A DNA stretch of 64,000 nt. It comes from Bispira polyomma (Eukaryota). Under the pieces are notes generated by a model. That model had not been told where the DNA came from. It saw nothing but the letters and a program-made list of their open reading frames with translations, and made no database searches. Made by a program: the position numbers and the translations under genes. Below, piece by piece: positions 1-64,000 of this stretch; position 1 is the first letter of the stretch; every line of letters begins with the position of its first letter. The stretch lies in the NCBI GenBank assembly GCA_965649765.1, contig OZ287753.1, positions 17,732,001 to 17,796,000 on the forward strand, written 5' to 3'.

Positions 1-1808
1 TATTAGAACAGTTAAGTTCAAGATATTTCAACTTATATGTAGTTTATATGGACACATCTATTTTAGCAGTAGAACAATGTATCAGTATATCTGTCCATTC
101 CAGTGTAACTTTTGTGCTTATTAACTTTATTGCTGATTTAATTAATCAGAGAGAAAGAGTAAAAACTGTATATTTACTTTCATAATATGGACATCTGTTG
201 ATTTGTACTATTTTGTACTTTTTAAAAGTAACATAAAAGCCCAAAAAAGGACTGGGTACAAAATCCCTAGAATGAGGTTATTATTGGCTTAGCTTCAATT
301 TTTTTCTTCTTGTTATTGTAGGAATATAGTCTGTGAGTACCTGCTTTATTGCCAATTAGACTGAAGGACGGCTTTACCAACAGAAAAAGGGACCGGGGCC
401 AAATCAAGTTCGAGGATTTTTTATTGCTATTATAAAGACCGATAATAGTATACTTTATAGCGATTAAAAATATAATTTCCACGTCTCTGTGAAGTCTTTA
501 TATCCACATCATTCTCTATAAAATGTTTTGGTTGAAATTGTAAGAATAGAAAATATGTCTATGTTACTTGCCGTTTTGCAACCAATAGCTGTTTTGAAAT
601 ATCCATGGCCATTTCGGGACCTTTGCTAAGTTCTGAAATGGCTCGGCTGTTTCGATACCAATCTTAGTCATGAAATGGCCAAGATAAATAGGTGGCCGTT
701 TTGAAACCGTCCTGGGCCATTTCGAAACTGCCAAGGTCTGCATTCGGCCAGCTACAATTATACATGCTTAACCTTTTCCATTTTTATATTTTAGAACACA
801 ACAGGGTCAATTATAACATACATTAAATTAAAAATATTAAGTATTTATTTTGAAAGATAAATATTAAAAACATGGAATAATATCTTTTAAATGTTTGGTC
901 TGTTCCACTACAAAATACACTTACGAATTGCACAATGACTGATTTTGAGTACGATGCTGACTTCTGGTCTTTATAATCTCAAATTGTTTTAATATATATT
1001 ACCAACCTGCATTTAGTAGTATTTTGCAACAAACTGAACATCAAACTTTAGTAAACGTCAGTATTGTTCCCTATATATGACTTAAGCTATACTTTTGACC
1101 GCCAATAACCCCCCCCCCCCCACCCACCCACCCACCCCTTTCTTATCATCCACACACACACACACACCAGCACCATATATAATACCATAATCGAAATCCC
1201 ATGCTCATCCAAATCACAACATTCAGACACCCATTTCCCTAATTGCTATGATTTGGCATGTCACTTCTAGATGAACAAAAGCTTCACTTCCACACATTTT
1301 CCACATCAGATGAGCAATCATATTTTGCTGCCAACAATTTCTGATTGACGACTATGCACTTGCGGTTTACAGCTTTGGAAATGTACAAGTGGATGTATTC
1401 ACTTATGAAATTATTTTACCTAAACAGCTAAGAGATAGTGATATTTGCAATTTCTATTCATCCTAAAAATGGCCAATAGTGAAAATAAGTTCCAGTGCCA
1501 ATATATTTTTCTTGCAAGTTGTAATTTACTGCCAAAGTTTGCTTCCAGCGCCAATATCTCACTTGTACAACAAGCATTTCTGTCTTTCTGTCTGTGTGTC
1601 TATCGCCCATGGTTGTAATGGTAGCTAATGAGTGAGGCACGCGGAGACCAATTACAGGACTTGTGGTAAATGACAAAGTAGCCAAGAAAAATCTGCCTAA
1701 ATCTGACAGGTTTAGCCCAGTTCTTGTGTGTGGGCTGATGGATGGTCACAAGTAGAAACTAGACGGCTTCTAGATCATTGAGTATAATAGAGATGCTTTA
1801 AGTTTTTA

Positions 1809-2175
1809 TCAGGCACAGCCCGGTATTGCTTTCACTCTGAAAAGGGAGTGGCCATTAAGGTAAGCGCCACCATATGGGAAATAATATGTAAGGCCCTTTT
1901 TTTTTGATTGGTTTGAAGCAACCAACCCATTCAAACTAAGGAGTGTCAGATTTATTTTAGGCCTATCTGAAATCGACATCCCAGGCAGCCTCAATCATTC
2001 CAGATACCGTTGAAGCTATTACCCCTCCTGCTTTTAATTTTGGGATTTGGCATTTTACCAAATTTTAATACATTAAAATAAATTCTGTATAGCCGTGAAA
2101 TACAAACACAGGGGTTGCTAAATTAATATTTCTTACACAGTGCACTTGTGTCTTTTTTTAAAGACAACTCTTGTT
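1809..2175 (+). repeat. Dispersed non-coding repeat family (probable non-autonomous DNA element)
   Basis: Shared core 'gcgccacca..gaaataatatgtaaggcc..gattggtt.gaagcaa' recurs at about 24625-24835 (+), 2720-2810 (-), 33100-33370 (-) and 62880-62975 (-). Confidence 0.7.
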
Positions 2176-3435
2176 TAACGTTTCTTTCTACACAAAGTCC
2201 TAATTTGCTCCCCAGCATCAATGACTTCCAGGTAGTACTATATAAACAAGATATAAATACACATATTTTCCCATGGCAGAACTATGGGTGATTTGTTTCA
2301 GTTTTTGGACAGCTATTGTCCATAATGTTTTCCAGGATAATGCAGATCTGTTTACTCTAGCCAGAAGCGTGAATTACTTGTGTATGTGTAAAGTTATCCT
2401 GTAAATAAATAAACATGCCAAAGCAAAGAGCCACCCTGCCTTTCGAAGAAGGGAGAGGGGGGGGACCTAATTGAGAGAGAGAGAGTTATTGGCTGCATGG
2501 TCGAGTTTCTTGGTTGGTTTACCATTCGGGATGGTCGTAAAGTACATAAAGATATTAATAACGTCATTACATTTAGTAAGATACTTTAAGGTTAGTCTTT
2601 AAAAATTAATTTTATAAAAAAATTATTCTAATTAAATATCCCATTTTAGTATTTGAATTTAGTTGGGATTTACGTTAGTTTCAGCAGCTGAGGTCATATG
2701 ACAACGGCCAGATATTTCCCCTTGGACTGGTCGATTGCTTTCAACCAATCCATGAAGGCTTACATATTTTTAAGATGCCAGCGCACCTTTCAATGGACAC
2801 TAAGCCTGATAAAAACCATTAACCACCATCTTAATACAGAGCCAAATGGTCGTCATCAGTAGGTGAGTTGAACCAGGGACCTTCTGATCACCAGATCAAC
2901 TCACTTACCACTAGCCCACAAACGCTCACATATTTTGAATATGTTATTATTTTTTTAAAAAAAACCACTATAATATTCTAGACTTATGTAAAGTGGGGGT
3001 TCCACATTCAGGATTTGGTCCCCGACCTTCCCGACTTTGAGGTCCGGGACACGTACAGGAAGGTCGGGGACCAAAAACAGGGTGGTCGGAAGGAATATCA
3101 AAAAAGTAACCGGAAGGGACGATATTTACAAAATGGCATTGTTTGTTATGCATGGGAAGTGGTACAATGCTTTAAAACACAGCACAAATTTTGAAAAAAA
3201 AACGTCAAATGCTGCTATTGAGCTGATGAAAATACACTTTGCTGTAGTGGTGTTTATGGAATGGCTGGTATGTTATCAGAAAACACTTCTTTACATTCGC
3301 CTAGTCAGATTTTAGATTTAAATAGAAATGTATAGATAGTTACCCTAGATATACAGATTATATATGCAGTTATAAAAGTTAGTGGAATAGTTGAATGTGT
3401 TCGTCACTTTATATCTGTTTAAAATTAACATAAAT

Positions 3436-3600
3436 TGGTGGTCTCCTGTGGTCTAGTGGTTGATGATCAGAAGGTCCCCCGGTTAAACTCCCAGTGGAAG
3501 ACTTGGTCTGGTGATCAGAAGGTCCCCGGTTCAACGCCTGCTACTGCCACTGGGTTCATTGTTGGGATAACATGCAATTGCCAACTAATGATAACCCAGG
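3436..3600 (+). mobile_element. tRNA-headed SINE fragment with duplicated head
   Basis: A-box-like TGGTCTAGTGG and B-box-like GGTTCAACGCC. The 'tgatcagaaggtcccc' motif also occurs inverted at about 2870-2920, 5400-5450 and 32295-32350. Confidence 0.55.
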
Positions 3601-4871
3601 CTATGTTGTAGGACACAAAATTGGTTGATTTATTCGGTTGTTGCATTTTAGAAGATGCTTCCCATCAATAAAGCATGTTAAAAATATACAATAATACACT
3701 ATATTGTGATCTTGTTAAAAAGAAGAGCATACATATCCATTATAATGTGGGGGTTTAAATAAAGAAAGCTAAATCGTTTTTCTCTGTTATACCACATGCT
3801 TACAGACCTGGGTGGGTTATCCATTGCCGTCAGTATTTGTGGTAACAAGGTGATTGATGGCCTCATTCGAATGGACAAATTAATAGACTGTCTCCGAGTC
3901 TTGTAGCACGAAAGGGAAATGATGTTAAAGGGGGAATAAATGGCACAGATAGAACTAGCATTTAGTTGTTCTTGTCTCTCAATAAAAAAATGTTTTTTTT
4001 AAATTTCTGTGGGGTACATTGGTTGGTCTTTGTGTTCTTGTTTTCCTTAATGTTTTGGTTATGTTCCCATGATACAAGAGAGGTTTTCATTGCAAACAAA
4101 ACATATATAGGCTAGATTGCAGAGAATAGAGGCTAGTAAGCTTTTAATGAAATATAATGGAAAGAAGAATTAAAAGCATGTTCTCACCAGATTCAATATG
4201 GCCACTTGCAAAAGTTATAAAATACAAAGTCAACAAACAAAAAGGAATGTATAAGGAACGAGAGATAAATGCATACATTTATTATTGATCTCTTTTAAGT
4301 AAACTTCAGGTTGTTTCAATTTATGTATTATTGCGATATCTTTAGAGTAGATTTGACGTCATTTAAATTTATGTTTTATTGCTATATCTTTTTAGTATAA
4401 TTCACGTTATTTTAATTCATGTATCATTGCTATCTATTTTGAGAAATATTTCACGATTTTAAATTAATTTAATCCTTGCTATTTGAAAGTTGCTGGATCA
4501 TGTGAAAACAATAGAAGGCAACTGAAATAAGAATAAGAATCGCATAGAGAATGCATTATCATCAATTTGATGCTAAAATGCTTTAAGATAAGTAGTAAAA
4601 ATTAGCGTGTGAGTCTATAATAATAAAGAACACTTGGGAATTTGACCCAGTTCTTTGACATTTTTAAATCCAGAAAACGTGTGTTCCATCTTAATGTACA
4701 TGAATCACTTAGCCACACTTCATACCAAACACGGTTTCATGTGTTCTGTGGCTTGTTTTAATCTGTAAATCAGAGATCAGACCAGTTCTTGCTTGTAGTT
4801 TTCACTATTTCATGCAGTTTGTCGCCTCTGAAAGCAATAATCAGATGTTTATGTCTACGTTTTAAGGGCCT

Positions 4872-5180
4872 GAAGGGGCTTCCAAACCGCCGACTACACT
4901 ACACCACTGGAGACGATACGCCACTGTACAACAGTCATATACACACCAAACACGATAATACACTACATAATTCTGATAAAAGTGTGAATGTACTTTTACT
5001 ACATAATACATATAAGGTAATCCAATTACACAATGTCTTTTAGAGATTTCTGCAAGTTAAATTGCAATATCGTGCTGTGCAATGTAGTTTCGTGCTAGGG
5101 CCAGTATAAATAATCAACATAGGTATTCTTATTTCTATTTCATTGTTGTATCATGTAGTCGGCGTTTTTAAAGGGCCTTT
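4872..5180. mobile_element. MITE with terminal inverted repeats
   Basis: Left AAACCGCCGACTACA pairs with right TGTAGTCGGCGTTTTT. A related internal sequence lies at about 19255-19470. Confidence 0.6.
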
Positions 5181-6014
5181 AGCCAACGTTTACATGTAGC
5201 AGACAGATAATGGTGGCTCATTCAAGTGTTATCATATAGCCTATGTTACAGACAGATGCTGTTGTTTTAAATATTATTGAAGTATCATTATATATCACCC
5301 TATTGAGATATCATCCTCCAAAGCACTCGATCTCCAAAATGGATATAGTCCTGCAACAAAGCCGGGGTTATCATCACTAGACAATGAGGTGTTCACCGGA
5401 AGTTGAACTGAGAACCTTCCCATCACGAGACTAACTCCCTAACCACTCTGCCTCAGGTGACCATACAATGTTAAGTACAAATATATGGTACCTACTCTTT
5501 GATAATCAACATTTGAAAACTCCTACAATTTTATTTATATTGACTTTATACAGTGTTTCAAAGCCAGTTCCAAGCGACTTTGTCAGGCTGCATGGAAGTG
5601 AACAAATGTTTGACCAAAAAAAAACACCTAATCTGATTGGCACATATAAAAGACGGGATTGGTGACATGGAAGTGTGGGCTAACTGTCTGTGGTAGAGTA
5701 TATTACCCATAATAATTCTGGGGTATTTTTCTTTAGTAAGAGTTCTTTGTAGCCATTTTTCTTGTTGACCAGAACATTTAGCCTTCCTGAAGGCTCCAAT
5801 TATTGCCCGTCATTGTTAATGAGCCAACAATAAATTTGTGGCATAATAAAATACCTTCCTGGGTAAACATCATTATTTTACTAGTTTACGTCCACCTTGT
5901 AAATATTAGTTTACAAATAAAGCAAGGACAAATAACTTTTAGGAGACTTTATTTTTTAAATAAATAAAGATACAATCTGGGTGGGCGTGAATTTGTCCTG
6001 GGCGTGAATTGGTA

Positions 6015-6245
6015 TGGCCTCAATGGTGGTAGTGGTAAAACGCTCGCCTCCCGTCACTAGCGTTGTGAGTTCAAATCTTGGTCTTGGCATGTATGTGGTA
6101 AACTTGGCTTGCTTAAAGACTGGTGGTTAAAAGAATAGAAAACCTTGACCAACTACCCCTGTTCTGATGTCGTCTCCACCAGTGAACTACCTACCGTGAT
6201 ATATATTACACAAAATATGTTGAAAGGGACAAACAATGCCTAAAC
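6015..6245 (+). mobile_element. tRNA-derived SINE (Meta-SINE-like 3' end)
   Basis: A-box 'tggtggtagtggtaaaacgctcgcc', B-box 'gagttcaaatc', 3' end 'tgttgaaagggac'. Related copies at about 13035-13250 (-), 13997-14190, 33855-34040, 34375-34600, 36520-36750 and 53712-53793. Confidence 0.6.
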
Positions 6246-6659
6246 CATATCAAATTGTGACAAATTATTACCTTACTAGGAAGTATAGTTCAACAATCAC
6301 AACAACATCATATACTAACACCTCGGGTAAGGCTACATGTAAGGTGGACATAAACTAGAATACTGTCAGTTGTCAAATTAGTAGTTGTATTAATGTGTTG
6401 AGAGGCAGTGATTTGTACCTCTGTAATTATGTGCAGCAATTTTGCATAGTAATTTTTCCAATGTGCGTTCGGATTAAGATGGTCATGTTGTTAGATCTTT
6501 GACCTTATTTCTGAAAGAAGACACAGTTGAAGCTGTCCTGATTTGTGTACAAAGTCTATTCCATTATGATGAAGTTGTCACATTGAAGCTACGAGAGCCC
6601 ATATTTACTCGATGGTATGGTTTAAGCTTCAGTCTGAGTAATCAGGGTCAATATTCTTC

Positions 6660-6865
6660 AAACTAAACTCAAGCTAAAACTCATACTCAAATATAAAGGC
6701 TATATATACGTCCTTGTACAGGGAAGTAACCTATACATGTAACCATTTACATGAATAGAGGTTTCTGCACTGAATTCAAATATGCAGTCAGGGTTAATTT
6801 AACATCACTCCAATAGAGATATGGGGACTTCAGATTTAAGCTTGAGTTTGAGTTGAGCTCGAGGC
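6660..6865. mobile_element. Small MITE family with AAACTCA/TGAGTTT ends
   Basis: 'aaactcaagctaaaactc' ... 'cttgagtttgagttgag'. Related copies at about 11070-11260, 14600-14780 and 20945-21050. Confidence 0.55.
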
Positions 6866-8613
6866 ACCCAGATGTCCTAAAAACTTTTTCATATACTTTT
6901 CTATAAATCTCACATATGTAACTACCTCTTCAAATATCTCTTGTATGGACCAGCTATAACTGTAAGTTATTGGGGAGCTTGTGACATATTAAAATTCAAC
7001 AAAAGACAATGTCATGGATAGCTACAATATTTTTGGGGGGCTAAGGAAAGGCCAGTTTTAAGCTGTCCCAGCTTGGAGTCTAAATTGAGCGTGAGATTTA
7101 TTTGAAAACACGACCACCGGTGTTTTATCCTTTTACAAGAGAATGGCAGTTACTAGCTCTTGTTGAAAAGGTGAATACGTGTTTGGAATCTAATCTTATC
7201 TCATCTAGTAATTTTTAGGCGCCATGACACTATAATCATAGGCAAAATTGATAATATGAGGGGTATAGCTAAGGTCGTTAACAATTTGGAATTCTGTAAT
7301 CCCAGACTAAGGAAGAGTACACAAAAAGTATTAATCAAAAAAAAATCAGAACAACTTCTTTGAAAACCTTAAGGAATTCAGAAGTTAAAATTTATAGATT
7401 TATATTTTTATAAAAACACTTTAATATACTCTGATTTCAAGCATCCATTTGGTTTTTCTGGTTTGAATCAGCTGCACATGGTTAATATGACAACCAAATA
7501 TAATCAAATACACCTGTCTCACAAAGCACAGTGAATGAAAGTGTTACTTAAAATGTACATCATTAGGCTTTATTGTGAGTACTTGGTCAGTTTAATGGAG
7601 AAGTGCTACAAATTTGTGTGGTAAAATGAAGCAGACGGCAGGGAGCCTCTAGAATTCTGTATTGGAAAGGAAAGTCCATCTAAACATACACATAATTGCA
7701 TTAGTAATTAACCGAGTGCTGGGACTGTGGATAGCATGCAAATATTCATAGAATGATGACAATTTCATTTGATGGGCTCTGTGATGGATTTCTTGGCTAA
7801 TTTTGATTGCCAAAGACATGTTGACTTGGTAGGAACGTGCCTTTCAGAATCTCCTGAAGCCAAAATCCAACATTAAGCCAAGTGAATGCCAGATCTTTCT
7901 GCTTGTTATTAATAGTGTGTATGATTATCAACTGATTAGAACTGACTGAACTATACTTTACTGTCAGATGGTAATTAATCAAGTCAGTGTAGTGTTTAGT
8001 GCTTCTGAGTCTTAACGTAACTTGTCAGTCTGGAATACGCCCCTTATTTTTAGGCCAAGGAAAATTCCAGAGGAAAATCTCCACTCTAGAGTTTAACAAG
8101 CTAAGCGTATTAGTTTTGTGTTAAATTTTAGAGAAATCAATGGTAAAAGGTCTAGTTTTGATTTTGAGTTTAAAAGAAAAATCCACAAAATATAATTTGT
8201 ACAAAACCTGGTGTAGTTCTTTTAACACAGAATTCAGAATGTGCATAAAAAAAATATTTATGGGGCTTTTTCACACATTCAGAGCTTTCCTAAAAATATG
8301 TTTTTTTATTTTTGAACAATATCATTGGGAACAATACATTAAATACCACCATACAAACAGTCAACACATTTAAATTGTGTATTAAAAAATAGGATTTCAG
8401 GCAACATACTGTATCATATAACAATTTTTGGTTTGGTCTTTAAAACTTTTGTTCTCTAGCAAAACACCTAGTCAGGAGACATTATGAGTTTAGTGCCATT
8501 GTTCCACTTTTGCCTTTAAAATAATTATTATAATTGTAGTAATTAGATCATATACTGACCAGTCTGTCACTAGACATATATGACTAGATTTACAAATGAA
8601 GGCCTAGTTTCTT

Positions 8614-8812
8614 CTCTCATAACATGGTGACAGTCTGACTGTTCTGTCTATCCATATATTACCCTTTCATAACATTGTGACAGTCTGGCTGTTGTGTTCA
8701 TTCCTATATTACCCTCCCATAACATGGTGACAGTCTAGCTGTTCTGTCCATTCATATAATACCCTCTCATAACATGGTGACAGTCTGGCTGATCTGACCA
8801 TTCATATTACCC
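8614..8812. repeat. Four 50-bp tandem units; the last overlaps the GPCR C-terminal codons and stop
   Basis: Unit CTCTCATAACATGGTGACAGTCTGGCTGTTCTGTCCATTCATATATTACC starts at about 8614, 8664, 8714 and 8764. Confidence 0.95.
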
Positions 8813-10155
8813 ACCACGATACATTTCTCATCCGATTCCACGCGAGTGTCTGTCAAGTGAAGGTCAGGCTTCAGAGACAGAGTTCCGTTGCCATTTGTCG
8901 TCTTAGTTAATGCCTGCATTTCCTCCTCTGATGTTGGGGACAGGTTCCCAGCTTTCCCTGACCTAGAGACAACACTTTTAGTTGTCCGCGTAGAGATTGT
9001 GGTGGTCGCCGTAGTAGTGGTCGCCTTAGCGCTCCGCTTCCCTGGGGCCATACTGTGGTCATCGTGTAGGGCACGGTTTACCTCCGCCTCTGTCGCACAC
9101 TTAAATGCCTTCATGAAACTTTTTCTGAAGTTCTCACTGATGAAGGCATATAGTACAGGATTCATCATGGAGTTGGCATAACTCAGGACTGTGATGATTT
9201 GGAACAGCGCTATAGTCCACATTGGCATATGGTCCACATGGTTGAGGACGATCTGAAACACCCAATATGGCAACCAGCAGATGATGTAGACTGTGATCAC
9301 GGTTAACACCATGTGGGTGACTTTCTTATGGGACTTCTTCTTCTCTTTGGACTTATGCTTGGCACCCACGTCTTTCAGCTTCAGGATGACCAATGAGTAG
9401 AAGACAACGATCAGACACACTGGCACAGCGAATCCAAGCATAAGGGCGTACCAGATAAATGCCTTGTGATTAGGGATTGAACCATTGGGCGGCCACTCAA
9501 TGGTGCAGGAGACGCCTGTCCCATCCTTGTTAGGCATGGTGGTGGTGTAGAGCACCATAGGTAGCATGGCCAGTAAGGAGGCCGACCAGACACAGACACA
9601 GACAATGCGCGAGATAATGGGTGTCCTAAATCGCATGGAGGTGAAGGGGTGGCATATGGCCAGGTACCGGTCAGCACTCATGGCTGTTAGGGTGAACACG
9701 CTGGTGTACCAGTTGATAGAGGTGCTGATGTAGAAGAGCTTACAGATGACAAAGCCAAAGATCCACTTGTGCACGATAGAGGTGATGATGAGTATCGGCA
9801 ATCCTATAAGGAAGCAGAGGTCAGCCACCGCCAGGTTAAGAATGTACATGTTGGTTACGGTCTTCATCTTAGTGTAGCGGAGCACTACAAAGATTACCAG
9901 ACCATTGCCCATTAGTCCAGTCACACAAATCAATGTATACAAGGCTGCGGAAACTACACTCATTGTATCCACACTCACATAGCCACCGGAGTTAGAGTCC
10001 GGATCGGTAAGATTCCCAGAGTGATTGCTGACGTTGCTGTGATTATTGACATAATTCCCGCCAGTCCAGCTGTTATTGACCATGATGTTGATGTCTTCAC
10101 CCCAGGGGGTGCTGCTAGCAGTACTGGGTTTATGGTGGACTTCTACCTCTACCAT
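8767..10155 (-). CDS. AstC-R: Class A neuropeptide GPCR, allatostatin-C/somatostatin receptor family, 462 aa, single coding exon
   Basis: Seven hydrophobic segments with GN (TM1), NLAVAD (TM2), SADRY, CWLPYW and NPVLY motifs. 'LRYTKMKTVTNMYILNLA' is typical of SSTR/AstC-R. N-terminus has several N-x-S/T sites. In-frame TAG 9 nt upstream of the ATG fixes the start. C-terminus -VTML fits a class I PDZ ligand. Confidence 0.9.
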   Translation of the reverse strand: MVEVEVHHKPSTASSTPWGEDINIMVNNSWTGGNYVNNHSNVSNHSGNLTDPDSNSGGYVSVDTMSVVSAALYTLICVTGLMGNGLVIFVVLRYTKMKTVTNMYILNLAVADLCFLIGLPILIITSIVHKWIFGFVICKLFYISTSINWYTSVFTLTAMSADRYLAICHPFTSMRFRTPIISRIVCVCVWSASLLAMLPMVLYTTTMPNKDGTGVSCTIEWPPNGSIPNHKAFIWYALMLGFAVPVCLIVVFYSLVILKLKDVGAKHKSKEKKKSHKKVTHMVLTVITVYIICWLPYWVFQIVLNHVDHMPMWTIALFQIITVLSYANSMMNPVLYAFISENFRKSFMKAFKCATEAEVNRALHDDHSMAPGKRSAKATTTTATTTISTRTTKSVVSRSGKAGNLSPTSEEEMQALTKTTNGNGTLSLKPDLHLTDTRVESDEKCIVVGNMNGQISQTVTML

Positions 10156-10232
10156 TGTCTTCTACACATTAGATGTATATCTGTGTGGGAGGGTGGGGTT
10201 GGAGATCTCTCAACACGGGGTCCAGCTGTGAG

Positions 10233-10255
10233 CTGCAACATATTAAGTAGAACAT
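10233..10255 (-). promoter_or_regulatory. Probable splice acceptor of the GPCR coding exon (5' UTR intron upstream)
   Basis: Minus strand TTCTACTTAATATGTTGCAG|CTCACAG, 77 nt upstream of the ATG. Confidence 0.5.
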
Positions 10256-11676
10256 ATTGACGTTGGATTACAAAAGCCAAGCAGAGAGATATATCTATCT
10301 AAAGATATGTGGTAGGATGATTTGCTTCTGTCAAAAATGTGTTTATCTACATTACTAATGATACAGAACCGTACAAAGTTCATACAGATGAATGCTTTTG
10401 ATAAGAAAACATTCCACAATACTTTCTCTAAATGAGGTTTATAGACTTAGTTTGTTTGTTGTTGTTTTTGTTTCATATTAAGCTCAATTATACAAAAGAT
10501 TTGCACAAAATGGTTCTCTGGTATATCTAGATAAGCATCTTTTTAGTTGTCAACCTTTGCTTAATAGCCAAACCCATAATATTGAAATGTTGACTTATTA
10601 GAATAAAAGACCTGTGAAAATATACATCTTTATCTATTTGACCATAACACTAAATTTTCATACATGTATTCACAAGCTGAGGCGTCCATGAACACAGGGA
10701 AGTAATTGATTTATGTCTATGTTGATGTCATTTATTTGTAAAACAATTGGCTAACAACATACATTTTTTACAGTTGAACCAGAACATACTGTTGGATTAA
10801 AGGGTAATGTCCCTGGGAATATGTATAACATAATACTCTAAATAAGCATTTATCATTAACCTAAAATTATCAACTACTATTCCCTGTATGACGTCACTTG
10901 TTATTGGTTTAACATCCATCGATTTCTGTTGCAATTTCAAAAAGGAAATGACTTACAGTACCCATTAAAACAATTTTCCAACACATTTAGATTATCCATT
11001 ATAAGGCTAATAGCAACTTGAAAGCACCGTGCACTGTGGACGTATTCTCGAGAGATCTCTGACAATTCTGACTCAAACTCAAATCTGAAGTCCGCATAGA
11101 TCTGACTAGAATTAAAATGAATGGTCACACGTAGGAGTTTATTCCATATAACAGGACTTCTACACATAGCCTTAATTTAAATGGTCACAAGTAGAGGTTT
11201 ATTCTATATAAAAGGACTTCTACACATACCCTTTATTTGAATCTGAGTTTGAGTTTCTGACCTGGTCTTCGGAATGCAGAGATACCTTAGTGTGTGTAGT
11301 ACTGTTAATGAAGAGGCTGATTCTCATTAAATGTAATATTTGTATCATTTACAATATCTACATGATTCTCATGTTAAAATGGCTGTGTAACCGTGTAACC
11401 ATCCTTATTCCTTATAATGCCTGTGTGTTTATGCGATCAGGTTTTTTATTAGTGAGTTTCAAAACTAATACAGAAAGGTTTTTGACACAAAAGATGTAAA
11501 TATATTAAACTCACATTAATTGCATAGTTATGGCCCCCAAGGAGGTTATGTTTTTACTCCTGTGTCTTTGTTTTTTTGCTACGTTAGGATCAATTAGATC
11601 TGGATAAAGTTGATGATACTTACTGTGTTTGAGGTGTTACTCATCTACTTTTTGAGATGGTATCAGATGACTGACT

Positions 11677-11986
11677 TAAATGTAAATGTATGTATGTTTA
11701 TAGTCTGATATCACCTCTTTTGAGGTCTCGGCCGACTTCACTGTTTACACCCCCAGCCTGGGTCCTTTCACTTTTCAACCAATTGTTCAGTCTCAGTTCC
11801 ATCAGGAAGCATAGTAGCCATGCTGCCACAGGTACCCATTTATACACCTGGGTAGAGAGGGACAACTTTGTGTAAAGCATCTTGTCCCAAGACACAATTG
11901 TCATGCCTGCAGCAAGGATTGAACCGGGACCCTCAGATCACTTCGATCCAAAATCCAACACTCTTACCACTAGGCTACAGACACCA
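11677..11986 (-). mobile_element. CORE-like SINE
   Basis: tRNA head (tagcctagtgg ... ggttcaatcc), central 'ttgggacaagatgcttt...cccaggtgtataaatgggtacc', short simple-repeat tail. Homologous to 13671-13995. Confidence 0.65.
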
Positions 11987-13670
11987 TATCTAAATCTGTA
12001 GCTGAAGCATACACAATTCTGTTTCTGTTGTTATTGTTTTTTTGTCATGTAACAAACAAACAAACCAACAGACAGTCAGAGACTATAACATAATCTCCTT
12101 AGCAGAGGTAATTGAACTTAATGTTAGGTGTGCCAGTTTTAGTATGTAGTGAGGCAGTAATTTACACTTTCTTATGTACAAGGTGTCAATTCTGTATACC
12201 CAAGTTCCTAATTTATTACATTATAAATTGAAACTTAATATCCTATGAATCACACTGTTGTTTGAGAAGAAACAGTTGAAAGTTGTAGTTCTGAGTGCAA
12301 TTTCATACATTAATCATTCAGGGCTATGTTAAATGATTTTGATGTGAATCAATTTTTAGGGTGCCTCTCAGTCTTGTTTATATTAGGCCCAGAATTTTTA
12401 TGACATATTGTACACAGATATTGTATAACATGGCTTTAAACAGTTATGTACACATTGTAAAACTTTCGTGAGTACAGCTGAAATTCCAAAGAAACTGATG
12501 TGGTGCTAAGAAATAGCTTTGTGGATTTTCTAGAAAATGTGGACAATCCATAAAGATAGCAACTATTTTTTTTTTTGTCAAAAGCGTCAACTGCTTTTTA
12601 TTGTTGTATTGTATTTTGCAATTTTAATGTGTATTATTGTTGCAGAATCAATAAACCAATTGAGAAGTCCCAAAAGACATACCCAATGTTGTAAGCAAGG
12701 ATGTTGCGGTGTATATAGGGAAGAAACTAAGGCTAACTAAGGGTAATGAGGTTTGAAGAGAATTTACAATAATTATTAAAATTTAGTGACCCTTTTTATC
12801 ACTTAGAACCTCTACCAAGAAGGTTAGGTTTTATTCTGGGTCAATTGGTTGGTTGGTTCGTCATCAAGATTAGGGTGGTGAGGTATAGACCAAAGAAGAA
12901 TCCAAAAACTTTAAGTGGATATAATTACAAGAAAATTACAAGTAGATCAATGATTTTTTTAGGCAATGTGGCTCCTATGTGGAGATATGCACTCTGCTGA
13001 TTTTACCTATACTTGACATATACTTCTATTTAATTTAATTCACTTGGGGTTTATGTTGTTTTCAACAGCTTAGGTCATATCACGACGGCCAGAGTCAATG
13101 GTGGAAGAATCCAGTGTTATAGCCACTGAAAACCATTGGCAAGTACCTAACAAAACTTTCCCTCATGAAGAATTTAACAGGATTCTCAAACCTACATTGG
13201 TGAGAGGCCAGTGATTCTGAAGCAGGCACTTCTAACCACTAGGCACTATGTTATTTATTAGCCAGGCTATATGGTGACTTAATTGATCACCAAGCCAATT
13301 ATAATACAGCCTATCTGCCTGTGCCTTAAGGTTCTGAGTGTGATAACGAGGCTGGTTCATGTCTTTGCCTCTCCCCTTTTGGATACATGTTCTAGTTTCC
13401 CCCCTATATAAAGTCACTTCACTAACTCAGTTGGTCTCACATACCCCTCCCAAATACCCTATGTTCACTAATTAAATCAGTTCCCTGATGAGCCCTTTGG
13501 CCTAAAGGCTTGGTGTCCATTGCTGTAGATTTATTAAATATTCTCTGCTACTATGTCCATGGGGAAATGATTTGGGTTTGATGTATACTTGTATGTATAG
13601 GCTGCTTAAGGGTGGAGCATGCATATCTACAATGTCTGTATATAGATACCACATCCTTCTTACAAATGAG

Positions 13671-13995
13671 GGCACCTCGGTGGTCTAGCAGTGGGGAGCT
13701 TGTCGGACTTTGGATCTGACGGTCCAAATTAGATCCTCGTTGCAGGCCTTGAGATTGTACCCTTGGACAACAGACACTTCACCCAAAGTTGTCCCTCTCC
13801 ACCCAGTTGTATAAATGGTTATCTGGCTGCTAACGTGTATCTTAGTTTCTCCACCGTATGTGGCAGCATGGATAGTATGCTCCCTTAGGGAGCTGACAGT
13901 AAACAATTGGTTGACAAGTGAAAGAACCCAGGCTGGGGTGCAAACTGTGTAGAGCGATTTGAAAGAAAGCGCTATATAAACGCAAATTTACATTA
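13671..13995 (+). mobile_element. CORE-like SINE with L2-like 3' tail
   Basis: A-box 'tggtctagcagtgg', core 'cccttggacaacagacacttcacc...tgtataaatgg', 3' 'agagcgattt...aaagcgctatataaa'. Confidence 0.65.
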
Positions 13996-16900
13996 AACTC
14001 GCCTCCCACCTCAGTTGTTGTGTGTTTGAATATCGGCCCTGGCAAATAGGTGGGAAAAGTTAGCTTAAGGCCGGTGGTTTCCAGAGCAGAAAACACTTGA
14101 CCAACAACCCTGTTTTGATTTCCTCAACCAGTTAACCGGTCATCGTGATACGACAACTGAACATGTTGAAAGATAAGTTAAACTCAAACAAAAGACTATA
14201 TTTACATATGTCCCTGATGTACACAGCTTTATCTGATTAAGGCCATTCTAATAAGGAAACATTTACAAGCACAACTGCATGGGTAACCTTAAAGTGAGAA
14301 CTGCCATAAGGGTCACACAGATGTGTCAGATCTTATAACTGATTGATGAAGAGTTCAACCAAACAGTGTGTGTTGCAGTTATCTGCTAGAGCCTTATCTT
14401 CTTTGGTTATATTTTCAAACCCTGAAATCAAATGCCATTGGTCTTTTTTCATAAAATAGAACCATTTACATATCAATTGTATATCAATGAGGTATGCCTC
14501 AGCCTGTAATCGTGTAATCTTACCTTTAGTCTATTTACATATTACCTATGTTACTAGTACAGAGCCCTGTACTCACATGCCTGTACATATACTCAATTTA
14601 AACTCATACTAAACTCAAATCTGGATTATCTATAATTTTGGATATAGTAAACACATGTAAAAATAAGATTTTATATTTGAATTCAGCATTGAAAGCACTA
14701 TAAAACGAATGGTCACATGTATAGGTTATTTTTCTATGTACAATGATTTCTACAACGAGTATAAGTTTAAGCATTATCTCAAGAATACCAGCCCTGGTTT
14801 TTAGTCCTTGTCACAGATGTGTGGGGCATTAATATGCACTGCTAGATAAATAAGACAGTGGCCATCTTTATACTCTCTGTAGCTTTAGAATAATGTTACT
14901 CTGTCTATATGATCAGAAGTTTTCTTTTCATCAAGAGAATGTTTTTTTTTAACTTTTTAACTCAATATTCACATTACGGAAGAGAAGAAGGGTCAAAATT
15001 TAAAGATAATATCTGTGGACTTATTTTCTCAATAAATCAACCATCTTGATTGTTCGACTTAGTAACTCAATCTATCAACTTATGTTTTGCGATCAGTCGA
15101 CTTATCTATTGCGATAAATTGACTTTTAATGTTTATTTATCGACTAACTAAACACATAAAAATATATTTATGTTTTCGTAATTTTTTTAAAGGGGTCACA
15201 TAAATTTTTGAAAATATATATATTTGTTCACATATTTTTCAGGCTAATTATCTGAATTTGCTCACTTATTATCATGATAAATTAATATACTTATCTCATA
15301 TCTCGATAGCAAATACAAAAAAAAAATAAGTTTTCTTATTAAACTTCTCTAGAAATACAATACTGTTAATCTCTCTCCATGATGCATTATTATTTTGCTC
15401 AGTTGTTAGGTTCCTTAGTTTGATAGAAAGATGCACAAGTCTCATAAATACTTTACCAAGTGTTTAGCCACTATGATCCCTCTTTTTTTTCACGACCCTT
15501 TTCCTTCTATCGGACTATTCTTTTGTTAATTGCCTAGAATGTGCGCCACAAAGTGAAAACTTAACATTTTAAAAATTATTTACATATTACAGTATTTTAG
15601 CTACTTCTTGGAAATTTGTAACCTATACATATTTGATCTATTCCATCCGTTACCTTTTTCTGAAAGCACCTCCAATGTGACCTATTTACATCAGCCTAGG
15701 ACCTACTTAACACCTGTCCTCAGCCACAATCTCCCTAGATTTACTGACCATTTTATGCCCCTTAATATTTTTCACTTTTGGGTTTCACCACACAGAGTTC
15801 CATTTTTTCCACAAAGCTGCGAGCCGACACAGACTTCAATTTACATTTTATTTAGTTCTTCTAGTCTTCCATAACAGACATATGTGACTGGTACTAAATA
15901 TAACCTGACAGATAAATGAAGCCATGGGTGCCTTTAGCTGTAAAGCCTTTGTATTCTGTAAGTTTCCCCATTTGTAGTAAATCATATTCTACTTATTACA
16001 TATAAATAAGGCTATATTGACTAGGGTCTGACAGTCTTCTTTAACTGTATACTCTGTTACAAGTATGCCTATGTTTCTTACCAAAGGTTCGTATTTTTAA
16101 AACACTTTCGCAACTGGGAGAAAACTACCGCCCCGCTAATTAAAAGTGTTTTTTGCCGTTAAAAATTAGCTTACAGATAGCTGAAGTTACTAAAACTCAT
16201 CCCAAACCACTTCCGGTTTTCAATAACGACCTCGCGTATATTTATTTTATTAAAACAGGAAAATTCTGTTGTACCAACAAATTCCTATTGCAAGGAAGTA
16301 AAGGAAAATAGAAGAATATTTATCTCAAGAAATTTTTCCTTTAAAATGGAGAACAAAATTTAGTAGTCCCACAAAGGGGAATGTTTAGATCTGCACTGTT
16401 TAGTGAAAATCCTGCTTAAGTCAAATTTATTTCTCATGCTCCATCGAATTTCGACTTAAAGGGGTTCGACCATGTGTATAAGACATAAGGGTGGGGGGGG
16501 GGGGTTGTGTGGGTTAGGCTATCATGCTTTATTTAAATTACAACTGCTGTGGCACTATACAAGAACCACTAGCTAATAAACGTGTTGAATATAAATTAAT
16601 TCTTGGTGAAATAATTTGAGATGTAAAACTTATCAACAGTGAAAATCATTCATAGCATATTGCACAAAAATTGTGAATATTATTTCATTTATGGCAGTTA
16701 TACAATAAATAATTTATAAGTCACCAATCTACATTTTCTAAATAAATGGTTTAGCAGAGCACAATAGTTCGAATATTTTAGTAGATATTCGTTTTTACTT
16801 CTACTTAAGTGTGAATCTATTTAATATATATCTTTAATCGTACTTTATATTATACAATGAATGAGAAATTAAATATATAGAACTACATTTAAAAAAAAGA

Positions 16901-17469
16901 GAGAAATACAGTACATATACAGTTACTAGTTATTCTAATTTTATATTTATGACATTATACATGTATATTATGGGTGACACAGATATCATCAATGGGAGCA
17001 CAATGTGCCTCAATAAGCCCAGGTCATATGGGATGGCTGCAGTTTAAGTCTCATTTACTGTGTGATATAATAATATAACATTATTGTTGTTTTTTCTGTT
17101 TTTTATTATTGTAACAAGATGTTGTCATTCGTGCAGGTGGCACTTAAATAAAATTAATTCTCTGAAATTTATAAAACGTCAATTTAAATCAATTCTCTAG
17201 GAATTATTAAATGTCCATTTAAATTTAACAATAACCAGGTAGAAAAGAACAATCAGTTTAAAGTAACTCACATATTAAAGTTTTCAAATTTAAACTATTT
17301 TAAAATAACTCAGATAGAAATGTTCATACCTTGTTCTGGTTTTCCAAAAATATCCATTCTTTTAATTTGTTGTACTATTACTATGTATTTCCATGCATTT
17401 TAGTATTTGTTTTGTTGTTCCATTTTTAATTACGACAACACACCCAAAAAACTTAATAGTTGTTTGTAA

Positions 17470-18310
17470 TAATCACTTTATCAGGGATGTAACATTTCAC
17501 TAGTATAATCACTGAATCAGGGTTGTAAGATTTCACTAGTATATCTCTGTAGACAATCACCGAATCAGTGTTGTAAGATCACACTATCTCTGTATAGATC
17601 AGATACAGACAATCACTGAATTAGGGTTGTAAGATCACACTATCTCTGTGTAGACCAGATACAGACAATAACTATGTGTTCATTGCGCTACCAGCTACAA
17701 ACTACGTGGTGTCTGTGAGTGGCACAATCCTTTATACTGTCTCTCCATCTTAGGGAGACACACACACACACACATTCACTGTGTGATAAGTCTAAGTCTA
17801 TCTTTCCATTTCTATCACAGGCGATATTGCACTACACACACATACACACACACATGCATGTAGTGTGATGAGTCTAATAGCGTCTGTCAATCTCATTACA
17901 GGGTATCTTCTACCACACATACATACACTCACTCATGTATTGTGATAAATCTAATGCTATCTGTTAATCCTATCTATTACTGTCTGCCAATCTTAATGCA
18001 TGTTATATTTTACCGCACACATATACACTGACTCACACATGTATTGTGATAAGTCTGTTACTATCTGTCAATCTTATTACATGGTATATATTGTACCACA
18101 AACACATATATACAGCGACTCACACATGTACTGTGATACGTATCATACTATCTGCCTTTACAAGGTATGTTCTACACACATACATACACTGACTCCCAGA
18201 TGTATTGTGATAAGTCTATTACTGTCTGTCAATCGTATTACAGGGTATATTAATTCTACCACTGACACACACACACTGGATTATAAGTCTAATACTATAT
18301 ATCAATCTCC
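17470..18310. repeat. Two adjacent degenerate minisatellite arrays
   Basis: Units of 35-52 bp (AATCACTGAATCAGGGTTGTAAGAT) at 17470-17670, then CA-rich units of about 65-80 bp (CACACATACATACACTGACTC...TGTGATAAGTCT) at 17755-18310. Confidence 0.8.
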
Positions 18311-19649
18311 CTAAAGCACAGTGTCTGATATTAACCCATGACAAGCCCCTTAAGCCCCAAACAATAACAACACTGTCAATTAGATGAGAGCTCTCCAGTC
18401 ATTAGCCCAGTGTTTACAAGATATTTCTATTTTCCATAATGGTCTGTGTCTTTCTTCTCAAATTAAGTAGATATGAGGGTGACAAGCATAGAGTTTAATC
18501 TGTGCTGGACTTCTCCCTTTCTTAAATATTATCTCTTCATGAACAATAATAATCTTTAAAAAGATCCCCGAAGATATTGAGTTTTGAATTTGAATTGGGA
18601 TACTTCACGTCCACTCTAGTATCTGTTTAGGTTATATTGGGACGGGTAGTTGGAAACGCTGGAGGAAACACTGCATACAGTTGACTCTTAGTATACCTTA
18701 ACTGTTAAGTCAGGTTACTGCCTCTAAAACAAGCTCAACCCCTTCGCTATGTTGAGGGCAGCACTTAAGAACTCTTAGTATACCTTAACTATTAAGTCAG
18801 GTTACTGGCTTTCTATTGTTCAGTGTTGTAGTTACAGACTATTGGCTGTGTGGGAAGACATTACACAAAAGTCCACTACAGATGTTCAGTCAGTAAAACC
18901 CTCAGAACTCGTTAGTGGTAGCCACTTAGATCTCACCCAATTAAATGAGACTTCTGTTAAATCCCTGTCTAAACACCCATGACACTAATTAGGGACACTG
19001 TCAGTAGCAACTAGGCCAAAACTAGCCTCTTGCAAATTGTCACCCCCTTTCTTAATGACCAGGGGGTTTTCTTTATTTTGTAGTGTTGAATGTAAATATT
19101 GCCTATTGCCTACAGTGTGTGTGTGATCTTGGCAGTGTGTACCTTGCTTAAGGGCTTCTATACACTGCCCACGACACAACACGACTAGGGGCTGTGGTGG
19201 CCTAGTAGTCATAAATCACTTTAAAAATCACTGGCCTCTCACCTAAATCTAAATTCTACACGACACTACACTACAGAGGACAACACGTCACTACAGTAAT
19301 ATTCGCATCAAACATTACACAGTACTACATAATCCACAATATATCACCAAAACTGAGGTTTTGTGTTTGCCATTCGCCATTTGTGCACAAGCAATATACA
19401 AATACGCAATGCCACGACATTTTTTTAGAGATTTCTCCAAGCTCACTTGCCGTGTCGTGGAGAGTGGTTTAGTCGCTATTCACACATTTCAACCTCATAT
19501 GTTGACACTTTAAATATAGAAACTCCATTGACTCGCAGTTAAATTCAGAATATGTCAATTCAAAATTGAATGTCAACCAGTCTATGGTTAAGGATGGTCA
19601 AAACTTTGCCAGGAACATTTGATGCAGTTGTCTAATAGGGTGGTCACAC

Positions 19650-20090
19650 TAAGTATAATTGGGTTTACGTTTAGTTCGTTTCTTATTTGATGAAATGCAA
19701 GCAAACGGAAGTAAACAAAGTGAAAATTTAGAAAACATAAGTGTTTCTATTATGGCCTTCACGCATATTGAGACGCACAACACATGAATTTTTAACTACG
19801 TTTATGATGTAGGCAACATTTCAAATTAATTTTAATTATGTTCCATACAAGTACCTCACATATTTGGATCTCATTTGCCACGTTTCAAATATGTTATATT
19901 TGCTTCACATACGTCTCACACATTCAATACGCAAAATTCATTTTAAATTTGCTTATTATTACGCTTTTATTAAGTCGAATACTTATCAGTGGATATTGCA
20001 CAAACGTAGCATACTTTTGTGCTGCTTGAAATGATGGTTTGTTACTTATGTTTACTTTCGCAAACATACGTTAAAAAACATTCATATACG
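19650..20090 (+). repeat. Dispersed repeat of about 450 bp; inverted copy at about 37040-37480
   Basis: 'gcaaacggaagtaaacaaagtgaaaattt' and 'tacctcacatatttggatctcatttgccacgtttcaaata' match the reverse complement of 37240-37440. Confidence 0.7.
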
Positions 20091-21479
20091 CATACCCAGT
20101 GTGAGCATTAGATATGGGTTTTGTTCAGGTTTCTAAGTTTGATAGAAGCATACACATATCTGGGTAGGGACAATAATGGCTGAGAATCGCACCGTTTTTT
20201 TGCCACAGTTGTCCGGGGCGTAGCTAGTGTAGAAGCCAGAATGCCCAGGCGTACCAATCCAATTTAATGAAAAAAAAATTAAAAACATAATATTAAAGAA
20301 AAAAATAATACAAAAAAAAATAAATGACAGAATCCCTCACCCCCCCCCCCCCCCCCCCTCGAAACGAATTTATGTTAGCACAAAAGCAAACATAATATTT
20401 TGATAAATTTGGGAGTACCAAATGAAAAATCGTAGCTACTCCCCTGGGGTCAGTGTTTCCCAATACAAAAAATACTAGGTTTTCCCAACCACTTTGTTCA
20501 CCGGCATCTTGTCCTGGATTCCCTGCCAACTTTGCTCACATACTTGGGGATGGCACGGATAGACACGTAAATCGGGTGAAATGTCCCTCTGCAAATGTCC
20601 CTCTGCATTTAATGCTTATTAATGAGAACGGACTTCAAGGTCCCTTTGAAGTTCTTTGATTTTATTACTGTATCATATCAAAATTTTCGCTAGGAATTTA
20701 TTTTTAGCTATTTTTGCACATGACTTTGAGAAATGACATTTTTTTACAATGAGAAATGTTTATCATAATGTTTGAAGTAAAATATGGCCAATAGTTAAAA
20801 ATAAATTAAATTACAAGGTATTCCTTCAGAAATTGTAACTAACAGGTATTTCTTTAAAACGTCATATATTTATAAGTAGCATTCTTACCTGGTACCTTCT
20901 TCTAATATACTATGTTTACGCCCATTGCTCGTAAGGCATACTTAGCCTAAACTCATACTCAACTCAAATCTGGATTCTCCATAACCTGAATACAGTAAAC
21001 ATCTCAAAAAAACCCATTGAAAGCTCTGTTGTAATGAATGGTCACAATTAGAGCCTACTTTCACGCACTATAATTTCCTTCTTGTTGATTTGTTGATATT
21101 TGCTACCGTTCAATATATGTTAAAAATCGTCAAAAACAAAAAGTGAGAAAGACCATTAACCAATATTCTGACATGTAGATAATAATTGTGATATCCTTAA
21201 TATCAATAGGAAAGGATATAAACAGTGAGAACAACAAGCAGTAAAATGTTATGGCTCGTACATTATCTGTATTTATTGCTCGACTAATAAAGTTTGAGTC
21301 TCAGAGAGAATTAATCATAAAGTTTATTTCGTCTGGCTCGTCAAGGAATGAAAAAATAGAACTTCCCACTGGATCAATGAAAATGTAATAAAATTAAAGT
21401 ATTTCTATCTAGTACTCGTAGTAGGATCAATAAAAATGTAATAAAATTAAAGTATTTCTATCTAGTACTTTCTTCGGAG

Positions 21480-22423
21480 AGTGATATCCTTAAACTTATT
21501 ACCTCTTCTCCTCTCAACTCTTGAGACTTAGATCCCATTCCTGCTTCGGTTTATTTCCAAATGTTCTTCCATGTTCTTATTGCACCAATTACTAACACAG
21601 TAAACTTATCACTGCTGGAAGGCAATTTTTTGCATGTTTAAAAACTGCTTTCGTTAAACCCCTACTCAAGAAATCCAGCCTTGATAAAAACACAGTAAAC
21701 AAATTTAAGCCAGTTTCTAATCTTAGTTTTATTTCCAAAATTATTGTAAAGACTGTGGCTAACCAGATTAATGAACATATTCAAAAACAACAAAGCAGCC
21801 AACCAACACCAGTCTGCAGGAAACATCACATGACTGAAAGTGTTTTGGTATATATGTACATATTTGTAATGCATCCAAAACTCCTTAGCCAGACTGGTGA
21901 CCAACCATTTCAAGTACTCCCGTGTTACTCCTGTTTTAAGAAATCTCCACTGGTTACCCATCGAGTTTAGATGTATGTTTAAAACAGCTACCTTAGTCTA
22001 CAAATTCTTAAATTATGGCCTTCCACCATACTGGAATCCGTACCTCACACTTTACACATGCAGTCATAATACCAGAAGGAGCAGACCGGAAAAAAGTGAC
22101 CTGACAGTTCCAAGATTTATCTCAGCAGTACACAAGTCTAAACGTCAGTTTAACAATACCTTTGTCCATGATGCTCCAGCACTTTGAAATGAATTACCTG
22201 CAGAAATTTGTTGTGCAACCTCACTCACACCCTTTAGAAAAAAACTTAAAACCTACCTGTTTGACAAAGCTTTTTCACCATAGCCTAAATTCACCCGGCG
22301 TCTCCATGGTGCTGACCCATGCTTGTTTAACGGAAATGCAAATTGAATAAGGATACTCTCCTGCGCTTTAGAATCCCCTAAGAAGGAGAGTTTAAGTGCT
22401 ATAAAAGTTAGATTAGATTAGAT
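21480..22423 (+). mobile_element. L2-clade LINE relic (internally deleted RT plus 3' end)
   Basis: Degenerate 'DLDPIP', 'KPVSNLSF' and 'LHWLPIEFRCMFK' segments. 3' UTR stem GCGCTTTAGA...TTTAAGTGC with a (TTAGA)n tail. Confidence 0.85.
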
Positions 22424-22449
22424 ATATGTAATGACATCTGACTTGTTCT

Positions 22450-23225
22450 TGACAAATGTGAAGTTACTGTTCTGACACTGCTGGACCTGTCAGCAGCTTT
22501 TAATACCATTGACTACAACATTTTAAAAGACACATTAGGAACTTGGTTTGGCATTGAAGGCCTTACCTTGAGGTGGATTGGTTCATACCTTGCCAACACA
22601 AGCCAAATAATCAAAATTGATGATCCATAGTCATAACAAATGCACTCCTCAGCAGCCGATTGGACTGCTGCAGTTCTCTAATTCTTGGACTAAAGAAGTT
22701 TCAGCTGCAAAGGCTACAGTCAATCCAGAATCACTTGAGCAGAGTTGTGTGCCATGTGGGATCTCACGCCAGTATGACTCCTTTTCTCAAAAGCCTCCAT
22801 TGGCTACCAATCAAGTAGTGTATCATCTCCAAGATTAATTTTACTATATACAAAACCTATTTCAGCCCACATGTCTTGCCTCATTGCTGTCTTTTAGCAG
22901 GCTTACTAAAAGAACAAAATCTCTGATACCAGAACCAGTAAACGGATTGAATCCTATGGCTTCTCTGTTGCAGCACCAACCCTAAATAATTTACCAGCCA
23001 CTATAAGATTTAAAAAAAACGTCTTTGGTTCAAAAGCAACCTTAAGACCCATCTCTTCACCCTCGGTTACCCTCCATTGAAATCTTTCTCTACACGTCAC
23101 CTCTTCAATCACAAATTTGCATTAGATACACACTAAATTTTTTACAACTTTGTCAGTTATGTTGCGCTTTAGAAGATGCCTGGTATCAATTGAGCGCATT
23201 AAAAATCTATTATATCATGTCATAT
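22450..23225 (+). mobile_element. Second L2-clade LINE relic
   Basis: 'LTLLDLSAAFNTID' and 'WFGIEG..LRWI' segments. 3' end 'gcgctttagaagatgcc...tgagcgcattaaaaatc'. Confidence 0.8.
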
Positions 23226-25739
23226 ATTAAATATTTATAGATTAATTAAATCACTGAATCGATGCAAATCTAATAAAAATTTAGTATTTTTTAGGAGAAT
23301 TTTAAACTACAAGACCAATGAAATAATAAAATGTAGATGTGTTATGCTATGCATTTTATAAATCTAACATGAATTATTTTCACTATTCAAGACGTTGTTC
23401 ATCAATGATGAAATTAGCTGATAGTGTTGTTTTAGCTTCAAGATATTTGATCATATATATAACAAATAAAGATATATATTCACCTTATATTGAGAAGGAA
23501 TCCTATGTGAGGTCTTATAGAGGTCTTATAAATACTAACTAATTCTCCTCCCTGGAACACCACCACACAAGATCGAGTTTCAACATTTGATGAGGAGGAA
23601 ATTACAATATTTGCAAGGTCTTCACACAAGCGTCCCCAGTAACTGCTCTACAAGCCAAAAACTGTCCTTTGGCTTTTCGTTCACTGTCTGTCCAATGTTT
23701 AGCCATACAAACACCCATACACTTACAGATGTTCTTGTTTAAGAATTGCAACAGTTTTAGTACCTCAATGCTACTTACTTTTTTGTTATTATTTTTTTTT
23801 CCTTTTATGTACAATTGTGTATATATAGAATCTACCCTCAGCGACTGGTTAAGTATGTCTTTTCCATGCTCTACTTGGAATAACAGTGATTTTTCTGTTT
23901 CCAAAAATAGGTGCAGCAGAAACACACCCAACAAAAACAAAAACCACCATTTGTGAAAGGAAAGTTGATAGGTCCAAAGTGCTGCCTCATTTTCAGCTTG
24001 TTCTTCCTCCTTTAGAGGTATGTCTTGTCAAGTGCATGTCAATTATTGGCTTTTATATCAATACCAAATATATAAAAATCACCTCTCCTTCCACGGAAAC
24101 AATTTTGGGTGGGGGGGGGGGGGGTGCAATGAACACTGTTTCTTCCCCTCTGTTCAAATGTGAACACATTGTACCTCCAAAACAATAGAAATCTTCTGCG
24201 CAATAAATCACTTATATTTTGGCTCCACACTTTTAATGATTTATGAGCTGTTAGTGACTAGTATTATATAGACATTTAGAAAAACACTTCAATTACAAGA
24301 CTGCAAGCGAATATCGTCCACACTTAATTTGTTCAAAAGTTCCATTAACTGATCAGCATGTTTTATGTCTTTTTGTGTTTCCTATATATCCTGTTTATTT
24401 TACTAGCCTTTTAAGATTGGCAGAGTTAAAACATCTTTCACTGTTCTTTATAACATACACATTTATATATTGGTCACATCTCAAACTGTCCCCTTCACAC
24501 TTCTCATCTATCTTTATAACTTCTAGACTGCTACCTGCAATAAACAAACACAACTTTTAAAGAAGCAATAAATTTCATCCCTTTTATGGGTATAGTTTGC
24601 TGTAGCCTTGCTTAAGGCTCTGGATTGCAGCCTGATATTGTTTTCATTCTTAAAAGGGCGCCACCATCTTAGAAATAATATGTAAGGCCTTCATGGATTG
24701 GTTAGAAGCAATTGATCCGTCCAAAGTGAGGGGTGTCAGGTTTTTTGTTATCAGACACAGCGTCTTTAGTGGCCATTTCAACATTAGTGTATTTTACACT
24801 GTGCACCTATGTCTTTTTAAAATGACAACTGTTGTTTTGCCACTAATTCAAGATATGTACACATTTGATTCATTCATATAAGTAACAGCTTCTATTCTTT
24901 CTTGGCCAAATCCAAAGGTCTTCATTTTGGCCAGAAAAAAATGAGATGTTACTCATATCATTAAGGGTGTAATAATATATTGAATTGTTGAATTTAATCC
25001 ATATATTCAAGCAATACAGTACATTGCGATATGAAATTGGAAAAGCAATGTATTGGTATGCATCATTGTCATATCAAAATCTTTTGGATATCGCTTACTT
25101 CTTGGTGACCTAGAAGTAATGTATGAGGCATTACAAAACATTTGTCCGCGCTTGAACCTAAATTTAAAAATTCAATTAAAATTTATCAAAAACTATTTAT
25201 TATTAAAACTTAAACTCTTAATCTTACTGAAGTTAAGGTGACCTTAAACGCTGTATTATACTTGTTATGTCTGAACTGTATATACATATTGCTAGCTTAG
25301 ATCTTAATGTAATAAAATATTTAACTGCGTTCTTTTCTACTGCTTTCAAATGTTTAGTTGGTTAAATATCCCTGATCTAATACCAAAACCGAAGACTGTA
25401 CAAGATATTTGTCCACACGAGAAGCAAAATTAAAGCGATGGATAAAGTTTACACTGAATAATTGTTACTCTTTTTGTCATTATTTTTACAGTTGGTTTCA
25501 CTTTCGTTTTACTGCTTCTCACTACACAAGCTTTAGTACATGGACAGAAAACTCATTTGGTTTTGAAACTTAAAAATGTATTATTACTGGAATATATATG
25601 ATCCAATATATTGCATTACATACTGTGAATAGGACTGGAATATATTGCAATATAGCTCCATACATTTTTCAGCCGCAATACTCACTGTTCATTAGATATG
25701 GTTAGATTAAATAGGTTCCAAACTTTAGGAGACTTTCTG

Positions 25740-26082
25740 AAACAAACATGGGCCTTAAAACAAGGCTGATAAAAGTCGTCTGCTACAAACACACAGCTAG
25801 TGTTAACACTTCTCTCACAACCATTTGCAATAGTTCTCCATTGATTCTATGTGTCTCCTCTCTATGATACACAATATAGATGGCTCTGCCTTTATACAAA
25901 GTGTGTACTAGTACTAAGGAAGAAATAGAAATAAACTACCTGCCTTCAGATTTTTTCTTTCATACATACATCATGTACCATGATACACATCAAAACTCAC
26001 ACAGTGATTATCTCATTTATCATTCACAAACATTCTTAGAATGTTCTTAGTCTCAGGCAATCAGATTCTCTGAAACATATGT
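25740..26082 (+). repeat. 343-bp direct repeat X, left copy
   Basis: Matches 31384-31726 with one substitution seen (ctgcctTtatac vs ctgcctCtatac). Confidence 0.95.
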
Positions 26083-26196
26083 GATAGTCACTGCATTAAG
26101 CATGGCTTCTCAGTCGCAGAAATTTCATATATTACAGTAATGCTGATAAACAATTTGTTTACTGAGACAGCAGCCTATTAGAACACTTACTGATAG

Positions 26197-26311
26197 CCAA
26201 TAGCAGGCTGGTTCACTCAGGCATTTTGCCGCCCTTTCTATTGTGAGGGCATTGCAAAACTAGAAGTTGAATAAGCAACAACTAAAATTTTGAAAGAAAC
26301 GACGCCATCTT
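26197..26311 (+). promoter_or_regulatory. Putative E1 promoter: CCAAT, E2F-like and YY1-like motifs
   Basis: CCAAT 26197-26201, TTTGCCGC 26225-26232, CGCCATCTT 26303-26311. Same order in the E2 A repeat. Confidence 0.55.
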
Positions 26312-26479
26312 GTCAATAGATAAAAGTTGGCAAGATTCAGAAGAGTTTTACAAGTTTTAGTGTTTTATTAATTTACTTATACATCTTATACCATTTATTT
26401 TATACACAAGTGTTTATCATATACAAGGAGGGTGTTAAACGGATTATTACATTATTGTGAACAAATCCTACGACTCATC

Positions 26480-27931
26480 ATGGGCAGAGGTAAGAAGCGT
26501 CAACCTGCTACAAACATAGCTTCGTGTTCTCGATGTGACATCTCACATACCAGACCTGTTGGGAGCAGATGTAAACGTCAATTAGTGTCGGACGAAATAG
26601 GAGGCTTGCAGAGCGATTCCATAACTACACACGACCACGAAACTTCGATAAGCATGAGCGAATCTGGCACAGCCGTAAGTAGTGATTCTTTCTACCGGGA
26701 CGCGTTTCATGAACAACAGTCCATGATGAATAACATTTTAAAAACAGTGTCAAAATTACAAGAAGATATGTCCGCCCTGAAAGAAAATAAAACCCGCTTA
26801 CGTCCCATGAGTCCTGACAAAACTACAGCTGAATTAGATCAACAAGGTTCAGGTCCACTGATCCGACAGAAGTTTAATAGTCAGTGCAGAAGTAGCACAC
26901 AAGTGCGTACACAGCCTCAGGGTACACTTCGCAGAGATTCTCGTCTACCGATTCCAGATTTCTACAACGACGTACCTACACATTCACATAACCGTGCACA
27001 GAATACACCTCAGTCAGCAGCATTACTACCCACACCAAGCATCGTGTCTCAGGGGCAGAACCTATTCAATACGACGTCTCAGAGACTGCTTCCAAGTGAA
27101 CAAGTTCCACAACAAGCGGGTTGCACAGGTCTTCAGCCACATCACAACACGACTGCACACAATGCCTTCTCACAACAAGCGACAAACCACACACAAAGAG
27201 CAATGCAAGATTCGATCATCCCATCTACAGACGTACTTCGGCAGTCCTCGTTAATACAAAACGAAGTAAGCAGACGATTGGCCCAGTATGACAGTTGGTC
27301 AAGCAGCGACTACATTCAGGGTAAGTCAACTAAGAAAAAGTCGGGAAGGTACAACATTTCAGAAGTTTGCATATCCGACCCAATAGTACGTTGGCCAAAT
27401 GAGGGAAATTTAGCCGGGGTCTCAAAGAAACGTATCGCATATGATGAACTCACAGTAGCACAATTTGGCGCGGGTCAAATTCAGAACATTTTACAAGTTA
27501 AAAACCAGGTCATAGCGACAGCTATGCTAAAACAGCTAGGTGATTCATTAAGAGACAGTGCCAACCTATCCTGGCAAGTCGCGCGGGGCGCATACGCCTG
27601 TAGTATGCACGATGTGGAAGAGGGAAGGCTGTGTTGGACGGATGAACACAAATGGGCGATGAATCGCCTGTCCTACTCCCAAACGTTGATTTCAAATCCA
27701 TCCGGAGCATCAAATTCCACTAACGCGTCTGGTAACAAACCCGAGATTCCATGTCGACATTTTCAAAAGAACACTTGTCAACACAAAGGTGACCACGAGG
27801 GCCACTCAACCGTCTTCAAGCACATCTGTGCTAATTGTTTCCGCATTTCCAGACGACAGAATCCCCATCCGGAAACCAAGTGTTTCAAAATACATGGGAA
27901 ACCAGAGGTCAACACGACGCACACTCAATAG
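26480..27931 (+). CDS. gag: E1 ORF1, Gag-like protein
   Basis: First ATG at 26480 (the track start 26432 is GTG). N-terminal CxxC-x3-H-x7-C motif and C-terminal Cys/His cluster (CRHFQKNTC..H...HICANC..HPETKC) are conserved with E2 gag. Confidence 0.85.
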   Translation: MGRGKKRQPATNIASCSRCDISHTRPVGSRCKRQLVSDEIGGLQSDSITTHDHETSISMSESGTAVSSDSFYRDAFHEQQSMMNNILKTVSKLQEDMSALKENKTRLRPMSPDKTTAELDQQGSGPLIRQKFNSQCRSSTQVRTQPQGTLRRDSRLPIPDFYNDVPTHSHNRAQNTPQSAALLPTPSIVSQGQNLFNTTSQRLLPSEQVPQQAGCTGLQPHHNTTAHNAFSQQATNHTQRAMQDSIIPSTDVLRQSSLIQNEVSRRLAQYDSWSSSDYIQGKSTKKKSGRYNISEVCISDPIVRWPNEGNLAGVSKKRIAYDELTVAQFGAGQIQNILQVKNQVIATAMLKQLGDSLRDSANLSWQVARGAYACSMHDVEEGRLCWTDEHKWAMNRLSYSQTLISNPSGASNSTNASGNKPEIPCRHFQKNTCQHKGDHEGHSTVFKHICANCFRISRRQNPHPETKCFKIHGKPEVNTTHTQ

Positions 27932-30631
27932 GACGGGAAACCGCATACAGACACCACTGCTGCACGCATAACTCAAACATCTCGGAGAGGCACAGAATGT
28001 GACACAAGTATCCAGCATGATGACTTTGAGCATAAATATAAAATTGAAGGGAAAGACGTTGAGATATATTTTAATGAGTTAGGTAACAGTTCTATGGACA
28101 CTACTAGCTGTGTAATAACCAATAGTAAAACAAACGTTTTGCCAATTAACACAGTACAACAGACAGAATCTATATTTGATGATCATATGTTAAATCTAAA
28201 AGACGTTAAGTTAGTCATCAGTAATGTAAATCAACAAGTGACTAGTGGTAGTGATATGTGCAGTGACAATACTCGATCTGACTCTATGAACAATTGTAGT
28301 AGTAACTCCATGTCAAAAGTAGATAGGAGTAATGTTGATGTATATTTTAGTTCATATATATCCAGTTTGGATGGATATCACTTATGTTATATTGTATGTA
28401 ATGATAAGGGCCACATTTCCGGAGTGTACACCTGGACTAATGTGTGCGGTCGAGTGTCTCTACATAAATCTGACTACACTGTGGCTAATATATGGCCAGT
28501 AACATTTTACACAACAATGACAATAGATGTCATTGAGACAAAAGCCAAACACTTCACAAATGCAACACGTTTAAAACAACACACAAATAAACAGATTCGA
28601 CAGAGTATCACACACACACGAACAAAGACAAATAAGGCTCAATATTATTTGGACATTATTGATGAAATATCTAGAACAGTTCACCAAGGTACACAAACAC
28701 AAACAGAAGACAACATTGACACTCTACTAGTGAAACGAAAAAGTATAAAATCAGTAGACACAAATGAACATGTTGCCAATTTTGATGACATTGAGATACT
28801 ACAGAATTTGATTATAAATGACCACATTGATGCATTAGGTGACACTAATACAAAAAAAGAAAACAAATTGAAGACAAAAATGATGATGGACAACAGGACT
28901 TATGGTTTTATCACACACGAACAAGAAACTTTCAATTTTGTTGGACCAGAGAGACAGACAGTTGACATTGACTCATACGATAAGTTAATTAAGGTGGCTG
29001 AGATTATAAAACAAACAAACTTACCAAATTACAGAATGGCAAGAATACCAATTAAGAGTAATCTTAATGTGAGTAATTGGAAGAAATATCTAACCAATTA
29101 CCCAAATCAGAAATTACTTGAGTACATACAATTCGGATTTCCCATTTCTCTGTATGAGCGAGACAGACTGAATGTAAAAGATATCAAAAATCATTTCTCA
29201 GCCTTGACCTTCCCAAATGTGGTAGACAAGTATTTCACCACAGAAATAGAAAGAGGCACAATAATAGGACCAATAAATCAAACTCTTCACAAGGACACAC
29301 ATTGTTCTCCCCTTATGTCTAGGCCTAAAGACAATAATCAGCGCAGATTAATTCTTAACTTATCTCATCCTTTAGGCAGATCAGTAAATGATTGTACCGT
29401 AAAGGACAAATGCGACAACACCGACTTTGACTTAAAATTACCGACTATTGACCAAATTACCACTTACATTAAATTTTTAGGACCTAAGGCCACCTTAGCG
29501 AAATTGGACATAGCCCACGCATTTCGAAACTTACGTGTTGACCCTCTTGATTGTTTAAAACTAGGTTATGTTTGGAAAAATCAACACTTTATTGATCTAA
29601 GTCTTACTTTCGGACTCACCCATGGCACGTCTATCTTTATCATGGCATCAGACGCAATTACTTACATCATGAAAGAAAAAGGTTTTAAAGTATTTAACTA
29701 CATCGATGATTACATTATTGTAGAAAAAGAAGATAAGGCCACCTTAGCCTATGAAACTTTACAAAGTATTGTAACTGAACTTGGTTTACCCATCAATCCC
29801 AAGAAATTAGTTCCCCCTAGTAAAAAGGTCACATGTATGGGCATAACAATTGATATTGCACACGCAACTCTCAGTATTGACGAAGAAAAACTCAATTCAA
29901 TATATGACATTTGTGTCACATTCAGCTCATTAAGAAAAGTACCTAGAAATAAGTATCAATCATTATTGGGTAAACTCCTCTATATACAGAGGTGTGTGAA
30001 ACATTCACGCATATTTATGAATCGGATGCTTACAGTACTACGAAATTCCAAACATAGCAAATGGATAAACTTAACGGACGAGTTTCATAAGGACTTGAAT
30101 TGGTTCTTACGTTTCTTAAAAGAATTCAATGGTACTACAAAGTATAGCATTGAAAACCAACACTATGACATACTATTTCATGGTGACGCGTGTCTCTCCG
30201 GCATAGGTGGCGTGTGGGATAAGAAAGTTTTTCAAACAGTGTTACCAATGTTTTTAACAGAATCACTATCTATAGTACACTTTGAAATGATCTGCGTACT
30301 ATTAGCATTGAAATTATGGGGTAAACATTGGCAGAACAAACGAATTAAAATCAAATCAGATAACATGGCAGTGGTTTCTGTAGTGCGGTCGCTGAAAACT
30401 AAAGATAAATATTTAAGCTTATGTTTGAGAAACATTTGGCTACTCTGTGCAAAATACAATATAGACCTCTTAATAGAACACATACCAGGTAAAGACAACG
30501 TTATTGCAGACTGTTTATCTCGTTGGCATGAATTAGGACATTATGGACAAAAAATGAAGGACTTGATTAAGGAAAATTTTGAAATGTACAATATACCACT
30601 AGACATGTTCCTAATGGACACTTTAATTTGA
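27932..30631 (+). CDS. pol: E1 ORF2, reverse transcriptase plus RNase H (first ATG 28094; frame open from the gag stop)
   Basis: RT motifs KLDIAHAFRNL, LTFGL and YIDD. RNase H motifs DAC, E, KSDN and N.IAD.LSR. Same frame as gag, with no stop in 27932-28093. Confidence 0.93.
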   Translation, partial: DGKPHTDTTAARITQTSRRGTECDTSIQHDDFEHKYKIEGKDVEIYFNELGNSSMDTTSCVITNSKTNVLPINTVQQTESIFDDHMLNLKDVKLVISNVNQQVTSGSDMCSDNTRSDSMNNCSSNSMSKVDRSNVDVYFSSYISSLDGYHLCYIVCNDKGHISGVYTWTNVCGRVSLHKSDYTVANIWPVTFYTTMTIDVIETKAKHFTNATRLKQHTNKQIRQSITHTRTKTNKAQYYLDIIDEISRTVHQGTQTQTEDNIDTLLVKRKSIKSVDTNEHVANFDDIEILQNLIINDHIDALGDTNTKKENKLKTKMMMDNRTYGFITHEQETFNFVGPERQTVDIDSYDKLIKVAEIIKQTNLPNYRMARIPIKSNLNVSNWKKYLTNYPNQKLLEYIQFGFPISLYERDRLNVKDIKNHFSALTFPNVVDKYFTTEIERGTIIGPINQTLHKDTHCSPLMSRPKDNNQRRLILNLSHPLGRSVNDCTVKDKCDNTDFDLKLPTIDQITTYIKFLGPKATLAKLDIAHAFRNLRVDPLDCLKLGYVWKNQHFIDLSLTFGLTHGTSIFIMASDAITYIMKEKGFKVFNYIDDYIIVEKEDKATLAYETLQSIVTELGLPINPKKLVPPSKKVTCMGITIDIAHATLSIDEEKLNSIYDICVTFSSLRKVPRNKYQSLLGKLLYIQRCVKHSRIFMNRMLTVLRNSKHSKWINLTDEFHKDLNWFLRFLKEFNGTTKYSIENQHYDILFHGDACLSGIGGVWDKKVFQTVLPMFLTESLSIVHFEMICVLLALKLWGKHWQNKRIKIKSDNMAVVSVVRSLKTKDKYLSLCLRNIWLLCAKYNIDLLIEHIPGKDNVIADCLSRWHELGHYGQKMKDLIKENFEMYNIPLDMFLMDTLI

Positions 30632-30637
30632 TTTCAG

Positions 30638-31413
30638 GAATGACAGAAACAGCTAGACCTCTCTTGACAAGTGCAGTCCAGAGAATTAGACAGTGTCACA
30701 GACCCAGAACTACTAAACAATATAACAGCCAGTTTAGATTATTCCTGGCCTTCACAGTATACTACCAGCTGAATGAAACATTCAGCTTCAATACCATTAT
30801 TACATTCATGGAATATCTAGTACAATCTGGAGTTTCACCCAAAGTGATAAACAACTACTTGTCAGCTATACGTCATACTTGCAAATTTCTTAACATTACT
30901 GACAAGGGTCTTTATGATCAAAGATTACCACTGTTTCAAAGATCAGTCGAATTATCCTCAAGATTTTCTCCCAAGGTCAAAGGTGTCTTCGACCTTCACC
31001 AATTGATAGAAATTTCAAAAACATGTGAAATTCTTCATTGCCCTGAATTATTCAGAACAGCGTTTTTGGTTGCATATTTCGGATTCCTGCGAATCTCTAA
31101 TTTGACTACAACTTCCGGATACCGATTTGACCCAACTAGACACATTACCAGGGATGACTTGGTGTTTGCTCACCCTGGCATTCATTTGATTCTAAAGTGG
31201 TCGAAGACGAATCAGACCAGATCACATACAGACATAATTCAACTCCCTGCTCTTAGCAACCCTTGGCTTTGTCCACTCACTGCTGTGAAGAAATTATTTC
31301 AAAAATTTCCAATGTCAGGGAAAGCACCATTATTAGCTGATCCTTCAGACAAAGATAAATGCCTTTCAGATACAAAGCTCAACAAACAAACATGGGCCTT
31401 AAAACAAGGCTGA
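30638..31413 (+). pseudogene. E1 tyrosine recombinase, C-terminally truncated
   Basis: GFLRISN (R) and KWSKT (K) are present. The ORF runs into repeat X at 31384 before the HxxR, H/W and Y catalytic residues seen in E2. Confidence 0.85.
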
Positions 31414-31726
31414 TAAAAGTCGTCTGCTACAAACACACAGCTAGTGTTAACACTTCTCTCACAACCATTTGCAATAGTTCTCCATTGATTCTATGTGTCT
31501 CCTCTCTATGATACACAATATAGATGGCTCTGCCTCTATACAAAGTGTGTACTAGTACTAAGGAAGAAATAGAAATAAACTACCTGCCTTCAGATTTTTT
31601 CTTTCATACATACATCATGTACCATGATACACATCAAAACTCACACAGTGATTATCTCATTTATCATTCACAAACATTCTTAGAATGTTCTTAGTCTCAG
31701 GCAATCAGATTCTCTGAAACATATGT
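31384..31726 (+). repeat. 343-bp direct repeat X, right copy
   Basis: Offset of 5644 bp from the left copy. Confidence 0.95.
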
Positions 31727-34700
31727 TAAGCCAATCAAATTAATGGATTAAAATTTTAAGAATACCAACCGAGCTGTTCTCTTGTGAGAAGGTTTATTTC
31801 AAATCTAATTGTCTCTCCAATTATAACTTCCCTGCAATAAGTTTATCATAGCTTTCCAAGAACTGTTGGCTTTTATATATATATATCCCTCCACTGTTGG
31901 CTGAAGTTCAGTATTTAAGGCTTGTTGGTTACAGAACCCAATAAGTATTTAAGGTAGGAGCAAAAACAATTGAGAGGGCTGCAACTAAAATTCATAAAAG
32001 TAGTAAACAATTATAACCAGACAGTGAACGGGAATGGCTACTAAATAATTTCATATATATTCCGAAAAAGCTAATTCACCAAGAATCAATCAAACATGTT
32101 TTAAGATACTGAAAGACTAAGAGTACAGGTGCCTCCACAGTGTAATTAATAGATTATTGTATTATATATTTCAACACAGTTTATCAATACAAGGCATCTT
32201 ATAAAACAACTGAATCAATCAACAAATCATGTGTCATACAGCATATCACAGATAGTCATTAGTAGGCAATGGCATGTTCACAAAAGTAAAAATCAAACTG
32301 AGGACCTTCTGATCACTAGACCAACTTGCTAACCAATAGACCACCAGTGACTACGTGGAGTATAAAACATATATCGTTAAAATATTAAATATAAAATTTA
32401 TACCAAGTAGCAACGAAATCACAAATTATACTTATTGTCCACACCAGTGTTAGTCCCAATGGCTCACTGACCATTTTCACATGGTGAAAACCCTAAAGTA
32501 CCAACCTTACTATGGTGTTTTGGTCAGCTCATTGAGATAAGAATTTATTACATCTAAAATACAGGGCCATCTGAAGATCAGGTATGTTGACGTTTACAAC
32601 TGGTTTGTAAGTATCAACCAAACCAACCAGAGCTTTGTTTGTTTGGCGTCTGCATCTGACTAAATACTGGTAGTTTTAGTGCCTAGATTGTCTACATCTT
32701 TAAATAGTTTTAGAAGAGCCTACACATGTCTCAGACACATCAAGCATAAACAATAACATGTATATGTGGTTAGTTATATGAAAAACTTGATGTTTCTACA
32801 AATGCTTTTTGTTTTGCAACATTCAATCTTTTTGCCGAGTATCTGAATTTTTACAGACTGTTGAATTTTTGGTAACATTTTGTGATTCAGCAGACTCATT
32901 GACATTTAGTCTAGGTTTCCATGTCAGCAATGGGCGACTGCAATAAGGCGACGGCCGACAGTAAAAAAATTGCCTTGCATTGCCCACCACTTATCGGGGT
33001 TGCTCACACGGAAATAGATACTTCTAAATCAATGAAACCAATAAAATTGCTGTTGGCTGATTGCCTCAGAAAATTCTCTGCAAGGAAACATTCACTTTAG
33101 GCCCACCTGTGTTTGACTGGAAATAAATCTTTACAAGAGTTGTCTTTTTAAAAAGAAACATGCGCATAGTGTGAGAAATATTAATCCGATGCCCCTTAGT
33201 TTTATTTTATTTGCAACATGGCGGCAATATCAGGCAGAGCCTGATAATATTACACCCCTCAGTTTGACTGGGGCGATTATTACCAACTAATCCCTGAAGG
33301 GCTTACATATTATTTCCAACATGGCGGCACCCTTCAAAGAGTGAAAACAATATCAGGCTGCGGCTGATAAAGAGGTTGCTTTTTTTTAAAAAAGTATCAA
33401 CGTATTGCACCTATTTCCTGTCTGTTTGTTTCCAACACCACAATATTTGTAGTATATGAACATTTCTTCGATATATTCTTCATTTAATTCTAGGGTGGCT
33501 TTACCTGTCAAAAGTCATTAACTGTTTAACATCGCTGGGGTTGGTATTATTATTGTGAGAATCTGTATGCACAAGACTGGATTGTTATCATGCCAAATAT
33601 TCTTGCCATCTTTGCATATTAGATAAGCCGTGTTTTCATTGTGTCCATAAGTTTTCTTAACAGGGAAATATTGAGTATATGTTTTATGTCATTTCATATT
33701 TTTGTGGTCTAAATATTTTTATGGAAAGCATATGCTTTTTTATATGTTTACAACATTTTAAAAATGCTCTGGCAGACAATCCCTAAAAATAGGATCTGTC
33801 CATTGGTTTTGTCGAATGTTGCAAAACTATGGACACTCTGGAAAATGATGGTATGGTCGCAGTGGCCTAGTGGTTAGAAGTTTTCATTAGCTTTAGCTTT
33901 GTGGGTTAGAATGCCACTGCTTTAGGTCGGTGGTTCCCAACATTCCATCACTAGTTTCCTTCACTGTTAAATCTGGCCATAGCGATATGACATAACCTAT
34001 TAAAAGCAACATAAAATGTAAGTGAATTCAAATTGAATTACAATTCCAGCAAATTATGAAAAGTTGCAAAGCACACCTATTATGAATTTTGAAGTAAGTG
34101 CAGAATGCTATGTAGATTTTACTGTCTTTTTAAGTGATTCTGTAAAACATTTACTGCCTTGGGTAGAGTTCTATGTCCATAAAAAAAAGCCATGAAACAT
34201 ATTTTAACGGTACAAATTTCAAAGCTCACTGCTGCTTTCTATTACGCAAGAGTTTGTGCATAAGCTGAAACTCATTTGATTTCGAAACTCGCTTTCATTT
34301 TTGCAAAGATATTACTGAAATATATCTAAAGTACATTGCAATACGATTTTTTGGGTTGATATACTTTTTGTCACTAGGCTGTGGTTAGAAGCACTAGCTT
34401 CACAATTACTCGTCTCTCACCAATGTGGGTTTAAACCCAGTTTGTTTGTTGAAATGTGAAAGTTTGTCTGGTGCTACTTGTCATGGGTTGGGTTTTTTTA
34501 AGTGCTTTAGCACTGACTTCTTCCACTATGTAATACGGCCATAGCGGTATGACCTAAGCTGTTGAAAATGACATAAAACCCAACTAAACTCAACTAAAAT
34601 ATGAAGTCACTATCTAGTAGTAAAACTTGCAACACACTTCTGTGGTTTGGTCAACAATGTCATTTTTAAAATTCTAAACTACAAGAACAAAAGAAATAAT

Positions 34701-34727
34701 AATTACTGAAGCAAATACACCGCCCTT

Positions 34728-35400
34728 ACCTTTTTCATTACTGCAACCACAGGTTACTTCTTCGTCCATCTTAACTCTCTACCATGTGAAAATTTACATA
34801 AGCCAACTGCATGACACATATCAATGTTCCAGAATAGTAATCCTTTTAAAGTTCGTACAAATATCCAGCAACATGTCTCCATATCCCTTTTTGACAATCC
34901 CATAAAATATAACAAACTTTACACCAGTGACAAGGATTTTTATGGCTAAAAGGATGTATAACATGCCAGTCACATCAAGGTAAGAGTTTCCTAGTGCACA
35001 CATATGCAGGTTAATTTATTTACTATCAAACTGTCCATTGATTGCTCGTGGCTAGCAAGGGTTGGGTCCAACTCTGTGTTTACAATGATATCTAGTGTCT
35101 CGCCTAATTGGTTTCTGTTTACAGTCACACAAAAAACCTATATTGCTGGAGCACATTGGAACAATGGTCAATTCTAATCATAGGCTTAGTACATATTTGA
35201 CGAATGGGCCTTGGAATGTTTCTAAAACAACATTTTTAGCAATAAAATTAAATGATATCCCTTTGAATCGATTAATATAAAAACAATATAACTAGATTGA
35301 CATCTGGTGGATCGAATCAAGACATCAAATTACATTAAATATCGGTTGAAAATGTAAAATCCAATAACTAGGAGACTATCAGTGTTTATGAACTATAAAT
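34728..35400 (-). other. Copy 1 of a duplicated promoter/first-exon-like block
   Basis: Colinear similarity to 42400-43030. Ends in the minus-strand donor AAG|GTAAGG (GT at 34729-34728). Confidence 0.5.
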
Positions 35401-38400
35401 TTTTTCGGAAACGTTTTGAAATTAGAGTAACAAATGTCATACCCATGATATCGTTGTAGATCCCTTTTGTATACATTTGTATGTTGTAACAGTGTTGTCA
35501 AAGGGCACATTAGATGTATCTGCTGCTAAGGAATAACACATTCAGAGAACCTGGGTTTAATCCTAGCCTGGTGACAAACATGACCATTTAACATGTCTAT
35601 ACCCTGTGTCATTGTGTTCTATTACCAGTGGTGAAGTAACAGAAGCTTGTACAACGTTGTACAATGACCATGTCTTTAGTTTTGTAGTCAATAACTGAAT
35701 CACAGAAAACTGGGAGATAGTGCACTAAATATGAATTTGAATAGAAAGAAAGGTATGGCACAACCTGTGGAGTTGTCATTAATGTCAGATTGTGACATAA
35801 AATACTAGACAACAAAGTACACAATAATCCTATCTGTTTTGTGTTAAGGAATTATGTAATACAAAATGTACTAACATATGTTCAGAACCCATAATGTAAG
35901 GTAGCACCCTAGCTATTTCTAGGGCACCAAATTTCTAGGAAATTACAGAGTTACCAAAAAGCTAACGATGTACAAATGCTGAGAGGACGTCTACTTGATA
36001 TATACTGTTGACGTAGTTTGAGTTTTGGCTGGGGTTTATAAAAATGTAAACATATTAGACCATATAATAATATCCAGAATATTATGTGGGGGTTGTTGAA
36101 AATCTATATAGAAAAGCACTGTTCACGTTTTTTTTCTTGGGTTTACATCAGTGTAAACATATTAGGACATATCATGATAGTCAGGATTTTATGGGGGGGG
36201 GGGAGGGGGGGGCTTGTTGAAACCTAATATTGTCAACCACTGATCTGATGCCATGGCTTGACATACTTTCTCGCGTGAAAGAAACCAGTGGTATTTGAGT
36301 CACAGTCTTCATAAGTGAGAAGTAAGTCATTCCAAATCAAACACAACATCCAGTCTATATCCCAATGATCAGTTAATAAGAGTGAGACAGCTCAATGAAA
36401 CAGACAGGGTTGTATGTCTAACTTCTAAAGGATGACATAGTTGGAGTTGTCCTGACCTGAGTAGGAAGACTATTCCATTCTGCAGTAGCTGACATAGCAT
36501 GTCGTGGACTAGTGGTGGAGGTGCGGTCGACTAGTGGTTAGATGCATCTGCTTTAAAAATCACTGGCCTCTCACCTCTGAGCGATAGAATCCCAAAGATT
36601 CCTTCTTCATTTGAGAACATTTGTCAAGTACTTCCTGTTGGTCTGTGGTTTGCAGTGGCTTTAGCACTGGTTTCCATCACCACTAATCCTGGCCGTTCCA
36701 ATATGACCATAGCTCTTGAAAGCAATGTAAAACCCAAATATATTAAACTTTATGGAGTGAGTTTACTAAGTTGTACTACAAATGGTATAGGTCAACTGGC
36801 TGGTCAAGAGTTAACTGTCTTATATTTAATAACAAGATAGATCCCCTATGTGTGAGAATAAATGTATGTCAACCAGATGTGTACAATCACATGATGTATT
36901 CAAAATATCCAAATCAAATGAGGACCTATGTTGAGTCGTGTAATAAATTGTAATAATAAATGTGAGCCTTATGGCCTGGTCAAACTGGACTTTAGCTTTG
37001 ATTACGCACAAAAATTAGCAAACAAAAGGTGAAAGTATTTGCGTAATGAACCAATTATGCATATATAAACGTATGCTTGCTTAAGTAACACATCTTTTGA
37101 GCAGCATAAAGATATTCTTCATTTAGCCACGTTTTTGCAATATCAACTGATACGTATTCAACGTAATTAAAATGTTATGAAAAGGAATTTAAAACTAATT
37201 TTGCATATTCTATATATAAGACCTAAGTGAAGTGAATATAACTTATTTGAAATGTGGCTAATGAGATTAAATGTGTGAGGTAATTGTATGGAATGTGATT
37301 AAAACAAATAATAAACCTGGCCCTTCGTCACAAATGTAGTTAATAATTCAGGTGTTGTGCATCTCAATGTACATGAAGAATGTGAAAAAAACGATTATGT
37401 TTTTCAAATTTTCGCTCTGTTCACTTCTGTTTGCTTACATTCATAAAATTTTTAAAATAAATCAACGTTAACCTAAACGTTCGTACCAGGACATTAAGAA
37501 AGTTTCGGTAGCGTTGGTTTTGCCTGTTGTCAGCATGCAATGAGTAGTGGTAGCAAACTAGTTAACACCTGTGTACCAATGGACTGCCACATTGTAAGTG
37601 ATTGCAAATATAGCTGTAACAATAATATAACCAGAAGTAAATGCCACCGTGTTCAATCAATTAGAATATTATTATGTTTGTATCACATAACGTTTGTTTG
37701 AAATAGACATACCTTCAAAGAGAGATATTTTCACAGTTTTAATCTGGGTGGTGGGCGGTGATCGGTACACGGGCGTTAATTGGTCTGCAATCACTATAGT
37801 GCTAATAGGTGTGGACACTGTAAGTGGTACCAACAGCTTTACAATACTTCAACTGAAGTTGTATTTGGCATGTATGGAGAACAATAATATCAGAGTCTGG
37901 TACAACCAAACTTGGAAGGGTGAGTAAAAAAAAATCCTTTGTTTTCAATCTTCCATAGACCAAAAGTATATATAAAATAGAAAATAATATTATACACATA
38001 ACCATCTGTCCATGATTGATTTATTATGTTGGTGTTATTTGGCAATGTTATACACTGAGTTAAGTATAGAGTCAAACTAACATAGTATGCTACCCAAAAA
38101 AAAGAGGCCACCATTCTATGAAGATAGTTGATTCAACTTGTCCATGGCAGTATTTGCTTTATTTCTTTTTTGATAAACCACCTGTCTATTTAAGATTTAC
38201 TTATTTGAGCTTCCCTGGATTCCACACAGGCTCAATTTATTTTGAACACAAGCTGAACATTAAGTTATACTAATTTACAATGAGCACAAAACGTTCACTG
38301 GTTCGTAGTGTTAGTTGTAAACCCCCCAAAATCTAAAAACATATTTTATTTACTTTATTTATTACTAGTGATTGACTTGTCCTTGTACAGTGAACGAAAA

Positions 38401-39049
38401 CAAACAAAAAATTACTCAGCCATAAAAAAAGTAGGATCCGTAAAATTCAGCTGTCAAAGTTGTTTCTCTCAAGATTGCCCAATAAAAAAAATGAGGAATC
38501 AAATTGCTTTATCGGGGATCGTTTCCTTGCTATTGTATTCATTGATACAAATCCACAGTTTTATAACATCATCCTACTCCTTTAGTGTAGATTCCTACTA
38601 CAAAATTGGCTACTCTCATTTAGAATTGTATTTCATTTGCTGTATAATTTGTGGGTACACCGCGTTGGTGTTTTTTATTATAAAAATGTGTATATTTTTA
38701 TCAACTGAATGGTAGTGCCCAACACTTGGTTCCTCAACGCGAAGCTTCTTTGTCTCACCTGTCGAATCACTTTTCGACTGGAGATCCATATTGATGTCTC
38801 TCCATACCTCCAAATACCTATATTAACTTCCCATTCATTATAGTATCATGTTTAAAATCCATGTAATTATACTTTTAAAGCTGTTATCTCTCAACAGCCC
38901 TCCTATTTTGCTGCTCGCCTTTCCTTCAGTATAGTCCAGTCAATTTAGCCCCAAACAAGAATAGGAATAAATTGCAACAAAAACATTTTTGTTGCATAAG
39001 GTTGAGAAATATGTCACTGATCACATACATAAAAGATAGGAATATAACC

Positions 39050-39240
39050 TTTAAAGGGGAAAGAAACTTTCTGTTTTCTCTGGTAAATCTGCGAAGAGGG
39101 CAGGATCTGTAACTTTCTCTGTTACTGCCTCTATGTTATGGAATAGTCTCTCTGTTAACCTTAGATCACTTTAAACACTTTCTGGTTTCAGGAAGAAAAC
39201 TATACCCTATCTCTTTAAACTCGCATATGTTTTCTCCTTG
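39050..39240 (+). mobile_element. L2 3' end fragment
   Basis: Degenerate match to 45630-45810 (FS..A..LWNSL..L...F.KKL..YLF). Confidence 0.7.
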
Positions 39241-39879
39241 TATTTTCTTAGAGATTACGTTTGTTTGTTTTTTTTTGTTTGTAATCTTTTTTGGAGAATG
39301 AGTGACTTACAAAAGGATGGTTCATCAATTTGGAGCTTTATAAATCCTTCAATTAAATTAAGTTTAAAAATACTAATGAAATCATGGTATTGTGAGATTC
39401 TAAACGTTTTTAAATTTTTCAATTAAGATGTTTTGCACATAACTGGTGGGGTGATGCCTTAGCAGTTCTGGTACCAGTCTAATGTGGTTAAAATAAAACC
39501 ACTAGGGGTCATGGGTGCAAGTATATAAAGCGTTGGCGCCTGTATCAGCGCCCTCATTGAAAATTTTGTTAAGAGGATAGAGTATTTTTGCAACCCACCC
39601 TTACCCACCCGGTAATTGTCTTTTAGTTTCCACCTTATTGTACCACCAGCCAAGGTGGCACAATGGTTAGTCATAACCTGGTTCTTCCACTGTGGTATAG
39701 TTTTCTGTTAAATCTGTTCCATCCCACTCATATATGCTTATGCAATCTTCATCTGTTACCATTATAGGTTATTCCTTGGCCAACGGCCAGGGTGCTTCTA
39801 GTTAGTGGGATAGGCGTACACCTATCCGGGTATCCAGTATATCATTTCATACAATTAACAAGTTTTGTTAAAATTGAAA

Positions 39880-40142
39880 TGTTGTTGCTTGTGTTATAAA
39901 TTGAACCTTGTCGCTTGTATTGTTGCTTGCGTTCTCAGTTGAAAATTAAATCTTGTTACTTGTGTTTTGAAGTTCAAAAATTAAATATTGTCGCTTGTAT
40001 TGTTGCTTGCGTTATCAGTAACAAATTCAAGCTTGTGGCTTGTGTTCTTTGAAAGTTAAATTAATTTCAACTTTCTATCCATGTATATATATATAACTAG
40101 TTAAAAAAATTCTTGTTGCTTGTGTTCTTGAAAGTTAACTGA
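39880..40142. repeat. Degenerate minisatellite interrupted by the Helentron-like element; resumes at 41349-41460
   Basis: Repeated 'tgttgcttgtgtt.ttgaaagttaa'. 'aactttctatccatgtatatata..actagttaaa' occurs at 40069 and 41353. Confidence 0.75.
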
Positions 40143-41348
40143 ACTAGAAAACGGTTTTTGATAACAAAAACGAAGCGTCCCTAAAGTTGAAATAATAATG
40201 AAATTGTTTAGTGTACAAGGTTTAATATTGTTTAAAAGTTGACATATAAGCAGAATCAGCACTTTTGGTTGACTATAAGCTTGAAATCGCTCTGTGTAGC
40301 ACCATTTCCGAGATAACAGACATTTCCTAAAAAGACGCAGAAATTGAAGATGGTTGCCCAAATCGAAAATTACTTCAAAAGTTTACATACAGGCAAAATC
40401 AGCCCTGTGAGTCGAAAATGAGCTTGAAATCACTCTATGTAGCACCATTTCCGAGATAAAGGACATTTTCGAAAAAGACGCAGAAATTCAAGATGGCCAC
40501 CAAAATCGAACATTCTTTTAAAAGTTTACATATAAGCAAAATCAATCCTGTGGGTCGAAAATAAGCTCGAAATCGCCCTTTCTAGCACCGTTTGCGAAAT
40601 AAGATACATTTTCAGAAATTCAAGATGGCTGCCAAAATCGAACATTTTTTCAAAAGTTTACATATAGGCAAAATCAACCCTGTGGGTCGAAAATGAGCTC
40701 TAAATCGCTCTATCTAGCACCGTTTCAGAGATAACGGACATTTTCGAAAAAGACGTAGAAATTCAAGATGGCCGCCAAAATTGAAAATTTTTTGAAAGTT
40801 TACATATAAGCAAAATCAACCCTGTGGGTTTAAAAGTTACGCGCTGCATGTACTGGTCTAAAATTAAAAATAAAAAAATCCTCACACACTTAAAAAAGCA
40901 CCCATCAACACATTTTTCACCATTGTGTATGATTGATCGACCCTGTCAATCTGTCAATTATCACCAGATAAAAATCAATCGGTTGGCAATGGGTCAATTA
41001 TCATCTGATTAATCTCAGCAGCATCTCCCGGTCCAAAAATTGCCTTACCAAGGTACATACCAAATTTCATTGACCTATGATGAATACTTTCTGAGAAAAC
41101 CTAGTGACAAGCACTTTTACACCCCCAGGGTCACCTGACATTTAAGTAGGCCAAAGTTCAAAGCCAATAATATGAAAAAAAATTTCCCACTCCTGGTTAA
41201 GAGAACTGCCAAAAATAATTTTGATGCAGGTAATATTGAAGGAGATATTCAAGGAAGATCATGCGGCGGCGGCACAGGCGGCACAGGCGGCGGCAGCGAG
41301 GAAACCAGGGGTGAAACCAAATAAGCGCCCTTTTCAAGGGACGCTTAA
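40143..41348 (+). mobile_element. Non-autonomous Helentron/HINE-like element with internal tandem repeats
   Basis: 5' hairpin GTTTTTG-ATAA-CAAAAAC. Subterminal IR AAGCGTCCCT (40173-40182) pairs with AGGGACGCTT (41337-41346), which sits in a 3' stem-loop. GCG microsatellite at 41263-41298. Inserted at AA/TT. Confidence 0.75.
40243..40830. repeat. Satellite-like array of about 143 bp, about 4.2 units
   Basis: Unit starts at 40243, 40386, 40529, 40661 and 40803. Each full unit carries AAGATGG(C/T)...CC. Confidence 0.9.
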
Positions 41349-42399
41349 TTATAACTTTCTATCCATGTATATATATAACTAGTTAAATGAAATTATTCTT
41401 GTGTTCTTTGAAAGTTAACTTAATGTCAACGTTCTATATGTAGAACTACTTAAATAAAAATTATTCATTTAAAGGACCTTAAGTCCTCCCGTAAAGTTAA
41501 TTTATTTATGGTAACCTTAAGTTGCTAATAAGTTATGGTAACTTAAGGTTACCATAAAAACCTCTAGTTACCATACAAACAGTAGAATAAATATTGAACC
41601 ACATATGACAGTGTTACTCAATTTGACCTCTACCTGACCCTGACCCTACTTCACTGGTACACATGGAACTGTTTGCCATAGCAAACTTTGAATCTTGAAA
41701 TAGAACAGTTAGTTAATATAAAATTACATTGTGGTGAGAGATATGAGTGTCTCAAATGTGTTTGACTGCTATGATATAAAAGACGTACACAGCCTTTCTA
41801 ATAGACCGGTAAGGGGTACCATAATCATATAAGTGGCTATTTGTATTGCAGAAATGACACTCAGTGAAGTCAGCTTTATACTAAATATCATATATTGTGT
41901 CATGACAGTTTTTGTATTTATTGTTGTCTTAAAATGTCAAATTGAATACACTAATTACATTTTTGGAGACAACATAGTTTGTTTCGTTTTTAAATGCTTT
42001 AGCCTGAGATTAGTACAATTATTTTTTACAATAGAATAATATTCATGGCAAGAAGACATTAACTACATGTTATGGTATGGAAGATTGTGTACATTTCAGA
42101 AAATATATATTCACCTTACATGTTAATAATGTAAGATAGCCATGTTACATCAACACAATTATGTAGGTAATCTCTTGTTTAATAAACATTTTAAATATCA
42201 CTAAACCTTAGGCCTTAGTTGTTCAGTGTCTTATACAATGTTTGTCAATGTGTATTAGTATAAGCTCATTCCATTGCTTTTTCCTTTTTGAATTTTAATT
42301 TGAAGCTATTTCAACAAAGGGAAAATATTTTTTTATTAATATTTCCTGTAGCAAAACATCAATATATTATCCTATTGCAAAAAAAGGCAAATACATCCT

Positions 42400-43030
42400 A
42401 CCTCATCCGGTACAGACACCACGTCTTTGATCTGTTTTACCATCTTATAAGTGTTCCTTCGATCATAAAACTCCAACAGCATGACTCTATGTATCCTTTT
42501 TGACAATCCATAAAACATAACACACTGTACACCAGTCACAAGGATTTTAATGGCTTACAGGATGTAGAACATTCCAGTAACATCAAGCTAAGAGTTTCCT
42601 ACTGCACACACATGCAGGTTTAGTTATTTACTCCCAATAACACTGTTCATTGATTGCTGATGTTTTGTGTGGGGTCCAACCTTGTTTACAGTAATATCTG
42701 GTGACAGGAAAAATCAGCCTATTGCCTAATTGGTCCCTGTTTACGTTTACACAGACACCTTTAATGCTGAAACACACTGGAACAATGGTTTAATTGTAAT
42801 TGTAGGCCAGGTACATATTTGAAGAAGAGCCTGTTAAAATGTTACTAAAATAAATTGTTCAAACAGTGAAATGAAATTATAATCTTTGAGGTCAATAAAC
42901 GTCAAAACATTACTGCAACAACATTTTGTGGAGAAAAATAGTAAATATTTGATGTTTTAACGTCCATATTGTAACATTAAATAAAGGTTGGAAATGTAAA
43001 ACTAAACTTAGTCAATAACTAGGATATTGT
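42400..43030 (-). other. Copy 2 of the duplicated promoter/first-exon-like block
   Basis: Colinear with 34728-35400. Minus-strand donor GAG|GTAGGA (GT at 42401-42400). Confidence 0.5.
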
Positions 43031-43284
43031 CATTGGTTTATATTAATTTATACCTTCAGTAGTTCATTAAGCAAATGTTGGTATCACCCTTGTTTTTTCA
43101 TAAATTGAAATCCGAGAGGCACAAATACCAGAGCAATGAAAGCATGGTAGATGCCTTTACCATGTGTATGAAGTAATAGTGTTGTCTTGTCTGTACAAGA
43201 GATGTATTTACTACTGTTGCCTCATGGATAACATACTTTTCTCAGAATGTGGAGGGCCTGGCTTCAATCCAAACCTAGTGACTA

Positions 43285-46200
43285 AGCCTACGCTTCCTTT
43301 CAGCACATTCCGACGTCCGCTAATTTGTGTGCGTCCGATTCGATCTGACATCAGCAGATGTTGTGCTACCTTCCATCAGATATATACTAAAAATTCGTCA
43401 AATATTGATGTTAAATATGGCTTGAGAAAGCTTATTTTATTATGATTACAGTGCTTTTTTCAACCGAAAATGTATATGTTTCCTCCTTGTACTTTCTTGG
43501 ATTTCCCACGGATTCTGGTGGGAAAAAAAGCACAGTAATCACAATAAAATAAGCTTTCTCATACTATTTTCAAAGTCAACATCTGACGAATATTGAGTAT
43601 ATATTGGATGAAAACTGTACCTATGATAGTGTTTTTGTAGCCATTTTCGTTTCAAAATCTCACAGTCTTCCCGATTTTCCCCTACCTGACAGATAAAATA
43701 TGTTAGCCATTAAAAGATTTCAACACCCTCCTCGACACTTTTGGGTTCTCACAGTTTATCTCTACTTCAACCCACATCCACAATCACATACTCGATCTGG
43801 TAATTGCAAGACCAAATTCAAATCTCATCAGAGAATCATGGGTAACTGATGGGATTTCAGATCACCTAGCAACCTTCGCCTATTTAAATTTACCAATACC
43901 TGCCTCACATAAACCTCGTGTCATAAAATACAGAAACATCAGAAAAATCATTATAAACAAATTTAGAGACGATATCCTGGAAACTAATCTCATCAAACAT
44001 CCATGTAAAAATGCTGAAAATCTTAGCTTACAATACAATCACTGCCTTTCTACTGTCCTTGATAAACATGCGCCATGGGTATCAAAAACCCTTCCCCCAA
44101 CTAACACCCATGAATGGACCAATGCCCCCATAACAGAGGCCAAAAGACGCAAACACCAACTTGAGCGTCAATGGCGATGCACAAAATCCTCCTTAGACAG
44201 AAGCCGTTATCGTATCGCCACAAATAATTACAACAGGCTAGTAACTGATGCCAAAAAGCAACACTACGACTCCATCAACACTGAAAATCATCAAATCCTC
44301 TACTATTAAATCTTGTGAATTACATCCCATCCCAGCAGTTATACTGAGTCAATGTCTTGACATTCTTGTCACACCCATAACAAATATATTAAATTTTTCT
44401 CTTCGGGATGGTGTTTTTCCCACCTGTTTCAAGACGGCAAATGTAACTCCCTTGATTAAAAAACAAGGGCTTGATAAAAACCAGCTCAAAAACTAGAGAC
44501 TGGTGTCAAACCTCAGCTTCGTCTCAAAAGTTATCGAGAAAGCTGTAGCTAAACAAATTTCTGACCACCTTAATAGACAAAACATTGAAAATCGCCGCCA
44601 GTCTGCTTATAGAAAATTTCACTCTACAGAAAGTGCCCTTTTTTCCATCAGCAATGATATCAATCTTGCACTGGACCGCAACAACACAGTGGCCCTCACC
44701 CTTCTGGATCTCTCAGCTGCATTCGACACTATTGATCATGTCCTGCTCTGTGACACTTTCAAGCAGTGGTTCGGTATAAATGGCAGTGTCCTTAAATGGA
44801 TCAGATCCTACCTTACTCTTAGGGCACAAAGAATTAAACTAGATGATCACCTATCATCTTCCATAAAGCTACCATATGGAGTACCCCAGGGATCCGTCCT
44901 TGGCCCTCTACTTTTTACCCTTTATACACATCCTCTCAGCACTGTCATCAATAAACACAATAAAAACAAAACACCACATGTATGCAGATGACACTCAAGT
45001 CTATCTCTCCTTCAATCCACAAAATGCAAATAATAACATAGACCTACTTGCAGACTGTTTGATGTCCAGTCCTGGATGAACTACTCTAAACTAAAGCTTA
45101 ACCCTGACAAAACAGAATTCATCCTCATAGGAAACAAAAAAAACAGTGAACTCCTAAAATCTTTGTTTCCCATCTCCCTGCTGGGAAAAGACATACTACC
45201 TTCCGAAAATGCTAAAAACCTGGGTGTCACTTTTGATTCAGCTTTTTCGTTCGATACTCATATTGCCAACATCTGTCGCTCCTCTATTACCACATACGCG
45301 ACATCAAAAGAATCAGAAACCACTTGTCCATGGACACAGCGATAACTGTGGCAAATGCCCTTGTGAGTAGCCACTTCGACTACTGCAATTCTCTCTTGTA
45401 CGGAGCAAACAAGTCAAACATTAAAAAGCTCCAGTCCATCCAAAACTACCTATGTAGGGTCATTTTTCGCCTGGGTTGTCGCACAGATGTCACTCCTTAC
45501 CTTAAAAAATTACACTGGTTGCCCATTAAATCTCGAATTTTGTTTAAGATTCACGTTACCACTTTTAAGGCTGTAGTCACTCAACAGCCACCCTACCTTG
45601 CCTCCCTTCTTTCCTTCAGTAACCGCAAGAGAGGCAACAGACTCTCTGTCACTTCGGTCAGACCAATCAGAAAGGCGGGTTTCACAGCGTTCTCCACTGC
45701 AGCTCCACGGTTATGGAACAGTCTCCCAGTTGACCTCAGATCAGTTGACACACTTATTGGTTTTAGGAAAAAGCTTAAAACCTATCTTTTTAATCTTGCC
45801 TACCCACCTTAGCTTTCCTCGTGCACGCTTCCACTTCCTTCCTTACGACTTTGCAATTTCCATGGACTTAATGATTGGACTAATGATTCTGCTGTTGCGC
45901 TTTAGAAGATGCCCAGCATCAATAAAGCGCGTTAAAACCTATAATAATAATAATAACAGACGTCAGCCGACGTCTGATGGGATCTGATGGAAATATGCTG
46001 AAAGGAAGCACTTGGTAGTGTTGTATAATGATTTTTAGGCCGATTTTTACCCTCATTATACAATACTACCAAGTGCTTCCTTTCAGCAGATTTGCATCAG
46101 ATCCGATGTCTGCCGACGTCTGTTTGGCCAACAGTTTTTATATGTCAAGGAGCGAAAAAATCGGGAGGACTGTCCGATTTTGAAGCAATAGTGGACAAAT

Positions 46201-46692
46201 AAACTGACATATGTATAATTTTCATCCAATAAATACTCAATATTCGTCGGATGTTAAAGTTGAAAATGGCATGAGAAAGCTTATTTTATTGTAATTACTG
46301 TGCTTTTTTCCTCACCAAAATCCGTTAAGAAACGGCTCAGATATTTAAGCTTATAGAAGGGTATCCCATTAACTTCCCCTTCTGCAGTGAAGAATACGTC
46401 ACAGTGACGTCATAATGACGTCAGGTTTGTAGTTAGGTCACAGCTTATACATCAGGAAGTAAAAATGGATACCCTTTTTTAACGGTGTATATCTCAGTCG
46501 TTTCTAATCGAATTTTTGTGGAAAAAGAAGCACAGTAACCACAATAAAATAGGCTTTCTCTTGCCATTTTCACCCTCTACATCCAACGAATTTTAAGTAG
46601 ATATCTGATGAAAGGAAGCGCCACATCGGCCGACGTCGTATCGGATCGCGCACCTCCAAATCGTCGGAATGTGCTGAGAGGAAGCGTAGGCT
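43285..46692. mobile_element. Fold-back MITE of about 1.16 kb, interrupted by an L2 insertion
   Basis: TIR AGCCTACGCTTCCT(T/C)TCAGCACATTCCGACG at both ends, flanked by TA. Arms are long inverted repeats around a centre at about 46030-46063. Confidence 0.85.
43710..45954 (+). mobile_element. 5'-truncated, frameshifted L2-clade LINE (end of endonuclease plus RT)
   Basis: 'HILDLVI' and 'GISDH' (endonuclease end); LLDLSAAFDTIDH, GVPQGSVLGP, YADD, LHWLPI and APRLWNSLP (RT). 3' stem GCGCTTT...AAAGCGC and (TAA)n tail. Several frameshifts, a stop and an internal deletion. Confidence 0.92.
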
Positions 46693-47634
46693 TAGATGGT
46701 TACTTAAGATGACCTCCCTCTGTAATTACAGGTATTCCTCCTCCTTTAAATCTGGCTGTCACATAATGCTGAATAATGTTGACAATCACATCAAACCCAA
46801 AATCAATAAATTCAAAATTTTAGCAAATATACACTGATTAGTTTTCCAAAAAATGATTACTGTTGTAAACTTAGATCTTTATTTGACGGGAAACCTTAGG
46901 AAAAACTTCCTAAAAGTGACATCAAAACAAAACTCCCATTACCACTTCTGTCGTAAAACAACAAAGATCAGGTATGTAACTGGGAAAACAACTGGACAAA
47001 CCTTCACAGTGAATACTAAAATTCACTTTAAATTCAGTTTTGTCAGGATTGAACTTGTAGTTGATATAAAACATTGGTCCTTGTACATTATCCAGTCATT
47101 TGTTAAAGGGTTGAAAAGCTATTTACAGACGTACTAAATAGGGGTGTCCTTAACCTATCTGAACCAACAAAGACAGTTCAGACAAATAGATTTTTGAACC
47201 AACCGAAGCAATTTATTTCGGTGCAGGGTATTATTCATCACTTCCAGACAAAGATCAATCCAAATTGTAACAATAGCGTAATGCTCCTTTTACATCGTGG
47301 TTCTATCACCAGTGGACTATTTTTGTAAGAAGCTGAGATTTAAGAAAAATACAAATACTTCTGTTCATGGTCTGTTACACACTCTTCCCTACTCCTACAC
47401 AAAATAAACAAGATAGACTTTTACCAGTCATCTTGTATTAGAGCGGTTGTTGTTTTATGCTTTAAGACATAGCCTAGTAGTAAGGCCCCCTGCTGAATTT
47501 ACAATAGATTTTTTTTTTATTTCTTTAGGTTTGTGTCGCTTTCAACGCTTTAGTCATATTACCACGACAAGAATTGGGGGTTGAGGAAACCAGTGCTGAA
47601 GCCACTATAAACCACTGATGGCAATTTGGATATT

Positions 47635-47840
47635 TAACGTCCACTCTAGTATCTGTTTAGGTTACATTGGGACGGGTAGTTGGAAACGCTGGAGGAAACA
47701 CTGCATACAGTTGATCTAGGTTCTGCACTGAAACCAGCGGCCCACACTAAGGAACTACCACCTTTCCCACATATGCATCGACGGGATTCGAACTCACACC
47801 GCCCAGAGGTGAGAGACCAGTGATTGTGAGCTGATGGCAA
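47635..47840 (-). mobile_element. tRNA-derived SINE; near-identical 3' fragment at 18607-18685
   Basis: B-box GAGTTCGAATCC. About 75 bp shared almost exactly with 18607-18685. Confidence 0.7.
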
Positions 47841-49589
47841 TACCTGATAAACTAATCTACAACAGAGTGAAGTCTTTAGGGGCCGTATTCACAAAAGGTC
47901 TTAATCTTAACATTTATGTCTAAACATATGTAAGACTGCCTACTGTTAGTCTTGGTGTTAACTTTGTTCTCGCATTTACATACTTTTTTCTGGTATTCAA
48001 AGTGTGTTAATAAACCAAGTTCAACCAACCAGCACCAGTAACTGGTATTTCCCTAACTGTAGATTGATGTTTGAGGATGATTATTGGTCAATGTCCAAAA
48101 GGTTCTTTGGTCTACCACTGTAGATAGGACCAAGGACATTTTTAATTGGCTATAGTTGCCTGTTTAACTGGAATTGAAACCAGGTGCTCTGTGTTTCTAA
48201 GCAAGTTTGTTACCCACTGTAGGCCATAGTTGTAAGTTTGTATGGAAAACAATAATACAACCAGATTTGGAAGTGTAGCCTTGACAACGATTTGTCTTCA
48301 AGCTTTCATACTCAACCTTCCAAAGTATAATAAAATATTATTTTATTTAGCATCAAACTATAATACAAGAGATTTTTGTCTTATTTGTTTGATATTGAAA
48401 GGTCAGATGGTGAGTTTATTTAAGTATACAGTCAAACTAACACAGGATACTACCTACAAAAGTGACCATCTTTCTATAAAGTAGATTTATTTGAAATTCT
48501 CTTTTCCAGATAACTTGCTGTTTTCTTTAATCCTCTATTTACAAACCATTTTTCAAAAAATATTTCCTTTTGCTCTTCCCTTGAATGATCACGCAGGTTC
48601 ACCTATATTTAGGCCAGATATAATTTGGGCGCAAGCTAAACAATAGGAGGTTATACTACTTTATAGTCAGCACAATTAGTTCACTGGTTCATAGTGCGAG
48701 TTGTAAACACCCCAAAGTCTGAACATATTTGTCTTTGCTTTATTTATGGCTACTGGTGTCTTTGCAGTCTGTACAAAAGCAACCAATAAACTCCTGTGCC
48801 ATAAAATGTAGGGTTCTTAGCATACAGTTTGTTTGTCTTAGTATTAGTCAATACAATCAAGTGGTGCATCGTTAGAAGGCAAATGAAAATTGATGGAACT
48901 GCACTTTCGTTAGTGTAAAATTGGTAGTTATGACAAAGTCATTTTGCACATATCCAAATTACCCCCACAAGTTTCAGGGGGACTGATTCATACAAACGCT
49001 GGTGTATTGTCATTGCATTGATCTCACTCCCAAGATAACTTTCTGCAGGCTACTGTTTCAATTGTTTTTTTGTTATGTTTTTTTTTTTTGACATTTTACT
49101 GATATAAGTTTATTGTAATTATGTTGTTTACTAATTGGGTTGAGCTGCTTAACCACATCCCTTTTAAATCCAAAGAGACAAGTTAATTTAGAACTTAAGT
49201 CTTATTACTTAAATAATAGGAAAAAAGAAAATTGATGATATAAGCTGCTACATATTTATATATTATATGAAAATACTAGATATAATAATTAATCAATATG
49301 AGATTTTTTTTTGTTTTCTAAGTAATTAATTAATAATTAATAATTATACAAATGGTTAATAAGCCTTCTAAAATATCTTAGCATAGATATATTAGCATGC
49401 AGGAGATTAGCTTTTTAATAATTAAACAATTTATAAAAATACATTAAAAATGTGGTAAATTGACGGGGCTACGCCATTTACGGCATTCAATTTTAGCACA
49501 GACAGGTCAAAACGACGACCCTGTCGTTTTACTACATTTTTGATTTAAATGGCGGGGAAATCAAAACTGCAGCGAACATTATTAAGGAC

Positions 49590-50100
49590 CTGTATGCCAA
49601 TGACACCCAAGTTACATAACAATTGAAACAATTCGAATAATATATACTCTGGCAGTTTAGAGCTCTCACAGTGCCTTGATGCCTTTCAACATTGGATAAG
49701 AAAGGTTGAAACTGAAGCGCAATCCCAACAAATCATTATTGGGGATTCACTAAAGTCACATTTATCTGTCACCATCATAAAAACAAGGTGTTGCATGCTG
49801 AAAACGTTGCAAACTTGGGAGATATTTTTGACTCTGAAAAGTGTTTGAACAGACATATTGTGTGTGACATGCCTGCTGTTACCACACACAGGATTTACGT
49901 TAAATACTGGAGTTTTGACACTGCTGTACTGGTGGCAATAGCATTGGTTAGCATTGTCTGGATTACTGCAATTCAAGGCTAATTTAGCAAACGCTTTTAA
50001 AACGGGCAAAATACCCACTGACTGTCTTATTGGACAATTGGATTGACTAAGTAGAGTATACTAAATATCTCAAAAGGCTTCACTGGTTACCCATAGAGTA
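49590..50100 (+). mobile_element. Highly degenerate L2 RT relic
   Basis: 'LYANDTQV' (YADD-like), 'LKRNPNK', 'NLGDIFDS' and 'LHWLPI' in colinear order. Confidence 0.65.
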
Positions 50101-51178
50101 AACTGTGTACAGTTTCTTGGTGTTTGAGGTAATCCATCTAATAACCAACCTCCTTATGTGTCTTCTCACATTAGGACTATATTAGCCTAACACATGGTAA
50201 CAAGTTGTGGATTCACTATAGCTGTCCCAGTTGTTCTAACTCAGACTGTCTGGCAACCTCACGCCTTCACCAATGGCTATCCCAAGCTAAGTAGTGAGTG
50301 GTGTGGTTAGACTTTTCTATGAATCTATTGAATTTTATCTTTTTCACCATGACAAAATAGTGTTTTCTAACAGTGTAGAGTTCCCCCTAAAATCCTACAC
50401 AGATTCCCAAGATATTTGGTATTTGTGATCTGTGTAATGCAAAAAGACCCTCTGTGTGAATGTTGATATGTAGCACATGTTACCTTTGTGCCCTGGTTCT
50501 AGTAGAGAAGAGTTTTGTATCTTTCCTTGTACTCTGCAATCTGTAATTTCTTAGTCTATAGCATAAACATTCACAGATAAAAAAAGGAGACTGAAAAGTG
50601 GGGAATCACTACTAAGTATAAACAAACATGCCTGGATATCTCTGAAGGGATTGTGTGTGGTCCTGAATCAAACTCTCTGACAAGCTTGCGCCTTCACAGC
50701 AAGGCTAACTCATATATAGCTAAGTAGTGACTACTGTGGTAAGAACACGGATTTCTCTGGAGGGATCTGACATGGATATAAACAAGGATTTAGTAACAAG
50801 GGAAGTTTGAGTGCTGTTTTATCGATTGGGGACAATAGCCTCCAACAAGGACATGGCAAGACTGTGCTGCAAATCTTAACAAGTAGAAATTTTACTGCTG
50901 CACCCTTCAGATTTGTATCTGTATGGTCGGTTTTTGTGTGTTCCCTCTTTCGTTCTTCCTGCAGACCGCTTTTTTAAGAGAGAATAGAAATGTTTTTGAT
51001 TATTCAATTGTTTGTTTCCAGTTGAAGGGCAAAGGAGGTTCCAACCCAAGGACACAAGGAAAACACAAGCAAGAATGTGGAATATAACATTTATTTAAAA
51101 ACAATTCATTTACACTACCCCTTTTATTTTGTGAAACTAGTTCAGTAATATAAACTATAGAGCGATACTTTATTACAT

Positions 51179-51248
51179 AGGCGGATCCACGATCTTGTAA
51201 AGCGGGGGGGAGGGGGGGGGGTCTGCTTTTTTACCCAGATCCGCCTAT
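51179..51248. mobile_element. Tiny MITE
   Basis: TAGGCGGATC ... GATCCGCCTA inverted ends around a poly-G tract. Confidence 0.55.
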
Positions 51249-53793
51249 ATCTTACTGAAGGTGAATACATTCAACTGTTTTCTTGGATATATTTTTGCTG
51301 AAATGATCACTGTGTTTTGAAGTAAATTTTTTCATGCAAATAGCCACATTAGTCACCTGTGTGAACAAGGTTTTATTGCTTACACCATTGTGTTTTATTT
51401 TACAATAGAACTGTTGTTTCAAAAGACAGCATTCCCAAGCCATCATCATTAGTGGCCATAATTTATCCCCCAAAGGAATTGTACAAGGAACAATGGCCTT
51501 TCGTTGGTATTAGACAGAGTTTGAAAGTAAAAAAGAAGAAAGCTCAAAAGATTTATCATATTTTATGTCTTTGATTCTTCTTTTCTTTTCTTTTTTTTTT
51601 TTTTTTTTTGTTTCAATCTATTTTTGTAACTCTGTAGTTACTGCTATGTATTCTTTTATATACGTTTGAAAAGTACTACCCATTCAGTTTTACACTGTAA
51701 AATTTGTTGAATTGGCTAGAATGTTGTTCAAAATATGTGTCAGTTTTAGTGTGATATTGCTTGTTGTTGCAATAATGTCTACAATATACTGTAAAAAAGC
51801 TGAATGTTGCCCTCGTGGGTGTGTAGCACAGTTAAAATTTTTAAGGCTTTAGTAACGTAAACACCTAAACGAGCTGGGCATAAAGCATGCTATTTTTACG
51901 AGAGTCATTTCTAGTCTGTATAACAACTATAAGGACATTAAAAGTACACTTTAGTACGGGTTTTAACCATTTTTATGTGTCCAAACTATTTAAAAGGGTA
52001 ATACTATGCTACAAAACTGTAAAAAAAAAACATATAACGATCCTTGTGTTGTGACGTCACACAATTTGAAAATCTATGTAGAACGTCACATTTATAAACA
52101 AATCTCAGAGAGAGCCCTTTCTATTGTGACATAATACGAGTATTGATCCAGCATATATAAAGACATTATAGACGCTATACAACTGTAAAAAACATGTATT
52201 TTATTTTGAATGAATTACATTTTTAAATAGGTCTCCCTATTTTATATAAACAAAGAATACAAAACATCTTTCTGTTTAGAAGAGTGTAAATTTAATGTTT
52301 CTCTAAAATTTACAGTGTTTTTGTGCTTTTTTTGAAAAACGAATTCATTCAAAATGATGCTGATGTTTTCCTTTTTCTATTAATGTATAACACTTCAGTA
52401 TTGATCCCTTATTGGTGTATCAATTGTGTCACGTCTGTGAGGCATGTACAATATTACCCATTTTAGTTACAATTTTACACACTGCAATATGTATTGTATG
52501 TCTCAAAATACCTATTAAAATTATACGTAAAGTATATGAATTAGTATATTATTAAAATATATCTCATTATTTATTATATCTACTCATGAAAATGTAAATA
52601 TGTTATCCATATATCGAGTTTAAGGCCACAAAGAAAAAGTTGTGTAGTTTCTGAGAAGCTCGAGCACACATAACGTGGTTGTCGGCAATCGTTTTATGTG
52701 TTTACGTCACTAAACCTTTAAACTCATAGCAAATACAAGTATGCCAACGAAAATATTTAAGTTTATAAAATACACAAAAATAAACTTTTAAAAAGGTATG
52801 TCAGAGGAAAGTAAAGGCCGCTTTACGTAAGTTTATTATACCTTAGCACTTTTAAAGGTCTATTCCGGTTCTGAGTCACATTTTGGGCTTGAGTAGTAAC
52901 CATTTCGCTTAGCGATTTGAGCTACATTCTGGATTGTTGGAAATATGTACATGGGCAGACTGGCTTGTGGACGGTATATATAATCAGTTTTTAGCTTTGC
53001 TTTGGTCGCAAAATCGTCAGGGATATATAGTAACCTAATCTTTAGAAATATGTTTTAGAGGATGTTTAATCACTTCTGGCATCAAAAACACAGGATTATG
53101 ACATTGGCGATATCGTATCACAGTAGAAGTATTCAAAGATGGCGATTCTTTGTGGGGGTTGGGGACAGAAAATGGCATATGATTGTAAATATGAACTATA
53201 ACTCACAAAAGGGTGATTAATCATTGCTAGAACCCATTCTATCCATCAATATCAAAACCAGTGTCCTAGGAACCTGCAACTGATTAAGGACACATGCATA
53301 TTAAATATCATAGATATTTAGTAGAACTCGGGAATAGGCAAGGTACATAGTCTTAATTCTTTCAACCAAGACAAATCTTGTATTGCAAAAGAAAAATTAC
53401 AAAACAAAAATTCCAAATATTAAGAATGACTGAGTGTTGTTTCTCCAGGGTTTGTATTACATGTTGTAAGCATTAAAGTTCTTGGCAGGAATTATAAGTA
53501 AGAAATTATTCACAGAACCCATTGTGGGATTTACAGGCACAAAAAAAAGAGCACGTATGTCAAATATGTTAAAATGTGGGCATTTTTTACTAATCAATTT
53601 CCTTTGGAAAGATCCAAGCAATTTTCGGTGAGGGGATAAATATCATTGAACGTTTAAATAATATCAGACTTAGTAATTGTCTACGGCTGCATCTTTTAGT
53701 CAGGTTGGCGAGCCGCTTTGGCCTTGTTGTTAGAAGCCTCTGTCTTACAATAATATTATTACTGGCCTCTTGTCAATGTGGGTTCAAATCAGT

Positions 53794-54346
53794 CAGTGCC
53801 CTACCCTAGTAAACTTGTAGATGTGGTGTAACACAGGAAAATAACAAGAAAGGTAGGTTTTGGGGATATTAGCTTTAATTTGACTATGTTATCACTAATA
53901 ATTATTTACATACTGTGTAGTAAGGGGCCACCTTAGCCCCAAGAGTTTAGGAGAAGTTAAGAGTTTAAGGTGACCTTAACCTGAGGACAACAGGCCAAAG
54001 TGACCAAAGGGATTTTTAAAATTTAAGGGGTAGCCCTAGCTTGAAAGTTAGGGCTACCTAAGATTGAGTTTAAGGTTAAGGGTAGCCCTAACTTGGAAGT
54101 TAGGGTTACCAAAGATTGAAATTTTAAGGTTGAATTTAGGGGTAACCCTAACTTGAAGTTAGGGTAACCTTAGAATGAGTTTAAGTTTAAGAAAAATGGT
54201 AACCTTAGATTTTATTTGAGGTTGCCAAACGAGATTTAGTAAAGATGTAAAATGATTAAATTAGTATAAGGTAAGGTGGCCCCAAAATATTTATATTTAA
54301 GCATTATTATATTTTATTTGTATATAATGTATGTAAATAAAGCCCC
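53794..54346 (-). repeat. E2 repeat B2 (553 bp)
   Basis: Matches 55448-56000 with two substitutions seen. Confidence 0.95.
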
Positions 54347-55251
54347 CAAAAAGGGTAAAATTGAAATTAAAAAACCATGGTACTAGCTAAGAAACTAAAA
54401 CCTGTGCTGCTCACTAATAAAGTCCATAAGAGGAGCAAAAACTCACTAAACCTTAAACCCCTAGCATATACAATTACCATGGCTTACAGAGAACATGCAT
54501 ACAGACATAAGCAAAATATAAATCGAGTAGCTCTTGTCTTCCAGGAGGGCAGTGCTTGCTTGTATAGAGTTCATTCCTGACTGAGCCACAAGAGATCCAT
54601 GAATCCAGTGTGCCTGAAACTACATGCTTACAGTTGAACATGTGATCACAAAGTTACCAAATGCACTTGCACACAACATGATGTGCAATGCATTATAACG
54701 TTATACTAGCGACAACACGAGGTTGCGAAATACAAACATTTTACAAATCCAGTCCTCGTTGTGACGAGGAACAACATTAATAGTTATACTTTACATGCTA
54801 CTATGACAACAAAAAGGATGCGACTTCACATACTGTACACATATAAAATCGTGCTGCCTGACGCAGGACATTTGACAACATTATCAATTTGATATACAAC
54901 AAAGGGAAGACCCTGAAAACAATAAAGTAACATACATTGATAACTACAAAAGGAGACGCAACCTCAGCAGCAAGCAGCTACCTAAAATTAAGTGTTGGCC
55001 CCTAAGGGCCCTGGTGTTACCCAGAAAAGTATGGGAGATAAGTCACCTGAGGCCCCAGAAGGCCCCCAAGGGCGGGGAACTGTGAAGGCCAGCAGTAATG
55101 CATAACTCGTGGGCCCACAGCCCCGAGCCCCCACCCCCCTGCGCCAAGGTGTAAAGTGAGACTTCAGGAACCCCAGGGACTGCATGCCGCACTCCAGGGA
55201 CGGACGCATAGCTGAAAACTACAGAGGAAGTAGTAGGGGCAAGTGGGTGGG

Positions 55252-55451
55252 TAATGTAAAATATTAAAGATGGCGTTGTTGCCCAAATGACTTCAATAGT
55301 ATAAGTGAGGATTCTAGCTAAAAAGCGGGAAAACAGAGGTTAATTAGTACACAAGTGACCAATTAGGAAGGGGTTCATAGGGCATGAACCCAGGGTAGAA
55401 AATACTAGTAGCACTGAACTTGCTATCCCCTACGGCGCTACCCCGCACAGT
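55252..55451 (-). repeat. E2 repeat A2 (200 bp)
   Basis: No mismatch seen against 60786-60985. Confidence 0.95.
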
Positions 55452-56000
55452 GCCCTACCCTAGTAAACTTGTAGATGTGGTGTAATACAGGAAAATAACA
55501 AGAAAGGTAGGTTTTGGGGATATTAGCTTTAATTTGACTATGTTATCACTAATAATTATTTACATACTGTGTAGTAAGGGGCCACCTTAGCCCCAAGAGT
55601 TTAGGAGAAGTTAAGAGTTTAAGGTGACCTTAACCTGAGGACAACAGGCCAAAGTGACCAAAGGGATTTTTAAAATTTAAGGGGTAGCCCTAGCTTGAAA
55701 GTTAGGGCTACCTAAGATTGAGTTTAAGGTTAAGGGTAGCCCTAACTTGGAAGTTAGGGTTACCAAAGATTGAAATTTTAAGGTTGAATTTAGGGGTAAC
55801 CCTAACTTGAAGTTAGGGTAACCTTAGAATGAGTTTAAGTTTAAGAAAAATGGTAACCTTAGATTTTATTTGAGGTTGCCAAAAGAGATTTAGTAAAGAT
55901 GTAAAATGATTAAATTAGTATAAGGTAAGGTGGCCCCAAAATATTTATATTTAAGCATTATTATATTTTATTTGTATATAATGTATGTAAATAAAGCCCC
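55448..56000 (-). repeat. E2 repeat B1 (553 bp)
   Basis: Begins about 10 nt after the YR stop and overlaps A2 by the CAGT core. Confidence 0.95.
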
Positions 56001-56009
56001 AAAGCCCAA

Positions 56010-57056
56010 CTAGGAAGTAGTGGAAGGGGAAAGGAGGGCCTTGAAGGTGAGGGCGACTTGGTCAGATGCATTGTGATCCTGTACAATATATTTCCACACA
56101 CAATCAGACGTCCAAGTGCCATGGCTCTGGATATCTTGAATTGGGACATTATTGTTGAAGGCCAAGGTGGCACCTGAACGCCTGAAGGTGTGGAAAGAAA
56201 TGTTTGATTGCTGGAGGCCAAGACGCCTCAAAATTTGAGTGAGATTTTGTCTAGCTTGGGTGTCAATCATTGGGGCCCATTTATGGTCTTTTTTAAACTG
56301 AAAGAGAGGAGAATTTTTGTGTCCAGGAGTAATAGCTAGTAAGGCCCTTGTGGCAGCCACCGGACAAAGACTAGAGCCACTTAGGCTCGGTATTTTAATA
56401 ACTTTTGCTACATTCTTTGACTGCATTGTTTTAGACCACTTTATTATGAGGTGGAGGCCAGGGGAGGCAAAAAGTACGTCCCCCCGGGACAGTTGGACTA
56501 GTGAAGAGAATTGAGAGACAGCATGTGGAAGTAAGTTCGATATTCTAAGAAAAGAAAAGAAAGCAATGAGGTACAGAGCCTTGAAGACCTGCCCCATGTA
56601 CATGCTGTCACAAATTTGAGTAATTTGGAGTAACAGGGGAATGTCAATAATAGCGTTAATTTTAGCGATGAAGGGGCTATTGAGTGTGAGGGCTTTTTGG
56701 TAATACTTAATTCTAGGATCTGCAAATGCAGAGACGTCAAGGCCATAGAGGGCCAATTTAGCCTTAACCGCCGAGAGGTAGTTTGCAATGGAGGAGGAAG
56801 AGACATGATTAACCACTAATACTTCTAAGAAAGCCAATACAATGAGGGGGGAGATATTTTGAGGCCTGACCTGAGCAAAACTACAATAGGCCAAGAATAT
56901 CCTAAACATATTTGTATAGGCCCTTTCAGTGGCTGGTCTAAAGGCCTGATGGGCTCTGTATGAGGCTTGTGTAGCAATCTTTCTTAGCTTGGAAGGTACA
57001 TCTGCAATTAGATAGACCAATCTATTTCTAACATTGTGTCTTTTACTTTTACCCAT
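56010..57056 (-). CDS. E2 tyrosine recombinase, intact; probably entered by splicing at 57001
   Basis: Full catalytic set: FLRISN (R), KWSKT (K), FHTFRRSGA (HxxR), HGTW and KYI (Y). Confidence 0.93.
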   Translation of the reverse strand: MGKSKRHNVRNRLVYLIADVPSKLRKIATQASYRAHQAFRPATERAYTNMFRIFLAYCSFAQVRPQNISPLIVLAFLEVLVVNHVSSSSIANYLSAVKAKLALYGLDVSAFADPRIKYYQKALTLNSPFIAKINAIIDIPLLLQITQICDSMYMGQVFKALYLIAFFSFLRISNLLPHAVSQFSSLVQLSRGDVLFASPGLHLIIKWSKTMQSKNVAKVIKIPSLSGSSLCPVAATRALLAITPGHKNSPLFQFKKDHKWAPMIDTQARQNLTQILRRLGLQQSNISFHTFRRSGATLAFNNNVPIQDIQSHGTWTSDCVWKYIVQDHNASDQVALTFKALLSPSTTS

Positions 57057-59488
57057 TTGGGATTCGATACCAGTTCTAGTAACTTGTCATTATTGCTGGC
57101 CGTGATCTGCCACCTAGAGAGGAGATCAGCCACTGTATTAAGTCTACCTAAAATGTGAATGGTTTTGAGACTGATATCATGGGAGGCTACGGTCATGAAG
57201 ATGTTTCTGGCAATAGCTGCCAAAGTGAGGTCTTTAGTTTTGCCTGAATTGAGGATAGTGACCACGGCAGCATTGTCGCATTGCAATATTAACCTCTTAC
57301 CTGCCCACGCTGACTTCCATAGCCTAATGGCAACTAAGATGTTTAACATCTCCAGATGAACTATCGTGAAATCTAGATAACCTAGAGGAATTTGGAATTG
57401 GTATACCTCATCATTACAACGGCCTCCCAGACCTTGGAGGCACGCATCCAACTGAATACAATCGGTAGTGGGTTTGTGTTCAAAGAAGGCTTTTCCATTA
57501 AATGTTGGTAAAAATTTTTTAAACCAATTTACATCCTGATGAAACTCAGGTGTAAGTTTTACTTTTTGATCCGGGCCTACAGATCTTAGGACGTCAAGCA
57601 TTCGGTTTAAGAAAGCACGTGAAACTCGAACACATTTGGATACATATAACAATTTACCTAGCAGTGACTGCAACTCCCTCTTACTGCAGTAGTTTCTTAA
57701 TTGCCAGTCTTGCACAAGTGTGTTTATTTCTAGTAGCTTTTCATCTGGCAATGAGATTGTCAAGTCATTTGTATTAACTAACACCCCCAGACACGTTACT
57801 GACGTGCTGGGGTGAACAAGTTTTTTGTGACTAATCGCAAAGCCTAGTTCCTGGAGTAAGTTGAGCAATATATCAAATGAATGTTTACTTTCTATGACGT
57901 CACCATAGCCGATTACGTCGTCGATATAGTTGGTGACGTCATGTCCGTGACGTTTCATGATGTACCTGACGGCGTCACTTAATCGCTGAAAAATGGCGCT
58001 CCCGTGCCGAAAACCAAATGGGAGGCAAGAGTCGACGTAGTATTTGTCTAATTTTAAGCCTAATAGATTGTAATCGGCTGGATCCATTTTTACGTGACGA
58101 AATGCCCGACTTACGTCAATTTTATATAAGAGCGTTCCACGTCCCATACGACATATTTTGTTTGTGATTGTGTCAATTGTAGGAAGGGTTAATGCAAACG
58201 CAGTACCGAGATACTTATCCTTGACTACAGCCGAATTCACAGAGTTGCCATGAGGAAAGCTTAAATCTATGATAACGCGCCTGTGTGCGGCACCTGGCTT
58301 TTCCCTAGTCATAAAGGGAGAAATATGGAGGTTTTGTATGGGGGCCTTATGGAAAGGGCCCAACATGGCGCCTAACTCAGTCTCTTCTTTTAAATAAGCA
58401 TGCACATCATCTGGAAATTGTGTTGCAGATGAATGATTCTGTTCTGTATGAGATAACTTGCTGTCAGGATTAAAATCGAGGGGAAACCCATATCTTATCA
58501 AAAAGGGAAGTTGTTTATCCCAGTAGTCAGTCAAGTATTTTTCCCATACATCTGGGTTCAACTCAGATTTCAATTGAACTTGTGCCCCCATATAATTTGG
58601 GTAGTTGTCCTGCTTAATCTGAGTGTGTAACTCTAACAGAGACTTATCCGACTTTACTCGTTTATCCGTTTGGGGAACTTGGAGGTCATTTAGCGGAATA
58701 AACCCATACTTATCTGTAGTTTGAGTATCCCATTGCTGGAACTGAGGCTGGTTGCAAGCACGTTTTATAAGTTCCTTGTTTTTCGATTTAGTTTGTAGTT
58801 CTAGGTCATATTTGTCTGATTTTATTCCCCCAATACCTCGAGAGAGTATTTTAAGACCTTGACCTTGGTTACAAGTATCTGGTAAATGTGTGACAGAGTT
58901 GTCACTAGTGTCCATATAATGGTCATTGTCACTCAAAGGGGAAAACCTATTGTGAGTGGAAATGGGCCATTTGCCCTGAATGTCTAATTTTGTGCTTTCC
59001 AGCTTTTGGCCAAATTGATCACCTTTTGTTGGAGGGGGTTTACCCATTTCTGACATTACATTATTCCTCTGTGCACTTGTAAAAGGGAAAGCTCCTTTTG
59101 TGAAAGCTTTAACACTCACTCTGTGCCCCAGTTCATGTTTTGTGGACACTTCTGACATTTGGTTATTATTTAAACATGGTGAACATTTAACATGGTGACT
59201 TTGACACCTCTGATTCACATTTGCACTTTGTACAGAAACCTTTATGGCAGCAGACCTGGAGGGAGCCTTTCTTTTAACCACATCAGCATAAGATCTATTT
59301 ACAAATTTGGCCCAATCTGCCCTCCAATGTGTACTGCCAGTATTACATTTAAGACTATTAAACATAGTTCTAGTGGGAAAACCTTTAGAATTATTTACAA
59401 CTTTTTGTGCAAGTTTTTTACTGACCACCTCTTGTGTGGAAGAAACATAGGCTGGCACTGCATTACGGCAGTGCCTTACTCGTTTTTT
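57008..59488 (-). CDS. pol: E2 ORF2, reverse transcriptase plus RNase H, in the -1 frame from gag
   Basis: KIDVSRAFRH, LPFGF and YIDD (RT); DAC, E, QCDN and N.VAD.LSR (RNase H). The track start 59458 is GTG, and the frame is open back through the slippery site. Confidence 0.93.
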   Translation of the reverse strand, partial: KKRVRHCRNAVPAYVSSTQEVVSKKLAQKVVNNSKGFPTRTMFNSLKCNTGSTHWRADWAKFVNRSYADVVKRKAPSRSAAIKVSVQSANVNQRCQSHHVKCSPCLNNNQMSEVSTKHELGHRVSVKAFTKGAFPFTSAQRNNVMSEMGKPPPTKGDQFGQKLESTKLDIQGKWPISTHNRFSPLSDNDHYMDTSDNSVTHLPDTCNQGQGLKILSRGIGGIKSDKYDLELQTKSKNKELIKRACNQPQFQQWDTQTTDKYGFIPLNDLQVPQTDKRVKSDKSLLELHTQIKQDNYPNYMGAQVQLKSELNPDVWEKYLTDYWDKQLPFLIRYGFPLDFNPDSKLSHTEQNHSSATQFPDDVHAYLKEETELGAMLGPFHKAPIQNLHISPFMTREKPGAAHRRVIIDLSFPHGNSVNSAVVKDKYLGTAFALTLPTIDTITNKICRMGRGTLLYKIDVSRAFRHVKMDPADYNLLGLKLDKYYVDSCLPFGFRHGSAIFQRLSDAVRYIMKRHGHDVTNYIDDVIGYGDVIESKHSFDILLNLLQELGFAISHKKLVHPSTSVTCLGVLVNTNDLTISLPDEKLLEINTLVQDWQLRNYCSKRELQSLLGKLLYVSKCVRVSRAFLNRMLDVLRSVGPDQKVKLTPEFHQDVNWFKKFLPTFNGKAFFEHKPTTDCIQLDACLQGLGGRCNDEVYQFQIPLGYLDFTIVHLEMLNILVAIRLWKSAWAGKRLILQCDNAAVVTILNSGKTKDLTLAAIARNIFMTVASHDISLKTIHILGRLNTVADLLSRWQITASNNDKLLELVSNPKWVKVKDTMLEIDWSI
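59454..59488 (-). promoter_or_regulatory. Putative -1 programmed ribosomal frameshift signal
   Basis: A_AAA_AAC (59488-59482) in the gag frame, 6-nt spacer GAGTAA, perfect hairpin GGCACTGC-CGTAAT-GCAGTGCC (59475-59454). Confidence 0.8.
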
Positions 59489-60450
59489 AACGGATATTTT
59501 TTACAGTCTTTTGCAGGGTGGGGGTAATACCTCCCATTTTGAAAGCATTGGTTACACACGTGACTATATGACACACCTTTGAATTCGTGATCCCCTTTTT
59601 GGGGGCAAGTACCCTTTTGGAAGTACCTACATGGGATGGACTTCTCATGACTTTTCCTGGTGTTGGTTTGATGATTACTATTTGCAGTCTGGATGACAAC
59701 CCTTTGGGCATGAGCCCGTCTAATCCTGTCCAACTTGTGGGCATCTCCCCAGGTTACCTTACCCTCTTCCATTTTACACAGTACAACGGCATGGCTAGCC
59801 TTAGCCGAGGTCCAGGAAAAGTCATGAGCGTCCTCCATGAGGTCAGTGAGATAGTCCAACATTTGGTTCTTAACGTCTAAACTACTTTCATCTCTAGCTA
59901 TACTGGCAAAACCAGAGACCCACTGGGCCATTGACAACGCGTCATACGTAACTCGTGTTTTGTTTTGTCCCCCTAGTATAACGTTCTGAAGCCAAGCCAC
60001 CTTATTCTTCACCCACAGAGTGTCGGGACCCCCTCTTTGAGATTTTGACGTACCTGATTCATTAATGGCCACCAATTCCTTAAGACGTGAATCCACTGCA
60101 GTCTGTAGGGAGTCGGATGAACGTAGTGTCTGTAGCGTCGGAACCAGTAGCTCAGAAGTGGTTAGCTCCGCCTGTCTAGGTTGGGCTGCACTCCCCGGGC
60201 TCGACGCCGGCAAAGCCTGGGCTCCATGTGAACTGCGATAAACTTGCTGCTCAACTTGGGTCATACGCCCACTTAATGCTTTGAGTTCAGTCAAAATTTG
60301 TAGGTTAACGTCGGCAGCAGTTACACCATCGCTAGCCACAGAGTTCTGCTTGGAAGTTCCCACACCGGTATATAATTTACAGTTTTCATCAATGGGTTTA
60401 ATATGACTAGTTTCACACTTGTGACAGTAGTATTGTTTCCTCGGGGCCAT
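59476..60450 (-). CDS. gag: E2 ORF1, Gag-like protein (324 aa)
   Basis: N-terminal CHKC-ETS-H-x7-C, a coiled-coil-like segment, and C-terminal CRYFQKGTC..H...HVCNQC..HPAKDC. Confidence 0.88.
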   Translation of the reverse strand: MAPRKQYYCHKCETSHIKPIDENCKLYTGVGTSKQNSVASDGVTAADVNLQILTELKALSGRMTQVEQQVYRSSHGAQALPASSPGSAAQPRQAELTTSELLVPTLQTLRSSDSLQTAVDSRLKELVAINESGTSKSQRGGPDTLWVKNKVAWLQNVILGGQNKTRVTYDALSMAQWVSGFASIARDESSLDVKNQMLDYLTDLMEDAHDFSWTSAKASHAVVLCKMEEGKVTWGDAHKLDRIRRAHAQRVVIQTANSNHQTNTRKSHEKSIPCRYFQKGTCPQKGDHEFKGVSYSHVCNQCFQNGRYYPHPAKDCKKYPLKNE

Positions 60451-60785
60451 AGCCTCTGAATAATATAAGAACTCGTATCTTTGATACCTGCAACTATACT
60501 AAAGGAACTGTAGCGCGATAATCTGAATTAAATTATATGTAATCAGGCAAATAGCCGTGAATTTGATGCAATATAATTGATTTGACCACGTTCCTTTACC
60601 ACCGCTCAAACGAGCATATAATCGCAAGACTCAAAGTAGAGTAAAACACAGGAATCCAGCAAAGACACTGCAGATCAGTTCCTCCTTAGTGTGTAGCACA
60701 ACTTAGTGAATCATTTGTTGCATTCTTTGTTTCCATAACACAAATATTAAAATCAGTGAAGTAAAAATAAAACACATAAAAATAA

Positions 60786-60985
60786 TAATGTAAAATATTA
60801 AAGATGGCGTTGTTGCCCAAATGACTTCAATAGTATAAGTGAGGATTCTAGCTAAAAAGCGGGAAAACAGAGGTTAATTAGTACACAAGTGACCAATTAG
60901 GAAGGGGTTCATAGGGCATGAACCCAGGGTAGAAAATACTAGTAGCACTGAACTTGCTATCCCCTACGGCGCTACCCCGCACAGT
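60786..60985 (-). repeat. E2 repeat A1 (200 bp), contains the putative promoter
   Basis: CCAAT 60893-60897, TTTCCCGC 60866-60859 and CGCCATCTT 60809-60801. Hairpin GGGTTCAT-AGGGC-ATGAACCC. Confidence 0.95.
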
Positions 60986-63900
60986 TTTGTTCCAGGCAAC
61001 TTCTTGGGTAGTTATATTTGAGATGTTGTTTGTACCCTTCTTACTGTGGGCACATGTGACAGTTTTAATTGATTCTCTTAATATATAAAAATTATATTTC
61101 TTGTTTGCAAATGACCCCCAGCCAAAAAAATACTGATGGCAGATTCAAAAATGATTTTAAAATACCAATAATATGCCAAGGGTGTAGGATGGAATCTTGG
61201 AGATTTCTACCATATATTTATTCACCTACAAATCAAAGCTCTCTGGGACAATTTGTTGTTCACATCAACAGTAAAGGGATGTCCTTACATGCCATTCTGT
61301 AGAGGACTATTAATCAATGGGGCACTTTGAGTTAATGCAAAAATAGGCTGTGGTCCCATTATAGAGTGGCATATGTTGATAATAAGATCCATCTGTTTAA
61401 CAATGCCACAAATTTATAGAATGTGCTCACTCCAGTTCTGTGATTTGGCCTACTTGTAAATGCCCACCACAAATCCCTGTATTTAAAGTACAATAACAGG
61501 AAATTTGTCTCTCGAAACAGGTTGATGGACAAAAAGCATATGACGAATTGTACAGTTCAATGGAGTTTTTTGATCCATTAAATACCCTGCTACTCTTTAT
61601 TATTACTTAATATAAGTATAACTGTATTATAATTGGTGGTGAATGGCAAAAAAATAAGACGAACTGACCGACAATTTATTTTCACAAATGATTAAATTAA
61701 GCCTATCATGGTTCAATGGTGTTACATCACTTGTAAGAATTTTAACTTTAAAGCAGTTCTATGCAGTAGATGAAGAGTATGGTTTTTATTTAGTATTTCT
61801 GAAAGGGTTTAGAATTCAATTAGTGCTCATGCCAATGTGTTAGCAGGTTACCGGGGCATGCAGGTTTAATTGCAAAAACCATGCAGTGTCATTCCCATAT
61901 GATTTTTGCTGGACAACAAAAAACACAACAGTTTACTCTAAGGAAGGCAGTAACTCAAATAACATCTTAATGACCTTTCAGTAAGACAAAAATTAGTAGT
62001 TACTTATGGCTATTAGATCAGCATCAAGCCCTACTTAGGTATGTCTTCTGTCCTCTTATTTGAGCATTAACCAACTGTGATAAATACAATTTGTAAGCTG
62101 CAACAGGGTTTTTTGTAAAGACGCAGAAAGAAAGGGAAACAATTAAGAGATATAACCACACAATGTATTTCTACAGAGAAATATTGATATTTGGTCCTTT
62201 TCTTTTTTTTCAAAGTTGCTCTGTATTTTAGAGAAAACAAATTGAATAACAAAAACACAATAATGTTGCTTGCACAGTTCTAAACATGAATATGTATACT
62301 TTATCTTATCAGAGATCTGGTAATGATATCTACATTACCCTTCAGTATAACTTTTAATAGAAAAAAAAACACTATATAATCTATATAAGCAGTAATATTA
62401 ATATACGAGTTGATTTTTTTTCTGTGTATCTAATGATAACATACCATCTGTTTTCAAAGATTAATTTTGTAACAGAATTATGAAAAACTAGTAGTTTTCC
62501 ACAAAAGTCTGAGAGAATGTACTTTGTTGACAATTAAAGTATGGCAACGAATTTGTGCACTGACAGCTCTGGTTTTACGAAATGCAATAATAAAGTCAGA
62601 GAGCATGTACTTTGTTGGCTATTAAAGTATGACAACCAATTATGCACTGACGGGTTTGATGTACACTTCTGGTCTATACTCCAGTGTATGAGTATATGTA
62701 GACATTCATTCACTGTTTTGCTTTGCCATATATTATCATACTATATAGTGATGTATGTTGTTATTTTAGTGTTATTTTGGCACATAAACTGCAATGCTAG
62801 CACATATAACTCAAAAGTTTTACACTCAGGCCTGCTTATCACTCCTAGAGAGAATATACCTGACATCCCCTCAATTTGGTCTGGTCGATTACTTCAACCA
62901 ATCCACGAAAGCATTACATATTATTTTCAAGATGGCTGCGCCATTGTTAGAATTAAAACAATATCAGGCTACACCAGGTAAAAAAATCAAAAGCACACTA
63001 TTGTTGACAGTAAGGTCAAATGTTATAGTCTTGAACCAGGACATTTTTTTCAATCCACATACCTCCCTAACCGCTGGGCGATGATTTCTATGTGGACGAT
63101 GTCAACAGTCATTCTTTACAATTGCTTTTAGATCTATATGCCCACAGAAAGCATTTGCAATTCCCCACACAAACAGCGTTTGAGTATTCAAAATTTAGAG
63201 TCTTGCATTCAGGATGACCAAACTACTCATACTAAAATGAAATAGAAACAGACCAAATTTTCTTGCAATAGTATATGTTTACAAATGTATAACAGAAGCA
63301 ATACTTATTTACAAAACCCAGATATTGGTAACAAGTAAATAATCAGCAACGTCTGTTTAGTGGGAGATTCTCTTGTTTGTGTTTCTGACAATACTATGGC
63401 ATCTGAAGTAATCAGGAGAGAAAGTGTACAGTACCAATGTAAGATGTATTGGCTATGTAAAGATAATATGGTTCTGGTTAACCTATGGTTCTTTGTAGTG
63501 GAAGAAGTCAGCTCTTGTTATCATGGATGATTTTTCGGTGAGATTAACAACAGAGATAAAAATTAACAATTGGCTAGGATTTACCTGAACATATCCAACA
63601 TGCTGAACCCTTATAATCACAATTATAAGGGTTTTGTCGTAATGTAGGGGGCCATTTCGACACCCTCACCGTTTCGAATCGGCTAGGGGGCGGGGAGCGT
63701 TTTAACACCCTCATATATTTGTATTGGTGTCTAGTTGGCGTGGCTATTTTGACACCAACAACAATAATTCTTAAAGATTTATTTAGGAAAACTATTATGT
63801 CTTTCTTGATTTTTACAAAAAAATATATCATTTTAAAGCTTACAACACAGAGATTTTAATAGTACAAAACATATTGCTATTTTATGAAGAAATCATTGTT

Positions 63901-64000
63901 AAACTTATGCTAATAATCAGCCAAGAAATTTGAATTAAAATTGAATTCAATTGATTTTAATAGCGATTTACTGTGAAGTTCTTTGATATATCAGTCGAAA

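What the first reader, a model, noticed from the sequence alone, without database searches (positions are those of the whole stretch)
27926..28096. E1 may use UAG readthrough instead: sister elements with different recoding strategies
Seen: gag and pol are in the same frame, separated only by CAA TAG G, and all 54 codons from the TAG to pol ATG 28094 are open. The TAG lies shortly after the C-terminal Cys/His cluster, about where E2 gag ends. Established: gammaretroviruses read through UAG-G, and a 5' CAA favours readthrough. Only a small CGG-GAAA-CCG hairpin follows; I see no convincing pseudoknot. Inference: a frameshift/readthrough switch within one retrotransposon clade.
Basis: partly seen in the sequence, partly recalled or inferred. 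Interest (0 to 1): 0.7.

Follow-up and report, generated by a model that had tools for sequence, protein, structure and literature searches.

The report
Three recoding modes in Ngaro retrotransposons
One whole branch of a jumping-gene family in this genome keeps a single stop codon between two in-frame genes, which ribosomes likely read through, while two related branches carry signals predicted to slip the ribosome one base back or one base forward instead.

Summary
E1 is a Ngaro-like tyrosine-recombinase (YR) retrotransposon, and its gag-TAG-G-pol junction is a clade trait, not a nonsense mutation: 76 of 80 aligned genomic copies keep TAG, across lineages only 42-46% identical in RT/RNase H. 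In 13 intact copies the frame is open for 325-512 codons from TAG to RT, while the first Met falls anywhere from codon 11 to 95, so ATG 28094 is not a conserved start. Readthrough is the best reading (0.8) but is inferred; no RNA run or assay was available. The small hairpin and 5' CAA are not clade-wide, and no 3' structure was found; +4 G and a few fixed bases are conserved. E1 and E2 are not sisters (41% RT/RH). The tree separates UAG-G, A-AAA-AAC/hairpin (-1) and GTT-stop (+1, closterovirus-like) lineages. YR is probably made by splicing, which this scan already reported in this genome; it also noted an in-frame gag-UAG-pol element in another genome. My literature searches found no report of readthrough in YR retrotransposons.

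The parts
26080..26292 (+). E1 left terminal repeat A1 of a split-direct-repeat element (A1-gag-pol-YR-B1-A2-B2)
   Evidence: matches the A2 repeat of intact copies L032, L033, L039 at 99.5-100%
26372..27931 (+). E1 gag-like ORF (stop to stop; first ATG 26480), C-terminal Cys/His cluster, ends in TAG
   Evidence: no Pfam family; 1,177 relatives at E<=0.001 among 50%-cluster representatives
27320..27326 (+). Phase-1 splice-donor-like site G|GTAAGT in mid-gag (Q-G-K); predicted donor of the YR transcript
   Evidence: phase-1 donor 584-620 nt before the stop in 20 of 20 UAG-clade family representatives; also in the other clades
27926..27949 (+). Candidate readthrough site: CAA TAG G, then clade-conserved bases at +13 (C), +16 (C), +21 (A), counting T of TAG as +1
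   Evidence: TAG in 76 of 80 copies; +4 G 20/20, +13 C 19/20, +16 C 19/20, +21 A 19/20 family representatives
27932..29014 (+). In-frame linker of pol between the TAG and the RT-proximal conserved block: fast evolving but always open; holds ATG 28094 (not conserved)
   Evidence: 0 stops in frame against 27 and 58 in the other frames; alignment of 16 open copies
28416..28423 (+). Position of a phase-1 acceptor-like TTTCAG|G found only in E1's subclade; this copy reads TTTCCG
   Evidence: TTTCAG in 25 of 29 E1-search loci, TTTCCG in 1, not parsed in 3; AG lacking in 11 of the 14 other representatives tested
27932..30631 (+). E1 pol ORF, 899 aa: reverse transcriptase and RNase H-like domain, ending right after RNase H
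   Evidence: PF00078 E 3.9e-11 at 465-640, PF13456 E 1.1e-5 at 773-865
30616..30642 (+). U-rich phase-1 splice-acceptor-like site (CAG ends at 30637), 6 nt after the pol stop, in front of YR
   Evidence: same position, 19-20 codons before the YR RPxT motif, in 21 of 37 rows examined
30583..31383 (+). E1 tyrosine recombinase ORF, cut off at 31383 in this copy (344 aa in intact copies)
   Evidence: PF02899 weak, E 0.0076
59454..59488 (-). E2 predicted -1 frameshift signal: A AAA AAC (59488-59482), 6-nt spacer holding the gag TAA, 8-bp hairpin (59475-59454)
   Evidence: heptamer in 27 and intact stem in 28 of 29 parsed copies (30 examined); fold z -2.5
53794..60985 (-). E2, a full Ngaro-like element: A1 60985-60786, gag 60498-59476, pol 59500-57008 (-1 frame), YR 57086-56010, B1, A2, B2
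   Evidence: PF00078, PF13456, PF00589 E 3e-5

Best explanation
E1 is a Ngaro-like tyrosine-recombinase retrotransposon whose gag and pol lie in one frame split by a clade-conserved UAG-G, and it likely makes its reverse transcriptase as a minor Gag-Pol fusion when some ribosomes read through that UAG. Shown: element anatomy, conservation of TAG-G, the long open frame, the lack of a conserved Met, and the clustering of junction types on the RT/RH tree. Inferred: most ribosomes stop at UAG and give Gag with its Cys/His cluster; a few insert an amino acid and continue through the linker into RT/RNase H. The stimulator appears to be primary sequence (G at +4 and fixed bases at +13 to +21), perhaps with a distant element that I could not identify; it is not a local pseudoknot. 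Related branches are predicted to reach the same Gag-Pol product by -1 slippage on A AAA AAC before a hairpin (E2) or by +1 slippage on GUU-stop. YR is predicted to come from a spliced mRNA joining the mid-gag donor to the acceptor behind the pol stop.
For: TAG kept in 76 of 80 distinct copies whose junction aligned to one of 20 family representatives (the representatives are among the 80); the four exceptions are four different sense codons. All 29 UAG-labelled rows form one branch in a 56-row FastTree and 13 of 13 in a 27-row IQ-TREE, support 100/99; labels were set before the trees. The branch holds lineages 42-46% identical in RT/RH. In 13 intact copies: 0 stops over 325-512 codons from TAG to RT, 18-81 stops in each other frame, first Met at codon 11-95. 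Indels seen just after the TAG between the subfamilies with open frames are multiples of three. Linker dN/dS is 0.38-0.62 in the 8 diverged pairs where dS could be computed. G at +4 in 20 of 20 representatives; C +13, C +16, A +21 in 19 of 20 while the encoded residues vary. The junction occupies the same place, just after the Cys/His cluster, as textbook -1 signals in the E2 branch. UAG-G is the type III readthrough context (PMC3542737, passages).
Against: No RNA, ribosome-profiling or peptide evidence was obtained. Type III readthrough generally needs a 3' RNA structure and none was found: local z-scores -1.2 to +2.3 in 20 copies and 0.63 for E1; a long-range duplex in E1 (about +490 to +530) is the best of 46 windows, but z is only -1.6 and it does not covary across families. 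Close pairs show no purifying selection on the linker (dN/dS 1.0 and 0.83; 1.4 and 1.1 over the first 54 codons), and protein-guided alignment lowers dN/dS in the diverged pairs. The fixed-base pattern was chosen after seeing the data and the families are related. TAG|G also fits the YAG|G splice-acceptor core. In Candida Tca2, a gag-UGA-pol junction alone did not direct readthrough in a yeast reporter (PMC2194720, abstract). Protein searches favour intact copies, so the counts are not a random sample.
Confidence: 0.8

Rival explanations
1. Pol is made by splicing: either TAG|G itself acts as a 3' splice site, or the mid-gag donor joins an acceptor inside the pol 5' region and skips the stop.
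For: TAG|G matches YAG|G and would explain invariant AG-G; these elements carry conserved splice signals. In E1's subclade a phase-1 TTTCAG|G lies about 490 nt after the TAG, in frame with the phase-1 donor (25 of 29 loci).
Against: The 19 nt before the TAG hold 1 T in E1 and 0-7 T in 29 copies, against 8-11 T before the YR acceptor (those sites were picked for T content). Strong donors found within 2 kb upstream are phase 1 (one phase 2), none phase 0, so a join to TAG|G would be out of frame (consensus patterns only). The internal AG is lacking in 11 of the 14 representatives tested outside E1's subclade and in the window copy; 9 of 18 third positions in that block are invariant anyway; protein similarity and the open frame extend upstream of it.
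Confidence: 0.08
2. Pol is initiated on its own (internal promoter, reinitiation after the gag stop, or a non-AUG start just after it), and the TAG is an ordinary terminator.
For: Tca2 has a minor promoter in its gag-pol junction (PMC2194720, abstract). ATG 28094 is present in 12 of the 13 closest copies.
Against: The first Met varies from codon 11 to 95 between families and the frame upstream of it stays open in all 13 intact copies; no AUG lies next to the stop. It does not explain why the stop is always UAG followed by G, when the frameshift branches end gag with TAA, TAG or TGA.
Confidence: 0.05
3. The stop is removed in some transcripts by A-to-I editing (UAG to UIG, read as Trp) rather than read through by the ribosome.
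For: UAG is the preferred ADAR triplet (recalled, no call). The E1 long-range duplex would pair the UAG itself. Two copies carry TGG there (L016; L162, which fell outside the 80).
Against: Editing before reverse transcription should leave many TGG copies; 1 of 80 has it, beside CAG, GAG and TAT once each. The duplex is neither significant nor general. Editing does not need the invariant +4 G.
Confidence: 0.05
4. The TAG is a nonsense mutation in a single gag-pol ORF, or UAG is a sense codon in this host.
For: A few copies have a sense codon there and a fused ORF (L160, L161, L187).
Against: 76 of 80 copies across deep lineages have TAG; fused copies are singletons with different codons. No TAG occurs in frame in 13 open linkers or in the 899-codon pol ORF, and TAG ends gag in some frameshift-type families.
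Confidence: 0.01

Closest known systems
Ngaro-like YR retrotransposons, order DIRS (PMC9210276, PMC4157794, PMC8547959, PMC3783388; passages read)
   Same: gag, RT/RNase H, YR in that order; split direct repeats A1...B1-A2-B2; no methyltransferase after RNase H.
   Different: The passages I read describe overlapping or frameshifted ORFs and none mentions an in-frame gag-UAG-pol junction. Poulter and Butler 2015, as quoted in PMC13003380, propose frameshifting into YR; here the YR frame does not overlap pol in 3 copies (L173, L176, L195) and carries an acceptor signature. No SGNH hydrolase ORF was looked for.
Gammaretrovirus (MuLV) gag-pol readthrough; type III UAG-G readthrough (PMC3542737, PMC8310308; passages read)
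   Same: UAG-G after a Cys/His gag end, pol in frame, predicted minor Gag-Pol fusion.
   Different: No compact 3' pseudoknot or stable local fold; a 325-512-codon variable linker with no protease hit; unrelated element class. Luteovirid readthrough (UAG-G, 3'-adjacent sequence plus an element 700-750 nt away) is the closer formal analogue, but no distal element was shown here.
Candida albicans Tca2 (gag-UGA-pol; PMC2194720, abstract read)
   Same: Retrotransposon with gag and pol in frame across one stop, whose junction alone does not explain the bypass.
   Different: LTR retrotransposon (copia type, recalled), UGA rather than UAG, with a predicted pseudoknot.
Closterovirus GUU_stop_C +1 frameshift (PMC3542737, passage read)
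   Same: The third branch ends gag with GTT then TGA/TAG, and pol continues in the +1 frame for 204-720 codons in 8 of 9 copies.
   Different: Animal-type retrotransposon, not a plant RNA virus; the base after the stop is T (8 of 9) or A, not C; usually CAG CGA/CGG before GTT.

Membership tests
Ngaro-like YR retrotransposon | Tyrosine recombinase ORF instead of a DDE integrase | tested here: met
   E2 YR hits PF00589 (E 3e-5, below the curated cut-off) and E1 YR PF02899 weakly; intact E1 copy L039 shows H-C-F-R-R and a downstream W-S-Y but no Pfam hit; no integrase family hit in pol
Ngaro-like YR retrotransposon | Split direct repeats A1 ... B1 A2 B2 with the internal repeats downstream of YR | tested here: met
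   L039: A1 1152-1363 = A2 6912-7123 (100%), B1 6698-6912 = B2 7189-7403 (99.5%); both repeat pairs seen in 7 of 20 fetched copies; E2 likewise. The window's E1 copy has lost its 3' repeats.
Ngaro-like YR retrotransposon | ORF order gag, RT/RNase H, YR, with no methyltransferase domain | tested here: met
   pol ends about 35 residues after the RNase H hit; no methyltransferase family in Pfam scans
Ngaro-like YR retrotransposon | RT/RH groups with reference Ngaro elements rather than PAT or VIPER | not tested
   no named reference sequences were retrieved; the trees hold own-genome copies only. PMC4157794 warns that structure alone can mislead.
Type III (gammaretrovirus-like) readthrough signal | UAG with 3'-adjacent G, downstream ORF in frame | tested here: met
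   G at +4 in 20 of 20 family representatives; open frame in 13 intact copies
Type III (gammaretrovirus-like) readthrough signal | 3' RNA structure close to the stop (pseudoknot or stem-loop) | tested here: not met
   z 0.63 for E1; -1.2 to +2.3 in 20 copies. These folds do not model pseudoknots, but no stable stem was found either.
Type III (gammaretrovirus-like) readthrough signal | Long-distance base pairing, as in luteovirids and tombusvirids | tested here: inconclusive
   E1 duplex near +490 ranks first of 46 windows, z -1.6; z below -2 in 2 of 20 copies; searched only to about +1.2-1.5 kb
Type III (gammaretrovirus-like) readthrough signal | Measured readthrough product | not testable with these tools
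   needs a reporter, ribosome profiling or proteomics
Type I (UAG-CAR-YYA) readthrough signal | CAR-YYA directly after the stop | tested here: not met
   the codon after TAG starts with G in 20 of 20; a similar in-frame RACYR motif lies 2-4 codons further on in 17 of 20, against 19 of 800 background windows (post hoc)
Canonical -1 programmed frameshift (E2 branch) | X XXY YYZ heptamer, short spacer, 3' structure, pol in the -1 frame | tested here: met
   A AAA AAC in 27 of 29 parsed copies, 6-nt spacer, 8-bp stem intact in 28; -1 frame open to the locus end in 17

The most novel reading that the evidence does not exclude
One family of YR retrotransposons in one animal-type genome runs all three classic gag-pol recoding modes side by side - UAG readthrough without a local structure, -1 slippage on A AAA AAC, and a closterovirus-like +1 slippage on GUU-stop - and has switched between them at least twice. 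The readthrough is driven by an undescribed linear signal (UAG-G with fixed C, C and A at +13, +16, +21).
Probability: 0.5. Interest if true: 0.78.

Novelty: new variant of a known kind. Interest (0 to 1): 0.62.

Why it matters
How DIRS-order elements express RT from their gag-first mRNA is not settled in the papers I could read. A clade-wide UAG-G junction would add stop-codon readthrough to this order and a structure-poor variant to type III readthrough. The neighbouring branches give a natural comparison: same gag, same RT, same host ribosomes, three predicted recoding signals. The GTT-stop branch would bring the poorly understood closterovirus-type +1 shift into an animal system where short reporters can be tested directly. 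In practice, annotation tools will treat such elements as broken or start pol at a wrong Met.

Tried and rejected
RNA evidence: no RNA holder listed. Three runs of unrecorded kind laid on intact copy L039 showed no GT..AG joint among 14 listed joints and no change at the TAG among the 40 best-supported differences shown (221 more not shown); this says nothing on expression. Other hosts: the search for related loci with a gag alignment found nothing in metagenome or viral contigs; with an RT alignment, two distant metagenome loci and nothing in viral or genome contigs. Junction DNA from other species was therefore not examined; only protein ends were. A degenerate pattern search of the own genome returned 0 because my pattern did not fit even the window copy; it was not used. 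Long-range pairing of +4..+40 with about +490..+530: attractive in E1, rejected as unproven. Internal TTTCAG|G as a general pol acceptor: rejected. CGG-GAAA-CCG hairpin and 5' CAA as clade-wide stimulators: rejected. The 343-bp direct repeat around E1 as an LTR: rejected, intact copies begin at 26080-26082 and lack it. A first IQ-TREE run timed out and was replaced. Some gag-C dN/dS values are spoiled by frameshifts in the copies and were not used. [quoted passage not shown]
Full report
Observation. The junction is as described: CAA TAG G at 27926-27932, a 519-codon gag frame before it and an 899-codon pol frame after it, with the first ATG at codon 55, 28094. The 54 codons alone would be open in 396 of 20,000 shuffles, but the 361 codons to the RT region in 0 of 20,000. 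The small hairpin exists, yet the region folds no better than shuffles (z 0.63).

What the elements are. E1 and E2 encode RT and RNase H (PF00078, PF13456) and a tyrosine recombinase (PF00589 at E 3e-5 for E2). Intact copies show split direct repeats A1...B1-A2-B2 (both pairs in 7 of 20 fetched E1-family copies; E2), and pol ends right after RNase H. That is the Ngaro layout given in PMC9210276 and PMC4157794 (passages); grouping with named Ngaro references was not tested. The window's E1 copy is cut off inside YR at 31383 and sits between a 343-bp duplication of flanking DNA, which is not an LTR.

Is the TAG inherited? Of 30 loci from a DNA search with the E1 junction (42 matches; 40 of 131 candidates scored), 28 have CAA TAG GA, one TGA TAG GA and one old copy TGG. 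The ten closest copies stay open for at least 344 codons after it. Protein searches with two distant gag relatives returned 101 and 88 scored matches out of thousands of candidates; I examined 60 returned loci and 60 fetched stretches, which partly overlap. Counting distinct copies whose junction aligned to one of 20 family representatives, 76 of 80 keep TAG, and four have TGG, GAG, CAG or TAT. The representatives are among the 80; L015 (TAG) and L162 (TGG) did not align and are outside the count. A nonsense mutation is excluded.

Is the region after the TAG translated? Sixteen copies are open from TAG to RT. In 13 of them (three near-duplicates left out) the linker runs 325-512 codons with no stop, against 18-81 stops in each other frame, and the first Met lies at codon 11 to 95. 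Indels just after the stop between the open subfamilies are multiples of three. Linker dN/dS is 0.38-0.62 in eight diverged pairs and could not be computed in two; it is 1.0 and 0.83 in two close pairs, so amino-acid constraint is weak and the main signal is the open frame. Translation therefore appears to enter pol at or very near the TAG, not at a conserved AUG.

What signal surrounds it? In 20 family representatives G follows the TAG in all 20, and C at +13, C at +16 and A at +21 stand in 19 each while the encoded residues vary; an in-frame RACYR motif lies within seven codons in 17 of 20 against 19 of 800 background windows (chosen after inspection, related sequences). The 5' side is only A-rich (12 and 13 of 20). 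No local structure was found (z -1.2 to +2.3 in 20 copies). A duplex between the 3'-adjacent stretch and about +490 to +530 is the best window in E1, but z is -1.6 and it lacks covariation. UAG-G matches type III readthrough as reviewed in PMC3542737 (passages); the MuLV pseudoknot (PMC8310308, passages) has no counterpart here.

Rivals. Splicing had to be tested because these elements carry splice signals: a phase-1 donor 584-620 nt before the stop in 20 of 20 representatives and a U-rich phase-1 acceptor 19-20 codons before the YR RPxT motif in 21 of 37 rows (4 other positions, 12 not parsed). TAG|G is a poor acceptor (1 T in the preceding 19 nt in E1, 0-7 in 29 copies) and no phase-0 donor was found. 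A phase-1 TTTCAG|G at about +490 is present in 25 of 29 E1-search loci, but the AG is lacking in 11 of 14 other representatives and in the window copy, and half of the third positions in that block are invariant; it may be a side route in E1's subclade, not the general one. Independent initiation is unlikely for lack of a conserved Met, though Tca2 shows that such junctions can mislead (PMC2194720, abstract). A-to-I editing would predict an excess of TGG copies, which is not seen. No RNA data were available to decide directly.

E1 versus E2. E2 has A AAA AAC, a 6-nt spacer and an 8-bp hairpin, kept in 27 and 28 of 29 parsed copies of 30; A AAA AAC is among the most shifty heptamers (PMC5009743, passages). 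E1 and E2 share only 41% in RT/RH. A 56-row FastTree (L144 dropped for coverage; copies with broken junctions or no RT hit were not labelled or included) and a 27-row IQ-TREE put the UAG-G copies on one branch (100/99) and the K-N-E-type -1 copies on another (100/100). A third set ends gag in GTT-TGA/TAG with pol in the +1 frame, open for 204-720 codons in 8 of 9 copies, which recalls the closterovirus GUU_stop_C motif. Four labels need three changes, the minimum; the tree is unrooted, so the direction of the switches is unknown. The switch is real at family level but old, not between sisters.

Literature and earlier notes. Eight searches aimed at recoding or splicing in YR elements and one on the closterovirus motif gave no report of readthrough or +1 shifting at the gag-pol junction of DIRS-order elements. 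I saw passages of 10.1101/2021.04.08.439009, PMC6681497, PMC8547959, PMC7192593, PMC5009743 (first 300,000 characters held), PMC8310308, PMC9210276, PMC3542737, PMC13003380, PMC5890265, 10.1101/2022.06.16.496473, PMC3783388, PMC12440569 and PMC4157794, and the abstract and outline of PMC2194720; no supplements.

Verdict. A real, clade-wide feature. UAG readthrough is the most likely mechanism (0.8), shown by comparison and not by assay. Readthrough and frameshift switches are known from retroviruses and LTR elements, so this is a new variant of a known kind; its interest lies in three predicted modes within one YR family and in a readthrough site without a detectable local structure. Interest 0.62.

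Noticed in passing
window 25740-26082 and 31384-31726: The window's E1 copy breaks off inside YR at 31383 and is flanked by a 343-bp direct duplication (99.7%) of DNA that is not part of the element; the cause (repair event or assembly) was not determined.
   Followed up: partly
window 27321 and 30637; E2 60053 and 57002 (- strand): Conserved phase-1 donor in mid-gag and U-rich acceptor 6 nt behind the pol stop predict a spliced GagN-YR fusion in all branches. Found here before the look-up; this scan had already reported it on other pieces of this genome.
   Followed up: yes
L176, L177, L179, L180, L182, L183, L186, L191, L198: Third junction type: gag ends in R-V (GTT) then TGA/TAG and pol continues in the +1 frame (8 of 9 copies), like the closterovirus GUU_stop_C motif.
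   Followed up: partly
L175, L189, L190: A fourth small group ends gag in A-S-V, has AAA AAC about 30 nt before the stop and the -1 frame open; it groups with one GTT-stop copy (L198), which suggests a further switch.
   Followed up: partly
proteins P0047, P0049, P0058, P0107 (K-N-E/D at or near the end); P0052, P0062, P0064, P0135 (R-V or Q-V ends): Gag relatives from other assemblies end in the same residues as the -1 and +1 types, hinting that these strategies occur beyond this genome; their DNA was not seen.
   Followed up: no
L202:733-5010: A distant GC-rich metagenome element also has a 504-aa ORF and a 920-aa ORF in one frame across a single stop (TGA-A), upstream of RT; single copy, not tested.
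   Followed up: no
window 28420-28620 and homologues: A small conserved block (V-Y-L...S-G-F/V...Y/I-I-D) inside the otherwise variable pol linker of all UAG-clade families; no Pfam hit.
   Followed up: no
window 26489-26495: A second phase-1 donor-like site (AG|GTAAG) four codons after E1's first ATG, seen in 2 of 20 representatives.
   Followed up: partly
window 8767-10161 (-): Host 464-codon open frame encoding a rhodopsin-family GPCR (PF00001, E 1.4e-64).
   Followed up: partly
window 43371-46613: Cluster of long imperfect inverted repeats and palindromes (74-86%), probably a degenerate DNA transposon.
   Followed up: no

Follow-up and report, generated by a model that had tools for sequence, protein, structure and literature searches.

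A conserved predicted intron that would join the Gag N-terminal region to the tyrosine recombinase in Ngaro retrotransposons of Bispira polyomma

Introduction

Ngaro-type retrotransposons are characterized by split direct repeats in the order A1-[ORFs]-B1 A2 B2, by a tyrosine recombinase (YR) that is encoded last and on the same strand, and by the absence of a methyltransferase, according to the accessible portions of PMC8547959 and PMC4157794. The Ngaro literature, in its accessible text, either proposes that YR is reached by a frameshift (PMC13003380) or is silent on the matter, whereas in the elements described here a conserved intron is predicted to fuse YR to the N-terminal region of Gag. 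Neither "splic" nor "intron" occurs in the accessible portions of PMC9210276, PMC3783388 and PMC3266345. Full-text literature searches, with the founding papers of Goodwin and Poulter and the Repbase entries outside their scope, found no published report of a spliced Gag-YR product; the initial annotation of the locus had likewise been aware of no such splicing in Ngaro elements.

The closest analogue of a Gag(N)-YR protein is the SD'/P50/SDARE system of MLV, in which, according to the accessible part of PMC10496198, a donor in gag is joined to an acceptor in pol, giving a Gag(N)-integrase fusion, and the spliced SD' RNA is itself reverse-transcribed and integrated. According to the same text, P50 has an accessory role and includes no more of integrase than its 116 C-terminal residues, whereas exon 2 of the Ngaro elements encodes the whole recombinase, and most families are without another evident route to it. 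MLV integrase and YR are, in addition, unrelated enzymes of unrelated element classes. In plant Ty1/Copia elements, host splicing of one transcript reportedly yields a subgenomic gag RNA; the product of that splicing is Gag, whereas splicing in the Ngaro elements would yield the integrating enzyme. The YR part has its fold and catalytic residues in common with the Cre/lambda-integrase family and differs from it in the Gag-derived N-terminal extension that splicing would add. Lambda integrase has an extra N-terminal arm-binding domain, and its likeness to the Gag-derived extension is a functional analogy only. Introns have been noted in some fungal YR elements.

Results

E2 is a Ngaro-type retrotransposon of a young, large family

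We analyzed a window of 64,000 nucleotides from Bispira polyomma (assembly GCA_965649765.1, contig OZ287753.1, positions 17,732,001 to 17,796,000), which contains the elements E1 and E2 (Table 1). Elsewhere in the window, a 464-codon frame on the minus strand (8767-10161) presumably encodes a somatostatin/allatostatin-C-type receptor, and 43707-45812 on the plus strand holds what we take to be fragments of a LINE endonuclease/RT.

E2 is a Ngaro-type YR retrotransposon. Its repeats are split and direct (A1-[ORFs]-B1 A2 B2), and its ORFs follow on one strand in the order gag-like, RT/RNase H and YR. Pfam identified RT in pol (PF00078, E 3e-11) and gave a match below the cut-off to the RNase H-like PF13456; no methyltransferase domain was matched by Pfam in E2, and pol ends about 33 codons past the RNase H-like match. 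YR carries H-x-x-R and the catalytic Tyr, and the first ORF, without a Pfam match, was labeled gag from its position and its Cys/His motifs. The spacer between A2 and B2 is 903 nt long, and its longest frame has at most 76 codons. E2 ends with direct repeats only; the inverted terminal repeats and internal complementary region of DIRS-1 type were absent. Repeat layout, place and strand of YR and the missing methyltransferase are all in common with the Ngaro-like elements of the DIRS order, whereas DIRS-like and PAT-like elements have a methyltransferase.

Among 121 scored YR matches in the 1.04-Gb genome (14,251 candidates, mostly unscored), at least 30 copies were 95-100% identical, so the E2 family is young and large. 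Of the 30 best copies of the family (L001-L030), 14 stop where B1 ends and lack a following A2, which is what recombination between B1 and B2 would produce. The gag alignment has a nearly invariant Pro at residue 154 (near 59990, minus strand), which in E2 itself is replaced by Leu, and for this reason Gag of this copy may be impaired.

Table 1. Positions of features of E2 and E1 in the window.
Feature	Position	Strand	Remarks
E2 repeat A1	60786..60985	-	200 nt, identical to A2
E2 gag ORF	59476..60450	-	ATG 60450, 324 aa
E2 exon 1 (predicted), coding part	60054..60450	-	132 codons + 1 nt (397 nt from ATG)
E2 predicted phase-1 splice donor CAG/GTACGT	60048..60056	-	exon end 60054
E2 predicted intron	57002..60053	-	3052 nt: C-terminal half of gag and all of pol
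E2 putative gag-pol -1 frameshift signal	59454..59488	-	A AAA AAC 59488-59482 and 8-bp hairpin 59475-59454
E2 pol ORF	57008..59500	-	830 codons stop to stop; stop TAA 57010-57008
E2 predicted splice acceptor TAATTGCAG, then /AT	57002..57010	-	overlaps pol stop codon; phase 1
E2 YR open frame	57086-56010	-	
E2 exon 2 (predicted)	56010..57001	-	complete tyrosine recombinase, core-binding and catalytic domain
E2 repeat B1	55448..56003	-	556 nt, 99.5% to B2
E2 repeat A2	55252..55451	-	identical to A1
E2 repeat B2	53794..54349	-	3' end of E2
E1 homologous phase-1 donor AGG/GTAAGT (predicted)	27318..27326	+	exon end 27320
E1 homologous acceptor TTTCAG (predicted)	30632..30637	+	just behind pol stop

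Predicted splice sites in E2 and E1

The initial annotation had placed a phase-1 donor in gag (60054) and a phase-1 acceptor behind pol (57001) of E2, and both are present as described. Translation of exon 1 joined to 57001-56010 gave 462 codons with no internal stop, in line with the uninterrupted protein of N-terminal finger and complete YR that had been predicted. The sites fit the U2-type pattern (GT donor, A/G at +3, G at +5, YAG acceptor), and the pyrimidine tract of the acceptor is short. E1 had been said to share this design and does so, with homologous sites (donor at 27320, acceptor ending at 30637) and an ATG directly after the acceptor. E1 (window positions 25740-31726) matches the full-length copy L051 only to about 31381; the C-terminus of its YR and B1 are missing, and A2 follows directly. 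In the contigs of three runs, apparently genomic, which covered all 30 bins, the 60054/57001 joint was not among the 15 joints listed, a result that is uninformative on splicing.

Donor and acceptor are conserved across families

Eighty loci were fetched from the B. polyomma genome, picked by hand for spread from lists of YR matches. With the copy L068 left out and E1 and E2 added, they gave 81 copies in 30 families at 85% YR DNA identity, and identity between the families was 44-80% (median 50%). An acceptor AG stood 62 nt before the RPxT motif of YR in 77 of the 81 copies (CAG in 69, TAG in 7 and AAG in 1), and each of the 30 families had one or more such copies, although these counts, like those for the donor, are not independent because the families share ancestry. 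The four copies without AG at -62 have small or large deletions at the site. The donor GT was found in 65 of the 66 copies with a mappable site, the other copies lacking or having lost that part of gag, and the family-majority donors of 24 families were GTACGT (10), GTAAGC (10), GTAAGT (3) and GTAAGG (1). The comparison proposed at the outset, of GT in gag and YAG behind the pol stop, showed both position and phase to be kept across the families of this genome; with the acceptor at one offset and the donor so regularly present, the early judgment that chance was unlikely holds. Among 14 further loci, partly picked as odd or truncated, the donor GT was present in 12 of 12 mapped loci and AG at -62 in 7 of 12. 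In a distant family of the same genome (L164 and L166, YR 32% identical to E1), CAG/GTAC occurred at the gag position, mapped at 28-29% identity, and TAG exactly at -62.

The donor codons were also conserved at synonymous sites. Across the 14 families of the E1 clade, just one of 134 four-fold columns in gag, pol and YR was invariant, that of the donor Gly (GGT in 13 of 13, the fourteenth being an AGT copy); the Lys after this Gly was AAG in 14 of 14, with the other 19 AA- columns mixed. The donor Gly of the E2 clade (10 families) was GGT and the next codon ACG, each in all 10 families. Seven of the 216 four-fold columns in this clade were invariant. Two of them are the donor codons, one is the Ser of pol that immediately precedes the acceptor, and the remaining four are unexplained. 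Four-fold sites other than the donor codons were saturated. Judging from these codons, the constraint at the donor is on nucleotides, not on residues.

A genomic copy lacks exactly the predicted intron

In L068, a copy from a sister family of E2 (G000:C1, about 95.308-95.311 Mb), gag and YR lie in one frame and pol is missing. Compared with the full-length L151, L068 has a single deletion, with 96-98% identity on either side of it; the junction lies at G000:C1:95309324-95309325. In all six relatives compared, the left flank ends at AAG/GTAAGC and the right flank begins after TTTCAG; L068 joins the two directly, and its deletion edges are the sites homologous to the donor and acceptor of E2. 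L068 runs from the very start of repeat A to the end of repeat B, with no poly(A) tail, and its collapsed 3' repeats were also seen in 14 of 30 unspliced E2 copies. Most simply, L068 would be a reverse-transcribed spliced RNA, copied in trans, that then inserted or converted a resident copy. The RT of DIRS-1 has been reported to be active in trans, in the accessible part of PMC7192593. Because its gag part has an in-frame stop, L068 is not proof of a working fusion.

These observations could also be read without splicing, the conserved motifs reflecting constraint on protein or RNA structure and L068 having arisen by chance, through a deletion at microhomology, or being wrongly assembled. Such a reading would suit the facts that L068 is a single intron-less copy and that its breakpoints share a 2-nt AG, although the exact loss of any intron would leave the same overlap. 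However, both breakpoints fall at sites named beforehand, which by rough arithmetic on AG-AG pairs only has a chance of about 1 in 10^5 per deletion, and E2-like copies contain six further internal deletions, distinct from one another, that all missed the donor and acceptor sites. The constraint at the donor, moreover, lies on third codon positions and matches a GT(A/C)AG-type consensus, and we consider an explanation without splicing very improbable.

Besides L068, no second intron-less copy was found among 150 matches scored for that junction, and a comparison by eye of 150 + 150 E2-clade matches gave no adjacent gag/YR pair. There was also none in the 14 further loci and none more in the open-frame listings of the genome searches. 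Seven gag-only and eight unpaired loci taken up as candidates for intron-less copies were really frameshifted, truncated or otherwise deleted, and a 522-codon open frame in L160 was a pol-YR fusion by deletion.

Pol/YR junction and possible unspliced routes to YR

The review of Poulter and Butler 2015, as quoted in the accessible part of PMC13003380, puts Ngaro YR in a short -1 overlap with RT/RH and regards it as probably frameshifted. YR would then be made as part of a Gag-Pol-YR polyprotein by a programmed frameshift in the pol/YR overlap, and the splice sites would be secondary. Consistent with this proposal, pol and YR overlap by 79 nt in E2, and the -1 arrangement is the commonest one (pol stop at -69 in 20 families). 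However, pol and YR can also share a frame (-70 and -73, 7 family counts) or stand in a +1 relation, and the L036 family by itself contains different arrangements; YR has no overlap with pol in 7 of the 12 metagenome families (see below) with a mapped pol end, where gaps reach 839 nt. For families without a pol/YR overlap, the frameshift route is excluded. In fungal Ngaro elements, YR may share the frame of RT-RH or lie in another one (PMC3783388, accessible portion). A frameshift also leaves the frozen gag donor codons and L068 unexplained, and we give it hardly any chance of being the route to YR.

YR might also be translated alone from an internal AUG, by reinitiation, leaky scanning or an internal promoter, with splicing real but a minor by-product. 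An in-frame Met upstream of the YR core is indeed found in E2 (57056), E1, L053, L087 and half of the L036 copies, and at least 18 codons upstream in 5 of the 14 metagenome families. Nevertheless, 26 of the 30 families of B. polyomma are without a majority in-frame Met at least 18 codons before RPxT, and the position of the Met is not conserved. Since a by-product would need neither matching donor and acceptor phases nor frozen donor codons, translation from an internal AUG as the main route appears quite unlikely.

Gag-Pol, in turn, appears to be made from unspliced RNA by recoding, to judge from the signals at the gag-pol junction. The E2 clade, in which pol lies in the -1 frame, has kept the signal of A AAA AAC and the 8-bp hairpin (z -2.96). 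The junction of the E1 clade is CAA-UAG with pol in frame (E1 27929-27931, plus strand), and the two sister clades differ in this recoding signal. With these signals conserved, pol does not need a spliced route of its own. In metagenome gags, the stop was UGA with C or A next in 6 of 7.

Related elements in other organisms

A metagenome scan yielded 27 loci, of which 20 had the 5' end of YR and were grouped by eye into 14 families, with 25-40% YR identity to E2. Acceptors were scored over 110 nt with an untrained score (YAG plus pyrimidines). The best-scoring acceptor was phase-compatible in 11 of the 14 families, compared with 24 of 67 among all YAGs (binomial about 0.001, calculated by hand), and the three remaining families had a compatible YAG, at -56 to -62, in second or third rank. 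With the same score, the best acceptor was phase-compatible in 22 of the 30 B. polyomma families; another YAG outscored the proposed acceptor in 8 of these 30 and in 3 of the 14 metagenome families. Phase-1 donors were present at the aligned place in gag in L124, L129, L142 and the L131/132/136 family, and no donor scoring at least 7/9 was found there in L127 or L135. A search for relatives in viral contigs found none.

Of 120 foreign YR proteins, 71 were anchored and 33 were long enough to cover the split-codon position, which was G or D in 27 of the 33; the counts of G/D at nine neighbouring offsets were 0-4. Part of this signal may be protein constraint.

Some of the loci had unusual arrangements. 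L127 and L129 have a gag ORF at most 1 kb behind YR, the order that tandem copies or the assembly of a circular form would show, and L159, from the B. polyomma genome (G000:C2:3434000-3440500), contains a B-A-spacer unit in a head-to-tail array with three copies of repeat A. An extra ORF lies behind YR at L135:4139-4813 and L140:1189-2031; its motifs resemble those of the SGNH hydrolase of some Ngaro elements.

The Gag N-terminal module and the recombinase

The N-terminus of E2 Gag contains C9-x2-C12-x3-H16-x7-C24, and in a comparison of 16 gags C9, H16 and C24 did not vary and C12 hardly did; P104, Q116 and R122 were also invariant in these. The predicted structure of E2 Gag (pLDDT 67) consists of the finger, a helix at 45-75, a helix at 106-131, a linker, a helical domain at 174-257 and a C-terminal Cys/His region. 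Exon 1 corresponds in this model to the zinc finger, the 31-residue helix and the second helix, whose last residue is 131. The donor coincides with a predicted domain boundary, at which this second helix, the last of the N-terminal region, passes into the low-confidence linker. No clear fold match was found for Gag (best Z 5.6, with the N-terminal part barely covered), and its N-terminus had no Pfam match and a best Atlas score of 0.82, a lead at most.

K188, H271, R274, W297 and Y305 of YR were invariant in 26 aligned YRs, and the model of a sister-family YR had a Cre-like fold (Foldseek, Tre/Cre, E 2e-8, TM 0.62). In the model of L068, the gag part was one long helix (13-42), a part with no alignment depth. 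No annotated fusion protein joined as in L068 turned up, the 45 candidates being unscored; the L068-junction fusion had 0 matches among 1.84 billion representatives, a test that was too weak, as even the YR half alone had 0 there. In a MAFFT alignment, the gag helix before the donor was paired with the first YR helix, probably by chance.

Discussion

The splice is supported by the conserved sites, by the synonymous constraint and, as the strongest evidence, by L068, a sister-family copy that lacks exactly the intron, and we are highly confident that it is real. It also seems quite likely that splicing to Gag(N)-YR is how these families ordinarily make YR. The initial annotation had YR made from a subgenomic spliced mRNA, a proposal that conservation, synonymous constraint and L068 bear out; its comparison with retroviral env gives way to one with the SD' RNA of MLV, which is closer. 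The zinc-finger/coiled-coil module might, as that annotation also suggested, tether YR to the particle or to DNA.

We suggest that one transcript would give three products. The unspliced RNA would serve as genome and as mRNA for Gag and, through ribosomal recoding, for Gag-Pol, by a -1 frameshift in the E2 clade and by UAG read-through in the E1 clade, as the conserved signals indicate. Part of the RNA would be spliced by the host spliceosome from the phase-1 donor in gag to the phase-1 acceptor just behind the pol stop. Read from the gag AUG, the spliced mRNA would encode Gag(N)-YR, consisting of the zinc finger, a coiled-coil-like helix, a conserved helix and the whole recombinase; for E2 itself, we infer both the splicing of its RNA and the translation of the fusion. 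As the spliced RNA would retain all four terminal repeats, RT could occasionally copy it in trans, followed by insertion, as in L068. Our preferred guess, offered purely as a hypothesis, is that the shared N-terminal module would bring the fusion to the cDNA by allowing it to assemble together with Gag.

A wider reading, which we put forward tentatively and with some doubt, is that the animal Ngaro integrase in general could be a spliced Gag(N)-YR chimera and not the annotated ORF3, with the Gag finger and helices loading it into the particle and steering target choice. ORF1 appears to determine the insertion preference of Cafeteria Ngaros, according to the accessible part of PMC8547959. A targeting role of the Gag extension would fit that report, although the link is loose, as ORF1-deleted copies there would be moved in trans.

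Translation of the last ORF in YR retrotransposons has so far been a matter of conjecture, with frameshifting as the proposal, and a conserved intron with exact coordinates is directly testable in existing RNA data. The recombinase would be redefined, since a biochemical or structural study confined to the ORF3 product would leave out a zinc-finger/helical extension of 130-280 residues. The element would balance spliced against unspliced RNA, as retroviruses do. The finding also suggests a class of non-autonomous copies derived from spliced RNA that annotators could find. If the general chimera reading is true, it would explain how ORF3 is translated and possibly the ORF1 insertion preference in Cafeteria, and annotated Ngaro YR proteins would lack their real N-terminus.

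What the first reader, a model, noticed from the sequence alone, without database searches (positions are those of the whole stretch)
59454..59488. Classic -1 ribosomal frameshift cassette joining gag to pol in E2
Seen: gag ends TTA AAA AAC GAG TAA. The heptamer A_AAA_AAC is in the X_XXY_YYZ register, followed after 6 nt by a perfect 8-bp GC-rich hairpin. The -1 frame (AAA AAA CGA GTA AGG CAC TGC CGT AAT GCA GTG CCA...) runs directly into the RT ORF, which has no ATG at its start. Established: A_AAA_AAC plus a downstream structure drives the gag-pro frameshift in MMTV and HTLV. Inference: RT is made as a minor Gag-Pol fusion.
Basis: partly seen in the sequence, partly recalled or inferred. Interest (0 to 1): 0.8.

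Follow-up and report, generated by a model that had tools for sequence, protein, structure and literature searches.

The report
Conserved frameshift signal in Ngaro retrotransposons
A large group of jumping genes in this genome keeps a slippery run of A's and a small hairpin exactly where the capsid-like gene ends, which likely makes some ribosomes slip back one base and continue into the reverse transcriptase, while the element's recombinase is likely made by splicing instead.

Summary
The cassette is real (minus strand): A_AAA_AAC in register, a 6-nt spacer holding the gag stop, and an 8-bp hairpin. The element is not an LTR element or retrovirus but a 7.19-kb Ngaro-type tyrosine-recombinase retrotransposon with split direct repeats. 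Of 30 related families sampled in this genome (gag core 41-100% identical), 24 keep the in-register heptamer at the gag end. 19 of them share the hairpin core, with one stem pair swapped G-C/C-G. A conserved Pol N-terminal motif lies upstream of the first AUG in several families, and one family's first AUG is inside the conserved RT-side block, so Pol is unlikely to start at its own AUG. A -1 ribosomal frameshift to a Gag-Pol fusion is the best reading (about 0.9); it has not been measured. The recombinase likely comes from a conserved splice, not the frameshift a review proposed. Ten literature searches found no description of this gag-pol signal; two key papers were not readable. The scan earlier noted splicing in other YR elements and guessed frameshifting in one fungal Ngaro, but had no sequence match to this one.

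The parts
59482..59488 (-). Slippery heptamer A_AAA_AAC, in register with gag codons (K-N)
   Evidence: in register at the gag end in 24 of 30 families
59476..59481 (-). 6-nt spacer containing the gag stop codon
   Evidence: the stem core starts 8 nt after the heptamer in 19 of 19 aligned families
59454..59475 (-). 8-bp hairpin with 6-nt loop, predicted frameshift stimulator
59476..60450 (-). gag-like ORF, 324 aa from ATG 60450, with a conserved C-terminal Cys/His cluster; no Pfam hit, so 'gag' rests on position
57008..59500 (-). RT/RNase H ORF in the -1 frame; first AUG at 59365; no methyltransferase or integrase hit
56010..57001 (-). Tyrosine recombinase coding region from the likely splice acceptor (open frame begins 57086)
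60046..60059 (-). Likely phase-1 splice donor inside gag (last exon base 60054)
   Evidence: GGT in 19 of 20 families with Gly at this column; phase
57002..57021 (-). Likely phase-1 splice acceptor just after the pol stop
   Evidence: same position and phase in 22 of 25 families, T-rich
60786..60985 (-). Repeat A1 (5' end of the element)
   Evidence: 100% identical to A2 over 200 nt
55448..56003 (-). Repeat B1
   Evidence: 99.5% identical to B2 over 556 nt
55252..55451 (-). Repeat A2
54350..55251 (-). About 0.9-kb spacer between A2 and B2, with no ORF of 100 codons or more; part of the element
   Evidence: present in 3 of 4 fetched sister copies; ORFs
53794..54349 (-). Repeat B2 (3' end of the element)

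Best explanation
The element carries a conserved A_AAA_AAC heptamer and hairpin at the end of gag that likely cause programmed -1 ribosomal frameshifting, so that a fraction of ribosomes would skip the gag stop and make a Gag-RT/RNase H fusion. Shown: the anatomy, the -1 register, conservation across families, and coding constraint on the -1 frame upstream of its first AUG. Inferred: ribosomes with Lys and Asn tRNAs pause at the hairpin 6-8 nt downstream, re-pair one base back and read K-K-R/L...H-C..AV into Pol, while most stop 0-1 codons later and release Gag. The third protein, the recombinase, is likely made from a spliced RNA joining a donor in gag to an acceptor just past the pol stop.
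For: (1) 24 of 30 families have the in-register heptamer 0-21 nt before the gag stop. Counting the one family with G_AAA_AAC, all 25 with a K-N ending use AAA AAC and 24 have the preceding A, against about 0.06 per family from gag codon usage; other conserved Lys and Asn columns in gag use both codons. (2) Mean folding energy of 36-nt windows is -14 to -15 kcal/mol at offsets -6 to +6 from the heptamer end and -2 to -6 elsewhere within 150 nt; z <= -2 in 20 of 24 families. (3) One stem pair is G-C in 10 and C-G in 9 of 19 families, never broken; four distant families keep the heptamer with other downstream sequences. (4) Of 108 distinct copies with an RT hit, 53 are open from heptamer to RT in the -1 frame, 0 in the 0 frame, 2 in +1 (one-base deletions), 40 are decayed and 13 lack an in-register heptamer. 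The -1 frame closes a median of 4-7 codons upstream of the heptamer. (5) A conserved Pol N-terminal motif lies before the first AUG in several families; in one family the six copies open to the locus end have their first AUG at codon 284-382. (6) Of 1,188 genome-wide cassette matches (0 for the reversed control), 6 have a -1-frame stop in the loop, all one sequence, against 120 and 391 stop-like triplets in the other two frames; 30 of 30 fetched matches lie at a gag end. (7) 86 of 96 gag relatives from other assemblies that reach the Cys/His cluster end in, or read through, K-N. (8) A_AAA_AAC is among the most shift-prone heptamers (PMC5009743, passages) and is the MMTV and HTLV gag-pro site (PMC3835772, passages).
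Against: No frameshift was measured; no RNA run was listed. Six core pairs never vary, so they say nothing about pairing, and the compensatory swap is only about two independent events on the tree. Three of the four distant families have weak hairpin scores (z -0.7 to -1.4). The stem's 3' arm contains an invariant CAG in the same phase as the gag splice donor. The loop-stop contrast is partly confounded by the frequent A-U pair closing the loop and by family relatedness. Among 30 close copies the cassette is no less variable than its flanks (16 deviations in 35 columns vs 185 in 466). DNA junctions were examined in one genome only.
Confidence: 0.9

Rival explanations
1. Pol is made from a spliced RNA: the donor in gag joins the invariant CAG in the hairpin's 3' arm, which is in the right phase for the Pol frame, and the hairpin tunes how often this happens.
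For: Donor and stem CAG are both phase 1; the stem core is invariant in sequence; earlier scan notes describe splice-based Pol expression in other YR elements (unchecked notes).
Against: The stem CAG has 2.6 T in the 14 nt upstream against 7.5 for the recombinase acceptors of the same elements (the latter picked as the most T-rich candidate). It is buried in a stable stem and often preceded by an out-of-phase CAG. Two families have no phase-1 YAG within about 60 nt of the heptamer. Splicing explains neither the fixed heptamer nor the lack of -1-frame stops in the loop, which would be intron.
Confidence: 0.05
2. Pol starts at its own AUG (59365 in this copy) by re-initiation or leaky scanning, and the heptamer and hairpin serve something else, such as packaging.
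For: An in-frame AUG lies 110 nt after the gag stop; two families have an AUG overlapping the gag stop.
Against: First-AUG position ranges from codon 4 to 382 and is not conserved; in this copy it falls inside the conserved motif at a column where others have V, I or F. In 18 families 1,499 codons between heptamer and first AUG are stop-free (best copy per family). One family would lose part of the conserved block.
Confidence: 0.03
3. RNA polymerase slips on the A run and adds a base, putting Pol in frame without ribosomal frameshifting.
For: A-run insertions do give in-frame Gag-Pol in three individual copies, in runs just upstream of the heptamer.
Against: The run is six A's ending in a fixed C and sits in codon register; a hairpin 3' of the slip site is not yet transcribed when the polymerase passes the run (established reasoning, not tested).
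Confidence: 0.02

Closest known systems
Deltaretrovirus (HTLV, BLV) gag-pro -1 frameshift signal
   Same: A_AAA_AAC, 6-7-nt spacer, structure generally taken to be a simple stem-loop (PMC3835772, passages and table rows seen).
   Different: Here it joins gag directly to RT/RNase H in a non-viral YR retrotransposon; there is no protease ORF and no second frameshift.
MMTV gag-pro frameshift signal
   Same: Same heptamer, 7-nt spacer (PMC3835772).
   Different: MMTV uses a pseudoknot (PMC5009743, passages); no conserved loop-to-downstream pairing was found here.
-1 gag-pol frameshifting in animal LTR retrotransposons
   Same: [quoted passage not shown]
   Different: Those are integrase-bearing LTR elements; the held part of that review (first 300,000 of 449,034 characters) never mentions DIRS.
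Ngaro retrotransposons (order DIRS)
   Same: A1-[gag, RT/RH, YR]-B1 A2 B2 split direct repeats, no methyltransferase (PMC8547959 section 11; PMC3266345 and PMC7192593 passages).
   Different: A 0.6-0.9-kb spacer separates A2 from B2. Poulter and Butler 2015 (seen only as a quotation in PMC13003380) proposed frameshifting for the recombinase ORF; here the recombinase junction looks spliced and the defined frameshift signal is at gag-pol.

Membership tests
Programmed -1 ribosomal frameshift signal | X_XXY_YYZ heptamer in register with the upstream frame | tested here: met
Programmed -1 ribosomal frameshift signal | Stable RNA structure about 5-9 nt downstream | tested here: met
   predicted only; weak in 4 of 24 families
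Programmed -1 ribosomal frameshift signal | Downstream ORF open in the -1 frame from the slip site and without its own conserved start | tested here: met
Programmed -1 ribosomal frameshift signal | Signal conserved beyond protein constraint | tested here: met
Programmed -1 ribosomal frameshift signal | Measured -1 product dependent on heptamer and structure | not testable with these tools
   needs a reporter, ribosome profiling or mass spectrometry
MMTV-type pseudoknot stimulator | Loop pairs with a downstream segment (stem 2) | tested here: not met
   best loop helix 4.9 bp vs 4.6 for shuffles over 19 families, 70 nt searched; long-range partners not searched
Ngaro retrotransposon | Split direct repeats A1-ORFs-B1 A2 B2 | tested here: met
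   with a spacer between A2 and B2
Ngaro retrotransposon | ORF order gag, RT/RNase H, tyrosine recombinase | tested here: met
   (RVT_1 3e-11; Phage_integrase 3e-5, below Pfam's cut-off; His-x-x-Arg motif visible)
Ngaro retrotransposon | No methyltransferase domain (unlike DIRS and PAT) | tested here: met
   no hit in this pol or 4 relatives; pol ends 33 aa after the RNase H-like hit
Ngaro retrotransposon | RT/RH groups with reference Ngaro elements in a tree | not tested
   no named reference came back
LTR retrotransposon or retrovirus | Terminal LTR pair and DDE integrase | tested here: not met

The most novel reading that the evidence does not exclude
A whole clade of Ngaro-type retrotransposons runs a retrovirus-like three-way expression programme from one transcript: Gag by normal termination, Gag-Pol by a defined -1 frameshift cassette, and a half-Gag-recombinase fusion by one conserved splice, and neither signal has been described for tyrosine-recombinase retrotransposons.
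Probability: 0.55. Interest if true: 0.65.

Novelty: new variant of a known kind. Interest (0 to 1): 0.5.

Why it matters
How tyrosine-recombinase retrotransposons express their downstream ORFs has been left to a guess in the papers I could see. This gives a concrete signal of about 35 nt that a reporter can test, in over a thousand natural variants in one genome, and points to a Gag-Pol fusion in elements reported to lack a protease. It also moves the proposed frameshift from the recombinase junction to the gag-pol junction for this clade. The mechanism itself is textbook, which caps the surprise.

Tried and rejected
A second frameshift into the recombinase: this copy has the -1 overlap, but across 53 loci the recombinase frame is -1, 0 and +1 in 18, 17 and 18, so rejected. 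Close copies were too alike to test conservation. No RNA holder was listed; three contig runs of unknown kind from one study showed no intron-like joint among the 15 of 41 joints displayed, which is no evidence either way. A search for longer, fused Gag relatives gave one hit among 8,000 scored candidates, weak either way. Pseudoknot test negative. Literature: searches found no gag-pol frameshift signal for YR elements. Poulter and Butler 2015, Goodwin and Poulter 2004 and the 2003 recoding survey were not held and may already suggest it. No supplements were read; they and Repbase annotations could bear on novelty.

Full report
Observation. On the minus strand the gag-like ORF (ATG 60450, 324 aa) ends CCG TTA AAA AAC GAG TAA. 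The heptamer 59488-59482 is in X_XXY_YYZ register, followed by a 6-nt spacer that holds the stop and an 8-bp stem with a 6-nt loop. The hairpin folds at -15.5 kcal/mol, z = -2.7 over 42 nt and weaker over longer windows. The -1 frame opens four codons upstream and runs 830 codons through RT and RNase H; its first AUG is at 59365. A heptamer with a hairpin is not rare enough to stand alone: 2 of 40 such heptamers in the window have one.

The element. It spans 60985-53794 with repeats A1, B1, A2 and B2 and ORFs gag, RT/RNase H, tyrosine recombinase. Three of four fetched sister copies match over 7.19 kb at 99.3-99.6%, so the family is young. No integrase or methyltransferase was detected. This fits the Ngaro definition (PMC8547959 section 11; PMC3266345 and PMC7192593 passages). 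No tree against named references was possible.

Conservation. Thirty close copies (96-100%) keep heptamer and stem arms in 28 of 30 each, but the cassette is as variable as its flanks there, so they prove little. I therefore sampled diverged families through Gag protein searches of the genome, choosing 60 further places by hand from the hit lists. The 150 loci fall into 30 families at under 85% nucleotide identity. In 24 the in-register A_AAA_AAC lies 0-21 nt before the gag stop. The six misses are single places: one with G_AAA_AAC and a near-identical hairpin, one with the cassette out of register by a base, four with a replaced or rearranged junction. All 25 families with a K-N ending use AAA AAC, 24 with the preceding A; gag codon usage predicts about 0.06 per family, and other conserved Lys and Asn columns use both codons (22 families; these were selected for the heptamer, so only the other columns are a fair control). 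Among 120 listed Gag relatives from other assemblies (38-58% identical), 74 end in K-N or K-N-x, 12 read through K-N into hairpin-like residues, 10 end otherwise and 24 lack the Cys/His motif.

Structure. Folding energy is lowest exactly behind the heptamer, and z <= -2 in 20 of 24 families. Nineteen families share a 6-bp core that never varies; the next pair is G-C in 10 and C-G in 9. On a Gag tree of 41 rows this is one swap between two clades plus one change to U-A, so about two independent events. Four distant families have other downstream sequences, three with weak scores, and one has a deletion. No conserved pseudoknot was found. The cassette pattern occurs 1,188 times in the genome against 0 for its reversed control, and 30 of 30 fetched matches lie at a gag end.

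How ribosomes enter Pol. Of 108 distinct copies with an RT hit, 53 are open from heptamer to RT in the -1 frame, none in the 0 frame, 2 in +1 through one-base deletions, 40 are decayed and 13 lack an in-register heptamer; 16 of 25 families have at least one open copy. Upstream the -1 frame closes within 1-49 codons, median 4-7, which confines entry to the heptamer region. The first AUG sits anywhere from codon 4 to 382, and a conserved N-terminal motif precedes it in several families. In one family the six copies open to the locus end have their first AUG at codon 284-382, in one copy at a conserved RT methionine. Separate initiation is therefore unlikely.

The splicing rival. Prompted by an earlier scan note, I examined the recombinase junction. 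Its frame relative to pol is -1, 0 and +1 in 18, 17 and 18 of 53 loci; a T-rich phase-1 YAG sits at the same position in 22 of 25 families, and gag holds a matching donor (GGT in 19 of 20). The recombinase is thus likely spliced. Since the stem's invariant CAG is also phase 1, Pol could in principle be spliced too, as notes on other genomes suggest (unchecked). Against that: 2.6 vs 7.5 T in the 14 nt upstream, burial in the stem, two families without a phase-1 YAG near the junction, and near absence of -1-frame stops in the loop (6 of 1,188, one sequence) against 120 and 391 stop-like triplets, TGG included, in the other frames. The last contrast is partly confounded by the A-U closing pair and by relatedness.

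Comparison and novelty. The heptamer is among the most shift-prone (PMC5009743, passages) and is used with a 6-7-nt spacer by MMTV, with a pseudoknot, and by HTLV and BLV, with stem-loops (PMC3835772, passages). Passages of PMC3783388, PMC6681497, PMC3266345, PMC7192593, PMC9210276, PMC2632668, PMC12440569 and PMC8226300 describe overlapping ORFs or classification but no slippery site; PMC3783388 notes that YR elements lack a protease. PMC13003380 (section 17) quotes Poulter and Butler 2015 as guessing frameshifting for the recombinase ORF. That review and Goodwin and Poulter 2004 could not be read, so the idea of frameshifting in Ngaro is in print and the gag-pol case may be too; a defined, conserved signal was not found in ten searches. 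The scan holds no note on a similar sequence or in this genome.

Verdict. It is a known mechanism in a group where I found it undescribed, paired with a likely splice for the recombinase. Interest 0.5.

Noticed in passing
window 60054 and 57001 (minus): Matching phase-1 donor in gag and T-rich acceptor after the pol stop, conserved across families; would give a fusion of about 132 Gag residues with the recombinase. No RNA evidence.
   Followed up: partly
window 54350-55251; L224, L225: A spacer of 0.6-0.9 kb between A2 and B2 recurs in two other families; not part of the standard Ngaro scheme and unexplained.
   Followed up: partly
window about 58965-58935 (minus, -1 frame): A short N-[RK]-[FY]-x-x-L motif in the otherwise variable Pol leader in 15 of 18 families and 40 of 81 long outside relatives; recalls, from memory only, ribosome-binding motifs of SERBP1/Stm1.
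   Followed up: partly
window about 59375-59280 (minus, -1 frame): Conserved Pol N-terminal motif (R-x-x-Y/F-N-S ... W-x-x-D-W ... S-Y-x-x-V) of unknown function.
   Followed up: partly
L220: A sister copy has A1, the ORFs and a single B repeat, as if B1 and B2 had recombined.
   Followed up: no
L113, L123, L124: Copies in which a one-base change upstream of the heptamer puts gag in frame with pol; P0187 from another assembly shows a similar fusion.
   Followed up: partly
cassette loop, alignment A2: The inner four loop bases form a GNRA tetraloop in 7 of 19 families.
   Followed up: no
window about 60470-60450 (minus): A T-rich CAG just upstream of the gag ATG could be a 5' UTR splice acceptor.
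   Followed up: no
window 25740-31683: A second element bounded by a direct repeat of at least 300 nt, 100% identical, 5,644 nt apart; not examined.
   Followed up: no
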